64,000 bases of DNA from a bacterium (lineage in GTDB: Bacteria; Zhuqueibacterota; Zhuqueibacteria; Residuimicrobiales; Krinioviventaceae). The stretch spans positions 1,718,252 through 1,782,251 of the forward strand of contig OY843751.1 in assembly GCA_963693055.1 (NCBI GenBank), written 5' to 3'. Both the position numbers and the translations under genes were made by a program. This document shows, one piece after another, positions 1 to 64,000 of this stretch (position 1 is the stretch's first letter; the number at the start of each line of letters is the position of its first letter). The notes under the pieces are model-generated. The model made no database searches and was not told the DNA's origin. It worked only from the letters and a program-made list of their open reading frames with translations.

Positions 1-587
1 TATGTTTCTTTTGTGCGAAAATCGTAACCCGCAGTAAATGCATGACATGTGTCTATACATACGCCAACCCGGGATTTATTTTCAACGTTGTCAATAATGT
101 ATGCCAAATGCTCAAAGCGGTGACCCACATGGTTTCCTTGTCCCGCGGTATTTTCAATCACGGCAATCACATTCTCTGTCTTATCAATCGCCATGTTGAT
201 AGATTCGGCAATATTATCCATAGCTTGTTCGTCGGTGATTTTTCCGAGACCGCTGCCGGGATGAAAATTGAGCAGGGTGAGCCCCAATTGTTCGCAACGC
301 TGCATTTCATCAAAAAATGCGTTACGGGATTTTTCAAGCGCTTCCGGATCGGGAGTGCCGAGGTTTATGAGGTAACTGTCGTGCGGCAGTATAAATTCAA
401 GATCATAGCCGGTTTCCTCACAATTGGCCTTGAATTTTTCTATATTTTCATCGGTCAGAGGTTTGGCGTTCCACTGACGTTGATTTTTGGTAAACAGGGC
501 AAATGCTTTTGCATCTATTTTCTGCGCGTTAAGGGGGGCGTTTTCAACACCGCCGGCTGCGCTTACATGTGCTCCCACTCGTTTCAT
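1..587 (-). CDS. nfo: Endonuclease IV (apurinic/apyrimidinic endonuclease), C-terminus cut by window edge
   Basis: Minus-strand translation from ATG at 585-587 reads [44 protein letters not shown]...[10 protein letters not shown]...[10 protein letters not shown]...CIDTCHAF, closely matching E. coli Nfo as I recall it; AAAGGA RBS upstream. Not in ORF track because it runs off the edge. Confidence 0.8.
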
Positions 588-627
588 TGTGTATCCTTTC
601 GTATATCCATAGGGATTTTCAAAACAA

Positions 628-1068
628 TCATCTTTTCCATCTTCCAACAATGCCGTACGCATATAATATTCCGATTATCAGTGCCACAAGGGAAAATACA
701 ATATCACGAATGGGCACAGATGCCGGATTTTGAAAATGCCAGATGGTCTGATGCAGTACGGCTAATCCGCGCAGAACAAAAATAGCGGCAATGGTGATGA
801 GTCCTGTGCGAAGCAGAGGGAGCTTGTGGATTAATTTAGCACCGGACAAAGCATAGAGACCCATTATTGTGAATATCAGCGTTACAAAAAGAGTAACCCA
901 AACCGGGTACAGCGAACCAGCCGCGGCCATGTTGGCCATTTTTTTCCCCGCACCAAAATAGATGTACCATGCCGGACCGCCAATGATAATGGCAATGTGC
1001 AGCGCGGCAATGGCGAACAGGCATATCGCCGCTATTTTGAGCGCTACAGCTTGTTTTTGTGAAGTCAT
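628..1068 (-). CDS. Small integral membrane protein, about 4 TM helices, unknown function
   Basis: 146-aa ORF with four hydrophobic stretches; no recognisable catalytic motif. Confidence 0.5.
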
Positions 1069-1393
1069 GTTACCCCTCGTTTTATAAAATTTGGAGTAAT
1101 GTGGGGATATTTTGCTAATTATGCAACAGGATTGTTTGGGGAGAGTAGTATCAAATTGGCAAGCGGAACAAGTTATAAAATATATACAGGTGGAAGTTCA
1201 TCCGGTACGCTGCTATATGATTTATATATCAATGTCACCTATTCCGGAAGTACGTTAAAGAAAATATTTACGCTGACAAGTAAAAGCCAGAACGTATCTT
1301 TTTAGAACGGAAAGTAACAAGAGTTTACAAACAGGTTGTATTGTGCTCCCCGATCATCGGTTTGGGGAGCAATAAAATCAGGTTTATGTGAAA

Positions 1394-1759
1394 TTACATA
1401 ACTGAATTGATTGCGGATTCCAATCTATTCAAATTGATTGGTTTCATAAAAAAAGCCAGGGGATTTATACTTGTTGCCCGACTTTTTAGTTCTTCGTTTC
1501 CATAACCTGTCATAAATATTATAGCCGGATGGTAAAAAGAAAGGATTTTTTCCGCTGCTTCAATTCCATCCATTTTCCCAGCCAGTTGAATATCCATGAT
1601 TATGATATCCGGTTTTATATTCTGTGCGCTCTGCACAACATCTTCCCCCGTGCAGATTTTATTATAAACTTTATATCCTCTATCAATTAAATTTTGTTCT
1701 AAATTCAAAGCAATTAAAATTTCATCTTCTGCAATCATAATTGTCGTTTTGTGTTTCAT
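1394..1759 (-). CDS. Single-domain response regulator (CheY-like receiver)
   Basis: MKHKTTIMIAEDEILIALNL...PDIIIMDIQL...MTGYG receiver motifs; start taken at MKHK inside ORF 1394..1807; directly downstream of the large kinase. Confidence 0.8.
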   Translation of the reverse strand: MKHKTTIMIAEDEILIALNLEQNLIDRGYKVYNKICTGEDVVQSAQNIKPDIIIMDIQLAGKMDGIEAAEKILSFYHPAIIFMTGYGNEELKSRATSINPLAFFMKPINLNRLESAINSVM

Positions 1760-1761
1760 TA

Positions 1762-4700
1762 TTATACCCTTTCCGTATAGAATGTATCCTTGTATCGTAT
1801 CACACATTTTACTCCATTTTCAGATTCAAATTTTATATTGCCTTTTAATTGGTTTTCAACAAGAACAAGAATAATCCGTAATCCTAAATGGCTATCAATA
1901 TCAAGATCAAAGTTTTTTGGGAAACCGATTCCGTTATCCGAAACACATAGCTCAATTTCTTCTTCTTTTTTGGCTAGATGGATGTGAATAGTTCCTTCTC
2001 TTTTATCCGGGAATGCATGCTTTAGAGAATTTGATATTAACTCATTCAGTACCAGGCCACAAGGGATTGCGGTATCAATTAAAACAGATACACTTTCTAA
2101 ATCAAAGTCGACAGTAATTCTGTTGGAATTTAAATCAAAACTATCAAACAGAATGTTACCCAGATCAGTTATATAATCTTTCAAGTCTATCCGTGAAAGA
2201 TTAAAAGATTTATATAATTTTTCATGTACTAATGCCATTGAGTGTATGCGATTTTCCATTTCTTTAAATATTGACAATACTTCTTTATTGGTGGTGTTAT
2301 GGGCTTCCATGTTAAGTAGGGATATAATTACATGCATATTGTTTTTTGTACGATGATAGAGTTCTCTTAATAGCGTTTCCTTTTCCACCAGGGTCCGTTT
2401 AATTTGTTCTTCTGCTTGTTTTTGTTCAGTAATGTCAAGTATCACACCTGTTACTTTTAGTGGATGGCCTGATTCGTCTCTCTCTATATCTGCCTTTGAT
2501 AATATCGTTTTTCTGGTTTTTGTATTATATGTAAGAATATCAAATTCTAAATTATATTCTTTATCATTTTCAATGAGATCAACCAATGCCTGGTGCACTC
2601 TATCTCTTTCCGGAATGCAACCCTCAACTTTTTCTGTTGAAAAAGAATCAATATCCTTTTCAAAACCGTAAATTTTTTTCGCTTCGTCCGATCCCCAGAA
2701 TTGTGTTGTCTGTATATTATATTCCCAGCTACCCACATGCCCAATTGCCTGGGCTTTTTCATAACGCTTCTCGCTCCCAATTAGAGCATCTTCCATCCGT
2801 TTGAGGTCAGTAATATCAGTAAAAGTTACAATAACCTGAGTAATATTTTTCTCATTATCAAAAACTGGATCCGCATTAACCAGGAGCCATATATCATTAT
2901 CTCTGGCAGGACGATGCACACCTACTATCAAGTTTCTTACAGGTTGGAGAGTTGTAATGACCTGATTAACCGGATATTCTTCAAGTGACAATTTTGTTCC
3001 ATCTTTGAGGAAAATGTACCATGAAGGATCAATGGCTTTTTTCCTCAGTATCTGGTCTTCTGTTAATCCTAGTAATTCCTGTGCTTTTTGATTAGCTATC
3101 AATATTTGAGTATCCGCTCCATGTACAACCACCGCCGTTTGTATTTTCTGAATCAATTCCCGGAATTTTTCTTCACTTTTTTTAAGCTCATTTTCCGCTT
3201 GTAACCGTTCTTTTTCCTGTTGATCTCTTTGCAATCTTGCATTCAAAATGGGTGAGATGTAATTGGTAATACTCTCCAAAATTTCTTTGTCTTGTTCAGT
3301 ATAACCGTTTTCATTATTAGCAACTGAAATTAAACCAATGGATTTATGTGAATAGACTATCGGTACAGATAGAAAATGTTTGATTGTAACATGTCCAGTT
3401 GGTGTATTAAAGGGGCCATCGGAATACAGTGCTTTTTTTTCTCTGATCGATCTTCCCCATAGGGTGTTTCCCCATGTATGCTGTGGGAAAATAATAGACT
3501 TGTCCGAAACCTGGCATTCTTCCCAAATTTCCCGTGTCATGCTTGGAATAACCAGGTCACCATTTTTCTCAATAAATCCAAATACGCCGTAATGGCTTTT
3601 CATCACTTGAAGTACTATCTCTAAAACTTTACTATACATCTCTTCATCGGTAAGAGAAAGAAAAATATTTGAAATTTGGTTCTGGATTGATTTGCGTTGT
3701 TCCGATTCTATGAGTTTCTCCTCTACCTGTTTTTGATCGGTAATGTCAATTCGGACACCTGTTAATCGGAGCGGCTTTCCCTCTTTATCTTTTTCAACAG
3801 TACTACCAATTACACTATGCCATCGGTACGAGCCATCAGCGTGTTTCATTCTGGTTTCATAACGATAATCACTGGCAGCACCGCTCAATACATCTTTAAT
3901 TTTTGTTACTACACATTCTCTATCATCAGGATGAATCCTGGTTACCCACAAGTCCCGATCAGAAAACCCTGCTACAGGTTCATATCCAAGCATTGTATAA
4001 TATGTAGGTGTTGTGTACCAGATATCATCTTTTAAAAGCCAGTTCCAGATACCAATTTTTGTGACTTCTGTTGCAACGCGTAACCGTTCTTCGCTTTCTC
4101 TAAGCGCTTTCTCTGCCTGTTTACGTTTAGTGATATCCTCTATTGTTCCTACCGAACGAACAGGTTTGTCATTTTCATAAATGGTTTCGCATTTCTCATG
4201 TACAAACTTGATTCTTCCTTCCCCAAAATCAAGGCGGTGTTCAATAGAATATGGAATTCGGGTTTTGAGTGAGTTGGTAAAGGCCCATTTGACTGCTTTG
4301 CGGTCATCCGGGTGGATAGCATCAAGTATTATTTTATAGGTTATATCAAGTTTTTCAGGATCGATCTCAAAAATACGATAGGATTCATCTGACAATGTAA
4401 TGGTATTTGTTTCCAATTCCAGTTCCCAGCTTCCAATGTGGGCCATTCGCTGTGCTTCGTTGAGACGCATGGCTGTATATCTGAGTTTATCTTCTATCCG
4501 TTTCTGTTCAGTTACATTGTGTTCCAGTACAGTTACTCCGATTATTTCACCCGTTTCAGTTTTGATAGGATAATGATATACCTGGAAATAGTGTTGTGTA
4601 TTGGACTCTTTTTCTGAATATGATTTATCAACCCGTTGTTCCCCGGCCAAGACACGGTCCAGGTTTTTCCTGATTATTTCGCGATTTTTTTGCAATGGAA

Positions 4701-5100
4701 TATACTCTAACATGCTATTACCGATTTCGATTTTTGCATTATAATTGGTTTGCATATACATTGCATGTGAGTGGTTAAAATTGATGTATCGATATTGCCG
4801 GTCTACTGAATAGACTTTGGTATTGCTACAGTCAAGAATATTGTATAATGCGGTTATCTGGCAATTCAGTGTTTTATCAAATTGTTTATTTTCATTAGTC
4901 TCTTTTTTTAAATTACCCGAATACATGATAACTTTGTTTTTTAAAGTAAACCATAGCAATAATGCTATTCCTGACAAAACTAACAATATCAATATTATTT
5001 GAAAATTGTTTATAAGATTGGTATAGAAGACTATCCCCTCAGTATCTACTGTTTTAGACTTTATTTGATGAATCAGGTTGTACAGTGTTGAGATTTTCAT
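1762..5100 (-). CDS. Multi-sensor histidine kinase: N-terminal TM segment, several PAS/PAC domains, GAF-like region, HisKA_2-type kinase core
   Basis: 1112-aa ORF; repeated PAS-like blocks; HRTKNNMHVIISLL H-box typical of HisKA_2; DNGIGFP ATPase motif near C-terminus. Confidence 0.85.
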   Translation of the reverse strand: MKISTLYNLIHQIKSKTVDTEGIVFYTNLINNFQIILILLVLSGIALLLWFTLKNKVIMYSGNLKKETNENKQFDKTLNCQITALYNILDCSNTKVYSVDRQYRYINFNHSHAMYMQTNYNAKIEIGNSMLEYIPLQKNREIIRKNLDRVLAGEQRVDKSYSEKESNTQHYFQVYHYPIKTETGEIIGVTVLEHNVTEQKRIEDKLRYTAMRLNEAQRMAHIGSWELELETNTITLSDESYRIFEIDPEKLDITYKIILDAIHPDDRKAVKWAFTNSLKTRIPYSIEHRLDFGEGRIKFVHEKCETIYENDKPVRSVGTIEDITKRKQAEKALRESEERLRVATEVTKIGIWNWLLKDDIWYTTPTYYTMLGYEPVAGFSDRDLWVTRIHPDDRECVVTKIKDVLSGAASDYRYETRMKHADGSYRWHSVIGSTVEKDKEGKPLRLTGVRIDITDQKQVEEKLIESEQRKSIQNQISNIFLSLTDEEMYSKVLEIVLQVMKSHYGVFGFIEKNGDLVIPSMTREIWEECQVSDKSIIFPQHTWGNTLWGRSIREKKALYSDGPFNTPTGHVTIKHFLSVPIVYSHKSIGLISVANNENGYTEQDKEILESITNYISPILNARLQRDQQEKERLQAENELKKSEEKFRELIQKIQTAVVVHGADTQILIANQKAQELLGLTEDQILRKKAIDPSWYIFLKDGTKLSLEEYPVNQVITTLQPVRNLIVGVHRPARDNDIWLLVNADPVFDNEKNITQVIVTFTDITDLKRMEDALIGSEKRYEKAQAIGHVGSWEYNIQTTQFWGSDEAKKIYGFEKDIDSFSTEKVEGCIPERDRVHQALVDLIENDKEYNLEFDILTYNTKTRKTILSKADIERDESGHPLKVTGVILDITEQKQAEEQIKRTLVEKETLLRELYHRTKNNMHVIISLLNMEAHNTTNKEVLSIFKEMENRIHSMALVHEKLYKSFNLSRIDLKDYITDLGNILFDSFDLNSNRITVDFDLESVSVLIDTAIPCGLVLNELISNSLKHAFPDKREGTIHIHLAKKEEEIELCVSDNGIGFPKNFDLDIDSHLGLRIILVLVENQLKGNIKFESENGVKCVIRYKDTFYTERV

Positions 5101-5323
5101 AATGCACTGTCCTATTTTTTCTCGTCTAAAGTAATAGATTACTTTTCTTCATAACAAAAAGCGTTAATAGTTGATTCAATTGCAATTGTTGATTTTTTAA
5201 ATTAGTTGATTGAAATATTCAAGTTATTCATCCTATATGGAGATTACTACGGTGCTTTAAGAAAGGTATATATATAAAATTAATGTATAATTTGATAAAC
5301 TTGCAAGATAATAATTAAAAAAA

Positions 5324-6067
5324 TCATCCATCTACCAACTTTCTGATCCTTTTCAGCATATTCTCATAATGTGAGCCGTGCCAGTAGACGTTGCCGCAAC
5401 CAGTGCATTGGTGAAATTCGTTGAAATATTGTTCGGTTTTGGGAGGGATGCGATCATGGATTTCGTGCTTGTCTACCGGTTCAAGCAGGCCGTTGCATTC
5501 AATACAGCGGCTGAACGGATTTGCCTGTCCCCGTAGGTCCAAACGATCCAGGATTTCTTTTAGCTGTTGTTCCGGTTCGGTATGATGCAGGTACGCGCCA
5601 TGAGTGACGCGACTGTTTTTTAGTATACCACGGTCCCGTGTGAGTATGATACGGTGCTCTTTGCGTGCAATATCAATAATCTCATCATCTTCGTAATCAT
5701 TGCGGTAGAGGGTGTCGAATCCGGCCATGCGTAAAAGTCGGGACAGCTTGCCGAGATGTACATCCAGAATGAATCTGGATTCCCGCAATGGTTTGGATCG
5801 TAAGCGGACGAGTGGGGAGATGTCCATACTTTCAAATACAGGATAGACCGCGATCCGGTCATTGTGCCGGAGTTTATATTCAAATCCCACCGAGACACTG
5901 TTCGCGAGAATGATTTCTACCTCGGTATGGGGTACACCGCAGGCTTCAATGGCATCCTTGATTCCCGGATTGCCATTAAAGGTGTATGTGAATATGGTTT
6001 TGCGTTGCACCGGCGGCAGGAAATCGTTCAGTTCTTCGTAAAATCGAAATTCGGCTGTATTGGACAT
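5324..6067 (-). CDS. Mut7-C RNase domain (DUF82) protein with N-terminal ubiquitin-like domain and C-terminal zinc ribbon
   Basis: 247 aa; PIN-like central region (ILTRDRG), C-terminal CIECNG...CTGCG zinc ribbon; 15 bp downstream of tryptophanase on the same strand. Confidence 0.65.
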   Translation of the reverse strand: MSNTAEFRFYEELNDFLPPVQRKTIFTYTFNGNPGIKDAIEACGVPHTEVEIILANSVSVGFEYKLRHNDRIAVYPVFESMDISPLVRLRSKPLRESRFILDVHLGKLSRLLRMAGFDTLYRNDYEDDEIIDIARKEHRIILTRDRGILKNSRVTHGAYLHHTEPEQQLKEILDRLDLRGQANPFSRCIECNGLLEPVDKHEIHDRIPPKTEQYFNEFHQCTGCGNVYWHGSHYENMLKRIRKLVDG

Positions 6068-6081
6068 GATTATCGTTAGCG

Positions 6082-7461
6082 TTATGATTTAACCAGTTCG
6101 AATTTTGCCGTAAAATGACGCAGGAACGGAGCCTGCTCGGTTATTTTTACTCCACGTATATTTTCTTTGGTGTCATTAACCTCCAGAATAGATTCCACAA
6201 CATAATCGATATGGCTTTGGGTATATACCCGACGCGGAATAGCGAGCCGCACCAGCTCCATAGGGGCGGGGAGTTCTGCTCCGGTTACCGGATCTTTGCG
6301 CGCAAACATGACTGAACCGATCTCGACCGTACGAATTCCCGCGGCAAGATACAACTCGATAGACAGTGCTTGTCCCGGATACTGCTCTACAGGTATGTGC
6401 GGTAGCATGGTTTTGGCATCGATATAGATTGCGTGTCCACCCGGTGGTTGTACAATGGGCACGCCGTAATCCGAGATATGCCTGCCCAGATACTGGGTGG
6501 AGGCAATACGATAGCGAAGGTAATCCTCATTCAGAATCTCTTTGAGCCCTATGGCTATGGCTTCCAGGTCACGGCCCGCGAGTCCGCCATAGGTTGGAAA
6601 TCCCTCGGTGAGGATGAGCAAGTCGCTTTCCTGGCGAGCCAGGTTATCGTCGTTAGTGCAAAGGAAACCACCTATGTTCACCAGCGCATCTTTTTTAGCG
6701 GACATGGTACAGCCGTCCGCATACGAGAACATTTCGTGCACAATCTCTTTGATGGTTTTGTTGGCGTATCCTGCTTCACGTTTTTTGATAAACCAGGCAT
6801 TCTCGGCAAAGCGGCAGGCGTCGAAATAAAAAGGGATTTTATGTTTGTGTGCAATGGCTGCCACAGAGCGTATGTTGGCCATTGATACGGGTTGTCCGCC
6901 ACCGGAATTGTTAGTGATGGTGAGCATGATGAGCGGAACGCGATCTACGCCCACCTCGTTGATGGTTTTGAGCAGTGCATCGGTATCCATATCGCCTTTA
7001 AAGGGCAGAGGATTTGCAGGATCGAGCGCTTCGGGTTTGAGTAAATCGCGGGCCTCGGCGCCTTGAAATTCAACATTGGCGCGGGTGGTGTCGAAATGGG
7101 TATTGTTGGGCACCACATCGCCTTTTTTACACAGGATAGAAAAGAGGATGCGCTCAGCCGCGCGGCCCTGGTGAGTGGGAATGACATGGTCGAATCCGAA
7201 TATATCCTGCACCGTCTCTTGCATGTGGTACCAGCTTTTACTGCAGGCATATGCTTCGTCTCCGCGCATAATACCCGCCCACTGCTCTGAGCTCATGGCG
7301 GACGTGCCACTGTCGGTGAGCAGGTCAATCAATACATCGTCACTATTGATCTGGAACAGATTATAGCCTGCTTTTTTCAGGATTTTTTCGCGCTCTTTGC
7401 GGGTGGTCATGCGGATAGGTTCAACGGATTTGATTTTAAACGGTTCTATGATAACGGTCAT
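6082..7461 (-). CDS. tnaA: Tryptophanase / tyrosine phenol-lyase family beta-eliminating lyase (PLP-dependent)
   Basis: 459 aa, alignable along its length to E. coli TnaA as recalled (DLLTDSGT, PTHQGR, SMSAKKD PLP-lysine region, FTAKF C-terminus); AGGAG RBS. Tryptophanase versus tyrosine phenol-lyase cannot be separated by eye. Confidence 0.9.
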   Translation of the reverse strand: MTVIIEPFKIKSVEPIRMTTRKEREKILKKAGYNLFQINSDDVLIDLLTDSGTSAMSSEQWAGIMRGDEAYACSKSWYHMQETVQDIFGFDHVIPTHQGRAAERILFSILCKKGDVVPNNTHFDTTRANVEFQGAEARDLLKPEALDPANPLPFKGDMDTDALLKTINEVGVDRVPLIMLTITNNSGGGQPVSMANIRSVAAIAHKHKIPFYFDACRFAENAWFIKKREAGYANKTIKEIVHEMFSYADGCTMSAKKDALVNIGGFLCTNDDNLARQESDLLILTEGFPTYGGLAGRDLEAIAIGLKEILNEDYLRYRIASTQYLGRHISDYGVPIVQPPGGHAIYIDAKTMLPHIPVEQYPGQALSIELYLAAGIRTVEIGSVMFARKDPVTGAELPAPMELVRLAIPRRVYTQSHIDYVVESILEVNDTKENIRGVKITEQAPFLRHFTAKFELVKS

Positions 7462-7545
7462 ATCCTACTCCTGTGGCTGAATGATTGGCTTTACTGAAAG
7501 GAGTAAAATTTTGAGCAGAGAGTCAAGGAAAAAAAGAGGCTAGTT

Positions 7546-7573
7546 GTCAGTAATCAGTATTCAGTAGTCAGAT
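7546..7573. repeat. Four tandem 7-bp direct repeats (consensus NTCAGTA) upstream of tnaA
   Basis: gtcagta atcagta ttcagta gtcagat, about 85-110 bp upstream of the tnaA start in the divergent intergenic region. Confidence 0.5.
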
Positions 7574-7720
7574 ATTGGATAAATGATTTGGGGATATATT
7601 GATAAAGTGATTGATTTGATGGATTTTTTTGTTAAGTTGGAATATTGCTATATTCAGGTATGAGGACAAGAACCTCCAGATTATTACATCGGTTTTTATT
7701 GTGAAAATTGTGGATTAATT

Positions 7721-8056
7721 ATGAAATACAATCATATCGGCATTCCGACAAGTGAGCGTTTTGAAGATGAAATTGAAATTCCACATTTGAAAATTACAGT
7801 AAGCGATCACAAAAACAATCCATTCGGAATACAATGGATGCGTTACCGGGACGATGCTCCGTATCCGGATGTCGTTAAATCCATTCCCCATGTGGCATTT
7901 GAAGTCGATGATCTTGATATTGCTTTAAAAGATCAGGAAATTATTATATCACCCAATAGTCCCACACCCGGGGTTATTGTCGCTATGATTTTGGTAAATG
8001 GTGCACCTGTAGAGTTGATGCAAATAAACAGAGCTGTTTACAGGGATGAAATTTAA
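7721..8056 (+). CDS. Small hypothetical protein, possibly glyoxalase/VOC-like
   Basis: 111-aa ORF divergent from tnaA; weak resemblance to VOC-fold proteins (HIGI...PHVAFEVDDLD). Confidence 0.45.
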   Translation: MKYNHIGIPTSERFEDEIEIPHLKITVSDHKNNPFGIQWMRYRDDAPYPDVVKSIPHVAFEVDDLDIALKDQEIIISPNSPTPGVIVAMILVNGAPVELMQINRAVYRDEI

Positions 8057-8138
8057 TGATGGAAATAAACTTGTAACCGATGTGAATTATAATAGTGAGT
8101 AAACCCCGGATGAGATGTCCGGGATTTATATAAAACAA

Positions 8139-9593
8139 TTATTTCATTTCTGCCCGTAAAACATAGCCATATTCTGAAATGCGTTTTGCCGGGAATTGGA
8201 TAGTAAGACCGTCTTTTGTCTGTTGCCAATCTATTTTTTGCTCACTTCCAAGCATGGAAATATTTTTAATTTCAGGAGCATAATCCATTTGATCAGATAG
8301 GGATTTGATGGTTACTGTACCATCATCCGGGCAGACCAGGGCCATAATGTACAAGTTGTTGTCTTTTTGGGTAAACCAGAAATCCTGTTCCTGAAAATCT
8401 GACCTGAATCCATCACGTTTACGTTGAGTCGTACTTTTTATTTCAATTTTTGTGGGACCTTCATGTGTTACATGCTAGGAATGTCTTCCATAAATGGCTT
8501 CGCTGTTGATGGACATCCATTTGCCAATTTCGTGCAACTGGTCGATACTTTCCTGGGGTATGGAACCATCACCTTTGGGACCAATATTGAGCCAATAATT
8601 CCCGCCCTTTCTGGCAATAGCCATAATCCAGTAAATCAATTCTTTGGTGGACTTCCAATCCACATCATAACTTTTATATCCCCAGATATTGTTCAGGGTA
8701 CCGGGAGCTTCCCAGTACACGTCACCGCCTTCTCTGTTATCCGGGATTTTATTGTCACCGGTGACCCAATAATCGCCCCAATCATTACCTACTAGGTTGT
8801 TGACAAGGCAGTTGGGTTGAATATCGTAAATCAGTTTGTAAAATTCAAAACTCTGTTCTTGTGTCATATGATTCGCCATATCGTACCAAATCTCGATGAG
8901 GTTAGGAAGCGTATTTAACAGTTCTACCATTTGCGGTTTGGATTTGACCTCGAGATATTCCTCGAAAGAAACCGGAGAGGGGTCCCACATGTTTGCAGGC
9001 CAGTCTGCCTATTTGCTCGTATCGTCCGGATTTTCCTTTAAATAATTGAGCACACCCGCATTGCCGCCATCCATCTAATCGGTAGAATGTGAATAATAAA
9101 TACCAAAGCGCAGTCCTTGTTTTTCACATTCCTGTGAGAGGGCTTTGATAGGATCGATGTCAAAGGGGGTACTGTCAATAATATCGTAATCCGTTACTTT
9201 TGAATCGTACATTGCAAATCCATCATGGTGCTTGGGCATTGCTATTTCATATCGCATACCTGCGTCTTTTGCCAGTTTGACCCAGGCTTTTGCATCAAAT
9301 TTAACCGGATTGAACTGGCTGCATAATTGTTTGTACTCGTCCCTGGGTATTTACGCGTGGTAAAATATCCATTCACCCAATCCCGGGATCTTTTCTCCCT
9401 GCCAAATACTGGCAGGCATGGAATAGACACCCCAGTGACTAAACATGCTAAATTTATAATCATTAAATTGTTCCAGTGCCTGGCTTTTTGTATCGTGCAT
9501 TGCCTGCCAATCCTGCAATAAAGAATCATCGGCATAAACAAAAGTGCATACAAGAAAGAGTACAAGTATTGCAAATCTTTTAATCATCAACAT
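8139..9593 (-). pseudogene. GH29 alpha-L-fucosidase interrupted by four in-frame stop codons, no frameshift
   Basis: ORF fragments 9351..9593, 9075..9257, 8475..8990, 8139..8354 share one frame; read-through gives a continuous GH29-like protein (signal peptide, [36 protein letters not shown]). Stops at 9351-9353 TAA, 9075-9077 TAG, 9009-9011 TAG, 8475-8477 TAG. Confidence 0.8.
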
Positions 9594-9867
9594 GTCTCCT
9601 GTAGAAGCGTTTGGTGTTCAAACTTTAAGTTGTGCTATTAATTTTATAAATATTTTCATTCTAATATAAATATATAATTGAAAATATTAAAATTTATTTG
9701 TTTTTACAATAAAGTTTACTATTTTTATTAGTATAGGAACCATTATTTAATTGCAGGGGTTTAAAAATAACCAGTAATTGATGCTCAATCTATCAATGGG
9801 GTAAATCCTATATTTGATAATTGCCTTTTATAAAACACCAAATTTTTAATTTTCTAGGAGGGAGAAA

Positions 9868-12201
9868 ATGTTTAAAAGAATCAGCTTGTTAATCTTGATC
9901 ATTAGCTGCAGTCTTTTAGCGACAACCATTGATGACAAAGTATTGTTTTTGGATGGGGATGGAGATTATCTTCACCTACCGCAACCTATTGTCAATTCCA
10001 GTGCATTTACAATCGAGGGATATGCATATATGAATGGATCCGGAGGAGGTGTCTGGAGCCAGAATCCGTTTTTCCAACAGAGAAGCCCATATCTGGGGGA
10101 TGTTGATAGATCAACTTTGATTTTTGTAACAGAAAACCAACATGGTGAAATCGGTATGGGGGTGGCGTCCATTGGTTATTCTTATCAAGATTATCAGTAT
10201 AATCCCAGAGCCGATTACGGTGAGTGGCACCATTATGCATATGTAATTACCGGAGACAATGTTTGTATTTATCTAGATGGAGTAAAAATATTAGAAGATG
10301 TATGCAATCAACATGGTGATTATACATCAGAGATATATTTCACTGATATTGGTCGTCATACTATGGTTGATACTGATTATGGATTTTTTAATGGAATGCT
10401 AAATGAAATGCGAATTTGGAACAGGGAACTGAGCCAAAGTGAGATCCAGGAATTGAATTTGGGCCCGATTGATCTGGATACATTTGATTCATCTGAAAAA
10501 GGTCTTGTTGCTTATTGGCGTTTTGATGAAATTAAATATCTGGGCACGGAAGATGGTATTGTTCGGAGAATTGCGGATTTATCCGGAAATAACAATACAG
10601 GTACGCTTGTAGATGATGCTGTTATTATTGGTAATACCGAATCGATTAGTGCGAATAAAATCAAAGTAGAATCTGTAATATACAATGAAAATGATGTTGC
10701 GTTTGTTCCAATAAATGTTGATTTTTCTGAAATAACAGGATTTAACACAATCACTTTTAGTATTGAAAAGTCTGACAAGCTGGAACTACTTCAGATCATT
10801 CCTAATTCTCAACTTTTATCCATACCCAATACTGATATTACTTTTGAAAGTGTTGAAAATTCAACGGTGATAACCGTACAATGTAGTGAGCCCATTTTAC
10901 CAAAAGGTCTGCTTGTATGGTTGAAAATGTCTGTTCTTGATAATAACAGTGATTTTATCAATGTTAACCTTGATGCCGCAGAGGTTGGGGGACTTGGTGA
11001 AGCTCCATTGAAAATTTCAGGAGCTGTAGTAAAATCAACTGTAACCAAATCCGGAGACGTATATTACGATGGCATTGTTGATATGAATGATTGCAAAACA
11101 ATACTTGAACATGTATTGGGAATGTATGAAATTGATCCGGATTTGTTTAATGCTGCAGATGTTAATCAGGATGGTTCTATAACATCTCTGGATGCCAGTA
11201 TTATTCTACAATATATTAATGGACTTATTGATAACCTACCGGTGCCTTATACAACCAATATGTACCCCAGCTCAGGTTCTATCAATTTAGGAGATCCCAT
11301 CCCAGGAGCCGGTCAACTTGTTTCGATTCCAATTGTTATGAATCAAGGGGATAATATCTTTTCATTGTTTTGTGAAATAAGCTTTGATAGTGAGAATTAC
11401 ACCTTTAATGGATTTAATATGATTTACAATATCGTTCAATTATATTCACGTGTATCTGACGGTTGTTTAAAATGGAGTTTTGCACTGGCTGAACCTCTTT
11501 CAGGAAATGCTATTTTGGGTTATATGCAATTCACAAAAAATAATGTTGATGCCGGTAGTGCTATACTTGCAAGTGATATTTGCTTGAATGAAATCAATAG
11601 TACCGTCCCGGTAGAAATGTCCTCCTTTACGGCTTATAATGAGGATGGTTGTGTTTTACTCCAGTGGACAACAAAGACAGAAACCAATAATTTGGGATTC
11701 CATTTATATCGGTCAAGTACCTCAGAAGGTCCATGGACAAAAATTAATTCATCTATAATCCCAGGTAATTGCACTTCGTTAATAGAAAATAAATATACAT
11801 TTGTAGACACTGATATTGAAAATTTTTCAAAAGTTTATTATAAAATAGAGCAATTGGATACGGATGGCAGTACAGTTTCTTTTGGCCCCGTGGAACTGGA
11901 AGTTGGAGATGGTACTGTACCTAGTCGTTTTGCATTAAAACAAAATTATCCGAATCCATTTAATTCAAATACAATTATAGAATATAATGTACCCAGATCC
12001 GCTTATGTTAATGTTTCCATTTTTAATACAAGGGGACAATTGGTTAGGGAACTTTTAAATGCCAATCAATCAGCAGGGAATCATGATCTCGTGTGGCATG
12101 GAACTGATCAATTTGGCAATGTGGTCTCTTCCGGTGTTTATTTGGTAAGAATGACCGCGGGGAATTATAATAATACATTAAAAATGCTTTATGTGAAATA
12201 A
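9868..12201 (+). CDS. Secreted T9SS cargo protein with LamG/concanavalin-like domain, dockerin-like repeats and C-terminal T9SS sorting domain
   Basis: 777 aa; signal peptide; LNEMRIWNRELSQSEI (LamG-like); DVNQDGSITSLDASIILQYINGL (dockerin-like); C-terminal LKQNYPNPFNSNTIIEYNVP...GVYLVRM (T9SS type A sorting domain). Confidence 0.8.
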   Translation: MFKRISLLILIISCSLLATTIDDKVLFLDGDGDYLHLPQPIVNSSAFTIEGYAYMNGSGGGVWSQNPFFQQRSPYLGDVDRSTLIFVTENQHGEIGMGVASIGYSYQDYQYNPRADYGEWHHYAYVITGDNVCIYLDGVKILEDVCNQHGDYTSEIYFTDIGRHTMVDTDYGFFNGMLNEMRIWNRELSQSEIQELNLGPIDLDTFDSSEKGLVAYWRFDEIKYLGTEDGIVRRIADLSGNNNTGTLVDDAVIIGNTESISANKIKVESVIYNENDVAFVPINVDFSEITGFNTITFSIEKSDKLELLQIIPNSQLLSIPNTDITFESVENSTVITVQCSEPILPKGLLVWLKMSVLDNNSDFINVNLDAAEVGGLGEAPLKISGAVVKSTVTKSGDVYYDGIVDMNDCKTILEHVLGMYEIDPDLFNAADVNQDGSITSLDASIILQYINGLIDNLPVPYTTNMYPSSGSINLGDPIPGAGQLVSIPIVMNQGDNIFSLFCEISFDSENYTFNGFNMIYNIVQLYSRVSDGCLKWSFALAEPLSGNAILGYMQFTKNNVDAGSAILASDICLNEINSTVPVEMSSFTAYNEDGCVLLQWTTKTETNNLGFHLYRSSTSEGPWTKINSSIIPGNCTSLIENKYTFVDTDIENFSKVYYKIEQLDTDGSTVSFGPVELEVGDGTVPSRFALKQNYPNPFNSNTIIEYNVPRSAYVNVSIFNTRGQLVRELLNANQSAGNHDLVWHGTDQFGNVVSSGVYLVRMTAGNYNNTLKMLYVK

Positions 12202-12211
12202 GGAAAATTTT

Positions 12212-12269
12212 CCGGTATTTACAAGATGCTTTTCAAAAAAAGCAGATACTATAAATACCGGATTTTTTT
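12212..12269 (+). terminator. Terminator-like hairpin after the T9SS cargo gene
   Basis: 10-bp inverted arms ccggtattta / taaataccgg around a structured loop, followed by a run of seven T. Confidence 0.5.
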
Positions 12270-12415
12270 ACAAATTTATTAAGGGCTAAACTACGACATA
12301 TCGGCGACAGCGTAAGAGGTAGTTGATTTAAATTTTTGACCTGTATTATTGAATCAGGAATTGTAAATTCAGGGGTTCATTTCCGAGCGATAGTTTATAA
12401 GCAATTTAATATAAA

Positions 12416-13135
12416 TTATTCATTCAACAAATTTGCAATTTCTTTACTTATTTCATCTGCCAGTTTGTTATAGCCATCCTGATTATAGTGTACATTACCC
12501 TTGGATGCACTATACTTTTCAAGCTCTGGTTCAATCAGGTTATACAAGTCAATAACCGGGATATTGTTTTCTTGCATGATCTTTTTTGCAATATTGTTTC
12601 TATCAATTACAACCTGGTTTTTTTTTGGATCTAACTTTAGATCAGGTTCATCTGACGGGAAGGGAGTTGTCTAGGAATAGACCAGTTTGCAATTTCTGGA
12701 TTTTTCAGATTTAAGAAATTTAACAAATTTTCTCAAGCTCTTTTCATATTGGCTATTGTCAAGATGCTAGCCATGAAGTCCATTATTAAAATGTATTAAT
12801 ACATGGTTTTAATTTGCCATAGCAATTTTTGATTCAATCATCAATGATGGATCTGCAATGGATCTGGATGTGGCGTATCGATCGCAATTGCCTTGCGGCA
12901 GCTTTTCTGAAACTGCTTTATAGTATCCTCTTGAAATAGAATCCCCAATAAACAATACACGGGGCTTTTCTGTATCGGGTTCATTTGCCCACCAGAAATC
13001 GCACCACTCGATTTTTTCACGAATTACTTGTGCTTTCGTGCAACCTGCTATAATAAAACCCGTTAATAATATAAAATAAAGTGTTTTTGAAGAAATTATC
13101 CTGTTCCATTGAAACCCGGGCATCGCGTTTTTCAT
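12416..13135 (-). pseudogene. SGNH/GDSL hydrolase (lipoprotein-type signal) interrupted by three in-frame stop codons, no frameshift
   Basis: N-terminal fragment 12809..13135 has lipobox and RVLFIGDSISRGY block I; reading on in the same frame through TAA (12809-12811), TAG (12767-12769) and TAG (12671-12673) gives ...HVLIHFNNGLHG*HLDN...KLVYS*TTPFP...NVHYNQDGYNKLADEI..., ending at 12416. Confidence 0.75.
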
Positions 13136-13529
13136 TACTTATTCCTTTTAATTGTTAATTTTTCAGTATGTTTAAAAAGGAATAAAATAATTTGATAAAA
13201 ATCAATATAATATTTCATTGAAAAATACAGATCCATTTCAATCAAAATATATATCATTGCATTTTTCCGGTATTTGTGATATACTTACTAGTCACATGAG
13301 ATAATATATGTAAAGGGGGGGTAAATTAATCAAAGACAATATTACTGCATTCTCTGATAAGGTAGTGTAAGGATGGAAATTTATAAATATTAATGCGGGA
13401 AAATTATGATCTGTCTATAAATATTCCGGTTTATACGTTTGAGGCATGAAATATTTTTTAATCAATATCAATGTTTTTAAAAAGATTTAAGAGTAAGTTG
13501 GAATAAAAGATAATAATTTAAGGTACAAT

Positions 13530-14033
13530 GTGACAAAAATTTTTATGTATATATGGATTTTTCTCCTATTAGTAAATTTTATACTTTTATTTGTAAAGAT
13601 GTTTTCTATTTCTGAAACCCATGTTAAATTTGGAATAGGAATTAAATTTCTTTTTTTACATTTTTTTGTTATCATGTCTTTAGGATATTATTTTTCTGTC
13701 ATTGAACCATTTTTTTTGAATGGAAAAGAACCTAATCTGAACGCTACTATTCTGTTGCTATTTTCCATTTTGGGAGTTTATGTTGGATTTAGCTTTCGAT
13801 TTCAATGTAAGGGAAAGTATTATATATGGTTCAACGGCCTATATATTCGAAAAGTATCTTCCGATACCATCAAATATATTATTTTCTATGTGAAAAAGGG
13901 ACAAACACAAAAAATTAAGTTTGTTAGAGATGGAAAGAATATTACTTTTCGATTTGGGAATTATTTTGAATATGTTATTTATAAATTTGCACATGAAAAC
14001 AAAATTCATATAAAAAGAAAAAAATATAGTTGA
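13530..14033 (+). CDS. Orphan hypothetical membrane protein in a very AT-rich island
   Basis: 167-aa ORF with two N-terminal hydrophobic helices and a Lys-rich C-terminal part; strongly AT-rich compared with flanks; followed by its own terminator; start uncertain (GTG 13530 or ATG about 13545). Confidence 0.4.
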   Translation: MTKIFMYIWIFLLLVNFILLFVKMFSISETHVKFGIGIKFLFLHFFVIMSLGYYFSVIEPFFLNGKEPNLNATILLLFSILGVYVGFSFRFQCKGKYYIWFNGLYIRKVSSDTIKYIIFYVKKGQTQKIKFVRDGKNITFRFGNYFEYVIYKFAHENKIHIKRKKYS

Positions 14034-14045
14034 ATTTTAGTATGT

Positions 14046-14073
14046 ATAGATGGCGATTTGTCCATCTTTTTTA
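14046..14073 (+). terminator. Rho-independent terminator after the AT-rich orphan ORF
   Basis: agatgg-cgatttgt-ccatct hairpin followed by a T-run. Confidence 0.55.
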
Positions 14074-14172
14074 GGAAGTGTAAAGATTTTTGTGTAAATC
14101 ATGAACAAGGGTTCAATAACCCGTAGGGTTATTGAATTTCGATCGCTGATTGATTTGCACACACTTTTCCAA

Positions 14173-15505
14173 GGGACTGTAAATTCGCTTGTGTTTTAAA
14201 AACAAATATTACATTTTATTAAATACAGGAGAATTTACCAATGAAACTTACACCTGAAATTATTAAACAACTTGAAAAAGATTTTGAAAATTGCAAGACA
14301 GCAGACGATCTGCTGGGCAAAAATGGTCTGGTCAAGAATTTGATTAAGGGCATATCAGACCAAATTATGGAAGCTGAAATGACCCAGCACTTGGGCTATG
14401 AGAGACATTCTTCAGAAGGTGATAACAGTGGCAATAGTAGAAACGGTCACAGCAGCAAAACAGTGAAGACAGATTTTGGTGAAATTGACATCAAAATCCC
14501 CCGTGATCGGAATGGAGAATTTGACCCGGTACTTGTCAAAAAGCACCAGCGTGATCTGGGCAAAATAGATGAAATTATCGTTGCCTTATATGCCAAAGGT
14601 CTGAGTACAAGAGACATCAAAGACCACCTGGAAACACTTTACGGCCTGGACGCTTCCCCAACATTTATTTCCAATGTTACCGAACGGGTACGCGAGCTTG
14701 TCGTTGAATGGCAGTCAAGACCGTTGGATAGCGTTTATCCTATTGTTTATTTGGATGCTATCCACTATAAGATACGTGACGAAGGGCGTATTATAAACAA
14801 GGCCGCCTATACTGTACTGGGAATCAATGGTGAAGGCTTTAAGGATTTACTTGGTATTTGGATCGACCAGTCCGAGGGCGCCAATTTCTGGCTGTCTGTT
14901 TTAACCGATATACGAAACCGTGGGGTTGAAGATATTCTGATTGCATGCGTAGATGGGCTGAAAGGCTTTCCGGATGCTATTGCCAGCATTTTTCCCGATA
15001 CTGAAGTCCAGCTTTGTATCATCCATCAAATCCGTAACTCGCTTCGTTATGTTGCATCAAAACATCAAAAAGAATTTATCAAAGATCTGAAGCTGGTTTA
15101 TCAAAGCACAACTAAAGAAAACGCTGAACTGCAACTGGATCGCCTTGAACAAAAATGGGGGGTCAAATATCCCATTGTTATCAATTCCTGGAGAAAAAAC
15201 TGGGACAACCTGTCCAACTATTTTAAATATCCCGAAGAAATTCGGCGAATGATCTATACCACAAATAGTGTAGAGGCTCTGCACCGACAGCTTCGCAAAG
15301 TCACTAAAACCAAATCTCTGTTCCCCCACGATGATGCGTTGAAAAAAATGCTGTTTCTGGCCTACAGGGATATTGCTAAAAAATGGTCGCAGCCCATCAG
15401 AAACTGGGCCTTTGTTGTTTCTCAATTTTCTATTATATTTAAAGACAGGATGAAAATCCAAATATAGCACTACTATTCATTTACACAAAAAAGTTTACAG
15501 TCTCC
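14173..15505 (+). mobile_element. IS256-family insertion sequence, about 1.33 kb, with imperfect terminal inverted repeats
   Basis: Left end gggactgtaaattcgcttgtgt (14173-14194) matches the reverse complement of the right end (15483-15505, ggagactgtaaacttttttgtgt); single transposase ORF inside. Boundaries are approximate to a few bp; no clear target-site duplication seen. Confidence 0.7.
14241..15467 (+). CDS. IS256-family (mutator-type) transposase
   Basis: 408 aa with the typical IS256 transposase layout (YLDAIHYKIR, CVDGLKGFPDAI, CIIHQIRNS); RBS aggag upstream. Confidence 0.9.
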   Translation: MKLTPEIIKQLEKDFENCKTADDLLGKNGLVKNLIKGISDQIMEAEMTQHLGYERHSSEGDNSGNSRNGHSSKTVKTDFGEIDIKIPRDRNGEFDPVLVKKHQRDLGKIDEIIVALYAKGLSTRDIKDHLETLYGLDASPTFISNVTERVRELVVEWQSRPLDSVYPIVYLDAIHYKIRDEGRIINKAAYTVLGINGEGFKDLLGIWIDQSEGANFWLSVLTDIRNRGVEDILIACVDGLKGFPDAIASIFPDTEVQLCIIHQIRNSLRYVASKHQKEFIKDLKLVYQSTTKENAELQLDRLEQKWGVKYPIVINSWRKNWDNLSNYFKYPEEIRRMIYTTNSVEALHRQLRKVTKTKSLFPHDDALKKMLFLAYRDIAKKWSQPIRNWAFVVSQFSIIFKDRMKIQI

Positions 15506-15633
15506 TTTTTTATTTTTCATTAATTAGTTATATTTGATTTTTGTTTGATTATAGATTTATTCTCATTCTCAATCCTGAATAATATTGTATTTTCAGGCGT
15601 TTGTGATATACTATTTAAAAGTATTGAGGAAAG

Positions 15634-17283
15634 ATGAATACCGGAGCTGTATTACTTATCCATAAAAATGATAATGTTGCAGTGGCTCTGCGGCCACTTG
15701 TGGCAGGGGAGCGTGTCAATGCTGGGGATAAATCTGTTATTATAAAAAATGATATTCCTGCCAAGCATTCTATTGCTTTGCGGGACATGCCTGCATCAAA
15801 TCCTATAATTATGCACGGTATTTTGGTTGGCGAGACGACTTGTCCTGTTAAATCCGGAGAGCGTTTAGGTACACATAATCTCGTGCACAAGACCGCAGGG
15901 TTCGAGTATCGCGGAGTTGTGCAGCAATGGACGCCACCGGATGTGTCTACTCTGCAGGATTTAACCTTTATAGGCTATATGCGTAAAAATGGTTCTGTGG
16001 GTACGGCTAATAACTGGATTGTGGCGCCGCTGGTGTTTTGTGAAAATGAAAATATCCTGAAACTGAAAACGGCTTTTGAGGCTATTAACGGACTGCACGG
16101 ACGATCCCGACACCGTCAGCTTGCAGACCAGTTGTCCCATGCCTGGAGCTCCGGTACGAGTGTGGATGAATTGACATCACTTGATTTTACCTACAGTGCA
16201 GAATCTAACCAGTCCCTTTTCCCGAATGTGGACGGTATCAAGTTTCTTACGCATGAATCCGGTTGCGGTGGAACACGTAAAGACGCACATGATTTGTGCG
16301 CTCTTTTGGCGGGATACATCACGCATCCCAATACCGCCGGGGCGACTATACTCAGCCTGGGCTGCCAGAACGCTCAGATACTGGACTTATATGAAGCAAT
16401 TCATGCGCATGATCCTCAATTCAACAAACCTTTGTATATACTGGACCAGCAGCAGTACGGAAGGAGTGAATATTTGCTGGATGACGCTGTGTGTAAAACG
16501 TTTGCGGGACTCGTTGAGGCGAACGAAGCAGAACGGCAACCTGTACCTGTCAACAAACTGGTGATTGGTGTAGAGTGTGGAGGCTCTGACGGATTTTCCG
16601 GTATAACCGCTAATCCATTAATGGGCCGTATTGCTGACAGGATTGTCGCTGTTGGGGGCAGCGTGATTCTGGGCGAATTTCCCGAGTTTGGAGGTGCAGA
16701 GCAATCCCTGATCGATCGCTGCATGGATAAAGAGACAGCAGAACGGTTTATTAAGTTGTATCGGGATTATGAAGCGCGAGCCCGTTCGGTAGGTGCGGGA
16801 TTCGATATGAATCCGTCACCAGGTAACATTCGAGAAGGATTAATCACTGACGCCATGAAATCCGCCGGAGCAGTAACAAAAGGCGGCACATCGCCGGTAA
16901 CAGATATTCTTGATTATCCGGAATATGTTACTAAAGAAGGACTCAGTTTGCTGTTGACCCCGGGCAACGATGTGGAATCCACAACCGCGCTGGTAGCTGC
17001 CGGGGCAAATGTAGTGCTGTTCTCAACAGGACTCGGAACGCCCACGGGGAACCCAATTGTACCAGTGATCAAGATTGCCAGTAACACGCAGACTGCGCGA
17101 CGTATGGCAGATATCATTGATTTTGACGCTGGCGGGTTAATTGACGGGGGAAAATCCATGGAAGCATTGGCAGATGAATTGATCCAAATGATTATCAATA
17201 CTGCCGGTGGAGAGTATAATCCCAAAGCTGTACAAAACCACCAGGATGATTTTATCCCATGGAAGCGGGATGTTTCGTTGTAA
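15634..17283 (+). CDS. uxaA: Altronate dehydratase / galactarate dehydratase family (SAF domain plus D-galactarate dehydratase/altronate hydrolase C-terminal domain)
   Basis: 549 aa; N-terminal SAF-like segment, central HESGCGG and C-terminal FSTGLGTPTGNPIVPVIKI motifs typical of UxaA/GarD. Confidence 0.8.
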   Translation: MNTGAVLLIHKNDNVAVALRPLVAGERVNAGDKSVIIKNDIPAKHSIALRDMPASNPIIMHGILVGETTCPVKSGERLGTHNLVHKTAGFEYRGVVQQWTPPDVSTLQDLTFIGYMRKNGSVGTANNWIVAPLVFCENENILKLKTAFEAINGLHGRSRHRQLADQLSHAWSSGTSVDELTSLDFTYSAESNQSLFPNVDGIKFLTHESGCGGTRKDAHDLCALLAGYITHPNTAGATILSLGCQNAQILDLYEAIHAHDPQFNKPLYILDQQQYGRSEYLLDDAVCKTFAGLVEANEAERQPVPVNKLVIGVECGGSDGFSGITANPLMGRIADRIVAVGGSVILGEFPEFGGAEQSLIDRCMDKETAERFIKLYRDYEARARSVGAGFDMNPSPGNIREGLITDAMKSAGAVTKGGTSPVTDILDYPEYVTKEGLSLLLTPGNDVESTTALVAAGANVVLFSTGLGTPTGNPIVPVIKIASNTQTARRMADIIDFDAGGLIDGGKSMEALADELIQMIINTAGGEYNPKAVQNHQDDFIPWKRDVSL

Positions 17284-17495
17284 AAAAAGAAATGATGTTG
17301 TGGTTTCAAAGAGTACGATAAATTTAATAAATAATGTAACAAATAAACCACAAATATATTCGCCAGTAGGCGAACACGCGCTGACGAAAACAGATTTAAA
17401 ATGAATTTTCCTTCGACGAAATTTTATTTCGAGCGCAGTAATTAATTGCAATAATCATGGTGATTCCAGTTGTTAAAATATTTTGAATTGATAGC

Positions 17496-17930
17496 ATGAT
17501 CACGAATATTGGAGATATGGAAATGTTGGAGAAAAAATACGGTTCTTGTCTTTGTGGAAAAGTAAAATTTGAAATAGATGGGGAATTTGAAAATTTTTAT
17601 CTATGTCATTGTAAGCGCTGTCGTAAAGATACAGGCTCTGCACATGCTGCTAATCTTTTTTCAACAACTGCGAGTATAACTTGGATATCTGGGAAAGACC
17701 TTGTGAAAGCATATACGGTACCCAATTCACAGCATAAAAAAGCTTTTTGTTCTGAATGTGGTTCCGCATTACCCAATCTTCAAATGGATGGTGAGCTTTT
17801 AGTAGTACCTGCAGGCTGTTTGGATAGTTATTTGCCCATAGTACCGGATGCACATATTTTTGTTACCAGTAGAGCTGAATGGGATAACGATCTGGAAAAA
17901 TTGTCCAAATTTGACCAATTGCCAGAATAA
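17496..17930 (+). CDS. GFA family protein (glutathione-dependent formaldehyde-activating / CENP-V-like zinc domain)
   Basis: GSCLCGKV...CHCKRCRK...CSECGS cysteine pattern; true start may be the internal Met at about 17517. Confidence 0.7.
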   Translation: MITNIGDMEMLEKKYGSCLCGKVKFEIDGEFENFYLCHCKRCRKDTGSAHAANLFSTTASITWISGKDLVKAYTVPNSQHKKAFCSECGSALPNLQMDGELLVVPAGCLDSYLPIVPDAHIFVTSRAEWDNDLEKLSKFDQLPE

Positions 17931-17988
17931 TGTTTCAGTTTTTTTATATTTTTTTAAAATTACCTCTGGTTAAAATAAAAAAAATATT

Positions 17989-18768
17989 ATGAAAATAAAA
18001 TTATATTCGCCATCACTGCCATTGGCAGCGTATATAAAATATTTTTGGGTATTAGAATCCTGTGGAGAGACACATTCCGAATTGGTATATCCTACCGGAA
18101 ATTTTCAATTACTCTTTCATTACAAAATTCCTTTTTGCAATGTGTTTGCAAACGGAACGAAAATACCGCAGGCACAGTTCCTGGTGTCGGGACAGAAATC
18201 CAGTTATTCCAATGTAATGACATATCAGCAGCATGGCGTTGTTGGTGTGGAGTTGTATCCTTTTGCTGCATTTGCATTTTTCCCGTTTCCGTTATCTGAA
18301 TTTTTAAATCAGGCTCCAGAGTTGTCAGATATTTACAGTGATTGGAATCATTATATATGGGAATTCCTGGATTGTGAGAACGCACAGGAACGTATTCAAA
18401 TAGTTGAATCCTTTCTGAACAGCAAATTGTATAAAAGTGATCAAAGGGATTTTAGACTGGTACAATCCTGTTTGGTTGAAATGGCGAAGGAAAATGGTCA
18501 GATTGCTATTCATCAACTTGGGCAACAATACAATTTATCTGAACGATCTCTTGAACGGTTGTTCAATCAACAGGTTGGGATTTCCCCAAAGAAATATAGT
18601 GAGATTTTGAAATTTAATAACGCAATGGATCTGATCAAATCACAAACTCATTTGTCGCTTACTGAGATAGGGTATCTGTCCGGATATTATGATCAGTCTC
18701 ATTTTATTAAAAGCTGTAAGCAATATAGCGGACAAACCCCATCATCCCTTCGCAAACTCTGTGCATAA
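17989..18768 (+). CDS. AraC-family transcriptional regulator
   Basis: 259 aa; C-terminal AraC-type helix-turn-helix (LSLTEIGYLSGYYDQSHFIKSCKQYSGQTPSSLRK). Confidence 0.8.
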   Translation: MKIKLYSPSLPLAAYIKYFWVLESCGETHSELVYPTGNFQLLFHYKIPFCNVFANGTKIPQAQFLVSGQKSSYSNVMTYQQHGVVGVELYPFAAFAFFPFPLSEFLNQAPELSDIYSDWNHYIWEFLDCENAQERIQIVESFLNSKLYKSDQRDFRLVQSCLVEMAKENGQIAIHQLGQQYNLSERSLERLFNQQVGISPKKYSEILKFNNAMDLIKSQTHLSLTEIGYLSGYYDQSHFIKSCKQYSGQTPSSLRKLCA

Positions 18769-18857
18769 AATATTTGATTCCTTTTGTCGGGTTTTTACAA
18801 TTTTTTTTAGTTCGTATTCCATAATTTTACTGATGTTAAAATGAGGAGAATTGGATT

Positions 18858-20066
18858 TTGAATAAATTAATCAAAACCACAGAGCACTATTTAGATACCT
18901 TGTGCAATATTATACCAAACCGGGCTGTTGGCAGTACTGGTAACAGAATGGCTACGGATTTTTTTCAACAGGAATTGAAAAAGTGGGATTGGAGCATGGA
19001 AACGCAGGAATTTGTAGCTATGGATTGGAAAACTGGAGGTGCAGAATTGTCTGTAAGCGGGCAGTCATTTCAAGTATTTTCTAGTCCCTATTCATTAGGA
19101 TGTGATGTCACTGCTCCCCTGGTTTGTGCTTCAAATGTTGATCAATTAGAGACCGTTAAAGCAAAAGGTAATATATTGTTGATGCATGGTGTACTTGCTA
19201 TGGAACAAATAATGCCGAAAAACTTTATTTTTTATAATCCTGATAATCATAAACGAATTGTATCATTATTAGAGAACAGTGGAGCAGCCGCTATCATAAC
19301 CGCCACAGGGCGCAATTCTGCTCTGGCTGGTGGCGCTTATCCTTTTCCATTAATTGAAGATGGTGATTTTAATATTCCATCCGTATATATGACGCATGAG
19401 GAAGGAGAACGACTGCTTTTCTTTACAGGCAATGAGGTGAACCTTGTTTTCAAAGCAGTCCGAATTCCTTCAAGTGGATCTAATGTGATTGGAAAAAGGG
19501 GCAAAGGACCCAAAAGAATTGTTGTTACCGCACATATAGATACGAAAAAGGGAACTCCCGGTGCTATAGATAATGCTACAGGAGTAATTGTTTTACTTTT
19601 ATTGTCTGAATTGCTCAAAGACTATCATGGAACAACACAAATAGAATTGACTGCGCTTAATGGTGAGGATTATTATGCTGTTCCCGGACAAATGGAATAT
19701 ATACGAAAAAATTCAGAAACTTTTAATGATATAATATTGAATGTCAATATTGATGGAGCGGGTTACAAGGGGAGTGATATCGCTTTTTCTTTTTTTGATG
19801 TTCCTGATAGATTTAAGCGTCCACTTTTAAATATAATGAGCAATTATTTAGATATTAAAGAAGGTGCTTTATGGCCTCAGGGAGATCACAGTATTTTTGT
19901 ACAATATGGATGCCCTGCTTTGGCAGTTACCTCGCTCTGGTTTATTGAAAATATGGAGACACAGGATGTAACCCATACATCAAAAGATAATCCTGCAATT
20001 GTTGATTGTAATAAAGTTGTTACTATTGCCAAAGCGATTACAGATTTTATTAATGAGATGGGTTAA
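18858..20066 (+). CDS. M28-family zinc peptidase
   Basis: VTAHIDTKKGTPGAIDNATG metal-binding motif; ORF track start is TTG. Confidence 0.75.
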   Translation: MNKLIKTTEHYLDTLCNIIPNRAVGSTGNRMATDFFQQELKKWDWSMETQEFVAMDWKTGGAELSVSGQSFQVFSSPYSLGCDVTAPLVCASNVDQLETVKAKGNILLMHGVLAMEQIMPKNFIFYNPDNHKRIVSLLENSGAAAIITATGRNSALAGGAYPFPLIEDGDFNIPSVYMTHEEGERLLFFTGNEVNLVFKAVRIPSSGSNVIGKRGKGPKRIVVTAHIDTKKGTPGAIDNATGVIVLLLLSELLKDYHGTTQIELTALNGEDYYAVPGQMEYIRKNSETFNDIILNVNIDGAGYKGSDIAFSFFDVPDRFKRPLLNIMSNYLDIKEGALWPQGDHSIFVQYGCPALAVTSLWFIENMETQDVTHTSKDNPAIVDCNKVVTIAKAITDFINEMG

Positions 20067-20073
20067 AACAAAA

Positions 20074-20106
20074 AAACCTCCAACAAGATTGACCTGCCGG
20101 AGGTTT
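20074..20106. terminator. Possible bidirectional terminator between convergent genes
   Basis: aaacctcc ... ggaggttt 8-bp arms with a 17-nt loop, A-run before and T-rich after; weak. Confidence 0.35.
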
Positions 20107-20130
20107 ATGTAGGAGAACAGGAGAGAAAAT

Positions 20131-20847
20131 CTAGTTTTTACCGCCTTTGCCTCTTGAAGGTGTTGAATCATCAGAGCGTCCAAAACCTACTGTGGTATTT
20201 GTTGCTCCACGTCCCAGACAATCTTCCGGGCGGACCCAATCAGAGTCCTGACCATTGGGGATACCGTCACTGTCATCATCCGGTGCATTGTCGTTGATTC
20301 CATCACCGTCTTCGTCAACAAATGCATGCATGCTGCGACCTTTGCCATTGCCAAAACCGCTTTTGCCGCCAGCTGCTACGTAATCAGCATCCTGACCATT
20401 TGGGATTCCATCACCATCAGCATCAGGTGCATTGTCATTATATCCGTCACCATCTTCGTCTACAAAACTATTTGCGCCTTGTTTCTGACCATTTCCTGCG
20501 GCACTACCCTGACCAGCTTGTGCTACATAATCTTCATCCATGCCATTGGGGATTCCATCGCCATCTGCATCCGGTGCATTGTCGTTATAGCCGTCACCAT
20601 CTTCGTCTACAAAGCCTTCACCGGAAATACCCTGACCATAGCCGGAACCTGTACGGACATAATCTTCATCCATACCATTGGGAATTCCATCGCCATCAGC
20701 GTCCGGGGCATTGTCATTGTAGCCATCACCATTGAGGTCCACAAATTTTACACCATGTTCAGCGGTTTGTGAAAATACAGAGGTACTTGCAAATGCTGTC
20801 ATTGCCAAAGCAAGAAGCAGAACGGATAATGTTTTTGATGTTTTCAT
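20131..20847 (-). CDS. Secreted protein built of four tandem thrombospondin type 3-like calcium-binding repeats
   Basis: Signal peptide, then four copies of FVDEDGDGYNDNAPDADGDGIPNG(M/Q)D(E/A)DYV separated by Gly-rich linkers. Confidence 0.7.
   Translation of the reverse strand: MKTSKTLSVLLLALAMTAFASTSVFSQTAEHGVKFVDLNGDGYNDNAPDADGDGIPNGMDEDYVRTGSGYGQGISGEGFVDEDGDGYNDNAPDADGDGIPNGMDEDYVAQAGQGSAAGNGQKQGANSFVDEDGDGYNDNAPDADGDGIPNGQDADYVAAGGKSGFGNGKGRSMHAFVDEDGDGINDNAPDDDSDGIPNGQDSDWVRPEDCLGRGATNTTVGFGRSDDSTPSRGKGGKN
20255..20770. repeat. Four tandem DNA repeats of about 130-150 bp encoding the calcium-binding repeat units
   Basis: Near-identical blocks (ggattccatcrccatcwgcatcmggtgcattgtcrttrtakccgtcaccatcttcgtctacaaa) recur at roughly 20260, 20400, 20550 and 20680. 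Confidence 0.7.
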
Positions 20848-21151
20848 GATGTAACTCCTTTTGTTATGTTAGTTGTTTGTCTGTTTCTGCTTCTGTTTAG
20901 GCAACTGGCGTGCCAGAAAAATTTTCCCTATTCAAGTTGCTGTAATTTAAGGGCTTGTCTGTGTAATGTTATTTTGCTAAAGTTGCATAATTTCGACGTT
21001 TTGGTCGAAATTGTCGCCGGTATTGTCAATTTTAAAAATGATTTTTTAAATAATTATTTGATTGTTTTGAATCTTTTTGCTACATTATGCGTAGCAAGCT
21101 ACAGATATAATAGTGATATTTCTTGCTTGTAAAGTAAAAGGAGAATTGTGA

Positions 21152-21952
21152 ATGAAGTATGAAAATGCAAAATTTGTTTATTTTTCACCAACCGGAACAA
21201 CCAGGTCAATTGTTCACTCGATAGCAAATGGAATGAAAATCCGTAATATAAAATTGATTGATATTTCCCAACCAGAAGCTCGATCTCAATCCATGAACAT
21301 ATTGGAAAATGAATTGTTACTTTTTGCAGTACCTGTTTATATGGGGCGAACACCCGCACTGTTGTACGATTTTATCAACTCAATCCATGCTAATAATACA
21401 CCTGCCGTTTGTGTTGTTGTATACGGAAATCGTGCTTTTGATGATGCATTGCTAGAGTTAAAAGATGCATTGGAGGTACGAGGTTGTATTCCATTTGCAG
21501 GTGCGGCATTTATTGGTGAACACTCTTTTTCCAGCAATGAATTACCAACAGCCCATGGGCGTCCTGATGAAAAAGATTTGAAATATGCTGAGGATTTTGG
21601 ACGTAAAATACAGCAAAAATTATTCTCACTTGATTCTATTGCTTACCTGGATTCTATTACCTTTCCTGGAAACAATCCATATGGTGGAGTTACAAAGATA
21701 TGGGATGTCGATTTTATCAAAGTTGGTAACGAATGTAATCAATGTGGTATCTGTGCGGACATGTGTCCTGTTGGTGCTATTGATTTGGAAAAAAGTGATT
21801 CGATTGATATAATAAAGTGCATTTCATGTTGTGCCTGCATTAAATATTGTCCACAAAAAGCCAGGTCAATTAAGGCAAGCCTTGTTAATGATGCTGCTCT
21901 GCGGTTACATACATTATATAGTGAACGTAAAGAACCCGAATTTTTTATATGA
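21152..21952 (+). CDS. Flavodoxin-like domain fused to a 4Fe-4S dicluster ferredoxin domain
   Basis: N-terminal flavodoxin-like fold (KFVYFSPTGTT); C-terminal CNQCGICADMCP and CISCCACIKYCP cluster motifs. Confidence 0.7.
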   Translation: MKYENAKFVYFSPTGTTRSIVHSIANGMKIRNIKLIDISQPEARSQSMNILENELLLFAVPVYMGRTPALLYDFINSIHANNTPAVCVVVYGNRAFDDALLELKDALEVRGCIPFAGAAFIGEHSFSSNELPTAHGRPDEKDLKYAEDFGRKIQQKLFSLDSIAYLDSITFPGNNPYGGVTKIWDVDFIKVGNECNQCGICADMCPVGAIDLEKSDSIDIIKCISCCACIKYCPQKARSIKASLVNDAALRLHTLYSERKEPEFFI

Positions 21953-21955
21953 AAA

Positions 21956-22330
21956 ATGGCTCAGGAGCTAATTAAAAAAAGTGAGGAGATGATGTCAATA
22001 CCAACTCCGGGACAACCGGTTAGAGGATCAAAAACCGGTATCCCTATAATGGCACTTTTTGATTTACTTGGCCGGCCCTGGGCCTTGGGAGTCATCTGGC
22101 AGTTGCAAAATGGTCCCTTTACATTCAGGGAACTCCAGGAAAGATGTGAATCCATTTCTCCTACAATATTAAACAGCAGGATCAAAGATTTACGTAATGC
22201 TGATATTGTAGAACGAACACTGGAAGGATATCAACTAACGGAACGTGGTAAAGAGCTGATTGCTATTATTCGTCCTTTTGGAAAGTGGTCATGGAAATGG
22301 GCAAGAGAAGTTTTTGATTATTCTGAATAA
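21956..22330 (+). CDS. HxlR-family winged-helix transcriptional regulator
   Basis: LLGRPWALGVIWQL...GPFTFRELQE...SPTILNSRIKDL signature; 4 bp after the upstream gene. Confidence 0.8.
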   Translation: MAQELIKKSEEMMSIPTPGQPVRGSKTGIPIMALFDLLGRPWALGVIWQLQNGPFTFRELQERCESISPTILNSRIKDLRNADIVERTLEGYQLTERGKELIAIIRPFGKWSWKWAREVFDYSE

Positions 22331-22339
22331 CATAAAAAT

Positions 22340-22774
22340 TTGGAGAACACAATGGATATTAAAAGTTGTATTGATTTTACAAACGAAAATAAAGTTTGTT
22401 ATTTGGCAACCACTGAAAATGGTGATCCACGGGTAAGGGCTTTGGGATTTTGGTTTGCGGATGAAACCGGTTTTTATTTTCAGACCGGTGCTATGAAATC
22501 ATTGTACAAACAATTATTGAGCAATCCGCAGGTAGAAGCATGTTTTTACAAGGCTGTAAGCATGACCGGAAAAATGTTAAGAATTGCAGGGGAAATTGAG
22601 TTTATGGAAGATCTGGAATTGAAGGAAAGAGTCATGCAAGAGAGACCCTTTTTAAAGAATTTTGGTCTCACTGCGCATGATCCTAATCTGATTGTTTTTC
22701 GGTTGGAACATGGCCATGCACATTTCTGGACAATGGAAGATAATTTAAAGCCCAAACAAATGATTGAATTTTAG
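22340..22774 (+). CDS. Pyridoxamine 5'-phosphate oxidase-like FMN-binding split-barrel protein
   Basis: 144 aa; general PNPOx-like pattern; operonic with the HxlR gene. Confidence 0.65.
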   Translation: MENTMDIKSCIDFTNENKVCYLATTENGDPRVRALGFWFADETGFYFQTGAMKSLYKQLLSNPQVEACFYKAVSMTGKMLRIAGEIEFMEDLELKERVMQERPFLKNFGLTAHDPNLIVFRLEHGHAHFWTMEDNLKPKQMIEF

Positions 22775-22805
22775 GGTTTGACTTTTATAATAAAATTGAA
22801 AATAG

Positions 22806-23654
22806 TTGGTTAAAATTATGATACAGGATATTTCACCACACAATCTGGATACCCTTTTTTTAGCTAATCGTAAAATTGAAAATGATGATATTATTTTCAG
22901 TTTTAAAGAAAATGCATTGTTGTTTAGGAAACGTGATGGCAGATTAGAGCTGCCCCGAAAAAAAGAGTTAAACGGTGTTTCAGATGAAACCGATAAAACA
23001 TTCCTGTTTACACTTGATAGTGTTCCCTGCTATCTTATATGGGATGAAATTCAAACAGAAAATACAGGATTTGATTATCTAAATTTGAATTTTTTCAGAG
23101 ATACAACACAGCAAGAGATAGCATGGGCCAGCCTTGTGGCTTTTCATCTAAAGAACTGGTATTTAAAAAACACGTATTGCGGTGAATGTGGAACAAAGAC
23201 AGTGCAAAAATCTGATGAAAGAGCAATCATTTGTCCAAATTGCAATAATACCGTATTTCCCAGGATTGCTCCGGCAGTTATTGCTGCCATTGTTTGTGGT
23301 GACAAAATATTGCTCGCACGGGGTGTCAATTTCCCTGGCAGGTGGTATTCGTTACTTGCAGGATATGTGGATATTGGAGAATCATTAGAAGAAGCATTGA
23401 TCCGTGAAGTCAAAGAAGAAGTGGGGATTAATATTTGGAATATCCGTTATTACAAAAGCCAACCCTGGCCTTTGTCTGGATCTTTGATGATAGGTTTTAT
23501 AGCAGAAGCGGATGCAACCCAACCGCTTGAGATTGACGCCAAAGAAATAGCCGATGCTGAATGGTACACCAGAGGAGAACTCCCTGAGCATGCTTTAAAA
23601 TTGAGTATTGCCGGTGAAATGATTGAAAAGTTTGAAAGAGGTGAGTTAGGATAG
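22806..23654 (+). CDS. nudC: NAD+ diphosphatase (NADH pyrophosphatase), Nudix family with zinc ribbon
   Basis: CGECGTKT...CPNC zinc ribbon followed by Nudix box GYVDIGESLEEALIREVKEEVGI. Confidence 0.85.
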   Translation: MVKIMIQDISPHNLDTLFLANRKIENDDIIFSFKENALLFRKRDGRLELPRKKELNGVSDETDKTFLFTLDSVPCYLIWDEIQTENTGFDYLNLNFFRDTTQQEIAWASLVAFHLKNWYLKNTYCGECGTKTVQKSDERAIICPNCNNTVFPRIAPAVIAAIVCGDKILLARGVNFPGRWYSLLAGYVDIGESLEEALIREVKEEVGINIWNIRYYKSQPWPLSGSLMIGFIAEADATQPLEIDAKEIADAEWYTRGELPEHALKLSIAGEMIEKFERGELG

Positions 23655-23686
23655 GTATTATATGTTTGCATAGTTATTTATGTTTT

Positions 23687-23726
23687 AAAAATCCCCGGTT
23701 GTAAATCTAACCGGGGATTTTTTTTA
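23687..23726. terminator. Bidirectional rho-independent terminator
   Basis: aaaatccccggtt-gtaaatct-aaccggggatttttttt between convergent nudC and GH28 genes. Confidence 0.8.
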
Positions 23727-23772
23727 GCATAACATATCTTACAAGATGAGGATATGGATAGAATTTTTGTAA

Positions 23773-25410
23773 TTATAGATTTTTTTGATCTGCCTGATCA
23801 ATTGTTGTATTTTCAATATTGCCCGAGTTGAAAATGGTTATGTTTTTTATATCTTTCATTTTAAATGTAGGAATTCCCTTTGCATTCTGTGCCTGGATGA
23901 AATTAAATTCAGAATTTTTAACATCGTCAAGTATGAATGCGGGGCGCATGTCTTCATTTTCGTATGAGACGTTTACATTATGCAGTTCAATGCCATCAAC
24001 ATGGCGCATATAAAATCCATAGGCCGGGATATCACCATACATGCGGGGATCCGGGTAACCATCTTCCATTTCAGGAACCTCAATGTTGCCTTGTTCTTTG
24101 GGAGCGCCGCCCTTGACATAAATCTGGATGTTGCTCATTTTTACGTCTGTAACATCATGGCCGGGAATGCCCATAATGAGCACGCCGTAACGGGGTTCAA
24201 CATTATGCACAATCACATTGCTGATATTGATACGTCTCATTGTTCCGATGGGAGTGTTCTCCGGAGCACGCATGCGTCTACCAACTCGCAGAAAAAAGGG
24301 AGCGTTGGTGATATTACGCATGGTGATATTGGAGATAGTTACATCTTCTAAAATACCACCATCAACGGTTTCAAGTGCCAGGCCGCGGCAGCGATCAAAT
24401 ACACAGTTGGATATGGAAATGTTTCTAAAGCCGCCATTTGATTCCGTACCCATTTTAATTCTTCCGGTCATTCCACCTTTGTCAGGTGCAAGTTCCTGAG
24501 TGGTTTGGAATGTACCATCCAGAAACGTACCGGGATCATAACCCATAACCTGGCAATTGGTAATGCTAAGGTTTTCTGTTGAACGAAACATGCCTAATGC
24601 AAATGTACTTTTCAATACAATTGCGTCATCATTTGGTGTATTGACGGTGCAATTGGAAATACGAACATTATGACAGCAGTCGATATTCAGACCATCGCGA
24701 TTTGTGTCAATTTTAACATTATCGATAGTCATATTGTCAATACCGGTTGCAAGAACGCAAAAGTGCCCACACAGTAGAAAGGATACATCTTTGATGATTA
24801 CATTTCTGCATTGTTTAAGAGCAATAGCCTTGTTTCCATAATCATTGTAACGACTGAGATCAACAGGCTGGTCTTCACGAGGACGTTCAGGTCTGGGTCG
24901 TTCTTCGCCCGGTTTTTGTTCTCTTTGCTGCTGTTCGCGTGGACTAAAAGGACGACCACCCCAACGTGAGAGCCCTTTGCTGCCATCAATAAGGCCGGGA
25001 CCTGTTATGGAAACATTGACCAGATTTTCTCCCCACATCAGACTGTTGCGCCAGTGACTGTGACCAAAATCCTGATATTTATGCACATCACCCCATTTAT
25101 TGGTCTCAGGATGATCATAGCCGGGTTGACCTTCGACAGTTTCTGCTGCCAAAAGAACAGATCCCTGGTCCAGATAAATGGTAATGTTGCTTTTTAAATG
25201 TATGGAATAGCTTTTATATGTGCCAGCCGGGAAAAAGACTGTACCGCCACCGGCTTTTGATGCCGATTCGATAGCCTTATTGATTGCAGGCGTATCCAGG
25301 GTTTGGCCGTCACCAACGGCCCCATAATCTTTGATATTATAAAATGCGGTACCCGCGTGCAGTGTAGTACAGAACAGGATAATCAGAAATGTAGATATAT
25401 ACTTTTTCAT
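23773..25410 (-). CDS. Glycoside hydrolase family 28 (polygalacturonase / rhamnogalacturonase-like), secreted
   Basis: Signal peptide; YGAVGDG N-terminal motif; right-handed beta-helix repeats (NxDG, CHN) typical of GH28. Confidence 0.8.
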   Translation of the reverse strand: MKKYISTFLIILFCTTLHAGTAFYNIKDYGAVGDGQTLDTPAINKAIESASKAGGGTVFFPAGTYKSYSIHLKSNITIYLDQGSVLLAAETVEGQPGYDHPETNKWGDVHKYQDFGHSHWRNSLMWGENLVNVSITGPGLIDGSKGLSRWGGRPFSPREQQQREQKPGEERPRPERPREDQPVDLSRYNDYGNKAIALKQCRNVIIKDVSFLLCGHFCVLATGIDNMTIDNVKIDTNRDGLNIDCCHNVRISNCTVNTPNDDAIVLKSTFALGMFRSTENLSITNCQVMGYDPGTFLDGTFQTTQELAPDKGGMTGRIKMGTESNGGFRNISISNCVFDRCRGLALETVDGGILEDVTISNITMRNITNAPFFLRVGRRMRAPENTPIGTMRRINISNVIVHNVEPRYGVLIMGIPGHDVTDVKMSNIQIYVKGGAPKEQGNIEVPEMEDGYPDPRMYGDIPAYGFYMRHVDGIELHNVNVSYENEDMRPAFILDDVKNSEFNFIQAQNAKGIPTFKMKDIKNITIFNSGNIENTTIDQADQKNL

Positions 25411-25435
25411 TTTATTACCTTTCCAAAATAAATCT

Positions 25436-26557
25436 TTATTTTACAAATACATCCCAAACCTTGGACATTCGAGATTCACCGGTGGGACCTTGAACATTTA
25501 AAACAACAACATATTGTCCCGGTTTTTCATATGTATGACTGGGATTTTGTTCATTCGATTCGGTCCCATCACCAAAATCCCAATGCCATGATGTGATTTT
25601 ACCAATGGATTCATCTTTGAACAACACCAGTCGTTTGTTCATATCATAAACCAAATGTGACCAATCTGCCTGGAGTTCTTTGGTATATTGCTTTTCCAAA
25701 GGCATCAGTTTGAATGCCGCAAGTTGTGATGCATGTCCGTACATGGTGTGCTGACGTGAAAGGTTCCAGAACCCATTATTACGATGATTGTTTACGTCAT
25801 CATAGTCAATAATGGCAAAGCAGAGACCGATGATTTTATCTTCCCACAATTCAGATTCTATTGCCCGTTGTGGGCCTTCCGGGCCGGCATAATCGAATGG
25901 TGTAATCCAGAATTCCAGCACCAGTTTACCGGACTCGCCGGGTTTGAAATCATATTTGACACATGCATTTGACCAGGGGAGATCCTTGATCCAGGGTTGT
26001 ACACCCCAGGCCAGGGTCCAGTCTTTACCTTCAGCAGGTGTAAAAATGTGATAATTTTGTGCATGTACACCATGCACCGCCCAATTTGATTCGCCTTCAC
26101 TGATACGATCGTCCTTAATTGCGGCTGCTCCTACCTTTTCGGTTATATACATTTCACGATGTTCTTTGTCGATGAGGGGGCCGCCGGAAGCATCTGCATC
26201 TATAACAATCTCGAACGTGTCATTATGCAGGCCCGGTTGCGCAAAATCCCAGTAATCGTCATAGGCTTCATAGAGAAAATAGAGTTTGTTCATGCCTTTG
26301 ACCCAGCCAACTTTGACTTTAATGTCGAGAGTTGAGGGATCAGGGTTTGGGTATTTTCCGTTATCATCCACAAGCTGTTGCGTGTCAATGATATAAGATG
26401 CGGGTACCATATCCCAATCCGAGATATCACCATCAATACGTGGAATCATATTGGGCGGGAATTGAAAAACCTGAAATGTGGTATCTTGTCTTTCTAATCC
26501 CAATACCAGATTGAAGGAAATGAGAGCCAGAATAGATAAAATTTTAATAAATTTCAT
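25436..26557 (-). CDS. Secreted protein with CBM9-like domain and C-terminal PKD domain
   Basis: IPRIDGDISDWDMVP CBM9-like start; C-terminal WDFGDGTESNEQNPSHTYEKPGQYVVVLNV PKD motif. Confidence 0.6.
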   Translation of the reverse strand: MKFIKILSILALISFNLVLGLERQDTTFQVFQFPPNMIPRIDGDISDWDMVPASYIIDTQQLVDDNGKYPNPDPSTLDIKVKVGWVKGMNKLYFLYEAYDDYWDFAQPGLHNDTFEIVIDADASGGPLIDKEHREMYITEKVGAAAIKDDRISEGESNWAVHGVHAQNYHIFTPAEGKDWTLAWGVQPWIKDLPWSNACVKYDFKPGESGKLVLEFWITPFDYAGPEGPQRAIESELWEDKIIGLCFAIIDYDDVNNHRNNGFWNLSRQHTMYGHASQLAAFKLMPLEKQYTKELQADWSHLVYDMNKRLVLFKDESIGKITSWHWDFGDGTESNEQNPSHTYEKPGQYVVVLNVQGPTGESRMSKVWDVFVK

Positions 26558-26577
26558 TTCTTTTCCCAGATTTATTA

Positions 26578-28245
26578 TTATTCAAATCGATACAATTTGA
26601 CTTTTTGGATTGATGGAACAGCCTGAAATTTTAGACCCGTACCGGTTCTGTTTTCAGCGGCTCTTGCACCAAGATCATAATCAACCATAATGGCATCACC
26701 ATTTAAACGGCGTCCGGCAATCCATTTTCCGTTTTCAAAAACACCTTCTTCAACGCAATCAAGGCCTGCAACTGCCGGTCCTTGAGATGCGGGTAAAAAT
26801 GTGATATGTACATTTGATCCTGCAGCAAAAAACTCGTCTTTACCGGAAGCTATGATCAATCCATATCCGCTTTCAACAGCTTCGCCTGAACGCCAGTTGC
26901 TTGCCAGGGCTATTGTAACCATGTATCCGCCGAGAGTAATGGATTGTTTGGGATTGGCACTGTTGAGGATTACACTGGAGATATTTCCACTGCTTTGGGC
27001 CCTAAGAATGCTGGGTTGTAATTGTGTCAGTACCTTGTATGCTTGCGCAAATGGATTATCGGATGTATTGTTCATTCTACCATCAATGCCAAAAGGAGAG
27101 TAACCTATTGCACTACATGCTCCCACGGCATAAAAAGCGTTAGCGGCACCCGCATAACCGGAAAATGATTCAGGTATAAACAATGGTGTGCCTGAGCGCA
27201 TATATTGCGCGCAAATATCTGTAAACTCGGGTAGATAAATGTCAGGGGCAAGAATGTCTATATGTTCTGCGGCTGCTTTCCAAACATCGTGAACATGGGC
27301 CTGTGGTCCACCACTTGGATAATCGCCGGGGCGCTTGTCTTGGGGTTGAACGATCCATGCGTTTACAAACATGGGGAGTGGATATTCTTTTTTACCCATT
27401 TCCGCAAGTTTATCTATGAATGAGGCATAATTCCAGGCCATGAACAGTTCTTCTACAGCGGGACCGCCACCAAAAACATCACTCCAGCTTCCTTTGGTTT
27501 TATAACCGGTTGTTGACCAGGTCTTGATTAATTCGGGAGCCAGGTTGTTTTTATTTTTTGATAAATAATTCATCAATTTAGTGGGTACAGGTGCGGTAAA
27601 ACTTTTTTCAGCTTCCGGAGAATAATCACGTGTTTCTCCAATAATGCCAACTTCATTTTGTACCTGTACCATAATAACAGTATTTTCCTGAGAATCAATT
27701 TCTTTGATATGTTTCATGAATGCAGTAAAAGCTTTGAGGTCTGCCTGTAAGGTATTTTCACTCACGGGAGTCAGGATCTCTAACGCTTTACCACTCGCTG
27801 TTTTTACATGCGGAAAACGTTTGTAATCTGCTTTTACCCAATCCGGGATATAATGTGATTGTCCATTTTTCCAGCTTCCAAACCAGAGCAGTACAAGCTT
27901 TAAATCATTTTCTCTTGCCTGTTTGATCATACCATCCATTAATGTATAATCGTATTGACCTTCAACCGGCTCAAACTGGTCCCATGATACAACTGCGAGT
28001 ACCGTGTTCAGGTTCATGGCTTTTAATTGCGGGAAAATAGGTGCATGGTAGTCTAGGTTTGAAGCAGATGAGTTATGTAATTCGCCCCCCAATACAAGCC
28101 AGGGTTGATCATTTACGATCAATTGAACGGCTTGCCCTCTTTTTTCAAGGCGGGGTATAGTTTGAGCATTTGCAAAGATACCTGCTAAAACGAGAAACAA
28201 GAATATGGTTTGAAACTTGAATTTTATAAAATTGTACTTTTTCAT
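26578..28245 (-). CDS. Secreted glycoside hydrolase, GH-A clan TIM barrel (beta-galactosidase-like)
   Basis: 555 aa; signal peptide; SWDQFEPVEGQYDY and NEVG motifs typical of GH35/GH42-like enzymes; exact family not resolved. Confidence 0.6.
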   Translation of the reverse strand: MKKYNFIKFKFQTIFLFLVLAGIFANAQTIPRLEKRGQAVQLIVNDQPWLVLGGELHNSSASNLDYHAPIFPQLKAMNLNTVLAVVSWDQFEPVEGQYDYTLMDGMIKQARENDLKLVLLWFGSWKNGQSHYIPDWVKADYKRFPHVKTASGKALEILTPVSENTLQADLKAFTAFMKHIKEIDSQENTVIMVQVQNEVGIIGETRDYSPEAEKSFTAPVPTKLMNYLSKNKNNLAPELIKTWSTTGYKTKGSWSDVFGGGPAVEELFMAWNYASFIDKLAEMGKKEYPLPMFVNAWIVQPQDKRPGDYPSGGPQAHVHDVWKAAAEHIDILAPDIYLPEFTDICAQYMRSGTPLFIPESFSGYAGAANAFYAVGACSAIGYSPFGIDGRMNNTSDNPFAQAYKVLTQLQPSILRAQSSGNISSVILNSANPKQSITLGGYMVTIALASNWRSGEAVESGYGLIIASGKDEFFAAGSNVHITFLPASQGPAVAGLDCVEEGVFENGKWIAGRRLNGDAIMVDYDLGARAAENRTGTGLKFQAVPSIQKVKLYRFE

Positions 28246-28308
28246 TTCTCAGGTCCTCCAAAAGTAAAATTTAACGGGGTGGAGAAATCCACCCCAAAGA
28301 TTTAATCA

Positions 28309-29919
28309 TTAAAAGGGACTGATTTGAGATTCAGGTTTGCCGGATTGTAAAAATTTTCCGCTTTCATGGATTTTAATGATATTCCAATCTCTTCCATTGC
28401 GTGTTGCAAATGTATATATACTGCCATCATCAGATATTTCTTCAAACGCTCTTGCAACCTGAACAGTATTGATCTGTTCTTTTAATGTTTGCAATACAGC
28501 ATCCGGTACCATATTTTCTTCAACGCCGGTAAATTCTTTACCATTGATTTTTGTATTTGAAGCATTAATTCGTTTTACATTGATGAAACGATTGCCATTG
28601 GCTGCGTTATTAAAGGTACAGTTGTTCAAGGTAATATCAGTCACTGGTGAATTGGGGTATCCCATCAAGAGTAAGCCAAAATTGCTTTTTTCGCAGGTTA
28701 CGTCGCTGACTTTAATGTTTTTGACAGAAGGAGTAAACTCGCCCGCATCTCCATTTTCATAGTAAAAGTTGACTCGGACCACTGCATCAGAAACCTGGCC
28801 GACACGAACATTGCGGAAATAGATATTTTCTACATTACCGCCTCGTAAAGAGTTGGTTTTGATACGCAGCGCGCGTTCCAGATTGGGACTGTCCATTTCA
28901 CAATTTTCAGCAAAAATATTAATTGCTCCACCGGTAATTTCGCTGCCAATTACAACACCACCGTGTCCGTCTTTCATTGTACAATTGCGAACAATTATGT
29001 TTTCGCAAGGTATATTGATTCTGCGTCCATCAGCATTTCGTCCGGATTTTAAAGCGATACAGTCATCACCCGTATCAAAAAAACAGTCTTCTATTAAAAC
29101 ATTTTTACATGATTCAGGGTCACAACCATCGTTGTTTGGACCGTGGCTGTTGATATGAACTCCGCGAACGATAACATTTTCACACAGAACAGGGTGCAGT
29201 TCCCACATGGGAGAGTTGACAATAGTAATACCTTCTATTAATACATTTTTACATCGGTAAGGTTGAACAAATTGTGGACGAAGAAAAGATCCTTTAGGAA
29301 ATACACGTTCAACTACTGGTACATTGTTTTCCGCCCACTGGAACAATATGGAGCGGGTTTCGCGCTGTGAATGTATTCCATCTTTCCAGCCGTAATGAGG
29401 TGCTCCACACATGGGCCACCAATTTTCTTTGTTCGCTTGTCCATTCAGAGTACCTTTACCGGTAATTGCAATATTTTCCTGCTCAAACGCATAAACAAAT
29501 GGGGAATAGTTCATGACTTCAACACCTTCCCAGCGACTGTGCACAACCGGCAGGTATTTTTTAACATCCGGGCTAAAGAGGAGGGTGGCATTCTCTTCAA
29601 GATGCAGATTGACATTGCTTTTCAAGTGAACAGGTCCTGTGAGGTAATCTCCCGCAGGTACCAATACACGTCCGCCGCCAGCGGCATTACATTCGGTTAT
29701 TGCTTTAGATATTGCGTCTGAACAATCGGTTTTGCCATCACCAATTGCGCCAAATTCTGTGATATTGAAATTCTTGTCCTGAAAAACCGGTTCTTTAATC
29801 TGCTCAAGAATTTCCGGCAAAAGGTCCCAGCCGGTTTTGACTTGAGGTTGACAAGAAATCAGCAATCCTGAAATTAGTGTTAATACCAGGATTGTCAATA
29901 ACGGTTTGAGGGTTTTCAT
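28309..29919 (-). CDS. Glycoside hydrolase family 28 exo-polygalacturonase-like, lipoprotein-type signal
   Basis: FGAIGDGKTDCSDAISKAI N-terminal motif, NDGCDPESC and GHGG blocks of GH28. Confidence 0.85.
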   Translation of the reverse strand: MKTLKPLLTILVLTLISGLLISCQPQVKTGWDLLPEILEQIKEPVFQDKNFNITEFGAIGDGKTDCSDAISKAITECNAAGGGRVLVPAGDYLTGPVHLKSNVNLHLEENATLLFSPDVKKYLPVVHSRWEGVEVMNYSPFVYAFEQENIAITGKGTLNGQANKENWWPMCGAPHYGWKDGIHSQRETRSILFQWAENNVPVVERVFPKGSFLRPQFVQPYRCKNVLIEGITIVNSPMWELHPVLCENVIVRGVHINSHGPNNDGCDPESCKNVLIEDCFFDTGDDCIALKSGRNADGRRINIPCENIIVRNCTMKDGHGGVVIGSEITGGAINIFAENCEMDSPNLERALRIKTNSLRGGNVENIYFRNVRVGQVSDAVVRVNFYYENGDAGEFTPSVKNIKVSDVTCEKSNFGLLLMGYPNSPVTDITLNNCTFNNAANGNRFINVKRINASNTKINGKEFTGVEENMVPDAVLQTLKEQINTVQVARAFEEISDDGSIYTFATRNGRDWNIIKIHESGKFLQSGKPESQISPF

Positions 29920-29934
29920 GTTTACTACTCCTTT

Positions 29935-31665
29935 TTAAGATTTAATCTCGCATTTACGCCATTTACGAACCGAGTTTATCAAAAATAATTCTTTGGCTTG
30001 AATTACATCCGATTGATACAAGATCCGCTCTTTTATTTCACCCTTTTTTAACAAATGCTCCCGAAAGGTCCCTGCCAATAATCCGCAAGAAACCGGTGGG
30101 GTATAAAGTATATCGTTTATATTTACTACCAGATTGTGCATGCTGGTTTCTGTAATTTCCCCTTTGTGATTATAAAGCAAAACGTCATCATATTCCTGGT
30201 GTAAATTAATGTATGTATCATAGATTTTTCGGTTTGTCGTTTTGTGGTATAACCAAACCGATGATTTATCAACAGGTTCATTTGCAAAGCAAATACGGGC
30301 CATAGTGTTTGGATCTGCTTCTATCATGAATGATTGTATTTCTACATTACCGACGGAATCAACCAGCAAGCGCACACGTGTAGAATTTTTAAATGATTTA
30401 GCTGATTGGTTCAGCTTTTCAAGTATATATTGGTTGTTGATCTTGAAACCAAAGTAACGGGCAGATTGACGTAAACGTTTAAGGTGTATGTCAAGAAGAA
30501 AAAAGCCCATATGAGGTTGCCATAACAGGGTTTCTAATAAGCGAAAAGGTTCATATTTGTGATTTAATATTTTTGCTTTTAATAGGGATTCTTGAAATTC
30601 ATCATGTGGTTTGGAATCCCAGACAATACCGCTGCCTATATTATAAACGGCTTTACCTGTACTTTTGTTCTGAATTAATGTGCGAATTGCTACATTAAAT
30701 TGTGCTTTTTTATCCGGAGATACATAACCGATGCTTCCGGTATAGATACCACGCGGATAATTTTCCAGTTGATTTATAATGTGCATTGTACTGACTTTGG
30801 GGGCCCCAGTAATGGATGCGCAAGGGAATAGGGCTTTAAATATATCGCTCACTGGTGCAAGCGTTCTAGATTGAACGGTAGATGTCATTTGCCAGACTGT
30901 AGGATACTGTTCTATACTGTAAAGTTTAGGTACGGAAACACTATTTAATTCAGCAATGCGTCCCATATCGTTTCTGATCATATCTACAATCATAACATTT
31001 TCAGCGCGGTTTTTGGTACTGTATTTTAAATTGCGTTTACTTTGAGCATCTTTTAAAGAGTATTTACCACGAGGTGCGGTGCCTTTCATAGGCTTGGAAT
31101 AGAGTCTGGTTCCATCCAGTTTAAAAAATAATTCAGGAGAAGCTGAGCATATTATATGTGTTTCGGTTTCAACCAGCGCTGCATAGGGTGCTTTTTGTGC
31201 ATGGACCATGTGATGGAACAGGGAATAATAACTCCCTTTAAATGTTGAATATAACGGGAATGTAAAATTAACCTGATATGTATTACCCTGTTGAATTTGC
31301 TGTTTTATGGTGTCTATTGCGGAATAATATTGCGATTCGTAAATAGCCGATTGCCATGCTGTGAAAGAATATTCCTTGGTTCCATCAAAAGGTAATTCAG
31401 CAAGTTCCCGGGGTTGTTTAAATAAGCCAAATGTCATTAATGGATATTCAGAAAGTGAATGGACTTTTAAGTGTGGATCAAATGCAGAAGACGCTTCATA
31501 ACCAAGAAAACCCGCAGCCCAAAGGTTTCCATCTTTGATTCGTTTTTCGATATAACAAAGCTGGTCTATTATTGTATTGCTATCAAATGATGAAACTATC
31601 TCGACAGGATCATCAAAAATAAGCCACTTGTTATCAGTATTATTATAAAGATGAATTTTTAACAT
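29935..31665 (-). CDS. pabB: Aminodeoxychorismate synthase component I fused to aminodeoxychorismate lyase (class IV aminotransferase fold)
   Basis: 576 aa; chorismate-binding region (PKGTAPRG, IVDMIRNDMGRI, SITGAPK) followed by a class IV aminotransferase-like C-terminal domain. Confidence 0.8.
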   Translation of the reverse strand: MLKIHLYNNTDNKWLIFDDPVEIVSSFDSNTIIDQLCYIEKRIKDGNLWAAGFLGYEASSAFDPHLKVHSLSEYPLMTFGLFKQPRELAELPFDGTKEYSFTAWQSAIYESQYYSAIDTIKQQIQQGNTYQVNFTFPLYSTFKGSYYSLFHHMVHAQKAPYAALVETETHIICSASPELFFKLDGTRLYSKPMKGTAPRGKYSLKDAQSKRNLKYSTKNRAENVMIVDMIRNDMGRIAELNSVSVPKLYSIEQYPTVWQMTSTVQSRTLAPVSDIFKALFPCASITGAPKVSTMHIINQLENYPRGIYTGSIGYVSPDKKAQFNVAIRTLIQNKSTGKAVYNIGSGIVWDSKPHDEFQESLLKAKILNHKYEPFRLLETLLWQPHMGFFLLDIHLKRLRQSARYFGFKINNQYILEKLNQSAKSFKNSTRVRLLVDSVGNVEIQSFMIEADPNTMARICFANEPVDKSSVWLYHKTTNRKIYDTYINLHQEYDDVLLYNHKGEITETSMHNLVVNINDILYTPPVSCGLLAGTFREHLLKKGEIKERILYQSDVIQAKELFLINSVRKWRKCEIKS

Positions 31666-31675
31666 AAATCAGTGT

Positions 31676-32548
31676 TTGTTTTTAACTCTAATTTTGTTAT
31701 TTTCCATACCCAAAGAAAGGTGTGTTATGGAATTTAAATATAATAAAAAATCTCGTGAAAAACTCATATATAATAACCCGGAAAAATTAAAAATAGCCCG
31801 GGATATGTTGGAACGTTATACCGGTGGTAATCTGTCTGACTTTAAAAAACACATTATTTTAACCAATTTCAACAAATATATGCACGTTTTTGCAGAACGT
31901 TTCAATGCAGAAATTCATACAGGATCAGTAATGTCAGTCATTCATGCTGAAGATGTGAATGTGAGTATGGTGGATTTCAAGATTGGCGCTCCTACTGCTG
32001 CATTGATTATTGAATTGTTGGCCGTACTCGATCCGCAAGCCGTTTTGTTTTTGGGCATGTGTGGCGGATTGCATCCTTCACTTAAGGTTGGTGATTTTAT
32101 TTTACCAATGGCCGCAATACGTGATGAAGGTGTATCTCAGAATTTCATACCCAAGCAAGTACCCAGTTTACCAACCTTTAAAATACAAAAATTTGTAAGT
32201 CAAATGCTGGTAGATGATGGTTATGATTATCGTACCGGTGTGGTCCATACAACAGATTATCGTTTTTGGGAATTTGACCATCGTTTTAAAAAGAAGCTTT
32301 ATGAGGAACGTGCAATTGCAATTGACATGGAATGTGCTGCATTATTTTCGGTTGGCTTTGTAAGCAAAGTACCTATTGGTGCGCTTTTACTGGTGTCTGA
32401 TATGCCTTTAAAAGAGGGCGGGATCAAGACCAAAGCCTCGTCAAAGCAGGTTTTTCATGATTTTACTCAAATCCATATTGATGTGGGTATACGTTCCATG
32501 GTTGATATTCAGGATCGTGGAGAGCATATTCGTCATTATCGCTGGTAG
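31676..32548 (+). CDS. Nucleoside phosphorylase family protein (AMP nucleosidase-like)
   Basis: PNP/UDP-type phosphorylase pattern (GMCGGL, AIDMECAALF); real start probably the internal Met near 31727. Confidence 0.65.
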   Translation: MFLTLILLFSIPKERCVMEFKYNKKSREKLIYNNPEKLKIARDMLERYTGGNLSDFKKHIILTNFNKYMHVFAERFNAEIHTGSVMSVIHAEDVNVSMVDFKIGAPTAALIIELLAVLDPQAVLFLGMCGGLHPSLKVGDFILPMAAIRDEGVSQNFIPKQVPSLPTFKIQKFVSQMLVDDGYDYRTGVVHTTDYRFWEFDHRFKKKLYEERAIAIDMECAALFSVGFVSKVPIGALLLVSDMPLKEGGIKTKASSKQVFHDFTQIHIDVGIRSMVDIQDRGEHIRHYRW

Positions 32549-32550
32549 TT

Positions 32551-33045
32551 TTAATTGTTAGAAATACGACCGCTCATTTGGGTGATATTTACTTTTATAA
32601 TGCATGTTTTTTCCAAAGGACCTTCTTTATAAGTAAAAGGAGGCTCAGTGTATTGTGACATGATTATGTCGAGTGCTTTGATTTTATCCTCTCGATCTGT
32701 AATTAATTCTGCAGCTCCATATCCTACAACACTTTTATAAAAAGATGACCAGCCACAGGCATGATCTGAAGGTAATAGTTCTACATCGCAATCCATTTCA
32801 AAACTCACATTCGAATTTTGATTCAATAAATCAATTTTTTTACCATAATGACCTGTATGAAAATAGAGAGCATTGTCTTTATAGCCAAAATTTAATGGAA
32901 CAATATAAGGGCGATTGTCAACACTCATTGCCAGTCTGCATAGCTGACATTTGCGAATAATTGATTCAATTTCCTGAATATCCTTGACTTCTTTTTCCTT
33001 TTTTCTCATATTAATAATACCTAAAGTTTGTGGTGTTGATTTCAA
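32551..33045 (-). CDS. Pyridoxamine 5'-phosphate oxidase-like family protein
   Basis: 164-aa ORF with PNPOx-like split-barrel pattern; start possibly the internal Met (MRKKEKEV). Confidence 0.65.
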   Translation of the reverse strand: MKSTPQTLGIINMRKKEKEVKDIQEIESIIRKCQLCRLAMSVDNRPYIVPLNFGYKDNALYFHTGHYGKKIDLLNQNSNVSFEMDCDVELLPSDHACGWSSFYKSVVGYGAAELITDREDKIKALDIIMSQYTEPPFTYKEGPLEKTCIIKVNITQMSGRISNN

Positions 33046-33089
33046 GATCTGGGTTTATTTAGGGGTTATTATCATAATTTTATTTTGTT

Positions 33090-33566
33090 TTGAAAAATAG
33101 TGATAAATGTATGGCCAATCAAGAGGAAAGTATAAATCTGCAAAAAAGATTGCTGTTAAACCGGATTCTGACATTGCTGGATGAGTACAAAAAAGAAGGT
33201 AATAAACAAAATATTGCCCTGGTGCTGGAGGTGTGTGGAAGACAATGCGCACAAACCGGTGCTATTCAACTGGCAAATGAATGTGACGGAGATTTGGAAA
33301 AGTTTTTAATAAATCTGGGGCATGTGATTGGTGAAAACAATATTGTGAAATCTGAAAATTGTATTACAATACGCTATGATGAGTGTTATTGTACACTGGT
33401 TGTAGAAAATACCGGATTACCGGAAATCTTGTGTGAATGTTCCTGTGGCTGGGTAAAGGAAATGTTTGAAACAGTCTTGAAAAGGCCAGTCATGGTTGAA
33501 GGAATAGGCTCTATTATACGGGGAGATCCGCAATGTGAATTCAAGATTCACATTGAGAATCAGTAA
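33090..33566 (+). CDS. Cysteine-rich hypothetical protein (possible metal/redox-binding sensor accessory)
   Basis: 158 aa with CGRQC, ECYC and CECSC clusters; 3' end overlaps the convergent PAS kinase gene by 26 bp. Confidence 0.5.
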   Translation: MKNSDKCMANQEESINLQKRLLLNRILTLLDEYKKEGNKQNIALVLEVCGRQCAQTGAIQLANECDGDLEKFLINLGHVIGENNIVKSENCITIRYDECYCTLVVENTGLPEILCECSCGWVKEMFETVLKRPVMVEGIGSIIRGDPQCEFKIHIENQ

Positions 33567-34713
33567 TTGGGAAACCTATTGTTATAATTGTACCCTCGTT
33601 TACCTTACTATCCAATTTAATATATCCATTATGCTCATCAAGAATATTTTTAACAATGGGTAGGCCCAAACCAGTACCTTTTCCTTCTGATTTGGTGGTA
33701 AAGAAGGGATTGAAAATTTTATCTTTAATCTCGTCGGGTATACCCGAGCCTGTATCTGAAAAAGTTATTTCAAAATAACTATTATTATTGCTTTTTTGTG
33801 TGGTAATGGAGAGTTTACCACCGCTTGACATGGCGTGTGCGGCATTGATTTCGAGATTACGAATAACTTGCTCTATAAGATTGCGATCTCCACATACATA
33901 CTGGGTTTCATCATCCAATTGAATGTCAACCTGTACATATTTTAAAACTCCACTCATGATCAAGGTGTCAGTGGTTTGGCTGACAATTTGATTGAGGTCA
34001 AGCGGTTGGAGCCTGGGCTTTGATGGCTTGCTCAAAGATAGCAGGTTTTTACCGTGAAGGGCGACTTTTTCAAGATTGGTTAAAATATATTCGTTGATTT
34101 CTTTAATCTTGTCCGGTTTGTCATAATTTTCCTGCAGCAATTTAGAGTGGATCAGCATGCCGCCAACAAGGTTGTTTAACTCGTGTCCAATGGTTCCTGC
34201 AATAATACCCAGGGTTGCCTGTTTTTCAGTCTGAACTAGTTGGTTGTGGGCTTGTTTTAGTTCTGAAATATCTTTATACATGAGAGATACAGCATCTACT
34301 TTTTTGTTATCATCAAAAATGGGGGATGCTGAAAGCAGTACATTTTTTGGGGTACCTGATTTTGTATAACGAATGGCTTCGAGACTGCGAATGGATTCAC
34401 CATTGAGAACGCGAATTGATAGATTTTCCGCTTCATCCCGAACACTTTCCTGAACCACCAGTATATCAATGTCTTTACCCAGTACTTCTTCTTCAGTGTA
34501 ACCAAAAATATTTGTGGCGCCCATATTCCAGGAAGTAATTTTTTTATCCGGATTGATTGATATAATTGCATCCGCTGCAAATTCAACAATTGATCTGTAG
34601 CGTTGTTCTGATTCGCGAAGATCATTTATCATTTCCCAAACCAGTTTTTCCAAAGTACCGGAAATTGTCTTGATCTGGGATGCGTATTTTATTGCTTTTT
34701 CTTTCTTTTTCAT
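33541..34713 (-). CDS. PAS-domain sensor histidine kinase
   Basis: PAS block, H-box (GTIGHELNNLVGGM) and HATPase motifs (DTGSGIP, GTGLGL). Confidence 0.85.
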   Translation of the reverse strand: MKKKEKAIKYASQIKTISGTLEKLVWEMINDLRESEQRYRSIVEFAADAIISINPDKKITSWNMGATNIFGYTEEEVLGKDIDILVVQESVRDEAENLSIRVLNGESIRSLEAIRYTKSGTPKNVLLSASPIFDDNKKVDAVSLMYKDISELKQAHNQLVQTEKQATLGIIAGTIGHELNNLVGGMLIHSKLLQENYDKPDKIKEINEYILTNLEKVALHGKNLLSLSKPSKPRLQPLDLNQIVSQTTDTLIMSGVLKYVQVDIQLDDETQYVCGDRNLIEQVIRNLEINAAHAMSSGGKLSITTQKSNNNSYFEITFSDTGSGIPDEIKDKIFNPFFTTKSEGKGTGLGLPIVKNILDEHNGYIKLDSKVNEGTIITIGFPITDSQCES

Positions 34714-34949
34714 ATTTCTTTCTTGTAATTCATAGAGTTTTTAATTTAGTGATTTTTATAATTAAATCAAACAATCAACTTTTGTACCTGACAATCCATT
34801 CGTTGTACCCAGAGGTACATTGGGCAGTTTTTAAAGTATGTGATATTTTCTTTAATTTATTGTTTTTATTGTGTTTGGGTCTATCGTTGTGCTTTTGGCA
34901 CCGCTGTTGCTTGATTTATAGTAGAAATCAAAACAAAGGAGATAGAGTC

Positions 34950-35261
34950 ATGAAAAAGATGAATGCGATATTATTGATAACCATGTTTGTATTGGGAATG
35001 GGATTGTTTGCAACATCCACTGCGGCTGTTGTTTATGTACGTAAAGCCCCACCTGCACGAAAGACTGTAATAGTAAAACCTGCCAGGCCTCACCATAATT
35101 CTGTATGGGTTAGCGGACATTGGGGATGGAGAAATGGAGTGCATATATGGGTTGATGGTAAATGGATCAGCTCAAAGAAAGACCATGTTTGGATTGATGG
35201 ACATTGGAAGAAAACCGCCAAAGGGTGGATCTGGGTTGATGGTCATTGGAAAAAAAGATAA
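34950..35261 (+). CDS. Small secreted protein with four WxxGxW repeats
   Basis: Signal peptide then WVSGHW, WVDGKW, WIDGHW, WVDGHW; start set at internal ATG with AAGGAG RBS rather than the ORF-track start at 34680. Confidence 0.65.
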   Translation: MKKMNAILLITMFVLGMGLFATSTAAVVYVRKAPPARKTVIVKPARPHHNSVWVSGHWGWRNGVHIWVDGKWISSKKDHVWIDGHWKKTAKGWIWVDGHWKKR

Positions 35262-35270
35262 TTCTTTATA

Positions 35271-35300
35271 AAAAGCCGCATAGTAAATGCGGCTTTTTTA
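35271..35300. terminator. Bidirectional rho-independent terminator
   Basis: aaaagccgcat-agtaa-atgcggctttttt between convergent WxxGxW and ROK genes. Confidence 0.8.
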
Positions 35301-35303
35301 TGT

Positions 35304-36284
35304 TTATGAATCCAGTGCCTGCCATCCCAAAAATGAAGCTCCAAGTATGGCAGAATCATCTTTGAGTTCAGCAGCAACAATTCGGACATTTCGTGAAGCA
35401 ATATCGAAAGCGTTTTCCTGAGCAACCTTACGAACGTTTTTTACATAGTTTTCACCAAAAGCTTCAACAATACCGCCGCCCAAGACGACAACTTCGGGAT
35501 TGAAAATATTCAATAATGAACCCGTTGCTAATCCAATATAGTGAGACGATCTATCCAAAGCTTCTCTAACTACAGGATCGTTTTCAGAATAGCTTTTAAA
35601 TAACGAACTGCTGCGTATTTTTTCTTTTCTTTTGGGTAATAATTCAAAAATAGAAGATTCTCGTCCGTTAATTTCTTCAATTCTAATATATTTTTCTATG
35701 GCTGTACGGCTTGCAAATGCTTCCAGGCAACCTCTGTTGCCACAACCACACAAGGGTCCATTGGGATCCATGATCATGTGACCCAGTTCACCGGCATTTT
35801 CATTAAATCCATGAAGCAGATTGCCATTGATAATAACGCCTCCGCCAATACCTGTTCCTACAAACAGACCAACCATATGTTTGGCGCCATGACCGGCACC
35901 ATATGCATATTCGCCCAGCAAGCCAACATTACCATCATTATCAATTTTTACCGGTTTTTTTAATGTTTTTTCTAAACGGGATTTTAGCGGTGCATCTTTC
36001 CAGCCCAGGTTTGGTGTCTCAATTACTTTACCCTCAGTTAAATCCAATGGGCCAGGGGAGCCGAGACCAATAGCTCCGATTTGAGATAGTGAAAGCCCCG
36101 CATTTTTGATTGCTTCCATAACGCAGTCAAATATTCTATCTACAACTGTGTTGAATCCTAATTCCCCTTTGGTTCTTGTTTTAGCAGTACTAATAATTTT
36201 TCCTTTTTTGTCAATTACAGCAGAGAAAATTTTAGTAGCGCCCAGATCTACTCCTACAACATATTTGTACTTTTTTGCATCCAT
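35304..36284 (-). CDS. ROK-family sugar kinase (glucokinase / N-acetylglucosamine kinase-like)
   Basis: VGVDLGATK N-terminal ATP motif and CGCGNRGCLE zinc motif of ROK kinases. Confidence 0.85.
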   Translation of the reverse strand: MDAKKYKYVVGVDLGATKIFSAVIDKKGKIISTAKTRTKGELGFNTVVDRIFDCVMEAIKNAGLSLSQIGAIGLGSPGPLDLTEGKVIETPNLGWKDAPLKSRLEKTLKKPVKIDNDGNVGLLGEYAYGAGHGAKHMVGLFVGTGIGGGVIINGNLLHGFNENAGELGHMIMDPNGPLCGCGNRGCLEAFASRTAIEKYIRIEEINGRESSIFELLPKRKEKIRSSSLFKSYSENDPVVREALDRSSHYIGLATGSLLNIFNPEVVVLGGGIVEAFGENYVKNVRKVAQENAFDIASRNVRIVAAELKDDSAILGASFLGWQALDS

Positions 36285-36513
36285 ACATCTGTCCCTGTGT
36301 TGTTTTCAAGTGTCTTAATATAATAAATAAACTCAATATACTCAAACATTTAATATTGAAAAATCTTATGTGCAGAATTGTATATCTATATTATCGGCAT
36401 TTTAACGTAAAATTTATAAAAAAATGGCCTAAAAGTCTAAAAAAAATGAATTAAATAATGATTTTACTTGACATTAGTTCTTTTATAAACTATCTTAAAA
36501 TGAAGTGGTGACT

Positions 36514-36548
36514 TTAGGTGATTGTAGGCATTTTAGCGCTATTTTAGG
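36514..36548 (+). promoter_or_regulatory. Candidate MraZ operator: four direct repeats of TTAGG/GTAGG at about 10-bp spacing just upstream of mraZ
   Basis: actTTAGGtgattGTAGGcatttTAGCgctatttTAGGc ending about 18 bp before the mraZ start; periodic direct repeats are the known MraZ operator layout in E. coli (TGGGN repeats). Confidence 0.4.
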
Positions 36549-36565
36549 CAAAAAAACAAGCAAGA

Positions 36566-37018
36566 GTGGCAATGGCAGGTTTAATTGGAAAATATTCTGT
36601 TTCGCTGGATCCGAAAGGCAGACTGGCAATTCCGTCCAGGCATCGTAGTGCCTTTCCGGAATCGCAGCAAGACAAGATTGTTGTCACTCGAGGACTGCAT
36701 AATTGTGTTACAGGATATTATCAGGAAAGATGGGATGAGTTGATCGAGAACATTGAATCTGCTGATAGGACTTATGCAGAAAAACTTGCAATGCGCCGTG
36801 CGTTTGTTGGTAGTTCTGTTGAAACAGCATTTGATAAGCAGGGGCGAATTACCCTGCCGTCACATTTGATAGAGTTTGCTGGTATGCAGGATTGTTCAGA
36901 GGTTATTGTGATGGGGTGTACCAATTATCTTGAAATCTGGAATCCAAAGGTCTTTGAAGAATATGAAGAGCAGAATGAGCAGTTGTTGCATAAAGTTTTA
37001 AATGAAATAAATATGTAG
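36566..37018 (+). CDS. mraZ: Transcriptional regulator MraZ
   Basis: Two MraZ/SpoVT-AbrB halves (LDPKGRLAIPSRHR ... DKQGRITLPSHL); first gene of the dcw cluster. Confidence 0.9.
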   Translation: MAMAGLIGKYSVSLDPKGRLAIPSRHRSAFPESQQDKIVVTRGLHNCVTGYYQERWDELIENIESADRTYAEKLAMRRAFVGSSVETAFDKQGRITLPSHLIEFAGMQDCSEVIVMGCTNYLEIWNPKVFEEYEEQNEQLLHKVLNEINM

Positions 37019-37028
37019 ATGATGCAAA

Positions 37029-37955
37029 GTGATGGTTGAATATCATATACCGGTACTAGTAGATAAGGTTGTTGAGGCACTTGATGCAGGTAACGCTGAA
37101 ACAATAGTTGATGCTACATTAGGTGATGCCGGATATTTTTTGAAAATTATTGAAAAAATGCCCGGAACGGGTAAGGTAATCGGATTTGATCGGGATACAG
37201 AAGCAATAAATAGAGTTGAGGCCCGGTTAGGTTCTTTGATAAACAGGTTGATGATTGTGCAGGATAATTTTAGGAATATTGGTCCTGCGTTAGACATGCT
37301 TGATGTAGGCAAGGTGGATGGTGTTGTTGCGGATCTGGGTGTTTCCCGGTTGCAGATCAGTGATCCTGAGCGTGGATTTATGTATATGGCTTCCGGCCCT
37401 TTGAAGATGACAATGAATCCTGATGCTGGTTTGGATGCAGAGCAGGTTGTGAATACTTTTGAGCTGAGAGATCTCACCCGGATTTTTAGAGAGTTTGGTG
37501 AAGAGCGGGAGGCGTTTCGTATTGCAAAAGCTATAGTGAGGCAGCGTGAGGGTAAAGTGATCAGGACGACTGATGAGCTGCGAAATGTTATTCAGCGGGT
37601 GGTTGGCAGAAAGTATGAGATTAAGTCGTTTGCCAGAATTTTTCAAGCAATCCGTATCTATGTGAATGATGAGCTGGCAAGTTTGAACGAGTTTTTACCA
37701 GCTGCAACGGATGCATTAAAGAGCGGTGGCAGGTTGGTTATTGTCAGTTATCACAGCCTTGAGGATCGTATAGTGAAACAGTTTATACGTAAACAAGCTG
37801 ATCCTTGCGAGTGTCCCAAAGAGTTACCGCATTGTGTTTGTGGTAAAAGGCCTGTTTTGAAACCTATTGGTAAATTGCTGAAAGCTGATGATGCTGAGAT
37901 TAGATTGAATCCTAGTGCCCGTTCAGCAAGATTGAGAATTGCGGAAAAAATGTGA
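37029..37955 (+). CDS. rsmH: 16S rRNA (cytosine1402-N4)-methyltransferase RsmH (MraW)
   Basis: HIPVLVDKVVEAL...DATLGDAG...SYHSLEDRIVKQF signature. Confidence 0.9.
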   Translation: MMVEYHIPVLVDKVVEALDAGNAETIVDATLGDAGYFLKIIEKMPGTGKVIGFDRDTEAINRVEARLGSLINRLMIVQDNFRNIGPALDMLDVGKVDGVVADLGVSRLQISDPERGFMYMASGPLKMTMNPDAGLDAEQVVNTFELRDLTRIFREFGEEREAFRIAKAIVRQREGKVIRTTDELRNVIQRVVGRKYEIKSFARIFQAIRIYVNDELASLNEFLPAATDALKSGGRLVIVSYHSLEDRIVKQFIRKQADPCECPKELPHCVCGKRPVLKPIGKLLKADDAEIRLNPSARSARLRIAEKM

Positions 37956-37960
37956 GATAG

Positions 37961-38269
37961 ATGGCTGTTACCATAAAAAATAGTGTTAGACGTAAAAGGT
38001 TAATGAAAAAGTATGTAATACATGCTTTTATTGCTTTTTCCGTTTTTAGCCTGGTGAAGGTTTGGCAGAATGTAAGTGTGGGGCAGCTGAATAGACGTAA
38101 TGTTAAAATGAGTCGTGAATTGCAGCAATTGGAATATGAAAAAGCTGTTTTGACAGATAAAGTAGAGACATTGACCCATGTTGACCGGATTGAAAGAATT
38201 GCCAAAGAAAAGTTGGGTTTTGTTCCTGCTGAAAAGATTAATATGAAATTAAATGATGAAGAAAATTAA
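37961..38269 (+). CDS. ftsL: Cell division protein FtsL-like (single TM plus coiled coil)
   Basis: 102 aa, one TM helix then coiled-coil; position between rsmH and ftsI. Confidence 0.7.
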   Translation: MAVTIKNSVRRKRLMKKYVIHAFIAFSVFSLVKVWQNVSVGQLNRRNVKMSRELQQLEYEKAVLTDKVETLTHVDRIERIAKEKLGFVPAEKINMKLNDEEN

Positions 38270-38275
38270 TAATAT

Positions 38276-40399
38276 ATGAATCGATCCGGTGAAAATTTTT
38301 GGAGATATAATTTTTTCCGTTATAGCGCGCTTTTGTTCATGTTTTTGCTCGTTGGGCGGTTGTTACAGATCCAATTCTCTGAAATGGAGGGTGTGATGGA
38401 AAATGTAGAAAATCCATGGACCAAAAAAGTTGTGATTCCACCAGAACGCGGCAAGATTGTAGACAGGAATATAAAGTTGTTGGCTTTTAATATTCCAACA
38501 ATAACCGTTGTAGCTGATCCGCATATTGTTGAAAATAAACCGGATGCTGCATCAAAGCTGTCATTGATTCTGGGTGCAACCAAGCGCGAACTGTTGAAAA
38601 TGATGAATGAAAGCGGCAAGTATGTAGTTTTGGCGCGCAAACAACCTTTTGAGGTAAGAGAGAGAATTGAAAAGCTGAATTTAGCGGGAGTTAAGTGCGA
38701 AATTGCAATGACCCGCAAGTATCCTCAAAAAAATATTGCCAGCCAGTTGTTAGGATTCACAGATGTTGATGGAGTGGGGATTAGTGGTCTTGAAAAATCT
38801 CTGGATTATTCATTGCGTGGTGTACCGGGCAAGATGCTGTACCAGAAAACCGCTACAAATGATTTTTTTAATCATCCGGATTACCCAATCATTCCGCCGG
38901 AAAATGGGCAGGATGTGGTTTTGTCTATAGATTATCGATATCAGCATATTGCGGAAGAAGAGTTGTTGACAACAATTAATACACACAAGGCTGAAGGTGG
39001 TGTAGCCGTAATTATGAATCCCAAGACTGGAGAAGTGCTGGCTATGGCATCGGAACCGGGATTTGATCCCAATCATGCGAATCAATATGATGCCAGCTGC
39101 TGGAGATTACGTCCAATTACTGACGCTTTTGAACCCGGCTCTACTTTCAAGCTTGTTTTAATGTCTGCGGTATTGAATGAAGGTTTGCATACACCCGATG
39201 ATTTGGTGTTCTGTGAAAATGGAAAATATGAATTGATGGATGTGAGAATTCCAGATACTTCACCACATGCCTGGTTGACATTGCGTGAGGTTTTGGTATA
39301 CTCTTCGAATATTGGTGTTGCCAAATTGGCAATGGATATTGATAAACGAACCTTGTATGAATATGCAAGGGCATATGGTTTTGGTAATCGTTATGATTTT
39401 GATATTATAGGTGAAAGGGAAGGCATTTTAAAACCGGTTAAAGACTGGTCTGGTGTTACTCCTGCATTTATGTCAATTGGTCATGAAATTACAGCCACTT
39501 CATTGCAAATGTGCAATATGTTTTGTGCTGTTGCAAATGGCGGATATTTATTAAGTCCTTCAATTATTAAAGAGATCCGTAAGGATGGTCAGACACTGGT
39601 AAAAACAAAGCCAAAAGTAATTCGTAAGGTGATTTCCAGTACAACTGCTGATACTTTGAAAAATATTATGCGTGATGTGGTAATTAAAGGTACGGGTACC
39701 AATGCACAGATAGCGGGTATGAATATTTGTGGTAAAACCGGTACCGCCCAAATGGCATATACTACTGGAAATCGTGTTGGATATCAAAAAAATAATTATA
39801 TTGCCAGTTTTGGAGGCTTTTTCCCTGAAGAAGATCCAAAGCTTGTTATTTTTGTAATGGTTGAAAAACCCCGTGTGGGTTATTATGGTGGAACTATTTC
39901 GGCACCATGTTTCAAAAGAATTGCTGAACGTATTATAGATATTGAAGGTCGTGATTATTTTATAAAGTCTGATGATGATTTGGAAAACAGTAAGAATGAT
40001 GGCCCTGTGGTTGTTCCTAATTTGGTGGGAACAACCAGAGATTATGTGAATGATATGGTAGTGGATGAGCATTTTATTGCAAATATATCTGGTTCAGGTG
40101 ATGTGATTCTCTCTCAGGACCCAAAACCGGGTACCGAGCTTCAGGAAGCAAAAGAGTTGTTTCTTTCAGCAACTGATACAAAAGTTGAGAATGATTCAAC
40201 GGTGCCTGATGTAACCGGTCTTCCATTGCGTAATGCATTGAATGTTTTGTCTTTAAATGGGATATCGGTAGTTGTTGAGGGCTCTGGTAAAGTGGTTAAG
40301 CAAACCCCTAAAGCGGGCAGTACATTGAAAAACAAGGAACAAGTTTTACTGCATTGTGAAACCGCTATAAATTTAAAAGATTTGATTGTAATGAATTAG
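38276..40399 (+). CDS. ftsI: Penicillin-binding protein (FtsI/PBP3-type transpeptidase) with C-terminal PASTA domain
   Basis: PBP dimerisation and transpeptidase motifs (STFK, SSN, KTGT); C-terminal PASTA-like segment. Confidence 0.9.
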   Translation: MNRSGENFWRYNFFRYSALLFMFLLVGRLLQIQFSEMEGVMENVENPWTKKVVIPPERGKIVDRNIKLLAFNIPTITVVADPHIVENKPDAASKLSLILGATKRELLKMMNESGKYVVLARKQPFEVRERIEKLNLAGVKCEIAMTRKYPQKNIASQLLGFTDVDGVGISGLEKSLDYSLRGVPGKMLYQKTATNDFFNHPDYPIIPPENGQDVVLSIDYRYQHIAEEELLTTINTHKAEGGVAVIMNPKTGEVLAMASEPGFDPNHANQYDASCWRLRPITDAFEPGSTFKLVLMSAVLNEGLHTPDDLVFCENGKYELMDVRIPDTSPHAWLTLREVLVYSSNIGVAKLAMDIDKRTLYEYARAYGFGNRYDFDIIGEREGILKPVKDWSGVTPAFMSIGHEITATSLQMCNMFCAVANGGYLLSPSIIKEIRKDGQTLVKTKPKVIRKVISSTTADTLKNIMRDVVIKGTGTNAQIAGMNICGKTGTAQMAYTTGNRVGYQKNNYIASFGGFFPEEDPKLVIFVMVEKPRVGYYGGTISAPCFKRIAERIIDIEGRDYFIKSDDDLENSKNDGPVVVPNLVGTTRDYVNDMVVDEHFIANISGSGDVILSQDPKPGTELQEAKELFLSATDTKVENDSTVPDVTGLPLRNALNVLSLNGISVVVEGSGKVVKQTPKAGSTLKNKEQVLLHCETAINLKDLIVMN

Positions 40400-40406
40400 G
40401 ATTGAT

Positions 40407-41810
40407 GTGAGTAGCTTGAATTTAACAATATCAGAAATACTTTTAATTGATGCCATTTCAATTGCCTGGAAAGGTAATGTATCTGTTCCTGATGGTAACA
40501 TACGGCAAATCAGCACCGATTCAAGAAGCCTTGAAGCAGGTGATGTGTTTGTGGCAATTGAAGGTGAACGGTTTAATGGTCATGATTTTGTAAAGCAAGC
40601 TGTAGAAGCTAAAGTTTCGGCTTGTGTTGTTTCTGAAAAATGGTACAGTATGAATTCAGGGGCTTTTGAGAATTCTGGTTTTCTTGTTGTACAGGATACT
40701 TTAGAAGCATATCAGGAAATTGCACGATTTTATAGAATGAAATTTGATATTCCTGTTGTGGCTATTACAGGAAGTAGTGGTAAAACCACAACAAAGGAAT
40801 TTGTTGCGAGCGTTTTATCGCAAAAATATAATGTGTTGAGCAATATTAAATCCTTTAATAATCACATCGGTGTTCCGGCAACTTTGCTGAACCTGAGACC
40901 CGAACATGAAATTCTGGTTACAGAGCTGGGTACCAATCATTTTGGTGAGCTGGACCGACTCAGCTACCTGGTTGAACCATCTGTTTGTCTTTTTACCAAT
41001 ATCGGCTATGCACATTTGGAGTTTTTTAAGGATAAGCAGGGTGTTGCAAGAGCCAAAATGGAAATGCTCAACAGTATGCAAGCTAATGGTTTGATTATTT
41101 ATAATGCTGATGATCCGATTTTGGCAGATGTGACTTTTCCTTCTGAGAATCTGGTTTCATTTGGGACAAGTCAGGGAGCTGATGTATCAGGGCAAATATT
41201 ATATTGTGATGCTCTTGCAAAATATAGATTTGATTTTTCTGGTACCCTGGTGCAGTTGTCCGTACCCGGAAGTCATAATGTTTCGAACGCATTGGCTGCA
41301 ACGGCGGTGGCAAAACATTTTAACGTTGAAAATCAAAAAATTAAAGACGGAATTGAGTCTTTTAATTTTGTAGAAAAACGCATGCATGTGGTTGAGCATG
41401 GATCCATACGAATTATAGACGATACATATAATTCAAATCCCGGCAGCTGTATGGCTGCAATAGATACTTTGAAAGATATAAAAACCGGATTAAATGGACG
41501 TCGCATTGCTATTCTTGCAGATATGAAAGAATTGGGACAATTTTCTATTGATGAACATGTGAACATTTTTAAATATGCGGGAAGCAAGGAAATTGATGCA
41601 TTATTTCTGTTCGGTAGCGAGATGGAAAAGGCTTTCGAATTGGTTGATAAACATTGTTTTGATTTTCTCGGACATTTTCAGGACAAATCCGGTTTATTTG
41701 ATACATTGAAACAATATGTGGCTTCCCAAGATGTTTTACTTGTCAAGGGATCACGTTCCATGCATATGGAAGAAATTGTTGAAAATTTAAAATCCATAGA
41801 GGAAATGTAA
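40407..41810 (+). CDS. murF: UDP-N-acetylmuramoyl-tripeptide--D-alanyl-D-alanine ligase
   Basis: Matches E. coli MurF as recalled (GDVFVAIEGERFNGHDF, AITGSSGKTTTKEF, NNHIGVPATLLNL, GSRSMHMEE); MurF rather than MurE. Confidence 0.85.
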   Translation: MSSLNLTISEILLIDAISIAWKGNVSVPDGNIRQISTDSRSLEAGDVFVAIEGERFNGHDFVKQAVEAKVSACVVSEKWYSMNSGAFENSGFLVVQDTLEAYQEIARFYRMKFDIPVVAITGSSGKTTTKEFVASVLSQKYNVLSNIKSFNNHIGVPATLLNLRPEHEILVTELGTNHFGELDRLSYLVEPSVCLFTNIGYAHLEFFKDKQGVARAKMEMLNSMQANGLIIYNADDPILADVTFPSENLVSFGTSQGADVSGQILYCDALAKYRFDFSGTLVQLSVPGSHNVSNALAATAVAKHFNVENQKIKDGIESFNFVEKRMHVVEHGSIRIIDDTYNSNPGSCMAAIDTLKDIKTGLNGRRIAILADMKELGQFSIDEHVNIFKYAGSKEIDALFLFGSEMEKAFELVDKHCFDFLGHFQDKSGLFDTLKQYVASQDVLLVKGSRSMHMEEIVENLKSIEEM

Positions 41811-42896
41811 ATGCTGTATTATTTACTAACACCTTTACGCGATCAATTTATTGGCTTTAATCTGTTCCGGTATATTTCTTTCCGGGCCGCATTGAGTGTG
41901 TTTTTTGCGTTTTTAATAAGTGTGCTGTTGGGTCCTGTCATTATTCGTATGTTGAAAAAGCACCAGATTGGTGAAGAAATAAGAAATGACGGGCCGGAAT
42001 CTCATTTAAGTAAGCGCGGTACTCCCAGTATGGGCGGTTTGATCATTATTATAAGTGTTTTGATACCCACATTGTTATTTGCCAAGTATATGGAAATGTA
42101 TGTTTGGTTAATATTGCTGGTAACGCTGGTATTGACAGCTATTGGTTTTATGGACGATTATTTGAAAATTGTAAAAAAAGAACCCAAAGGTTTAATTGCC
42201 CGTAAGAAATTATTATTTCAGATATTGTTAGGCCTTGTTGTGGGTGTCCTTTTATACTTTTTCCCTCCTGTTGAAAATGCAAGAGCGGTTTCAACGGTAC
42301 CGTTTTTCAAAGATTATGAATTTAATTTTGGTATTTTCTATATACCCTTTATTGCTTTTATTATCACCGCTACATCGAACAGTTCGAATCTTACTGACGG
42401 ATTAGACGGATTGCTTGCAGGATTAAGTGCTGTGGCGGCTTTGGCTTTTGGTGCCATTGCTTATGTTTCGGGCCGTGTGGATTTTACAGATTATCTAAAT
42501 ATTATCTATTTACCAGGTGCGGGAGAAATTGCTATTTTTTGTGCTGCTTTGTTTGGCGCCTGTCTTGGATTTCTCTGGTACAATACGTATCCCGCACAGG
42601 TTTTTATGGGCGACACCGGCTCTTTGGCGCTAGGTGGTTCTATAGCTGCCATTTCAATTCTGGTTAAAAAAGAATTTTGGTTGTTGTTCATCTGTGCCAT
42701 TTTTGTTATAGAGAGTTTGTCTGTAATTATTCAGGTAGCATATTTTAAAAGAACAGGTAAACGAGTATTTAGAATGGCTCCCATTCACCATCACTTTGAA
42801 TTGAAACCTCTGGCAGAACCCAAAGTTGTTGTACGGTTCTGGATTGTAGGAATTTTGCTGGCATTATTAACACTTGCAACTTTTAAGATAAGATAA
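41811..42896 (+). CDS. mraY: Phospho-N-acetylmuramoyl-pentapeptide transferase
   Basis: Polytopic membrane protein with MraY motifs ([23 protein letters not shown]). Confidence 0.9.
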
Positions 42897-42901
42897 AAAG
42901 C

Positions 42902-44158
42902 ATGTTGGATTTGTTTAAAAAAATAGATTTTTCTAGAGTAGATTATATCCTGTTATCCAGTGTCATGTTTTTACTGGTATTGGGTGCGGCTATTGTTTTT
43001 TCTTCGAGCTCTTATCGTGCTGACCAGTTAACAGGTGACAGTGCTTATTATTTTAAAAATCATATGATAAAAGTTATAATTGGCTTGATATTTTTAGCTG
43101 TTTTGATATTGGTGGATTACAGGGTATGGTTAAATATATCTCCAATATTGTATTTGGGAGCTATTGTATTGTTGGTCACTCTTTTTTTGCCATTGCCAAT
43201 TGTGATCAGTAAAAATGAAGCTTCTCGTTGGTTGGGATTGGGACCATTTACATTTCAACCTTCAGATTTTGCCAGATATGTTCTAGTGTTTCTGATGGCA
43301 AGGCTATTATTTGAGAATAAAGAATATCTTGAAACCTGGAAGGGATTTCTTGTACATATATTTGTTGCTGGTGTCATAATCGTATTGATTGCTGCTGAAA
43401 AAGATTTGGGTACAGCAATCATGGTCACTATTATTGTATTTAGTATGTTCTTTCTCGCTGAAGTGAAATTTATCTATATTTTGTCGTTGGGAATGACAGC
43501 AATTACAGCTGGTTTAGCGTACCTTGTGCGTAATCCTTATATGTTGAAACGTGTTTATTCCTATATCGATGTATCTATCAATAATAATTTTAGCGATTAC
43601 CAATTACAGCAGTCGATAAATGCTTTTCGTTTTGGAGGTATCTTTGGACGTGGTATTGGTAACAGTATTCAAAAATACGAGTTTTTACCAGAAGCCCATA
43701 AAGATTTTATTTTTTCGGTAATTGGTGAAGAATTGGGTATGATTGGCGCAATAGCGGTTCTGGTTTTGTTTTTTGTTGTCATGTACCGTGGATTTCAGAT
43801 CGCTAAAACAGCACCTGATGGTTATGGGAAATTGCTTGCTGGCGGTATTACCATTTGTATTGGTTTGTATGCTTTTTTCAATGCTGCTGTAACTTTGGCA
43901 ATTTTACCCACAACGGGTATTCCTATGCCGTTTATCAGTTATGGTGGATCTGCAATGGTAACACACCTTGCAGCGGTTGGTGTGTTGATCAATATATCGT
44001 CACAGAGTCGGAAATCGTTTATGAATTATCCGAGTCGTTCAACATATCAAAGTCGTATCAATCGGTTGAATGTGAATGCTTCAAAAGCAACACCCAAGCC
44101 CAAGAAACGGAAAAAATATAAAAGACGTCCTGCACCACAGTACAAGGTTGGTTTGTAA
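42902..44158 (+). CDS. ftsW: SEDS-family peptidoglycan glycosyltransferase FtsW, with basic C-terminal tail
   Basis: Ten-TM SEDS protein (LPTTGIPMPFISYGGS); lysine-rich C-terminal extension. Confidence 0.85.
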   Translation: MLDLFKKIDFSRVDYILLSSVMFLLVLGAAIVFSSSSYRADQLTGDSAYYFKNHMIKVIIGLIFLAVLILVDYRVWLNISPILYLGAIVLLVTLFLPLPIVISKNEASRWLGLGPFTFQPSDFARYVLVFLMARLLFENKEYLETWKGFLVHIFVAGVIIVLIAAEKDLGTAIMVTIIVFSMFFLAEVKFIYILSLGMTAITAGLAYLVRNPYMLKRVYSYIDVSINNNFSDYQLQQSINAFRFGGIFGRGIGNSIQKYEFLPEAHKDFIFSVIGEELGMIGAIAVLVLFFVVMYRGFQIAKTAPDGYGKLLAGGITICIGLYAFFNAAVTLAILPTTGIPMPFISYGGSAMVTHLAAVGVLINISSQSRKSFMNYPSRSTYQSRINRLNVNASKATPKPKKRKKYKRRPAPQYKVGL

Positions 44159-45279
44159 TGAATGATGGCGCTTTTAAAAAAACTTATATTTTTGCCGGTG
44201 GTGGAACAGGTGGCCATTTGTATCCTGCTATTGCCATAGGGCAGCGGCTGTTGGAGTTGGAGCTGGAAGCGCAGATTCATTTTATTGGTACTGAAAAAGG
44301 TTTGGAAAACCGGGTAATACCTGAAATAGGCTATCCTTTGCATAAAATTGCGGTTCGTGGTTTTTCAAGAAAGAATCTCTTTTCAAATGTTGGCGTTATT
44401 TTCCGATTGATATACAGTTTATTTCAATGTGTAGAACTCTTGAAGAAAATTAAACCCCTGGCAGTGATTGGTACCGGTGGTTACGTAAGCGGCCCTATGT
44501 TATTTATAGCTAATTTAATGGGATACCCAACACTTATACAGGAACAGAACAGTTACCCAGGTGTAACGACCCGTTTATTGGCTAAAAAAGTTGATCAAGT
44601 GCACCTGAGTTTTAAAGAATCTTTTAAATATTTTAAAAGTCAAAAGAATTTGCATTTGACCGGAAACCCTGTCAGAAAATTTGATATGAATATTGGCACT
44701 GAAAAGGCCAGAACTTTTTTTAACCTGGATCCTGATAAGGTAACCGTGTTGATCTTTGGTGGTAGTCAGGGTGCTTTGGCAATCAATAAAGCATTTGCAA
44801 ATTCAATTAGTCGGGTGTTGGCTGAAACCGATGCTCAGTTTATTTGGCTCAGCGGTAAATATAGCTATGAAATGGCTAAAAAAAGTTCAGCGGGACATGA
44901 ACCCCGAATTTACGTGACGGATTATCTGGATAATATGAGTATGGCTTATAATGCATCTGATCTTGCTGCCAGCCGTGCAGGAGCTATTGCATTATCTGAA
45001 TTGGCGATATGTGGTTTACCATCGGTTTTAATTCCATATCCATTTGCGGCAGCTGACCATCAATCGTTTAACGCAAAAACATTTGAAAATGCCGGTGCTG
45101 CTCTGATATTAACAGAAAATGAAATTGCCAATAATTCTGAATTATTTACAGACACAATTATTGATTTTGTTAACAATAAAGAAAAACGTATGAAAATGAG
45201 CCGGGCGGCAAAAAAGATGTCTTTTCCTAATTCGGTAGATAAACTGGCAGAGTCAATTACGTTAATTAGTAAAAAATGA
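44158..45279 (+). CDS. murG: UDP-N-acetylglucosamine--N-acetylmuramyl-(pentapeptide) pyrophosphoryl-undecaprenol GlcNAc transferase
   Basis: IFAGGGTGGHLYPAIAI N-terminal motif; start overlaps the ftsW stop. Confidence 0.9.
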   Translation: MNDGAFKKTYIFAGGGTGGHLYPAIAIGQRLLELELEAQIHFIGTEKGLENRVIPEIGYPLHKIAVRGFSRKNLFSNVGVIFRLIYSLFQCVELLKKIKPLAVIGTGGYVSGPMLFIANLMGYPTLIQEQNSYPGVTTRLLAKKVDQVHLSFKESFKYFKSQKNLHLTGNPVRKFDMNIGTEKARTFFNLDPDKVTVLIFGGSQGALAINKAFANSISRVLAETDAQFIWLSGKYSYEMAKKSSAGHEPRIYVTDYLDNMSMAYNASDLAASRAGAIALSELAICGLPSVLIPYPFAAADHQSFNAKTFENAGAALILTENEIANNSELFTDTIIDFVNNKEKRMKMSRAAKKMSFPNSVDKLAESITLISKK

Positions 45280-45292
45280 AGCAGGTGTAGTT

Positions 45293-46015
45293 ATGGATTT
45301 TATGTTTCTCGGTAAAAAAGTATTGTTTTTCAGCCTGGCCCTGCTAACCGGTTTGTTTATTACACAGGCCATTATAGAAGCACATTCACCAGAACCCGAA
45401 AGTTTTGATGATGTTGTATTAATTGAAAATAATATGGAAACAGTGGAGGATAAAGAATCCGTTAATACCTTGATCAGGTCAAGTATTCAGGAATGGGTGG
45501 GTGAAACAGAAGATAATATGGTATCCATAAATTCCCCCATAATATCAACTGTTCTTGAATCCAGAAATGAAAAAGGGACTCCTTTTGCCTATGTATCTGC
45601 AAACAGAATTTTTATTGTAGACCACAAAGGTAAATTGCTGGCCCCGGCTGACTCGCTTGGATTTCATGATTTACCCATTATTTCAGGTGATTCGCTAAAA
45701 ATTTATTCGTCAACTTTTCGACTAGCCGGTGACGGTGTTAGTGATGCGTTAAATCTGATCAAAAATGCACAAAAACAAGGTACTATTGTATACAGTAATC
45801 TTTCGGAAATCAACATTCAACCAAAATTGGGATTGGTTGTTTATAGTAATATTTCCAAGGGATTGCCATTAATTGTAGGAAGTGGAAGCATAGAAAAAAA
45901 GATTCGGAACTTGAGAACATTTATCCAGGAATTTGGAGATTCAAAGTTACTGACCCAAACCCGTTATCTGGATTTACGTCTGGATGGACAAATTATTCTT
46001 AAAAAACGGGTGTAA
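45293..46015 (+). CDS. ftsQ: Cell division protein FtsQ/DivIB-like (TM plus POTRA)
   Basis: N-terminal TM helix, POTRA-like region; position between murG and ftsA. Confidence 0.65.
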   Translation: MDFMFLGKKVLFFSLALLTGLFITQAIIEAHSPEPESFDDVVLIENNMETVEDKESVNTLIRSSIQEWVGETEDNMVSINSPIISTVLESRNEKGTPFAYVSANRIFIVDHKGKLLAPADSLGFHDLPIISGDSLKIYSSTFRLAGDGVSDALNLIKNAQKQGTIVYSNLSEINIQPKLGLVVYSNISKGLPLIVGSGSIEKKIRNLRTFIQEFGDSKLLTQTRYLDLRLDGQIILKKRV

Positions 46016-46052
46016 AAAATCTATGTCAAGAACAACGTAGTGGGGTAACATT

Positions 46053-47297
46053 ATGGAAGCTATGGATATAATTACCGGTCTTGATATCGGTACAACAAAA
46101 ATTGGTTGTTTTATAGCAGAAATCGGGCCAACCGGTCGATTGAAAATCATCGGTGTGAGCACTGTACCTTCTGATGGTTTGCGATATGGAGTAGTAGTGG
46201 ATATTGATAAAACCGTCGTGTCAATCCGTAATGCCATTAAAAAAGCTGAAGAAATGGCAGGAATTGAGGTAGATCTGGTTTTTGCGGGTATTGCGGGAGA
46301 TCATATTCGCAGTATTAATGGAAGAGGTGTAGTTGCAATATCCGGAGAAAATGGAGAAGTATCATCAGATGATGTTCGCCGGGTAATAGATGCTGCAAAA
46401 GCAGTTGCGCTGCCTATAGACAGAGAGATAATTCATATTTTACCGCAGGAATTTATCGTTGACGATCAGCGTGGAATTCGTGACCCGGTCGGTATGAAAG
46501 GTGTTCGTCTTGAAGCCGAAGTTCACATTGTTACCGGTGCAATTGCATCGGCGCAGAACATTCATCGCTGTATTGAGCGTGCGGGTTATGGCGTTGCAGA
46601 TCTTGTATTGGAACCGTTAGCTTCAAGTTTTTCTGTCTTGACCGATGATGAGAAAGAGTTGGGTGTAATTCTTATTGATATTGGTGGCGGAACAAGTGAT
46701 ATAGCCATGTTTTATGAGGGTTGTATTCGTCATACCTCTGTTGTGGCTTTGGGCGGCAGGAATGTAACCAATGATCTTGCAATTGTGTTAAGAACACCAC
46801 TAGACGCGGCAGAAAAATTAAAGATAAATCACAGCAGTGTACTTCACGAAGAAGATGATAAAGATAAAATTGTTGAAGTTGCAGGTGTAAACAATAGAGC
46901 ACCTCGCAAGATTTCTAAAGGACTGTTGGTTGACATTGTTCAACCTCGTCTGGTAGAGATATTGACACTGTGTTATGAAGAAGTACGCAAATCAGATTAT
47001 ATTAATTTAATGACTACAGGACTGGTACTTACTGGTGGTGGTTCGATGATACCAGGAACAGTAGAGCTTGCAGAAGATATTTTTAATATGCCTGTAAAAA
47101 TTGGCATTCCACAGGGTTTCTCTGGTCTTGTAGAAGAGGCCCAGAATCCCAAATTTGCAACAGGTGTAGGACTGGTTCAATATGGTTATTTGCACCATGG
47201 AGAAATATTTGAAGCATTGGAAGGTGAAGAAGGAATTTTTGATTCGATCAAAAAACGTTTTCGCCGTTGGTTTGGTAGCGTAACCACTATGTATTAA
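46053..47297 (+). CDS. ftsA: Cell division protein FtsA (actin-like ATPase)
   Basis: GLDIGTTKIGCFIAE, DIGGGTSDIAMF actin-fold motifs. Confidence 0.9.
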   Translation: MEAMDIITGLDIGTTKIGCFIAEIGPTGRLKIIGVSTVPSDGLRYGVVVDIDKTVVSIRNAIKKAEEMAGIEVDLVFAGIAGDHIRSINGRGVVAISGENGEVSSDDVRRVIDAAKAVALPIDREIIHILPQEFIVDDQRGIRDPVGMKGVRLEAEVHIVTGAIASAQNIHRCIERAGYGVADLVLEPLASSFSVLTDDEKELGVILIDIGGGTSDIAMFYEGCIRHTSVVALGGRNVTNDLAIVLRTPLDAAEKLKINHSSVLHEEDDKDKIVEVAGVNNRAPRKISKGLLVDIVQPRLVEILTLCYEEVRKSDYINLMTTGLVLTGGGSMIPGTVELAEDIFNMPVKIGIPQGFSGLVEEAQNPKFATGVGLVQYGYLHHGEIFEALEGEEGIFDSIKKRFRRWFGSVTTMY

Positions 47298-47311
47298 AAT
47301 TGAGGTTTATT

Positions 47312-47518
47312 ATGAATTTTACCGAATTTGAATCTTTTGAAAATGTAACAATTCCTATGAGCTTGATTGAAGATACGCTCGAATTGCTATTGAATCCTAA
47401 ACGCATCATTTCGGATTCAAATGAAATTGTTTTGGATTGGAATAAACGGACCGAGGTTTATAACCGTTTATTTGATGTGATGAAAAAGTGCAGCAGTACA
47501 GAACTTTTGAATAGTTAA
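47312..47518 (+). CDS. Small acidic hypothetical protein between ftsA and ftsZ
   Basis: 68-aa ORF from ATG at 47312 (ORF-track alternative start 47300) with GAGG RBS, starting 15 bp after ftsA; no recognisable family. Confidence 0.4.
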   Translation: MNFTEFESFENVTIPMSLIEDTLELLLNPKRIISDSNEIVLDWNKRTEVYNRLFDVMKKCSSTELLNS

Positions 47519-47602
47519 TTAATACCCTAATGATTGAAATTTTCGGTTTAGGCTGGTGTTGGGTCCAGCCATGTCCGTATAATTAAATAAAAGGAGTGGG
47601 CT

Positions 47603-48994
47603 ATGAGTAATATGACATTTGATTTTGATGATAGCCGCCAGAATGGCGCTATACTTAAAGTTGTTGGTGTTGGTGGTGCCGGAGGTAACGCAATTAACCG
47701 TATGATTGCCGAAGGTCTTGCAGGTGTAGAGTTTATTGGTATTAATACTGATGAACAGGCACTGAACCTTTGTAAAGCACCTGGTAAAGTATATGTTGGT
47801 ACCAAATCTACACAAGGATTGGGTGCCGGCGCTGATCCGGAAAAAGGTAAACGCGCGGTAGAAGAAGACCGTAATGCCGTATATGATTATCTTTCTGATG
47901 CAGATATGGTATTCATTGCTGCAGGAATGGGTGGTGGTACCGGAACAGGAGCCTCGCCTATTGTTGCAGAAATTGCCAAAGATATTGGTGCTTTAACCGT
48001 AGGTATTGTTACAACTCCATTTATTTTTGAAGGCCCAAAACGCATCCAACGAGCAGAAGAAGGAATAAATGAACTTAAAGAACGTGTAGACACCTTGATT
48101 GTTATTCCAAATCAGCGCTTGCTTACTATAGTTCCTAAAAATACACCACTAGATGCTGGTTTTAGATATGCTGATGAGATCCTGTTTAATGCAACAAAAG
48201 GTATTTCTGATTTGATCACAATACCCGGTTTGATTAACCTTGACTTTGCCGATGTTCGCACAATCATGAGTGAAATGGGAGACGCTCTGATGGGTTGCGG
48301 TCAGGCTTCCGGAGAAGACCGTGCAAAAATTGCTGCACAACAGGCAATTAATAGTCCATTGTTGGAAGATGTTAGCATTTCAGGTGCATTGGGAGTACTT
48401 GTAAATATTACCGGTGGTTCAGAAATGAGTTTGCATGAAGTAAATGAAGCTGCCAGTATTATATCGGAAGAAGCAGGACCAAAAGCGAATGTTATTTTTG
48501 GTTCAGTTATTGATAATACTTTGGACGAAGAGATTCGCATCACTGTAATTGCAACCGGATTAGCATCGCAACGTGGGAAAAAACGTTTTGGTATGTATGG
48601 TCAATTAAACCGCCCAAAATATGAAACACATAGCCCCTCAGGCTCAGAAAATATTGATCCTCGTGAGATTCCGGCATATGATAGAATTGAAAAAATAAAT
48701 GAAAAAATGAACCAGAGTGCTAATATAGATATGCAATCTGTGAATCAGGCTAAAAAAATGAATCAACCTCGATATGAAGAGCCTAAACCAGAACCAACAC
48801 CAAAACCCGAATCCCGTTTTGAGCACGTAGATCATACCAGTAATATGAATCATGATAATGGTTCAAATGGGTACGGAAGTTCTTCAAACGGTTCTAATGG
48901 ATATGACAAGCCTGCGAATGGATATACTAATGATGATTATCAAATCCCGGCATATAAACGTAAAAAATGGAATATGTTTGGTGATTTGGATTAA
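47603..48994 (+). CDS. ftsZ: Cell division GTPase FtsZ with long C-terminal linker
   Basis: [15 protein letters not shown] tubulin signature, GTGTGASP T7 loop, extended disordered C-terminus. Confidence 0.95.
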
Positions 48995-49085
48995 GTTGAA
49001 AACCCCACTCCCATGGCGCTCGACATCCCAACTCGTACAATTGGTTTAACCAATTGTTGAGCGAGCTGCCTATAAAACAAAAAAA

Positions 49086-49112
49086 GGCCCCAAATTACGG
49101 GGCCTTTTTTTT
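49086..49112. terminator. Bidirectional rho-independent terminator between ftsZ and rpmB
   Basis: aaaaaaa-ggcccc-aaattac-ggggcc-tttttttt. Confidence 0.85.
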
Positions 49113-49179
49113 ATTCACTAGAAATGAAAAAAGCTTCTGTAAACAGAAGCTTTATAAATAAATAGAAGAAATTTTGGAA

Positions 49180-49371
49180 TTACAGGGCCTTTTCAACCTT
49201 ACCAGAACGAAGGCAACGTGTGCAGACATATGCATTTTTAACCGAACCTTCATGGCGAATTCTCAATTTCTTGAGATTTGGCATCCAACGACGTTTCGAT
49301 AGATTGTGTGCGTGACTAACATTGTTACCTACTAATGGCCCTTTTCCACATATGCTACATTTCTTTGCCAT
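49180..49371 (-). CDS. rpmB: 50S ribosomal protein L28
   Basis: 63 aa; [33 protein letters not shown] matches the L28 family. Confidence 0.9.
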
Positions 49372-49575
49372 TTTTAACTCCTGTATGGAAATTTATTCTA
49401 TATTTCAACAATAAAGCTTATCAATATATACAATTTAACCTTTAAAATCAAGTTTAAAATTAAAAATTATAGATATTTGTGCTTTTTCTGTAATTTTTTT
49501 GTAATAAAAATCCAATATTGTATTTAAATATTAAATACATTACATTCTTTATTATAATATTTTGAGGCCTGTGGT

Positions 49576-50751
49576 ATGCGTTACATAATAACAATCTTAA
49601 TCGTGATGGTTTTATTTGCAATATCATATTCAGATACAAACCCACTTTATGTAAAAGCAAACAAAAGTGATTTTGACCAAAATCCTGCTTTGCTTGAACG
49701 TATTATAGATTCACCTCATGGATATTTTAGATTTATTAATATAGAATTTAGTCAATATATTTGCGAGCATTTTAAAGATATCGTTGAACAGGCCCCATCT
49801 TTAAATCTGCATGGTGATGCGCATCTTGAACAATATGCTGTAACTGATCTGGGTAGAGGTTTGACAGACTTTGATGATTCTTCTACCGGCCCCGGAATAA
49901 TTGATTTAATGCGTTTTATAGTTTCTCTCCGCTTAACCTGTTTTCAGCTTGGGTGGGAGGAAAGGACTGAAGAGTTGGTTGACGAGTTTATTTTAGGTTA
50001 TATTAATTCGCTTGATAAGCCTGAATTGGTTCCACAGGAACCGGATATAGCCAAACACATCAGAACAGAATTCAAACACGACAGAGATGCGTATTTTGAT
50101 TGGATTGATTCAATAATGCTCCCCATGCCACAGACAGAAAAAGACTCTATAATTGTTGCTATGGGCTTTTATGTTGAAACATCATTGATGGATAATCCTG
50201 ATTTGAACAGAGATTTTTATGATGTTATCGATATGGGTTATCTCAAAATGGGAATTGGAAGTGCTCTTGATTTAAAATATGTTGTTCGTGTTAATGGCAG
50301 TACAGATGAACCTGATGATGATATTGTGCTCGAAATAAAACAGGTCAGGGATCTTACCGGAATAGATTGTATTCAAACCGGGCAAAAACAGGATCCTTTC
50401 AGAATCCTTGTTGGGCAGTCTCGCATAGCATATGAGCCTTTTCATCATTTGGGTTATTTTCGTTTCAGGAATATGAATTTCTGGGTACATTCATGGGTAG
50501 ACAATTATAAAGAATTATCAATAGATAAAAGCTATACATATCCTTCAGAGTTAAAGCAGGTTATTTATGATGTAGGTGTTCAATTAGGTAAAGGTCATGT
50601 TAAGCATATAGCAGCCCCTTTTGATCTGCATGTTAGACTTGAACAGATTAATCTGGTAGCAAAAAACAAAGAGAGAATTCTACGCGAAAGTAAAATTCTC
50701 TCTCAAAATGTGATAGACGCCTGGAGATTATTTAAAAGATCTATAGAGTGA
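49576..50751 (+). CDS. Hypothetical secreted protein (DUF2252-like)
   Basis: 391 aa with signal peptide; HGDAHLEQY...TDFDDS resembles DUF2252; function unknown. Confidence 0.5.
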   Translation: MRYIITILIVMVLFAISYSDTNPLYVKANKSDFDQNPALLERIIDSPHGYFRFINIEFSQYICEHFKDIVEQAPSLNLHGDAHLEQYAVTDLGRGLTDFDDSSTGPGIIDLMRFIVSLRLTCFQLGWEERTEELVDEFILGYINSLDKPELVPQEPDIAKHIRTEFKHDRDAYFDWIDSIMLPMPQTEKDSIIVAMGFYVETSLMDNPDLNRDFYDVIDMGYLKMGIGSALDLKYVVRVNGSTDEPDDDIVLEIKQVRDLTGIDCIQTGQKQDPFRILVGQSRIAYEPFHHLGYFRFRNMNFWVHSWVDNYKELSIDKSYTYPSELKQVIYDVGVQLGKGHVKHIAAPFDLHVRLEQINLVAKNKERILRESKILSQNVIDAWRLFKRSIE

Positions 50752-51829
50752 AATTTACTCCTCGTTTTTCTGCAATTTCACCCAGTGTTTTAAATACCGT
50801 ATCTTGAATGGGTATACCTTTACTCATATATTCATCGTGCTTGTTATATTCTTTTTCACCATGAATATAAATATGGGGTTCATCTTTTGCTTTAGCCGAG
50901 TTGGTTATTCTTTCAACCAGATCATCCATATTCGTTGTAAATGTATCAAAGTCAACAAAACAGTTAACATCAATTGCCCAAAAAAAGTGACTAACATTTG
51001 CCGGAGCGGGTTTGCCGTCTTTGGGTTTGTTGACCAGGTTTGCATACGCTCCACCCGAAAGCACACCACTAAGCACGTCAACCAAGACTGCCATTCCATA
51101 TCCTTTATAGCCGCTGTATAGTTCACCAGCACCTCCCAGTGGTAGGATCCCACCTCCTAATCTTTGCAATACATTGTTTAAAACTGTTCCGGGATCAGTC
51201 ATAACCAATCCTTCGGTATCAACTGCCCAACCTTCAGGCATTTGCTTGTGTTCGCGATTATAGACTTCCAGCTTTCCCCTGGGAACAACAGATGTTGCCA
51301 TATCCAGAACAAAGGGGCGCTTTTTCTTAGTAGGTACAGCAAAACTGATTGGATTGGTACCAATTACCATCTCTTTTCCAAAAGTAGGTACTACCAGAGG
51401 TGCAGAGTTGGTCATTGAAATACCAATCATATTTTCTTTGAGAATCATCATGCTGTAATAGCCGGCTATACCGTAATGGTTCGAGTTTTTTACAGTAACC
51501 ATGCCAATGCATGATGTTTTGGCTTTTTGAATAGCAAGTTTTGTTGCAAAATAGCCATTGAGTTGCCCTAATCCCGCATTGCCTTCAATTGCAGCTGTTA
51601 CGGGATTTTCTTTGATTATTTCAGGCTTTGCTTGTGGAAAAATGGTACCATTTTCCATTCCGTCAACATATCGTTTCAACCTGGCGACACCGTGTGAAGG
51701 TATGCCACGAAGATCTGACATGACCAGAATATCAGCACAAACCCCCGCGTCCTGACTTGACAGATTAAATGTTGAAAAGATATTTTGAGTAAATTCTTTT
51801 AGATCTTCAAATTTAACCGTCGGCATCAC
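50741..51829 (-). CDS. Ldh_2 family oxidoreductase (malate/L-lactate dehydrogenase type 2)
   Basis: 362 aa; GIPSHGVARL, NSNHYGIAGYY motifs of the Ldh_2 family. Confidence 0.8.
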   Translation of the reverse strand: MMPTVKFEDLKEFTQNIFSTFNLSSQDAGVCADILVMSDLRGIPSHGVARLKRYVDGMENGTIFPQAKPEIIKENPVTAAIEGNAGLGQLNGYFATKLAIQKAKTSCIGMVTVKNSNHYGIAGYYSMMILKENMIGISMTNSAPLVVPTFGKEMVIGTNPISFAVPTKKKRPFVLDMATSVVPRGKLEVYNREHKQMPEGWAVDTEGLVMTDPGTVLNNVLQRLGGGILPLGGAGELYSGYKGYGMAVLVDVLSGVLSGGAYANLVNKPKDGKPAPANVSHFFWAIDVNCFVDFDTFTTNMDDLVERITNSAKAKDEPHIYIHGEKEYNKHDEYMSKGIPIQDTVFKTLGEIAEKRGVNFTL

Positions 51830-51852
51830 TACACCTCATATGTTTGATGAAT

Positions 51853-54555
51853 TTATTTTAACATATCACGCAGAACGGTTTGTAAAATACCTCCCTGACG
51901 GTAATATGTGATTTCAACAGGTGTATCCAGGCGCAGTGTTACAGTGAATGATGTTGTTTTACCGGTCTCGTCTACTGCATTAACATTAATTCCCTGCATG
52001 GGTTGCAAATCGTTTGTCAGTTGAATGGAATACTGTTCATAACCTGTAAGGCCCAAAGATTTTGCCGATTCGTTTTCATTGAATTGTAGTGGGAGAACTC
52101 CCATTCCTACCAGGTTACTCCGATGGATACGTTCAAAACTTTCAGCAATTACTGTTTTTACTCCCAGCAACAAGGTCCCTTTGGCAGCCCAATCTCTTGA
52201 ACTTCCCGTGCCATATTCTTTGCCAGCCAAAACAACCAGGGGAGTATTTTCTTTTTTATACATTTCTGCGGCATCATATATCCACATTTGCTGCTTTTCC
52301 GGCAAGTGTAATGTTACGCCACCTTCAGTGCCCGGAGCCAGGAGGTTTTTTAAACGAATATTGCCAAACGTGCCCCGTACCATAATTCTGTCGTTTCCGC
52401 GTCTTGATCCATAAGAGTTGAAATCTTGAGGTTCTATTCCCATTGATTTAAGGTATGTAGCCGCAGGACTGTCTTCAGGAATGGCCCCGGCAGGAGAAAT
52501 ATGGTCTGTAGTTACAGAATCACCCAATAACGCGAGAACACGTGCATTGTAGATTGAAGAAATGGGTTCGGGATTGGGTTGCATATCGATGAAAAAGGGC
52601 GGTTCCTGAATGTAACTGGAATCTGCCTGCCATTGATATAATGCTGAAGTAGTAACAGGGATATCATTCCATTGCTGGCTATAAGAATTGACATCAGCAT
52701 ACATTTTTTTAAATACTTTAGCGTCAGCAGCTTTTTCTACATAAGAAAGGATTTCTTTTTGTGTTGGCCAAATATCTTTGAGATAAACGGATTCACCAGA
52801 AGACGTTTTACCCAGTGGTTCGTTTTCAAGATCCACATCTACGGTACCGGCAATTGCATAGGCAACAACCAACGGAGGAGATGCAAGATAATTTGCTTTT
52901 GTATAGGGATTAACCCTGCCTTCAAAATTACGGTTACCACTCAAAACAGAAGCTGCAACCAGATCCTGTTCTTTGATAGCGGATGAAACTGCTTCTGGCA
53001 ATGGACCACTGTTGCCTATACAGGTTGCGCAACCATAACCCACCGTGTGAAATCCGAGTTTTTCGAGGTATTCAGTCAGTCCTGCTTTGTCCAGATAATC
53101 TGTAACAACTCTAGAACCAGGAGCCAGGCTGGTTTTAACGTAACCCGGGACTTTTAATCCTTTTTCTACTGCTTTTTTGGCCAAAAGACCTGCCCCCAGC
53201 ATGACTGATGGATTGCTGGTATTTGTACAACTGGTAATGGATGCAATTACCACCGAACCGTGTTTTAATTCATAGCCACCATTCATGTCAAGAGATGCTT
53301 TACGTGTAAGGTCTTTGTCTTCCAGACTAAATCCACGTTTTTCAGCGGGAGCTGTTAAAATATCTTGAAATGTTTTTTTCATATCGGAAAGGTTGATACG
53401 ATCCTGAGGGCGTTTGGGACCGGCAAGACTGGGCACAACATCACCCAGATCCAATTCTATGGTATCTGAGAATTCAGGATCAGGTGTTTGGTCTGTACGG
53501 AATAATCCCTGTTCTTTTGTATAGCGTTCTACAAGATCAACAAGATCATCTGAACGACCAGTGCGACGTAAAAAGTTGAGGCTTTCGTTATCCATTGGGA
53601 AAAATCCCATGGTTGCACCATATTCTGGTGCCATATTGGCTATTGTTGCCCGGTCTGGTAAACTCATGCTGCCTACACCCGGACCATAAAATTCTACAAA
53701 TTTGCCTACAACGCCTTTTTGTCTCAACATTTCTACAACTTTGAGTGCAATATCAGTTGCGGTTGCACCTTGTGGAACAGCACCGGATAGTTTGAATCCT
53801 ACCACTTGCGGTGCGAGCATATAAAGGGGTTGGCCCAGCATAACTGCTTCTGCTTCAATTCCACCAACACCCCAACCCACAATACCCAAGCCGTTGATCA
53901 TGGTTGTATGTGAATCGGTTCCTACAAGACTGTCCGGATAGACCAGTGTTTCAGTTCCTGAATTGTCTGTAAATACGCCTCTGGCAAAATATTCCAGGTT
54001 TACCTGATGAATAATACCAACACCGGGAGGGACAACACCAAATTTTTTGAATGCCTGTTGACCCCATTTGAGGAATTCGTAACGTTCGCGGTTACGTTTA
54101 AATTCTAAATCCATATTAAATACGAGAGAACGTGCTTCGCCAAAACTGTCTATCTGTACAGAATGATCAATTACCAGATCGCAGGGGATGAGGGGTTCGA
54201 TCTTTTGTGGATCTCCGCCCAGTCGCTTCATTGCTGAGCGCATTGCAGCCAGGTCAACCAGAGAGGGTACACCGGTAAAATCCTGCAGAATGACTCGTGC
54301 TGGTTTAAAAGGAACTTCTTTTAAAGAAGGATTAGATGCCTGCCATTGCGCAAGGTTGAGAACATCCTGCTCATTTATTATGGAATTGTCACAATTACGT
54401 AAAACAGATTCCAGTAATATTTTAATACTGAAAGGAAGTTTGGAAACTGCAATACCACTTTTATTTTCCAATGCTTGTAACGCGTACATGTACGCGGTGC
54501 CCCCGGCTGTTTTAATGGGAGATTTTGCGTCAAAAGAATTTTGTTTTAAAGACAT
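51853..54555 (-). CDS. acnA: Aconitate hydratase A
   Basis: 900-aa aconitase with swivel and catalytic domains ([22 protein letters not shown]). Confidence 0.95.
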
Positions 54556-54571
54556 GTTTAATCTTTCATGT

Positions 54572-55240
54572 TTAAGATTCTAACCAATAAACTGTTAATT
54601 TACGTGGGCCATGAGCACCCAAAATTAATATTTTTTCTATATCCGCTGTGCGGCTGGGCCCCGTAATAAAAAGCATATTTTTTTTCTTTTCATCCGGAAT
54701 GATTTCCATGAGTTCAAACATATTGGCAACAAGTTGATCGGGCTTGACAATCACATAGATACTGTCAGGTAAAAAGTGAGGATATAAGCTGGGTATATTG
54801 TCAAGCAATACAACCAGTGAAGCAACATCTGCAATTGCATAATCTACACTTACCAACGATGCCTGTATATTTGCCAGTGTTGATTTTCTGTCCTGTTCAG
54901 GAATGTCAACAGTATTTGTACATTGAATGTCTGATAAATTTGACATTTGTGAAAAAATGCTATCTGTGCCCATAAATGCAATTGTACTATTGTTTCCTGC
55001 AAGCAAGTCTCTATAAAGATGCTCAACCAGTATTTTTTCACTGGAAACAGTTACAAACTCTGCTGAAACTGCTTGCAGTTCTTTTTCAAACTGTTCTTTT
55101 AATCCTTTATCATCCAAGGGTGTTATGGCTGTTAATTTGGATTCAATCTTTTTTTCAACATATTCCGGTTTATCCGGCAAATGGGATGAGGTTTTAACTG
55201 CCTTTTTTATGGCATTCAAGATTTTCTCTCTACTTGGCAT
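54572..55240 (-). CDS. lutC: Lactate utilization protein C (LUD-domain protein)
   Basis: LUD-domain pattern ending [24 protein letters not shown]; start set at internal Met (MPSREK). Confidence 0.75.
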
Positions 55241-55338
55241 TATCGGTTTCCAAATTTTTGTTAATATTCTGAGATTAAACAACGAAAAACACAAAAGGTA
55301 CGAAAAAGACCTTGAGGTTCGATTAATTTATCAAGCAA

Positions 55339-56733
55339 TTATTTATTTTTCATTTCTAAAAAGCGTTTTCTGAACCCTTTATTATCAAATTTGCCAAGGG
55401 CACGTTCTTTGGTATATCCGGGAGCAGGAAATGACTGTCCTTTGGGTAATAACATTTGAATTTTTCCCGGGAACCATGTTGCAAATCTATAAAGTTTTGG
55501 GTGTCTGGCAAGAAATGCCCAAATGTCCATGCCTATTTTTTCAATTTTCATAGAATATCCCTTTTCCACTACATTATTGCGGAGCTTTAACAGATGGTGA
55601 GGGATATTGATTCTAACCGGACAGATTTCGAAACAGGCTCCACATAAACTAGACAGGTAGGGAGAATATTTGCCTTCTTTTTCTCCGAGATATTGGGGAA
55701 TCAAAGTAATACCTATGGGGCCCATATACACCCAACCATACGCGTGGCCACCTATTTGTTGATAAATGGGGCATACGTTAAGGCATGCTCCACACCGAAT
55801 GCAAAAAAGGGATTCGCGCAGTTCAGGATCAGCTAGCATTTTGGACCGGCCATTGTCCAAGAGAACTATATGCATGTCTTCCGGACCTTCTTTTAATTTA
55901 GGAAAAGCAGGGCCGCCAACAATATTTACATAAACAGAAGCTTTTTGTCCTGTTGCGCTGGGACCTAATAGCTTGAGGAAAACGGCCAGATCATTCATAT
56001 TGGGAATGATCTTTTCAATTCCCATAACCGCTATATGTGTTTTGGGGACACCAACAGTCAGACGGGCATTTGCTTCATTTTCAACGACAACTACCGAGCC
56101 AGAATCTGCAACAGCGAAATTTACACCTGAAATGCCAATATCTGCATTGAGAAATTTTTCTCTTAGTGTGTTTCTGGCTATGGTAAGCAATTCGTTAGGA
56201 TCTTCAGTATAATCAATACCTAATTTTTCATGAAAAACCTTGCCAATATCCTGCCGGTTTAAGTGTAATGCCGGAGCTGTAAGGTGAGAAGGAATTTGAC
56301 CCAACAATTGTACAATATATTCACCTAAATCTGTCTCTAGCGTCTCGAGATCATTTTCAATAAGAAAATCATTGAGGTGCAATTCTTCGGTGGTAAGAGA
56401 TTTTGATTTTACAATGGTTTTGGCGTGTTTTTCGCGAGCAATGTTTAATATAATCTGTCGGGCTTCTTTGGCATTTGCTGCCCAATGAACATGAATACCA
56501 TTGGAAATACATTTTTTTTCAAATGTTTCCAGATAGGTATCCAAATGCTCCATAACATCTCGTTTAATGGAGTGGGCTTTGTAACGTAATTCCTCCCAAT
56601 AGGGAATTTGTTCTTTTTTGTCGTTACGTTTTGCTAATGATGTTTGTGTTGCTTTATCTACAGATGCTCTTAATCGACTGTCTAGCAGTGCTTCTTTGAC
56701 ATATGTTTTTGTTTTTGTAGGTGAAAGATTCAT
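55339..56733 (-). CDS. lutB: Lactate utilization protein B (iron-sulfur LUD-domain protein)
   Basis: CIRCGACLNVCPIYQ 4Fe-4S motif plus LUD/DUF162 domain. Confidence 0.85.
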   Translation of the reverse strand: MNLSPTKTKTYVKEALLDSRLRASVDKATQTSLAKRNDKKEQIPYWEELRYKAHSIKRDVMEHLDTYLETFEKKCISNGIHVHWAANAKEARQIILNIAREKHAKTIVKSKSLTTEELHLNDFLIENDLETLETDLGEYIVQLLGQIPSHLTAPALHLNRQDIGKVFHEKLGIDYTEDPNELLTIARNTLREKFLNADIGISGVNFAVADSGSVVVVENEANARLTVGVPKTHIAVMGIEKIIPNMNDLAVFLKLLGPSATGQKASVYVNIVGGPAFPKLKEGPEDMHIVLLDNGRSKMLADPELRESLFCIRCGACLNVCPIYQQIGGHAYGWVYMGPIGITLIPQYLGEKEGKYSPYLSSLCGACFEICPVRINIPHHLLKLRNNVVEKGYSMKIEKIGMDIWAFLARHPKLYRFATWFPGKIQMLLPKGQSFPAPGYTKERALGKFDNKGFRKRFLEMKNK

Positions 56734-56746
56734 AATAAACCTGCTG

Positions 56747-57472
56747 TTATAAATTCATGCTCTGGGCTAAAATATCTGCAATGTGTATTGCTCTGGCTTT
56801 CATATTGTGTTTTCGTAGGTAGCCATCAATATTCATTAAACAACTTGAATCTGTACTTGTCACATAATCTGCACCGCTTTCATCTATATATTTACATTTT
56901 CTTGCAACCATGGAAATTGACATGTCTGCGTATTTATAAGAAAAGGTGCCACCAAATCCACAACAGGTATCTGATTTTTCCATTTCAACAAAATCAATTC
57001 CTTTGATGGATTTTAATAATTTGCGAGGTTGTTCTTTGATGCCTAATTCACGAAGAGCATGACAAGAGTCGTGATATGTTACTTTATGGCTGAATGTGCC
57101 ATCCACTTTATCCATATTCACAACTTTGATTAGAAACTCTGTAAATTCAAAGATTTTGCTACTTAGTTCGTCTCTTGCTGAATGCAATTGTGGATTAATA
57201 TCAAGTTCGTGATAGAATTTCCTTACCATGGTTACACAGGAACCAGAAGGGGAGACAACATATTCTTTGCCCTGAAAGAGTTTAATGAATCTTTCAGCTA
57301 CAGGTACAACTTGTTTACGATATCCGGAATTAAAAGCGGGTTGTCCGCAGCAGGTTTGATCATTTACATATTCTATTTCAGCGCCAATGTGCTCAAGAAC
57401 TTTGACCATAGAAATAGCCGATTCCGGGTATAAATGTTCGGATAAACATGGAATAAAAAGGGCGACTTTCAT
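56747..57472 (-). CDS. lutA: Lactate utilization protein A ((Fe-S)-binding CCG-domain oxidoreductase)
   Basis: Two CCG motifs (DQTCCGQP, DTCCGFGG); start set at MKVALF rather than the ORF-track upstream extension. Confidence 0.85.
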   Translation of the reverse strand: MKVALFIPCLSEHLYPESAISMVKVLEHIGAEIEYVNDQTCCGQPAFNSGYRKQVVPVAERFIKLFQGKEYVVSPSGSCVTMVRKFYHELDINPQLHSARDELSSKIFEFTEFLIKVVNMDKVDGTFSHKVTYHDSCHALRELGIKEQPRKLLKSIKGIDFVEMEKSDTCCGFGGTFSYKYADMSISMVARKCKYIDESGADYVTSTDSSCLMNIDGYLRKHNMKARAIHIADILAQSMNL

Positions 57473-57711
57473 CAGAATTCTCACTTTAAGTCTTGTAATT
57501 GTAATGGTTAAGAACTTGGTAGAAAAGAACCTATAATTTAAAATAATTAATTTTCTCTGAAAATCAATTAAATAATGTAAATTTGTTTCCTGTTGTATGA
57601 TTTTGATGTGTACTGCAAACAGGTTGAGATAAATCAACTCATACGCAACCCAGGGGAAATATGAGCCCCGGTATATATTATATAAAATGACTATTGATCA
57701 TTTTAAAAATC

Positions 57712-57743
57712 ACATCCGGCCAGCGTATATTCTGACCGGATGT
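57712..57743 (-). terminator. Terminator-like hairpin downstream of the isocitrate dehydrogenase-family gene
   Basis: acatccggccag-cgtatatt-ctgaccggatgt (one mismatch), followed on the minus strand by a T-run. Confidence 0.5.
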
Positions 57744-57761
57744 TTGTAAGCTTTATTTTAA

Positions 57762-58958
57762 TCAAGCAGTATATTGTTTGTATTTTTCGTCTAGATCAGG
57801 CAGTTGAACTGTTTCCAGGATGTAATCGCAGAATTCACGTCCGGTTACGCCATTGTCACGACCAGTAATGATCATTTTTTTCTCAAATTGCTGGCATATT
57901 TCAAGAGCTTTGCCAAGTTGATCAGCTTTTTCAATGTATCCGATATGTTCAAGCATCATTGCTGCGGCACGGATCAGGCTTGAAGGATCTGCATATTTCC
58001 CGCGTCCTTCTTTAATCATACGAGGAGCTGAACCATGAATTGCTTCAAACATTGCATAACGTTTACCAATATTAGCGCTTCCCGCGGTACCAACGCCACC
58101 CTGGAATTCAGCAGCTTCGTCAGTTAAAATGTCACCATAGAGGTTGGGAAGAACCATAACCTTAAACTGGGTGCGGCGTTTGGGGTCAACCAGCTTGGCG
58201 GTCATAATGTCAATATACCAACCTTCCCATTTAACATTGGGATAATCTTTAGCTACGCGCTCAGCAGTTTCAAGGAAAAGACCGTCAGTTGTTTTTACAA
58301 CATTGGCTTTGGTTACAACAGTAACGTCATTCAGGCCTGTTTTATGTGCGTAATCAAATGCCATACGAATGATACGCTCTGCACCTTGTTTGGAAATAAC
58401 CTTAAAGTCCATTGCAAGGTCATCAGTTACCATAAGGCCTTTACTACCTAGCACATAGGCACCTTCAGTGTTTTCACGAAAGAAAGTCCAGTTCAAGCCT
58501 TCTTTTGGAACTTTGACCGGGCGAACATTGGCAAACAGGTCCAGTTCACGACGCATAGCAACATTTGCGCTTTCAATGTTGGGGTAGGGCCCGCCTTTTT
58601 CCGGAGTTGTTGTTGGCGCTTTAAGGATGACGTGACATGCTTTGAGCTCTTTCAGAACATCATCTGGAATTGCTTTCATATGCTCAACACGATTTTCAAT
58701 GGTCAAACCTTCAATGGGTGTGAATTCAAGTTTGCCTTTGGCAATTTCATCTTTGAGAAGAATCTCTAAAAGGCGTTGGGTTTCCTGAGAAATGATGGGA
58801 CCTATGCCATCTCCCCAGCAGAAACCGATTTTGATTGGTGATAATTTACTATAATCAATCCAGTCTTCAGCTTGTTTCATCTTTTCTACGCGTTCAAGCT
58901 GTTCCGCAATCAGTGTTCCTAGATGTTCTTTTGCTTTTTCAATTGCTTTTTCACTCAT
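57762..58958 (-). CDS. Isocitrate/isopropylmalate dehydrogenase family protein, likely isocitrate dehydrogenase
   Basis: 398 aa; NLYGDILTDEAA and IHGSAP motifs; same strand as aconitase and the citrate synthase candidate. Confidence 0.75.
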   Translation of the reverse strand: MSEKAIEKAKEHLGTLIAEQLERVEKMKQAEDWIDYSKLSPIKIGFCWGDGIGPIISQETQRLLEILLKDEIAKGKLEFTPIEGLTIENRVEHMKAIPDDVLKELKACHVILKAPTTTPEKGGPYPNIESANVAMRRELDLFANVRPVKVPKEGLNWTFFRENTEGAYVLGSKGLMVTDDLAMDFKVISKQGAERIIRMAFDYAHKTGLNDVTVVTKANVVKTTDGLFLETAERVAKDYPNVKWEGWYIDIMTAKLVDPKRRTQFKVMVLPNLYGDILTDEAAEFQGGVGTAGSANIGKRYAMFEAIHGSAPRMIKEGRGKYADPSSLIRAAAMMLEHIGYIEKADQLGKALEICQQFEKKMIITGRDNGVTGREFCDYILETVQLPDLDEKYKQYTA

Positions 58959-58990
58959 AATAACTCCTGTGTTGATTGGGGTCCCATGTT

Positions 58991-59503
58991 TTAATAAACA
59001 TTTTGGTCATCGGAAAAATCTTTGCGATCTTTTTTATATATATAAAAACGCTCTTTTAAGGTATTTAATTCATTTTGAATATCCAAAGTTTTAGAAACAT
59101 AATATTTGGCAAAGTTGTCTCTTGCGACAGCAAATGCCCTGTTACATTCCGTTAATAATTCCACCAGTTCTTCAGATAAAGGATAGCAAGTGGTAAGCAT
59201 ACTCCAGAATTCATTCTCAAATATACGGATGGCTTTTTGTACTTCTTCCAATGTATAGCCTTCATTTGAGCGTTTGTTTGCAAGATTTTCCATATATTGA
59301 ATTAATGGTTTGTCATCACAATCGGCAATTACTTTGAGCATTATATCAAGAAATTCTTCTTCGCGTTCCTGATGACGTTCAAAGTCAATAATCTCATAAT
59401 GTGATTCTGACATTTTTTGCAGTTTATTACAAATTCTGTTTATCAGATCATCGCGGTGTTCTTTGATGACACGTTTGAGATTACTGTTTGTGCAGTGTGT
59501 CAT
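58991..59503 (-). CDS. Hypothetical protein
   Basis: 170 aa, no recognisable motif; 23-bp overlap with the upstream gene end suggests co-transcription. Confidence 0.45.
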   Translation of the reverse strand: MTHCTNSNLKRVIKEHRDDLINRICNKLQKMSESHYEIIDFERHQEREEEFLDIMLKVIADCDDKPLIQYMENLANKRSNEGYTLEEVQKAIRIFENEFWSMLTTCYPLSEELVELLTECNRAFAVARDNFAKYYVSKTLDIQNELNTLKERFYIYKKDRKDFSDDQNVY

Positions 59504-61373
59504 GCTTTTTGATTCTCCTGTTTCTCCGTTTCAGTTGCTCTTCAATTCTGCCAATGATACGCTGCGAATATTTACTGTATTCTTTGCCCATGCTTTCAGA
59601 CTCTTTTTCCAATCCTTTTTCTATTGTAGTTATAAAGTCTTCAATGCTTTTTGCGGAAACGGGTTTGGGCTTGTCGGCCCATTTAAAAAGCATTGCTTCT
59701 ATGGGTTCAAAATAATCCGGTTTTGGTAAAGTGTTACAAGATTTAAATGGATATGGATTTAATTCTTGCTGAAATCCCTTTAACGCCATGATTAAAGGCT
59801 GATAATCATATTCATAAAACAATCTGGAAAATTGGTATTCTACAACAGGAGTCCATTTGTTATCATCTGGTACTGTATGGTGTTTGTTTAATCGCGAAAA
59901 ATTGAGCCCGGTTTCTTCGTGATCAATTTCCCGTTGATGAATACGCATTTCCCTCAAAATACCATTCCTATCTTCACGCAAGTCACCACCAAGTAAAAGG
60001 AGACAGAGGAAATAATCCGGATTATCAATTTCTTTAAATTCTTGATTTGGAGGTAACTGTATACTGAGATGCAGGCTGTGCGGTTTGATGTCTAAGTATC
60101 TAACCGCCAAATCAATCATTTGGGAAAGTACCCAGGGGTCCTGGGTTGCGGGTTTGGATACATCTCCCAGTAATTTATACCTTCCAAAAGCTAGTTCAAG
60201 AAAGCCACGGGTTCTGACGTTTGATGATGTCAGGAATCCATGATCATCCACATGTGCACCAAGTTTCCACCCTCTGCGCATGATATCAAATTTATAGAAA
60301 TAATAAAAAGAGTCGTAAAGCGGATCTTCACCTTCTTTGGAATTTACAGCACGATAACCGATATTGGAAAATTCCAGTTCTGCTCCCAATGGTAGGGAGC
60401 CAATGTGACGATTCTTTTTAAGCCATTTTACTATTTCGTCTGCTTTGGTGGGGTCATACAATTCTTCTGCAATGATTATTGCGGCAGCAGCATAGTCTGT
60501 ATATAAAATATCAGGATTGTATCTGTCTACTTCCAGGTGAGAAATAGCACTGGATAAATGTTGCTTTTGATTGACCAGTAGCTTTAGCGCCATTGTAGCA
60601 GAAAGGGTGTGGATGTAAAACTCGTCTGCAACATTTACCTGGCCCCTGTAATCATTCCTGAATTTTTCTTCAAGTTGATTAAATATCATGAAATTGAGTG
60701 CAAGCTTCATGTAATTGTCTGCATACTTTATTGCTTTTCTGTCGGTCTTTAACCAATTCAAGCGGGGAATGCTAGCTTTTTCTATTTCATGTTTGATAAT
60801 AAATGCAGGAATACCTGTGTCTTGAAAATATTGGCGTAAAATGCTATGCACTTCTTCAGAAAGCAATTCTCTTGTTACTTTGAGCGGAAGAGATTCTCGA
60901 TCATAATTGAGCAGCATGTCTGCTTTTTGTTCAACATAGCGGTTTACATTGCTTTCAACAAATTCTTCAATACGGTCCCGTTCCTGGAATCCTTTGTCGA
61001 TATATGGCTTTATAGATCTGGGCTTGCCAATATATACAAAAGAATCAATTACTTTATCATTAACTTGAATTTGGGCAACTTTGCGTTTATACAAACTGCC
61101 TTCGGCCTCGTAAGCATCGAGTTTTTCTAGTATATCTGGTGTTACATTGTACAGAACCCTGCCCTCAATGCTGTATCCTTTCCAGGGAAGCGCAAAGGTA
61201 AAGCTGTTTTCCGGTTGAACACGACGGTGATTAATTAACAAACCTTTTTCACTCAACAGTTTGGTACCCGTCAGCAATTCCAGATAATAATCATTATTCA
61301 GAGAACCATAAACAAATACTTTGTCTATGGTTTTCCAATCAATCTTTTCTGTTTTCTTATCTTTTGCGCTCAC
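59481..61373 (-). CDS. Uncharacterised protein with N-terminal gamma-glutamyl cyclotransferase-like (AIG2/GGCT) domain and a C-terminal region of about 500 aa of unknown function
   Basis: 630 aa; VFVYGSLNNDYYL...EGRVL...LDAYEAEGSLYKR GGCT-like start; start codon overlaps the stop of the upstream HMGL-family gene by 4 bp. Confidence 0.55.
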   Translation of the reverse strand: MSAKDKKTEKIDWKTIDKVFVYGSLNNDYYLELLTGTKLLSEKGLLINHRRVQPENSFTFALPWKGYSIEGRVLYNVTPDILEKLDAYEAEGSLYKRKVAQIQVNDKVIDSFVYIGKPRSIKPYIDKGFQERDRIEEFVESNVNRYVEQKADMLLNYDRESLPLKVTRELLSEEVHSILRQYFQDTGIPAFIIKHEIEKASIPRLNWLKTDRKAIKYADNYMKLALNFMIFNQLEEKFRNDYRGQVNVADEFYIHTLSATMALKLLVNQKQHLSSAISHLEVDRYNPDILYTDYAAAAIIIAEELYDPTKADEIVKWLKKNRHIGSLPLGAELEFSNIGYRAVNSKEGEDPLYDSFYYFYKFDIMRRGWKLGAHVDDHGFLTSSNVRTRGFLELAFGRYKLLGDVSKPATQDPWVLSQMIDLAVRYLDIKPHSLHLSIQLPPNQEFKEIDNPDYFLCLLLLGGDLREDRNGILREMRIHQREIDHEETGLNFSRLNKHHTVPDDNKWTPVVEYQFSRLFYEYDYQPLIMALKGFQQELNPYPFKSCNTLPKPDYFEPIEAMLFKWADKPKPVSAKSIEDFITTIEKGLEKESESMGKEYSKYSQRIIGRIEEQLKRRNRRIKKHDTLHKQ

Positions 61374-62737
61374 TCTACCTTGTCTGCGAAATAGAGTTCA
61401 AACTGCTTCATCATTTCCTCAGGAGAAATTGAAGTTACCCGACCATTTTCATATTGCTCTTCAACCCATTCAAATATCTTTGCAACCTGAGGATTTCTCT
61501 TGTCTACAGGAGGTAAACCACGTTTTTTAAGTTCACGGTTTACCCAAAAACCTACGCCTGCTATTCCGGAACGATTGGTAAGATTTACACCAATTGGCCG
61601 ATTTAATACTTTATCCGTATCAAAAATGTTATAAATTTCTTCATTTTTAATCACACCATCGGCGTGAATTCCTGCCATTGTAACATTAAAGCGTTCACCT
61701 ACAAAGGGATAGTTGTTGGGTATTACAGTACCTATCTCTTTGAGGTATTCTGCAATTTCAGTGATAGCGGTAAGATCCATTCCGTTAGTGCCGCCTGTTA
61801 GAGAGGCATATTCTACTGCCAGTGCTTCTACCGGAGAGTTACCAGTCCTTTCACCGAATCCAAGAATTGTACCATTTACTCCTGAAACACCGGACAACCA
61901 TGCCGTGACTGAATTTGCATGAACTTTATGAAAGTCATTGTGTCCATGCCATTCGAGGTTCTCTGAGGTGATGCCTACTTCACGCTGTAAAAAGTATGCA
62001 ATCTTGCGAATAGAGCGCGGAAGTGCTACACCGGGATAGGGGAGTCCGTAACCCATTGTATCGCATAAGCGGATTTTTATCTTTAATCCCGACTTTGCTG
62101 AAAAGTTCATTAATTCTTCTGCAAAGGGAACAACCGTACCCCAGAAATCGGCACGGGTAATATCTTCAAAATGGCATCTGATGGCTTCCAGACCTGCATC
62201 AGCGGCTGCCTGAACAACACCCATAAAAGCATCCAATACCTGGCGACGTGTTTTTTTAAATTTCATAAAAATGTGATAATCGGATATAGATGTCAACATA
62301 CCGGTTTCTTTAATGCCCACACTTTTCACAAGTTCAAAATCAGCAGGATTAGCGCGAATCCACGAGGTAACCTGTGGAAATTCCAACCCTTTGTTGCGAA
62401 CTTCTTCAAGAATTTCTCTATCCATTTCCGAATAAATAAAGAACTCGGATTGTCGAATTACACCTTTGGGTCCCGAAAGTTTGCTGATAAGATCAAACAG
62501 CTTTGATACTTGCTCGGGTGTATAGGGGGGACGCGCCTGTTGTCCGTCTCTAAAAGTTGTGTCCGTAATCCAGATATCTTTAGCAGGCTTGGCGTCTACT
62601 ATTTCACCGTCAAATACGGTTTTGGGAATCTCGGAATAGGGAAATATATCACGCATCAAGTTTGGTTCTTGAACATCGATCAAAGGATGTTTTTGTTGTT
62701 TTGATAAAATTCTCCAGTCAGAATTCACTTCAGCCAT
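61370..62737 (-). CDS. HMGL-like (homocitrate/isopropylmalate synthase family) enzyme; Re-citrate synthase candidate
   Basis: 455 aa; ITDTTFRDGQQ, HGHNDFH and GFGERTGN motifs of the DRE-TIM metallolyase family; genomic context with aconitase and an IDH-family gene. Confidence 0.7.
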   Translation of the reverse strand: MAEVNSDWRILSKQQKHPLIDVQEPNLMRDIFPYSEIPKTVFDGEIVDAKPAKDIWITDTTFRDGQQARPPYTPEQVSKLFDLISKLSGPKGVIRQSEFFIYSEMDREILEEVRNKGLEFPQVTSWIRANPADFELVKSVGIKETGMLTSISDYHIFMKFKKTRRQVLDAFMGVVQAAADAGLEAIRCHFEDITRADFWGTVVPFAEELMNFSAKSGLKIKIRLCDTMGYGLPYPGVALPRSIRKIAYFLQREVGITSENLEWHGHNDFHKVHANSVTAWLSGVSGVNGTILGFGERTGNSPVEALAVEYASLTGGTNGMDLTAITEIAEYLKEIGTVIPNNYPFVGERFNVTMAGIHADGVIKNEEIYNIFDTDKVLNRPIGVNLTNRSGIAGVGFWVNRELKKRGLPPVDKRNPQVAKIFEWVEEQYENGRVTSISPEEMMKQFELYFADKVE

Positions 62738-62850
62738 GATCCCTCCTTGTTTGTATAGTTAAAAAATTTTTACTAAATATACGAAATCCCTATTATTGCC
62801 AGTGGATGGCAATTAAAGCCAGGGATTGTCAGAATTGTAAAATTTGAGAG

Positions 62851-63555
62851 TTACGGTTCTTGAACTTCGGTCAGATATTGTAACGCATCAATAATTTTGC
62901 TATTATTGGGGCTGAGTTCGAGACCATGTTTGTATGCGTTAATCGCTTCAGGAATACGTCTTAGACGGTAATAGACGTTTCCAAGATGATAGTAAACACG
63001 TGAATCTTCACTACCAATCTTTAATAACTCTTCAAGATGTTCCAAAGCGCAGTGGTAGCATTGTTCTTCAATGCAGGATAATGCAGCATGATAATGTGCC
63101 ATGGGTGAATCTGCTTTTTTCTCAAGCAATGTTTCAAAAGCCTTGCGGGCTTTGTGATATTTGCCAAGATGCCAGTATGTCATGCCCAACCAGTAATATG
63201 CCATTAGCATTTCAGGAGCTAATTCAATTACTTTTTTTAGAGCATTTTTTGCATCCCAGAGCTTTAGTTGGCGATAATGAGAAACACCTAGATAGTAATA
63301 TGCGTAGGGGAGTTCCGGATTAACTATAATGGCTTTTTCAAAGACTTCAATTGCGGATGAAATCTTGCCTCGTAAATAATAGCCATTTCCCAGCATTAAT
63401 AAAGATCGTATGTCTTGTTCATCAGTATTGACTGTTTGTTCAAGCTGTTTCATTAATTCATCCAACTGGGATGAATTCATCATGTCCATCGATTCCGGCA
63501 GATTAATATCAGATGTAGTCATATCGTTATGCTCCCATATATCTTTATAATCCAC
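62851..63555 (-). CDS. Tetratricopeptide repeat protein
   Basis: Several 34-residue TPR-like repeats (AxxYYxLGxxYxxxGxxxxA). Confidence 0.75.
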   Translation of the reverse strand: MDYKDIWEHNDMTTSDINLPESMDMMNSSQLDELMKQLEQTVNTDEQDIRSLLMLGNGYYLRGKISSAIEVFEKAIIVNPELPYAYYYLGVSHYRQLKLWDAKNALKKVIELAPEMLMAYYWLGMTYWHLGKYHKARKAFETLLEKKADSPMAHYHAALSCIEEQCYHCALEHLEELLKIGSEDSRVYYHLGNVYYRLRRIPEAINAYKHGLELSPNNSKIIDALQYLTEVQEP

Positions 63556-63705
63556 TGCTTAATATAATAATGTGTTTCTGAATTAATGTCAAGTACTATT
63601 TGTGTTGAAAACAAAATCGATAGTTTTATATTGATTTTTAACAGTCAAATGAATACATTTATTGCCAAAATAGTTTAATTTTTTTAAAAATTTACAGGAT
63701 TATTT

Positions 63706-64000
63706 ATGTTTTATAAAGCTAAATTGTATGTTGTTTTATTTGCGGGAATTCTCATGGTTGCAGGGTGTGCATCAACACCAAAGACCGTTGCAGTAGTACC
63801 AGATGAAAAAAAAACTAAAGTGGTAATGAATGAAGATTTCAATCCATTAACATTAAATGATTACTCTTTACCTGTTGAACAAAAGTCTTCCGTTACAACA
63901 TACAAGTTGGATCAATTTATGAAAGAGGATAAAGTAGACTCTACTAATTCCGACGAGATGGTTCCCGGGTATCGGGTTCAGTTAATATCAACCCGATATG
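63706..64000 (+). CDS. Lipoprotein, partial (3' end beyond window), possibly SPOR-domain
   Basis: ATG at 63706; signal peptide with lipobox (LMVAGCAS); runs to window edge. Confidence 0.45.
   Translation, partial: MFYKAKLYVVLFAGILMVAGCASTPKTVAVVPDEKKTKVVMNEDFNPLTLNDYSLPVEQKSSVTTYKLDQFMKEDKVDSTNSDEMVPGYRVQLISTRY

Follow-up and report, generated by a model that had tools for sequence, protein, structure and literature searches.

The window (the whole stretch of 64,000 nucleotides that was analysed, taken from contig OY843751.1 of assembly GCA_963693055.1) carries a dcw-type division cluster on its + strand, with the gene order …murG-ftsQ-ftsA-ORF-ftsZ. Its features are listed in Table 1. The flanking genes had been named ftsA and ftsZ in a preliminary description of this DNA, and their Pfam matches bear this out; ftsA ends with a TAA stop codon at 47295-47297. 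The protein in the FtsQ slot matches no Pfam family at E ≤ 1, and its orthologues in relatives have just weak FtsQ_DivIB_C matches, so it is best regarded as a very divergent FtsQ. No terminator-like site was found in 46800-47900, a region covering both the ftsA-ORF and the ORF-ftsZ gaps. A scan for sigma-70 promoters, whose consensus may not be that of KSB1, returned 4 sites compared with 3.9 expected by chance, and the ftsZ promoter therefore cannot be placed.

Table 1. Features at the ftsA-ftsZ junction, in window coordinates
Feature	Position	Strand	Basis or remark
FtsQ-like gene, 240-aa product	45293..46015	+	At FtsQ position of cluster
ftsA, 414 aa, upstream neighbour	46053..47297	+	Pfam FtsA 1.7e-47, SHS2_FTSA 6.7e-34
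Shine-Dalgarno GAGG of small gene	47302..47305	+	6 nt before ATG
Small gene, 68 aa, acidic, undescribed family	47312..47518	+	Orthologues, synteny, dN/dS, codon-usage likelihood
Conserved core, residues 13-56, TIPxxLIEDTLELLLNPKRIISxSxEIVLDWNKRTxVYxRL	47348..47479	+	Alignments A1, A4, A5
Predicted secondary structure: helix 16-27, beta-hairpin 31-40, helix 43-67 (its start lies in the core)			AlphaFold
Tryptic peptide of small protein, IISDSNEIVLDWNK
ftsZ-leader hairpin, 6-bp stem, loop UGUUGGGU	47551..47570	+	UUGGG loop conserved, stems co-vary
Constrained ftsZ leader, Shine-Dalgarno AGGAG (47592-47596) inside conserved GGAGTGGG	47571..47602	+
ftsZ, 463 aa, downstream neighbour	47603..48994	+	Pfam Tubulin 6.7e-47, FtsZ_C 1.4e-34
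FtsZ C-terminal peptide with xMFG(D)LD extension after W	48944..48991	+	Extension in ORF-bearing loci only

The small gene is best read from the ATG at 47312, and its stop codon ends at 47518, giving a product of 68 aa. The preliminary description had reported an acidic 68-aa ORF with a plausible ribosome-binding site, which agrees with the GAGG motif and the pI of 4.5. It had placed the start at 47300; however, the codon there is an in-frame TTG that would yield 72 aa and overlaps the Shine-Dalgarno sequence, which makes it an unlikely start. Of the two spacings it gave, the 84 bp to ftsZ (from the stop of the small gene to the ATG at 47603) is correct, whereas the distance after the ftsA stop is 14 nt rather than 15 bp. 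GAGG also lies 6 to 8 nt 5′ of the ATG in the six loci compared, and in L095 and L096 as well. Nor is the gene quite as unannotated as it had looked, since the orthologue carried by GCA_016934825.1 is deposited as “hypothetical protein JXQ31_15680” (candidate division KSB1 bacterium).

A word-indexed search of 5.8 billion proteins with the small protein as the query yielded four homologues of 69 to 71 aa with 60 to 71% identity, and a profile search extended the family to 12 orthologue clusters (at 90% identity) of 67 to 71 aa; the profile E values of all orthologues range from 1e-27 to 1e-32. Alignment A1 of the orthologues has 30 invariant core columns, and the family core, P-x-x-L-x-E-[DE]-x-[LI]-x-[LF]-L-L-N-P-K-R-I-x-S-x-x-x-E-x-V-L-D-W-x-K-R-T, is present in the proteins of 67 to 71 aa. 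The arrangement ftsA-ORF-ftsZ on the same strand is found in every readable case (window, L001/L006, L004, L005, L007, L008, L092, L095, and L096), and all 10 related loci read from the clade keep the frame, the length, the core sequence, and the same slot.

The small gene is under strong purifying selection at the protein level, with dN/dS of 0.02 to 0.15 (Nei-Gojobori counts, from which pS and pN were also taken). Between the window and L005 it has 15 synonymous and 2 nonsynonymous differences (dN/dS of 0.023), and ftsA has a dN/dS of 0.009 in the same pair. The corresponding values for the small gene are 0.036 for L095 versus L096 and 0.15 for L001 versus L096; L007 and L008 give a pS of 0.79 and a pN of 0.056, and deeper pairs give a pS of 0.8 to 1.0, at which synonymous sites are saturated, with a pN of 0.06 to 0.27. 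Indels are found only in the tails at either end of the protein, always in multiples of three. A codon-usage likelihood trained on the neighbouring dcw genes clearly prefers the annotated frame (frame 0). Conservation in relatives and purifying selection, two of the properties by which the preliminary description proposed that the ORF be judged, are thus both present, and the sequence comparisons indicate that this is almost certainly a real, translated gene.

The product is a small cytoplasmic acidic protein (pI of 4.5 and net charge of −5.5 in the window; pI of 4.3 to 4.7 across the family). Its AlphaFold model has a pLDDT of 83.5 overall and above 90 in the core, and consists of a disordered, variable acidic N-tail followed by a helix, a β-hairpin, and a long helix. 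In Pfam-A, hmmscan matched 0 families at E ≤ 1 for the window protein and four orthologues or paralogues; NCBIfam, PHROGs, and PADLOC contain no family matched by the window protein, and neither a PDB sequence profile search nor a fold comparison gave a match. The Pfam collection includes models for ZapA, ZapB, SepF, MciZ, SulA, Kil, and DicB. No profile of these proteins (PF05164 in the case of ZapA) was matched significantly in Pfam, NCBIfam, or PHROGs, and homology to characterised division proteins or to other families was found in none of Pfam, NCBIfam, PHROGs, PADLOC, and PDB. A full-text search of the published literature found no description of such a gene. The protein therefore belongs to a family present in none of Pfam, NCBIfam, PHROGs, and PADLOC: an undescribed small-protein family, characterised by the module LLLNPKRII…E.V.D, whose gene has a fixed place between ftsA and ftsZ in a single KSB1 lineage.

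The gene is absent outside this lineage. An FtsA-anchored scan retrieved 80 metagenome loci with FtsA 50 to 79% identical to that of the window, and hmmsearch of all gap ORFs detected no family member in their ftsA-ftsZ gaps, which are mostly 10 to 230 nt long and contain no conserved ORF. The small gene was not found in L093 and L094 (FtsA identity of 79 to 80%) either, so that it is missing from 82 more distant or sister ftsA-ftsZ loci in total; in 71 of the 71 ORF-less loci that hold both genes, the junction is a plain spacer without a conserved ORF. Among these spacers, those of L020 (3733-4199; 466 nt, −113.5 kcal/mol) and L021 (3733-3860; stem of about 40 bp, −66.5 kcal/mol), whose FtsA proteins are about 64% identical to that of the window, contain long, near-perfect inverted repeats, which are without an ORF and have nothing to do with the UUGGG hairpin described below. 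A neighbour-joining tree of FtsA and FtsZ groups the ORF-bearing loci in a single clade (bootstrap support of 100%), within which FtsA has diverged by about 20%, and the nearest neighbours, L014 (with a 38-nt spacer), L012, and L013, lack the gene. The gene is thus lineage specific, as had been suggested, being carried by one monophyletic KSB1 subclade and missing from its sisters. The simplest history would be that the subclade ancestor gained the gene once and passed it on vertically.

Exhaustive HMMER profile searching of 1.84 billion representative proteins gave seven matches, namely, three orthologue representatives, three distant relatives, and one repeat artefact (P0008, a 722-aa protein with 12 short stretches of low-complexity tandem repeat, which was discarded); a later profile search added a fourth distant relative, P0017. 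Of the distant relatives, P0009 (80 aa; E value of 5e-7; 42% identity over the aligned core) is a paralogue encoded in the window's own genome, outside the window. Its matches elsewhere are not significant (NCBIfam “GSU3529 family,” E value of 0.13) or just sub-threshold (Cas8c in PADLOC; E value of 0.004, 13.7 bits). A near-identical copy in a sister genome, P0019, belongs to the remains of a prophage (L009 1900-9200) that also encodes a large terminase, an endolysin, a CI-type S24 repressor, and a RecE-like exonuclease; it follows the repressor by about 1.1 kb on the same strand. The neighbours of the L009 copy are a 141-aa protein, which weakly matches a B-box zinc finger, and a 271-aa ORFan. 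In P0010 (284 aa), the module is N terminal to a metallophosphoesterase that matches the phage phosphoesterase phrog_547 (1.5e-36), and in P0011 (159 aa), it is N terminal to a region without an assigned family. P0011 is encoded in a run of about 20 consecutive small ORFs without a Pfam match, adjoining a family-A DNA polymerase (L010 1-12480), and these surroundings, on a 688-kb scaffold, may be a large mobile element or a phage-like region. P0017 (94 aa) has the module followed by hydrophobic segments that presumably span the membrane. Profile scans for the family found none among viral contigs (IMG/VR) and metagenome contigs; this is weak evidence of absence, since the scans depend on patterns.

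These distant relatives, together with the prophage paralogue, indicate that the module is older than the KSB1 subclade and occurs at least partly in mobile or phage contexts. Judging by these relatives, the small gene was probably drawn from the pool of mobile or phage genes. The G+C content of the gene is also lower than that of ftsA and ftsZ (32% versus 40 to 41%), and for both reasons acquisition is favoured over de novo birth. Around the ORF, no integrase, flanking repeats, or scars of insertion were found, and only short chance repeats are present.

Between the small gene and ftsZ lies a hairpin that had already been noticed in the preliminary description; it is real, although it begins 2 nt further to the right than was stated there. 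The hairpin has the loop (G)UUGGG(A/U) and stands 17 to 35 nt ahead of the start codon of ftsZ (in L015, 100 nt). It occurs in the ORF-bearing window, L005, L001, L007, L008, L092, L095, and L096, in L004 with an internal loop, and in the ORF-less relatives L012, L015, L016, and L093; it is hence a separate, older element of the ftsZ leader, and we read the ORF as having probably been inserted upstream of it. The stems remain paired with entirely different sequences (GGCUGG/CCAGCC, GGACAGUCUAU/AUAGAUUGUCU, GGUCAA/UUGACC, and CGGUUAA/UUAACCG, and further UCCGGUUU/AAAUCGGA, CCAAC/GUUGG, and CCGGGC/GUUCGG). Pairs were tabulated per sequence and not by alignment column, because MAFFT alignments A3 and A6 misregister the stems, whose loops vary from 6 to 9 nt. 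By a strict contiguous-stem criterion, 13 of the 16 loci whose FtsA is at least 73% identical have the hairpin, compared with 1 of 62 more distant loci, where it is spurious; it is absent from loci with FtsA at most 65% identical.

The sequence that follows the hairpin is similarly constrained. In relatives with and without the small gene, a near-invariant AT-rich stretch leads to the conserved block that contains the Shine-Dalgarno sequence (AAGGAG in all loci compared), and GGAG.GGG is invariant in alignment A3. Over the 52 nt covering the hairpin and the leader up to the ftsZ ATG, the window and L005 differ by 1 change, a C to U in the stem that converts a G-C pair to G-U, and 33 to 38% of the synonymous sites in the flanking genes differ between the same two genomes. 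An intrinsic (Rho-independent) terminator was considered and is ruled out, since the stem is followed by ATGTCCGTATAATT and no U-tract. Rfam returned for the hairpin and leader only a chance miRNA match on the other strand (E value of 1.3). Folding of the 102 nt from the ORF stop into the ftsZ start (47519-47620) was no better than that of shuffles (z = 0.28), and chance alone supplies the window with many loosely defined TTGGG-loop hairpins (at 35 of its 166 TTGGG sites); the case for the hairpin therefore rests on its orthologous conservation rather than on energy.

In CsrA-type leaders, one GGA lies in a hairpin loop and a second overlaps the Shine-Dalgarno sequence. Several of the relatives resemble these, with GGA in the loop as well as in the Shine-Dalgarno sequence; GGGA is found at the loop or its edge in L001, L007, L008, L012, L015, L016, and L093, whereas the window, L005, and L004 have GGGU, and the window loop contains no GGA. 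A structured element and a conserved Shine-Dalgarno region upstream of ftsZ are also reminiscent of known RNA elements of the ftsA-ftsZ junction and ftsZ leader, such as the RNase E processing in Escherichia coli, but the present hairpin matches no Rfam family. We read it as a probable element for post-transcriptional control or processing of the ftsZ leader.

A second clade-specific change is found at the C terminus of FtsZ. In every ORF-bearing locus, FtsZ ends in …[PA]-[AC]-[YC]-[KR]-R-K-K-W-[NSG]-M-F-G-(D)-[LM]-D, so that a hydrophobic-acidic extension stands beside a basic patch (window, L001, L004, L005, L007, L008, L092, L095, and L096). In the ORF-less sisters L012, L013, L014, L015, L093, and L094, FtsZ stops three residues past the tryptophan (…RRKRWSLL, …RRKKWSSF, and similar ends, with the pattern …R[KRN]RW plus 3 residues), and more distant relatives have an ordinary FtsZ ending in …P[AT]FLR[KR]R…. 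The C terminus of FtsA shows no clade-specific change. The linker that precedes the FtsZ tail contains a low-complexity NGSNGYG(S/N)SS repeat (window 48800-48960 compared with L005 4500-4690), and the 97%-related genome L005 has one extra 10-residue unit (FtsZ of 473 versus 463 aa), which shows that linker length evolves through gain and loss of repeats. In L094 (3811-5165, on the long-read contig ctg95079l), ftsZ is broken into three called ORFs, probably by assembly frameshifts rather than as a pseudogene.

FtsA, ZipA, SepF, ZapD, MinC, and others dock at the extreme C terminus of FtsZ. The acidic small protein complements the basic FtsZ tail in charge, and the appearance of a new FtsZ extension and a new acidic protein on the same branch is suggestive of a partnership. 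Since the tail change and the gain of the ORF map to a single branch, they constitute one evolutionary coincidence and not repeated co-evolution.

The best overall explanation, which we advance tentatively, is that a small protein was acquired, is co-expressed with FtsA and FtsZ, and modulates the Z-ring. The module would have been taken up from the mobile or phage pool in the subclade ancestor, upstream of the leader hairpin that was already there, and then inherited vertically as part of the dcw operon under strong purifying selection. The gene would be co-transcribed with ftsA and ftsZ, and the protein would bind a component of the divisome and so modulate Z-ring assembly in an accessory role. 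As its partner, the basic FtsZ tail with the xMFG(D)LD extension gained in the same clade would be the most likely choice, although this particular pairing is in itself doubtful. The preliminary description had offered a lineage-specific division factor as one of its two readings; the lineage specificity stands, and a role in division, to which we give slightly less than even weight, is suggested by operon position and by the co-occurring change in the FtsZ tail. Operon position as evidence for such a role is only guilt by association, and the relatives outside the dcw cluster have no division contexts (a prophage remnant and phosphoesterase, membrane, and ORFan-region proteins). The most specific version, in which a phage or mobile module was captured into the core division operon and FtsZ then evolved xMFG(D)LD as a docking motif, seems rather improbable. 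If it were true, the small protein would be a previously unknown class of FtsZ-tail-binding regulator, and the prophage paralogue would be a phage tool that acts at the same interface, blocking or hijacking host division.

The main alternative is a hitch-hiking or domesticated mobile-element gene whose function is unrelated to division (e.g., a phage-derived module for immunity, exclusion, or regulation), which would have landed in a permissive ftsA-ftsZ spacer and been retained because it is well served by the strong, constitutive transcription of the dcw genes. The sole paralogue, P0009 (together with the sister copy P0019), sits in a prophage remnant, P0010 joins the module to a phosphoesterase of phage type, the ORF is poorer in G+C than its neighbours, and the family is very rare (7 matches among 1.8 billion representatives), all of which would fit such an origin. 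However, the position is strictly fixed and vertically inherited across the whole divergence of the clade, selection on the gene approaches that on ftsA, no insertion signature is present, and there are no matches in IMG/VR viral contigs, PHROGs, or PADLOC. On balance, we consider a function unrelated to division unlikely.

Far less probable is a trans-acting regulator that binds the UUGGG-loop hairpin and tunes ftsZ translation or mRNA stability. The gene does lie directly 5′ of this conserved, co-varying hairpin and its highly constrained leader, but the hairpin predates the gene, being present in ORF-less loci, and the protein is acidic, with no nucleic-acid-binding family or fold detected; it is therefore a poor candidate for an RNA-binding leader regulator. 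Less probable still is a cis-acting upstream ORF, in which the act of translation matters and the peptide sequence is irrelevant. The ORF is short, directly upstream of ftsZ, and endowed with a good Shine-Dalgarno sequence, yet strong conservation of its amino acid sequence goes together with saturated synonymous sites, and its stop codon is 83 to 158 nt from the ftsZ start. Translational unmasking of the ftsZ Shine-Dalgarno sequence was also considered and is rejected, as RNAduplex energies for its pairing with the region after the stop give no advantage over background (34 to 93% of controls pair equally well or better); such a cis-acting role is thus exceedingly improbable. The other reading of the preliminary description, a spurious ORF in a noncoding regulatory spacer, can draw on the small size, the AT-rich region, and the missing Pfam match but is refuted, because the frame is kept in 12 protein clusters under protein-level selection, indels are in frame and confined to the tails, codon usage favours frame 0, and the protein has a confident folded model; protein-level selection, indels, and codon frame lead us to reject the peptide-independent upstream ORF as well.

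The favoured reading, an acquired modulator of the Z-ring, has counterparts among known division proteins. ZapA, ZapB, ZapC, ZapD, and SepF are small cytoplasmic FtsZ-binding accessory proteins that tune Z-ring assembly; they are nonuniversal and lineage restricted, and ZapD and SepF bind the FtsZ C-terminal peptide. The present protein shares the small size and the lineage restriction, and would share the binding to FtsZ. Lineage-specific small genes in division clusters are already known as a phenomenon. In Firmicutes and Actinobacteria, the ylm genes, sepF, and divIVA lie downstream of ftsZ in the dcw cluster and are co-expressed with it; they are similar in being lineage-specific small genes placed in the division operon, but the present gene lies between ftsA and ftsZ, and the proteins are unrelated.

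The paralogue also invites comparison with the division inhibitors of prophages and phages (lambda Kil, Qin DicB, Rac KilR, and T7 Gp0.4) and of the SOS response (YneA, SosA, and SidA). YneA, SosA, and SidA are encoded beside lexA-type repressors, and the paralogue, too, is a small ORF that follows a repressor (CI/LexA-type, S24) within a prophage remnant; the distant homologue P0017 bears the module on a membrane anchor, a further resemblance to this group. However, there is no sequence similarity to these inhibitors (Pfam, PHROGs), and the dcw copy has a constitutive place in the operon and no repressor beside it.

The ftsA-ftsZ pair is among the most conserved gene junctions in bacteria, and a gene that strong selection has kept in place there ranks as a strong candidate for a new accessory factor of the divisome. 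To our knowledge, the KSB1 phylum has no cultured representatives and no experimental cell biology. Control of ftsZ at the post-transcriptional level is suggested, for this lineage, by the co-varying hairpin and its near-invariant leader. With a dated, single-origin gain, an FtsZ tail that changed to match, and a paralogue linked to phage, the case provides a testable pair of protein and tail, which would offer a way to study how new regulators of the Z-ring arise.

Follow-up and report, generated by a model that had tools for sequence, protein, structure and literature searches.

A Re-citrate synthase, a 630-aa fusion protein that joins a cyclotransferase domain to a predicted ligase domain (hereafter GG630), a stand-alone sensor globin and a TPR protein stay together across several candidate phyla despite changes in gene order, and we consider it likely that GG630 is functionally linked to the synthase. 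The locus studied here, from an uncultured KSB1-like bacterium, lies in a window of 64,000 nucleotides (the whole stretch of DNA that was analysed), with the following features.

63564..63592, minus strand: promoter-like site, TTGACA-17-TATTAT (11/12), 9 nt upstream of the TPR start codon; consensus match only
62851..63555, minus strand: TPR protein, 234 aa, about five TPR repeats, acidic N-terminus (Pfam TPR_2/TPR_1/TPR_11)
61370..62737, minus strand: Re-citrate synthase of the CKL_0973/SYN_02536 type, 455 aa, HMGL-like (Pfam HMGL-like, 103 bits; identity and tree)
59481..61373, minus strand: GG630, 630 aa, with GGACT cyclotransferase, helical domain, predicted carboxylate-amine ligase-fold domain and C-terminal helices
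60999..61325, minus strand: GGACT/AIG2-like domain of GG630, residues about 17-125, with YGSL motif (Y22-L25) and Glu89 as equivalent of the catalytic Glu
60408..60998, minus strand: all-helical middle domain of GG630, residues about 126-322 (DSSP on the predicted model)
59724..60407, minus strand: predicted carboxylate-amine ligase (glutamine synthetase) fold domain of GG630, residues about 323-550, with GhExE as G330-A-E332-L-E334
58991..59503, minus strand: stand-alone protein of sensor-globin fold, 170 aa, RsbR_N/RsbRD_N-like
57762..58958, minus strand: isocitrate/isopropylmalate dehydrogenase (IDH) family protein, 398 aa (PF00180, Iso_dh, 222 bits)
57712..57743, minus strand: terminator-like hairpin, 12-bp stem with 7 GC pairs and a T-run, 19 nt past the IDH stop; pattern match only
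54572..57472, minus strand: lutA, lutB and lutC, lactate-utilisation Fe-S proteins (Pfam and NCBIfam)
51853..54555, minus strand: aconitate hydratase AcnA, 900 aa (NF006757, 1395 bits, above cut-off)
50741..51829, minus strand: Ldh_2-family malate/L-lactate/sulfolactate dehydrogenase, 362 aa (PF02615, 417 bits)

The synthase, GG630, the 170-aa protein and the IDH-family gene follow one another as four reading frames (62737..61370, 61373..59481, 59503..58991 and 58958..57762), and are themselves followed by lutABC, acnA and the Ldh_2 dehydrogenase gene; Pfam assignments thus bear out the initial annotation, which had placed an HMGL-family synthase on the same strand as aconitase and an IDH-family gene. 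The numbers of homologues (418 for GG630 at E<=1e-3, 72 for the 170-aa protein) and a syntenic copy, 97-99% identical, on a 390-kb public MAG contig indicate that these frames are genuine genes rather than chance. The synthase gene has an ATG start with an AAGGAGG Shine-Dalgarno sequence, GG630 starts with GTG, and the GTGA common to this start and the synthase stop makes up the 4-bp overlap proposed earlier. The overlap between GG630 and the 170-aa gene is likewise real, the ATG of the latter (with AGGAGAA upstream) lying 23 nt inside the former, and the IDH gene begins 32 nt past the 170-aa stop. We think that the unit should be extended upstream to take in the TPR gene (63555..62851), and that the row from this gene to the IDH gene probably forms a single transcript. 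The promoter-like site in front of it has the top score within 50500-64000, a region in which the total of such sites is not above the shuffled expectation. The idea of one operon with aconitase fares less well: the strand is shared, but lutABC and a probable terminator-like hairpin (57743..57712) stand between the IDH gene and acnA, so that acnA may sit in a second transcription unit, probably together with lutABC. A second promoter-like site is found at 57706..57677, and a further terminator-like hairpin (pattern match) follows the Ldh_2 gene at 50704..50669. The true start of lutA is probably at 57472, giving 241 aa, the length called in a 97%-identical contig (L001).

The synthase was compared with reference Re-citrate synthases taken from Table S1 of PMC12016533. 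It is 51% identical over its full length to the purified enzyme SYN_02536 of S. aciditrophicus and 48% to that of C. kluyveri, CKL_0973 (48-54% full-length identity to proven and putative Re-citrate synthases), and groups with these two in 100% of 200 neighbour-joining bootstrap replicates. Identity to NifV, LeuA, CimA and the second Re-citrate synthase type (HM1_2993/Dehalococcoides) is only 25-31%, the protein falls far under all NCBIfam cut-offs for LeuA, NifV and CimA, and close homologues carry the JGI name "citrate (Re)-synthase". Judged by identity and tree, it is a CKL_0973-type Re-citrate synthase, in the biochemically proven Clostridium kluyveri/Syntrophus clade, and the Re-type assignment suggested initially stands up to phylogeny. 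The best NCBIfam matches of the 398-aa dehydrogenase are IDH models, every one below cut-off; in KSB1-type loci an IDH-family gene is kept after the module and the Ldh_2 gene after acnA. The genes of the row, with lutABC, acnA and the Ldh_2 gene, form an oxidative branch leading from malate or oxaloacetate and acetyl-CoA to 2-oxoglutarate, in which the Ldh_2 dehydrogenase is a possible supplier of oxaloacetate.

The N-terminal gamma-glutamyl cyclotransferase-like domain recognised initially in GG630 is confirmed by a Pfam GGACT match at residues 19-118 (54.6 bits, cut-off 22.8). The YGSL motif is conserved, and so is the Glu that aligns with the catalytic region of mouse GGACT; the domain is apparently catalytically intact. 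The rest of the protein had been described as a large uncharacterised region. It is true that the middle domain has no significant Pfam match and that the domain behind it has neither a Pfam nor a PDB sequence match, but the predicted model (pLDDT 89.6, pTM 0.90) points to a previously unannotated ligase domain there, of the fold common to PafA/Dop, glutamate-cysteine ligase (GCL) and glutamine synthetase (GS), with the GhExE Mg/ATP signature. With this model Foldseek retrieved PafA and Dop as sole ligases (prob 0.85 and 0.95, 360-390 aligned columns). GhExE is distinctive of carboxylate-amine ligases (PMC2588565); it is invariant in GG630 down to 34% identity, as are about 20 further charged or His residues of the ligase core, and this, with the conserved Glu and YGSL of the GGACT domain, is more typical of working enzymes. 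The assignment is made from predicted fold and motifs only: hhalign of the domain to E. coli YbdK and GshA did not succeed, and the strand-4 [HD]x[NH] and strand-6 Ex[RK]xxD motifs are absent in canonical form. In relatives without a fused GGACT domain, a separate GGACT gene adjoins in 3/5 contexts examined; such a pairing, kept even as split genes, argues for coupled chemistry. We are highly confident of the anatomy and of the fold assignments.

The second protein previously left as hypothetical, of 170 aa, is a stand-alone sensor globin, probably non-haem. The TPR protein, in which no signal peptide was seen, adds a fourth conserved member to the module, not included in the initial annotation: orthologues (49-98% identity) lie directly upstream of the synthase in 17 close (KSB1-type) loci, and in a Zixibacteria/Coatesbacteria clade a TPR protein of the same size, 29-33% identical, lies directly downstream of the globin, so that the gene is retained although its position shifts.

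Loci were grouped by GG630 identity into close (at least 50%), intermediate (36.5-50%) and distant (mostly Lentisphaeria). The synthase gene directly precedes that of GG630 in all 28 close loci and in 10 of the 16 intermediate ones, and the loci with this pair span KSB1, Moduliflexus/KSB3, Zixibacteria, Coatesbacteria, Acidobacteriota and Omnitrophota. The expected co-occurrence therefore holds in these groups but not beyond: synthase, globin and TPR protein are all absent near GG630 in the other 6/16 intermediate loci and in every distant one (0/27), a distribution that the initial annotation did not cover. Re-citrate synthase thus cannot be the universal target of GG630. The globin gene follows in 29 of the 46 close and intermediate loci having at least 0.6 kb downstream, and is missing from about one third of KSB1-type loci; the start-stop overlap with GG630 is kept in 32/35 loci. 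Moduliflexus loci keep the triad of synthase, GG630 and globin without IDH or aconitase, and an Omnitrophota locus (L058) has its module genes in divergent arrangement. Among loci without the synthase, GG630 lies beside an ArgA-like GNAT gene and murI in 23 Lentisphaeria loci, and beside argC, GlnRS or malic enzyme in others.

As to what GG630 does, we lean towards a gamma-glutamyl ligase/cyclotransferase chemistry, and our favoured reading, held tentatively, is that gamma-glutamyl groups are reversibly attached to a protein amine in a putative complex with the Re-citrate synthase. The ligase domain would activate a gamma-carboxylate with ATP (most likely from glutamate, with which the branch ends) and join it to an amine of a protein within a synthase/TPR/globin complex; the GGACT domain would take the gamma-glutamyl group off again as 5-oxoproline. 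As a "writer/eraser" in one protein, GG630 would work much as PafA/Dop do, though with no Pup, and would resemble bifunctional regulators such as AceK or GlnE by analogy only. It would adjust the synthase according to glutamate/2-oxoglutarate status or to a redox cue sensed by the globin. Protein-level hints in favour of this reading are the retained TPR gene, the conserved GG630/globin overlap and the dCache sensor fused to other synthases of the clade; the glutamate-related neighbours of GG630 in loci without the synthase also fit. A candidate site is residue 162 of the synthase, beside the conserved HIF motif, which is Lys in module-linked enzymes and Met in the 4 stand-alone enzymes compared (several further residues also differ), a contrast with only four OCR-derived outgroup sequences that could be purely phylogenetic. 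The C-terminal residue of the synthase is not conserved among homologues, so the synthase is no Pup-like donor.

Several observations weigh against protein modification. To our knowledge, the substrates of characterised GGACT, GGCT and BtrG enzymes are small molecules rather than lysines in proteins. Neither a proteasome gene nor a small ORF resembling Pup was found near the locus, and Iyer et al. (PMC2588565) assigned an analogous ligase and Aig2 neighbourhood, also with no tag ORF, to small-molecule peptide metabolism. With a ligase and the enzyme that reverses its work in one protein, a futile cycle would result if the two were not regulated reciprocally; GG630 often occurs without the other three proteins, the globin is not always kept, and the ligase call has the limits given above. 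We therefore regard small-molecule gamma-glutamyl or 5-oxoproline metabolism as nearly as likely, the linkage then reflecting shared regulation of 2-oxoglutarate/glutamate supply rather than physical action. GG630 might run a self-contained gamma-glutamyl cycle (glutamate, ATP and an amine or amino acid to a gamma-glutamyl compound, then to 5-oxoproline and the amine), or be a new enzyme, either an ATP-dependent 5-oxoprolinase or one of gamma-glutamyl salvage, that feeds damaged or stored derivatives of glutamate back into the pool. Its folds match families acting on the gamma-carboxyl of glutamate, which all characterised relatives known to us (GS, GCL, PafA, GGCT, GGACT) handle, solo GG630 lies beside glutamate-related housekeeping genes, and phage gene sets with amidoligase and GGCT offer a precedent (PMC10945688). 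Such a role, however, leaves unexplained why TPR protein and globin are retained with the synthase and GG630 through reordering, why the GG630/globin overlap is conserved and why the triad stays with the synthase when IDH and aconitase are elsewhere; Foldseek prefers PafA and Dop, which modify proteins, to GCL and GS, and on free glutamate the fusion would burn ATP to make 5-oxoproline.

It is less probable that GG630, globin and TPR protein form a non-catalytic or partly catalytic assembly, a complex that stabilises the oxygen-sensitive, metal-dependent synthase or controls it allosterically, the ligase-like domain sensing ATP or glutamate as a ligand and making no covalent bond. TPR and globin partners are what one expects of protein-protein scaffolds and sensors, spacing and translational coupling are tight and conserved, the standard strand-4 and strand-6 motifs are not seen, and a dCache sensor is fused to other synthases of the clade (as C-terminal extension in SYN_02536, and in the proteins P0234-P0240), which makes sensor control of Re-citrate synthase recurrent. 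Against this stand the invariant residues of both domains, the survival of the ligase-GGACT pairing after gene splitting, and the C. kluyveri and S. aciditrophicus enzymes, which are active by themselves (literature cited in PMC12016533). We find it improbable that the module-linked synthase condenses a different 2-oxo acid with acetyl-CoA as part of a specialised pathway, with GG630 first adding and later removing a gamma-glutamyl protecting group after the BtrJ/BtrG logic of butirosin biosynthesis. HMGL-like synthases do switch substrate easily, protection and deprotection by a ligase and a GGACT-family enzyme is a known strategy in that pathway, and the residue differences from the stand-alone enzymes, position 162 among them, would fit; yet identity and bootstrap tie the synthase to Re-citrate synthases, its conserved neighbours (AcnA above the equivalog cut-off, the IDH-family protein and the malate-type Ldh_2) make up exactly the route from citrate to 2-oxoglutarate, and the loci share no further conserved biosynthetic genes. 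Least probable of all is historical accident, with GG630, globin and TPR protein as unrelated passengers inherited with the synthase in a few related lineages. Most loci do belong to just a few related candidate phyla, known from MAGs only, and GG630 is also found without the synthase, but the association survives three gene orders and a divergent arrangement, holds down to 37-40% identity for GG630 and 55-65% for the synthase in groups labelled as different phyla, and keeps its operon-tight spacing, the two identities dropping in parallel across loci.

In our opinion, the linkage of a Re-citrate synthase with a ligase-cyclotransferase fusion, a globin and a TPR protein is worth experiment: whichever chemistry GG630 performs, this conserved accessory set probably couples citrate synthesis to glutamate status.

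The genes discussed here lie in a tightly packed row on the minus strand, and a second block of genes follows on the same strand.

Genes of the row and of the region downstream of it (coordinates, strand, description)
63555..62851, minus strand: open reading frame for a TPR protein
62737..61370, minus strand: open reading frame for an HMGL-like synthase of 455 aa (PF00682)
61373..59481, minus strand: open reading frame with a GTG start for a 630-aa protein, called GG630 below
59503..58991, minus strand: open reading frame with an ATG start for a 170-aa protein (globin)
58958..57762, minus strand: open reading frame for an Iso_dh-family protein of 398 aa, called IDH below
54572-57637, minus strand: lutA, lutB and lutC, lactate-utilisation Fe-S proteins, between the IDH and aconitase genes
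50741-51829, minus strand: Ldh_2-family dehydrogenase, after acnA
49576-50751, plus strand: DUF2252 protein gene, convergent with the Ldh_2 gene, the 3' ends overlapping by 11 nt

Within the five genes from TPR to IDH the largest gap is about 110 nt. The stop of the synthase gene and the GTG start of the GG630 gene have a GTGA in common, the 170-aa gene has its ATG 23 nt inside the GG630 gene, preceded by an AGGAGAA motif, and the IDH gene starts 32 nt past the stop of the 170-aa gene, again with an AGGAG ahead; the synthase gene itself has a strong AAGGAGG ribosome-binding site. Reading frames, strand and both overlaps were thus correctly described in the initial annotation. A pattern scan places the top promoter-like site of the 13.5-kb region (TTGACA-17-TATTAT) just upstream of the TPR gene, and a strong terminator-like hairpin 19 nt past the IDH stop; such sites are pattern matches only, in a total number not above shuffled expectation. 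Where these sites lie suggests that the five genes from TPR to IDH form one unit, and the TPR gene, which the initial annotation had left outside its operon, probably belongs to this first transcription unit. Downstream come lutA, lutB and lutC, then the gene for AcnA (1395 bits, above the NCBIfam cut-off) and that for the Ldh_2-family dehydrogenase, a block with promoter-like and terminator-like sites of its own. Aconitase and IDH do lie on the strand of the synthase, as had been noted, but the aconitase gene is probably in a second transcription unit and not in the synthase operon.

Several side observations belong here. Several KSB1-type loci likewise have lutABC between IDH and aconitase; the mechanically called lutA frame (296 aa, TTG start) is probably over-extended, a 97%-identical contig giving 241 aa with a start near 57472. 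An Ldh_2-family dehydrogenase also follows acnA in most KSB1-type loci; the best match of the window's protein is to L-sulfolactate dehydrogenase, below the cut-off, and it may be a malate dehydrogenase that gives the synthase its oxaloacetate. The IDH-family protein, which has an N-terminal extension of about 40 residues, does not reach any of the NCBIfam cut-offs for IDH, IPMDH or homoisocitrate dehydrogenase (at best 263 bits against 509). In all of the 64-kb window, no match to an Rfam family attains the gathering score, and with zero matches there we rejected a structured RNA or riboswitch in the operon leader. The GC content of the window is about 35-44%. Its nearest public sequence is a 390-kb MAG contig (CAXXMD010000001.1, protein identity 97-99%), and its nearest named relatives are MAGs of candidate division KSB1.

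In many anaerobes the oxidative TCA branch begins with Re-citrate synthase, an enzyme that is routinely given the wrong annotation; several homologues 75-80% identical to the synthase of the window carry the JGI name 'citrate (Re)-synthase' and the NCBI name 2-isopropylmalate synthase. The window's enzyme matches PF00682 (HMGL-like) with 103 bits against a cut-off of 29, and falls far below the NCBIfam cut-offs for NifV, LeuA, CimA and homocitrate synthase (for example 139 bits against 463 for nifV); among PDB sequences it matches IPMS, CMS and HCS, with no closer solved structure. Sequences of characterised and putative Re-citrate synthases are printed in Table S1 of PMC12016533, where the S. 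aciditrophicus SYN_02536 and C. kluyveri CKL_0973 enzymes are termed 'known and isolated'. By BLASTP, full-length identity is 51% to SYN_02536 and 48% to CKL_0973, with 54% to the putative C. thermocellum enzyme, values slightly underestimated because the reference sequences are the OCR text of a PDF supplement; it drops to 25-31% for NifV, LeuA, CimA and the second type of Re-citrate synthase (HM1_2993, Teth514_0415 and Dehalococcoides CAI83711). A neighbour-joining tree (200 replicates) places the synthase within the CKL_0973/SYN_02536 clade with a bootstrap of 100. Its context, kept in related loci, is that of the oxidative TCA branch, with an IDH-family gene in the row and AcnA and Ldh_2 downstream. 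On these sequence comparisons, the synthase is a Re-citrate synthase (Re-CS below) of the CKL_0973/SYN_02536 type, a new member of a known family; the proposal of a Re-type enzyme is thereby borne out, since it clusters with the characterised ones and not with LeuA, NifV or CimA.

The window's Re-CS is like the CKL_0973 and SYN_02536 enzymes (EC 2.3.3.3) in its HMGL-like fold, its clade and its aconitase and IDH neighbours. Unlike theirs, its row holds genes for a GGACT-ligase fusion, for a sensor globin and for a TPR protein, as in several candidate phyla, whereas the Re-CS of Syntrophus and Armatimonadota instead have a fused C-terminal extension of dCache type. In SYN_02536 this extension has about 170 residues; in the Armatimonadota homologues (P0234-P0240, 599-613 aa) precomputed matches to dCache_1 (PF02743) and PF22673 follow the HMGL domain. 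For a citrate synthase, fusion to a sensor domain is unusual, and we found no discussion of it in the literature. Near the conserved SDYH active-site region, residue 162 (motif HIFMKFK-K-TRRQ) is Lys in 117 of the 125 aligned homologues and in all but one of the 41 module-linked synthases, and Met in four reference enzymes (SYN_02536, CKL_0973, CAC0970 and that of C. thermocellum) as well as in the homologue P0204. Lys162 also occurs in the dCache-fused Armatimonadota synthases, and at least some of those genomes carry an unlinked GG630. With an outgroup of four, Lys162 is a weak candidate for a module-specific residue or modification site.

In Pfam, GG630 has only an N-terminal GGACT match (PF06094, 54.6 bits, residues 19-118, above the cut-off), and in NCBIfam none at all. 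At E<=1e-3 its family numbers 418 proteins, almost all of 600-660 aa, and an alignment of 40 of them (34-70% identity) shows many invariant charged or His residues in the un-annotated part (E332, E334, D376, H378, E393, H432, H435, E475, R477, E482, H498, E512 and R517), a set that reads as the pattern of an enzyme. The AlphaFold2 model built on this alignment (pLDDT 89.6, pTM 0.90) has a beta-rich part (about 17-125), an all-helical part (about 126-322), a mixed beta/alpha part (about 323-550) and two long C-terminal helices. The first part has the GGCT fold in the model in addition to its PF06094 profile match. In its motif V21-Y22-G23-S24-L25, G23 is invariant and V21, Y22 and L25 occur in at least 90% of the sequences; D86 and E89 are invariant in the 40 homologues, and D86-x-x-E89 ('DeYE') aligns with the 'DDFE' of mouse GGACT (1vkb). 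Oakley et al. are said to have identified the Glu of this DDFE-type motif as the catalytic residue. From its motifs, the GGACT domain looks catalytically competent.

It is the third part of the model that would give the protein a second activity. Its structure matches (scores in brackets) include the depupylase Dop (14.3), the glutamate-cysteine ligases of E. coli and Francisella (13.2 and 12.9), the YbdK-type protein 1tt4 (12.8) and GshAB (12.6), followed, from about 11 down to 6.5, by plant and yeast GCL, many glutamine synthetases and gamma-glutamyl-methylamide synthetase. The carboxylate-amine ligase superfamily has as its signature a GhExE (Ex[EH]) on core strand 1 (PMC2588565); as further marks, strands 2 and 3 bear acidic residues, strand 4 an [HD]x[NH] and strand 6 an Ex[RK]xxD, and there are arginine fingers as well. 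In the predicted model, the domain is a six-stranded, saddle-shaped GS fold, with G330-A331-E332-L333-E334 on its first strand (329-335), of which G330, E332 and E334 are invariant. The invariant D376 and E393 lie on strands 373-376 and 391-396, a strand correspondence made by order only; H432-S-L-H435 (strand 431-439) and E512...R517 (strand 508-515) are variants of the strand-4 and strand-6 motifs, none of them canonical, and strand 473-475 has the invariant R477 and the near-invariant R474 on it or close by.

At the sequence level the picture is one of consistent absence. The ligase core has zero Pfam matches at E<=10, PF12224 included, and the helical domain just two, at chance level; a profile of the GG630 family matched PDB sequences in its GGACT part alone; and hhalign of the ligase domain gave a probability of 15%, in a misplaced segment, with E. 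coli YbdK and of 0.2% with GshA. A ligase-core profile run against 1.84 billion representatives found 82 proteins, which are the family itself alone, and none of the ten that were scanned has a Pfam domain. By Pfam, NCBIfam, PDB profile and hhalign, the domain is thus not in GCS2, Pup_ligase, Gln-synt_C or Amidoligase_2. We therefore assign it to the superfamily of carboxylate-amine/ammonia ligases at the level of predicted fold and motif, where the assignment stays because links to known families are absent at the sequence level, and consider it a new small family within that known superfamily, failing membership of each described family.

The 82 relatives include a subfamily of 420-490 aa with the helical and ligase parts only, without GGACT and without any Pfam domain. 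A separate GGACT gene adjoins the ligase-only gene in three of the five contexts inspected.

Ligase-only genes with a separate GGACT gene adjoining (homologous locus, coordinates, arrangement)
L093, 2282-4409: GGACT gene convergent with the ligase gene
L095, 7001-8786: GGACT gene overlapping the stop of the ligase gene by 8 nt
L099, 6001-7788, and L100, 98-1885: GGACT gene 10 nt downstream of the ligase gene

Fusion in one lineage together with neighbouring genes in another is a classic sign of joint function, and since ligase and cyclotransferase are fused in some cases and adjacent in others, they form a functional pair. Two further neighbours may be recorded. The ligase-only gene of L093 also adjoins an acetyl-CoA synthetase and a DUF294 (GlnD/GlnE-like) nucleotidyltransferase. 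An ADP-ribosylglycohydrolase (DraG-like) gene adjoins the ligase-only/GGACT pair in the unrelated locus L099 (4530-5594) and the module in Moduliflexus-type loci (L006 9416-10504, L007 9472-10548 and L031 at about 10599-11660); DraG-like proteins are another kind of reverser of protein modification, and this could be coincidence.

The other protein that had been listed as unknown, of 170 aa, resolves into a globin. Its Pfam matches are sub-threshold (Rsbr_N 23.9 bits against 27, RsbRD_N 18.4 against 24.3, and a HisK-N-like globin), many members of its family (72 proteins of 160-180 aa) have precomputed PF14361 matches, and its AlphaFold2 model (pLDDT 90.1) is a five-helix bundle with the sensor-type globin fold. 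H35, Y36, R47, R78, G82, Y83, E87, W100 and F153 are invariant in the family. Helix 85-106 has no invariant His at the expected proximal haem position, and the sole invariant His, H35, sits in the loop after helix 1; for want of that proximal His, a non-haem sensor globin is the likelier reading. No STAS or output domain is present, the chain ending after the globin fold. In being a sensor domain without an output domain it is like the pXO2-61 sporulation inhibitor of B. anthracis, and its weak RsbR_N and RsbRD_N profile matches recall the N-terminal domains of RsbR/MtR in stressosomes. Unlike RsbR, however, it comes without STAS and with no kinase or stressosome genes nearby, and its invariant residues define a 72-member family separate from pXO2-61 and RsbR/MtR. 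It represents a new family of stand-alone sensor globins. Profile searches and structure prediction have thus given both proteins of formerly unassigned function an identity: ligase fold plus GGACT for the one, sensor globin for the other.

To see how firmly these genes are linked, we scanned 185,579 species, each represented by one genome. A GG630 relative turned up in 486 of these genomes; the best 80 loci were fetched and compared by tblastn with the window proteins, grouped by the identity of their GG630 to that of the window.

Presence of Re-CS and globin genes by identity of GG630 to the window protein
GG630 at least 50% (KSB1, Moduliflexus/KSB3, Calditrichota-labelled and other MAGs): Re-CS directly upstream on the same strand in 28/28 loci with enough upstream DNA; globin in 19/30 loci with at least 0.6 kb downstream
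GG630 36.5-50% (Zixibacteria, Coatesbacteria, Acidobacteriota, Omnitrophota and others): Re-CS in 10/16 (one divergent, L058); globin in 10/16 loci with at least 0.6 kb downstream
GG630 below 36.5% (Lentisphaeria/Victivallales): Re-CS in 0/27; globin in 0/27

The expected co-occurrence with the synthase therefore holds at GG630 identities of at least 36.5% and fails in the distant group. The six loci without Re-CS at 36.5-50% are Auribacterota-type, one Lentisphaeria MAG and further MAGs, and Re-CS is also missing from an Armatimonadia (L054) and a Poribacteria (L059) locus; separate look-ups in metagenome assemblies gave the same pictures as the genome scan. In Moduliflexus loci Re-CS, GG630 and globin stay together with IDH and aconitase elsewhere and with unrelated flanks. 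In 17 loci of the close group (KSB1-type, 49-98% identity) the gene directly upstream of Re-CS is the TPR gene, and in the Zixibacteria/Coatesbacteria clade a TPR gene of the same size (29-33% identity) is directly downstream of the globin gene; the TPR protein (in the window at 62851-63555, in L008 at 9406-10140) is thus a fourth conserved member of the module, with a clade-dependent position. In 32 of 35 loci the globin gene starts before the GG630 stop (median -20 nt), and the median spacing from Re-CS to GG630 is +30 nt. The Moduliflexus triad, the shifting but retained TPR gene and the tight gene spacing argue for a functional linkage, and an accidental one seems to us scarcely credible.

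In 23 of the Lentisphaeria/Victivallales loci (within L062-L092) the row is accA, a small ArgA-like GNAT (NF005840, above cut-off), GG630 and murI (glutamate racemase), with no Re-CS, globin or TPR gene within 8 kb. Other neighbours where Re-CS is missing, as anecdotal cases, are argC, glutaminyl-tRNA synthetase, malic enzyme, a fumarase-like gene and acetyl-CoA synthetase. Glutamate and acetyl-CoA metabolism is thus a recurring theme among the neighbours, although the Lentisphaeria synteny may reflect shared ancestry. As an aside, a protein of 250-266 aa with an HAD-like DxDGV near its N-terminus and no Pfam match on record is conserved in Moduliflexus-type loci, divergent from Re-CS (L006 4367-5167 and L007 4453-5208, both minus strand; also L033 and L043).

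Among known systems, the Pup ligase PafA and the depupylase Dop have the GhExE signature on the first core strand in common with GG630, and the chemistry proposed for it is theirs, in that they use ATP to join the gamma-carboxylate of a glutamate to an amine and have a dedicated activity for its removal; GG630 has, however, no detectable sequence similarity to them, and its strand-4 and strand-6 motifs are non-canonical. Nor are there Pup-like ORF, Mpa or proteasome genes near the module: a small disordered Pup-like protein ending in GGQ/GGE was not found in the tightly packed gene row, which has no room for one, and removal would be by a cyclotransferase, as 5-oxoproline, rather than by a PafA paralogue. 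Other ideas that we rejected are that Re-CS is a Pup-like donor through a C-terminal Glu (present in the window's enzyme, but among 41 module-linked enzymes the final residue is not conserved), that the globin or TPR protein is a tag of the Pup kind (neither has a conserved C-terminus), and that the module is an anti-phage defence system (PADLOC gave only trivial TPR noise, and the sole PHROG match is the GGCT domain). The gamma-glutamyl cycle of GshA or YbdK/GCS2 with GGCT/GGACT/ChaC uses the same two folds and the two chemistries predicted here, ATP-driven synthesis of a gamma-glutamyl amide and its cleavage to 5-oxoproline; in contrast to it, GG630 fuses both, with a 200-residue helical domain in between and a ligase domain outside all Pfam families, glutathione genes are missing from the loci, and the context is Re-CS and the TCA branch. 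A tagless pairing of an uncharacterised GS-fold ligase with AIG2/GGCT is known from the Amidoligase_2-type neighbourhoods of Iyer, Burroughs and Aravind (2008, PMC2588565), and the same pairing, again without a Pup-like tag, is found in phage gene sets of amidoligase, GATase and GGCT. GG630 differs in that its parts are fused rather than neighbouring, in having no PF12224 match, in its link to Re-CS, globin and TPR, and in its occurrence in KSB1, Zixibacteria, Lentisphaeria and related groups. AceK (IDH kinase/phosphatase) and GlnE (GS adenylyltransferase/removase), each a single polypeptide that marks a branch-point enzyme in central carbon or nitrogen metabolism covalently and also takes the mark off, are a functional analogy only to what is proposed for GG630, with no homology.

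What can be said on mechanism builds on this anatomy, on the fold assignments, on the ligase-GGACT pairing and on the linkage of Re-CS, GG630, globin and TPR, and is inferential. To our knowledge, each characterised carboxylate-amine ligase uses ATP to activate a carboxylate (in most cases glutamate's gamma-carboxyl) for linkage to an amine or ammonia, and each characterised GGCT-fold enzyme cleaves a gamma-glutamyl amide, the glutamyl moiety being cyclised to 5-oxoproline. Given this established chemistry of both families, GG630 therefore most likely makes and unmakes a gamma-glutamyl amide. The branch that starts with Re-CS has glutamate as its end product. As to the acceptor, we lean, tentatively and with a good deal of doubt, towards a protein amine in a Re-CS complex. 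In favour of it, the partners are non-enzymatic (a TPR scaffold and a sensor globin), translational coupling is conserved, the linkage is specific to Re-CS and not to the pathway, the structural preference is for PafA/Dop, and sensor domains are repeatedly fused to other Re-CS of the clade (dCache-type; SYN_02536 and P0234-P0240). Non-enzymatic partners might also speak of a sensor or assembly complex held together without covalent chemistry, which we consider improbable for a protein with this ligase-cyclotransferase pair.

Against a protein amine, a tag ORF is missing, known GGACT-type enzymes act on small molecules, many genomes have GG630 without Re-CS, a fused writer and eraser would need reciprocal regulation, and the comparable ligase and Aig2 neighbourhood was read as small-molecule peptide metabolism (Iyer et al., PMC2588565). 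The main rival, about as probable as the protein amine and doubtful in its turn, gives GG630 a small-molecule role, in a gamma-glutamyl cycle or as a new ATP-dependent 5-oxoprolinase or gamma-glutamyl salvage enzyme. That the synthase uses another substrate, in a pathway with gamma-glutamyl protection, seems very improbable for an enzyme placed so firmly among the Re-citrate synthases. Returning to the protein amine, its most specific form, which we regard as unlikely though worth spelling out, is that GG630 both writes and erases a bacterial post-translational modification of a new kind, on a lysine of Re-CS, with Lys162 as the candidate. The ligase domain would attach free glutamate through its gamma-carboxyl to this lysine, with ATP, by a PafA-like chemistry without Pup; the GGACT domain would take it off again as 5-oxoproline; and the sensor globin, on the TPR scaffold, would set the balance of both activities. 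Glutamate, with which the branch opened by Re-CS ends, would thus covalently throttle the first enzyme of that branch.

We found no description in the literature of a GGACT-ligase fusion, of its link to Re-citrate synthase or of any Re-citrate synthase regulator, and nothing beyond PMC2588565 that connects GGCT/GGACT with Re-citrate synthase or PafA-like ligases. The window adds a clear member from the KSB1 lineage to the Re-citrate synthases, and two proteins without assigned function have become part of a defined, conserved four-protein module around this enzyme. The module reveals a carboxylate-amine ligase family that Pfam and NCBIfam do not see (82 representatives of 1.84 billion, with relatives in 486 species genomes), and which in several candidate phyla is locked to a citrate synthase together with a sensor and a scaffold. 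Should the small-molecule reading be true, GG630 would be a new glutamate/5-oxoproline enzyme in lineages without cultured members; should protein modification be true, it would be a Pup-independent relative of pupylation controlling central metabolism, and the first known control mechanism of a Re-citrate synthase.
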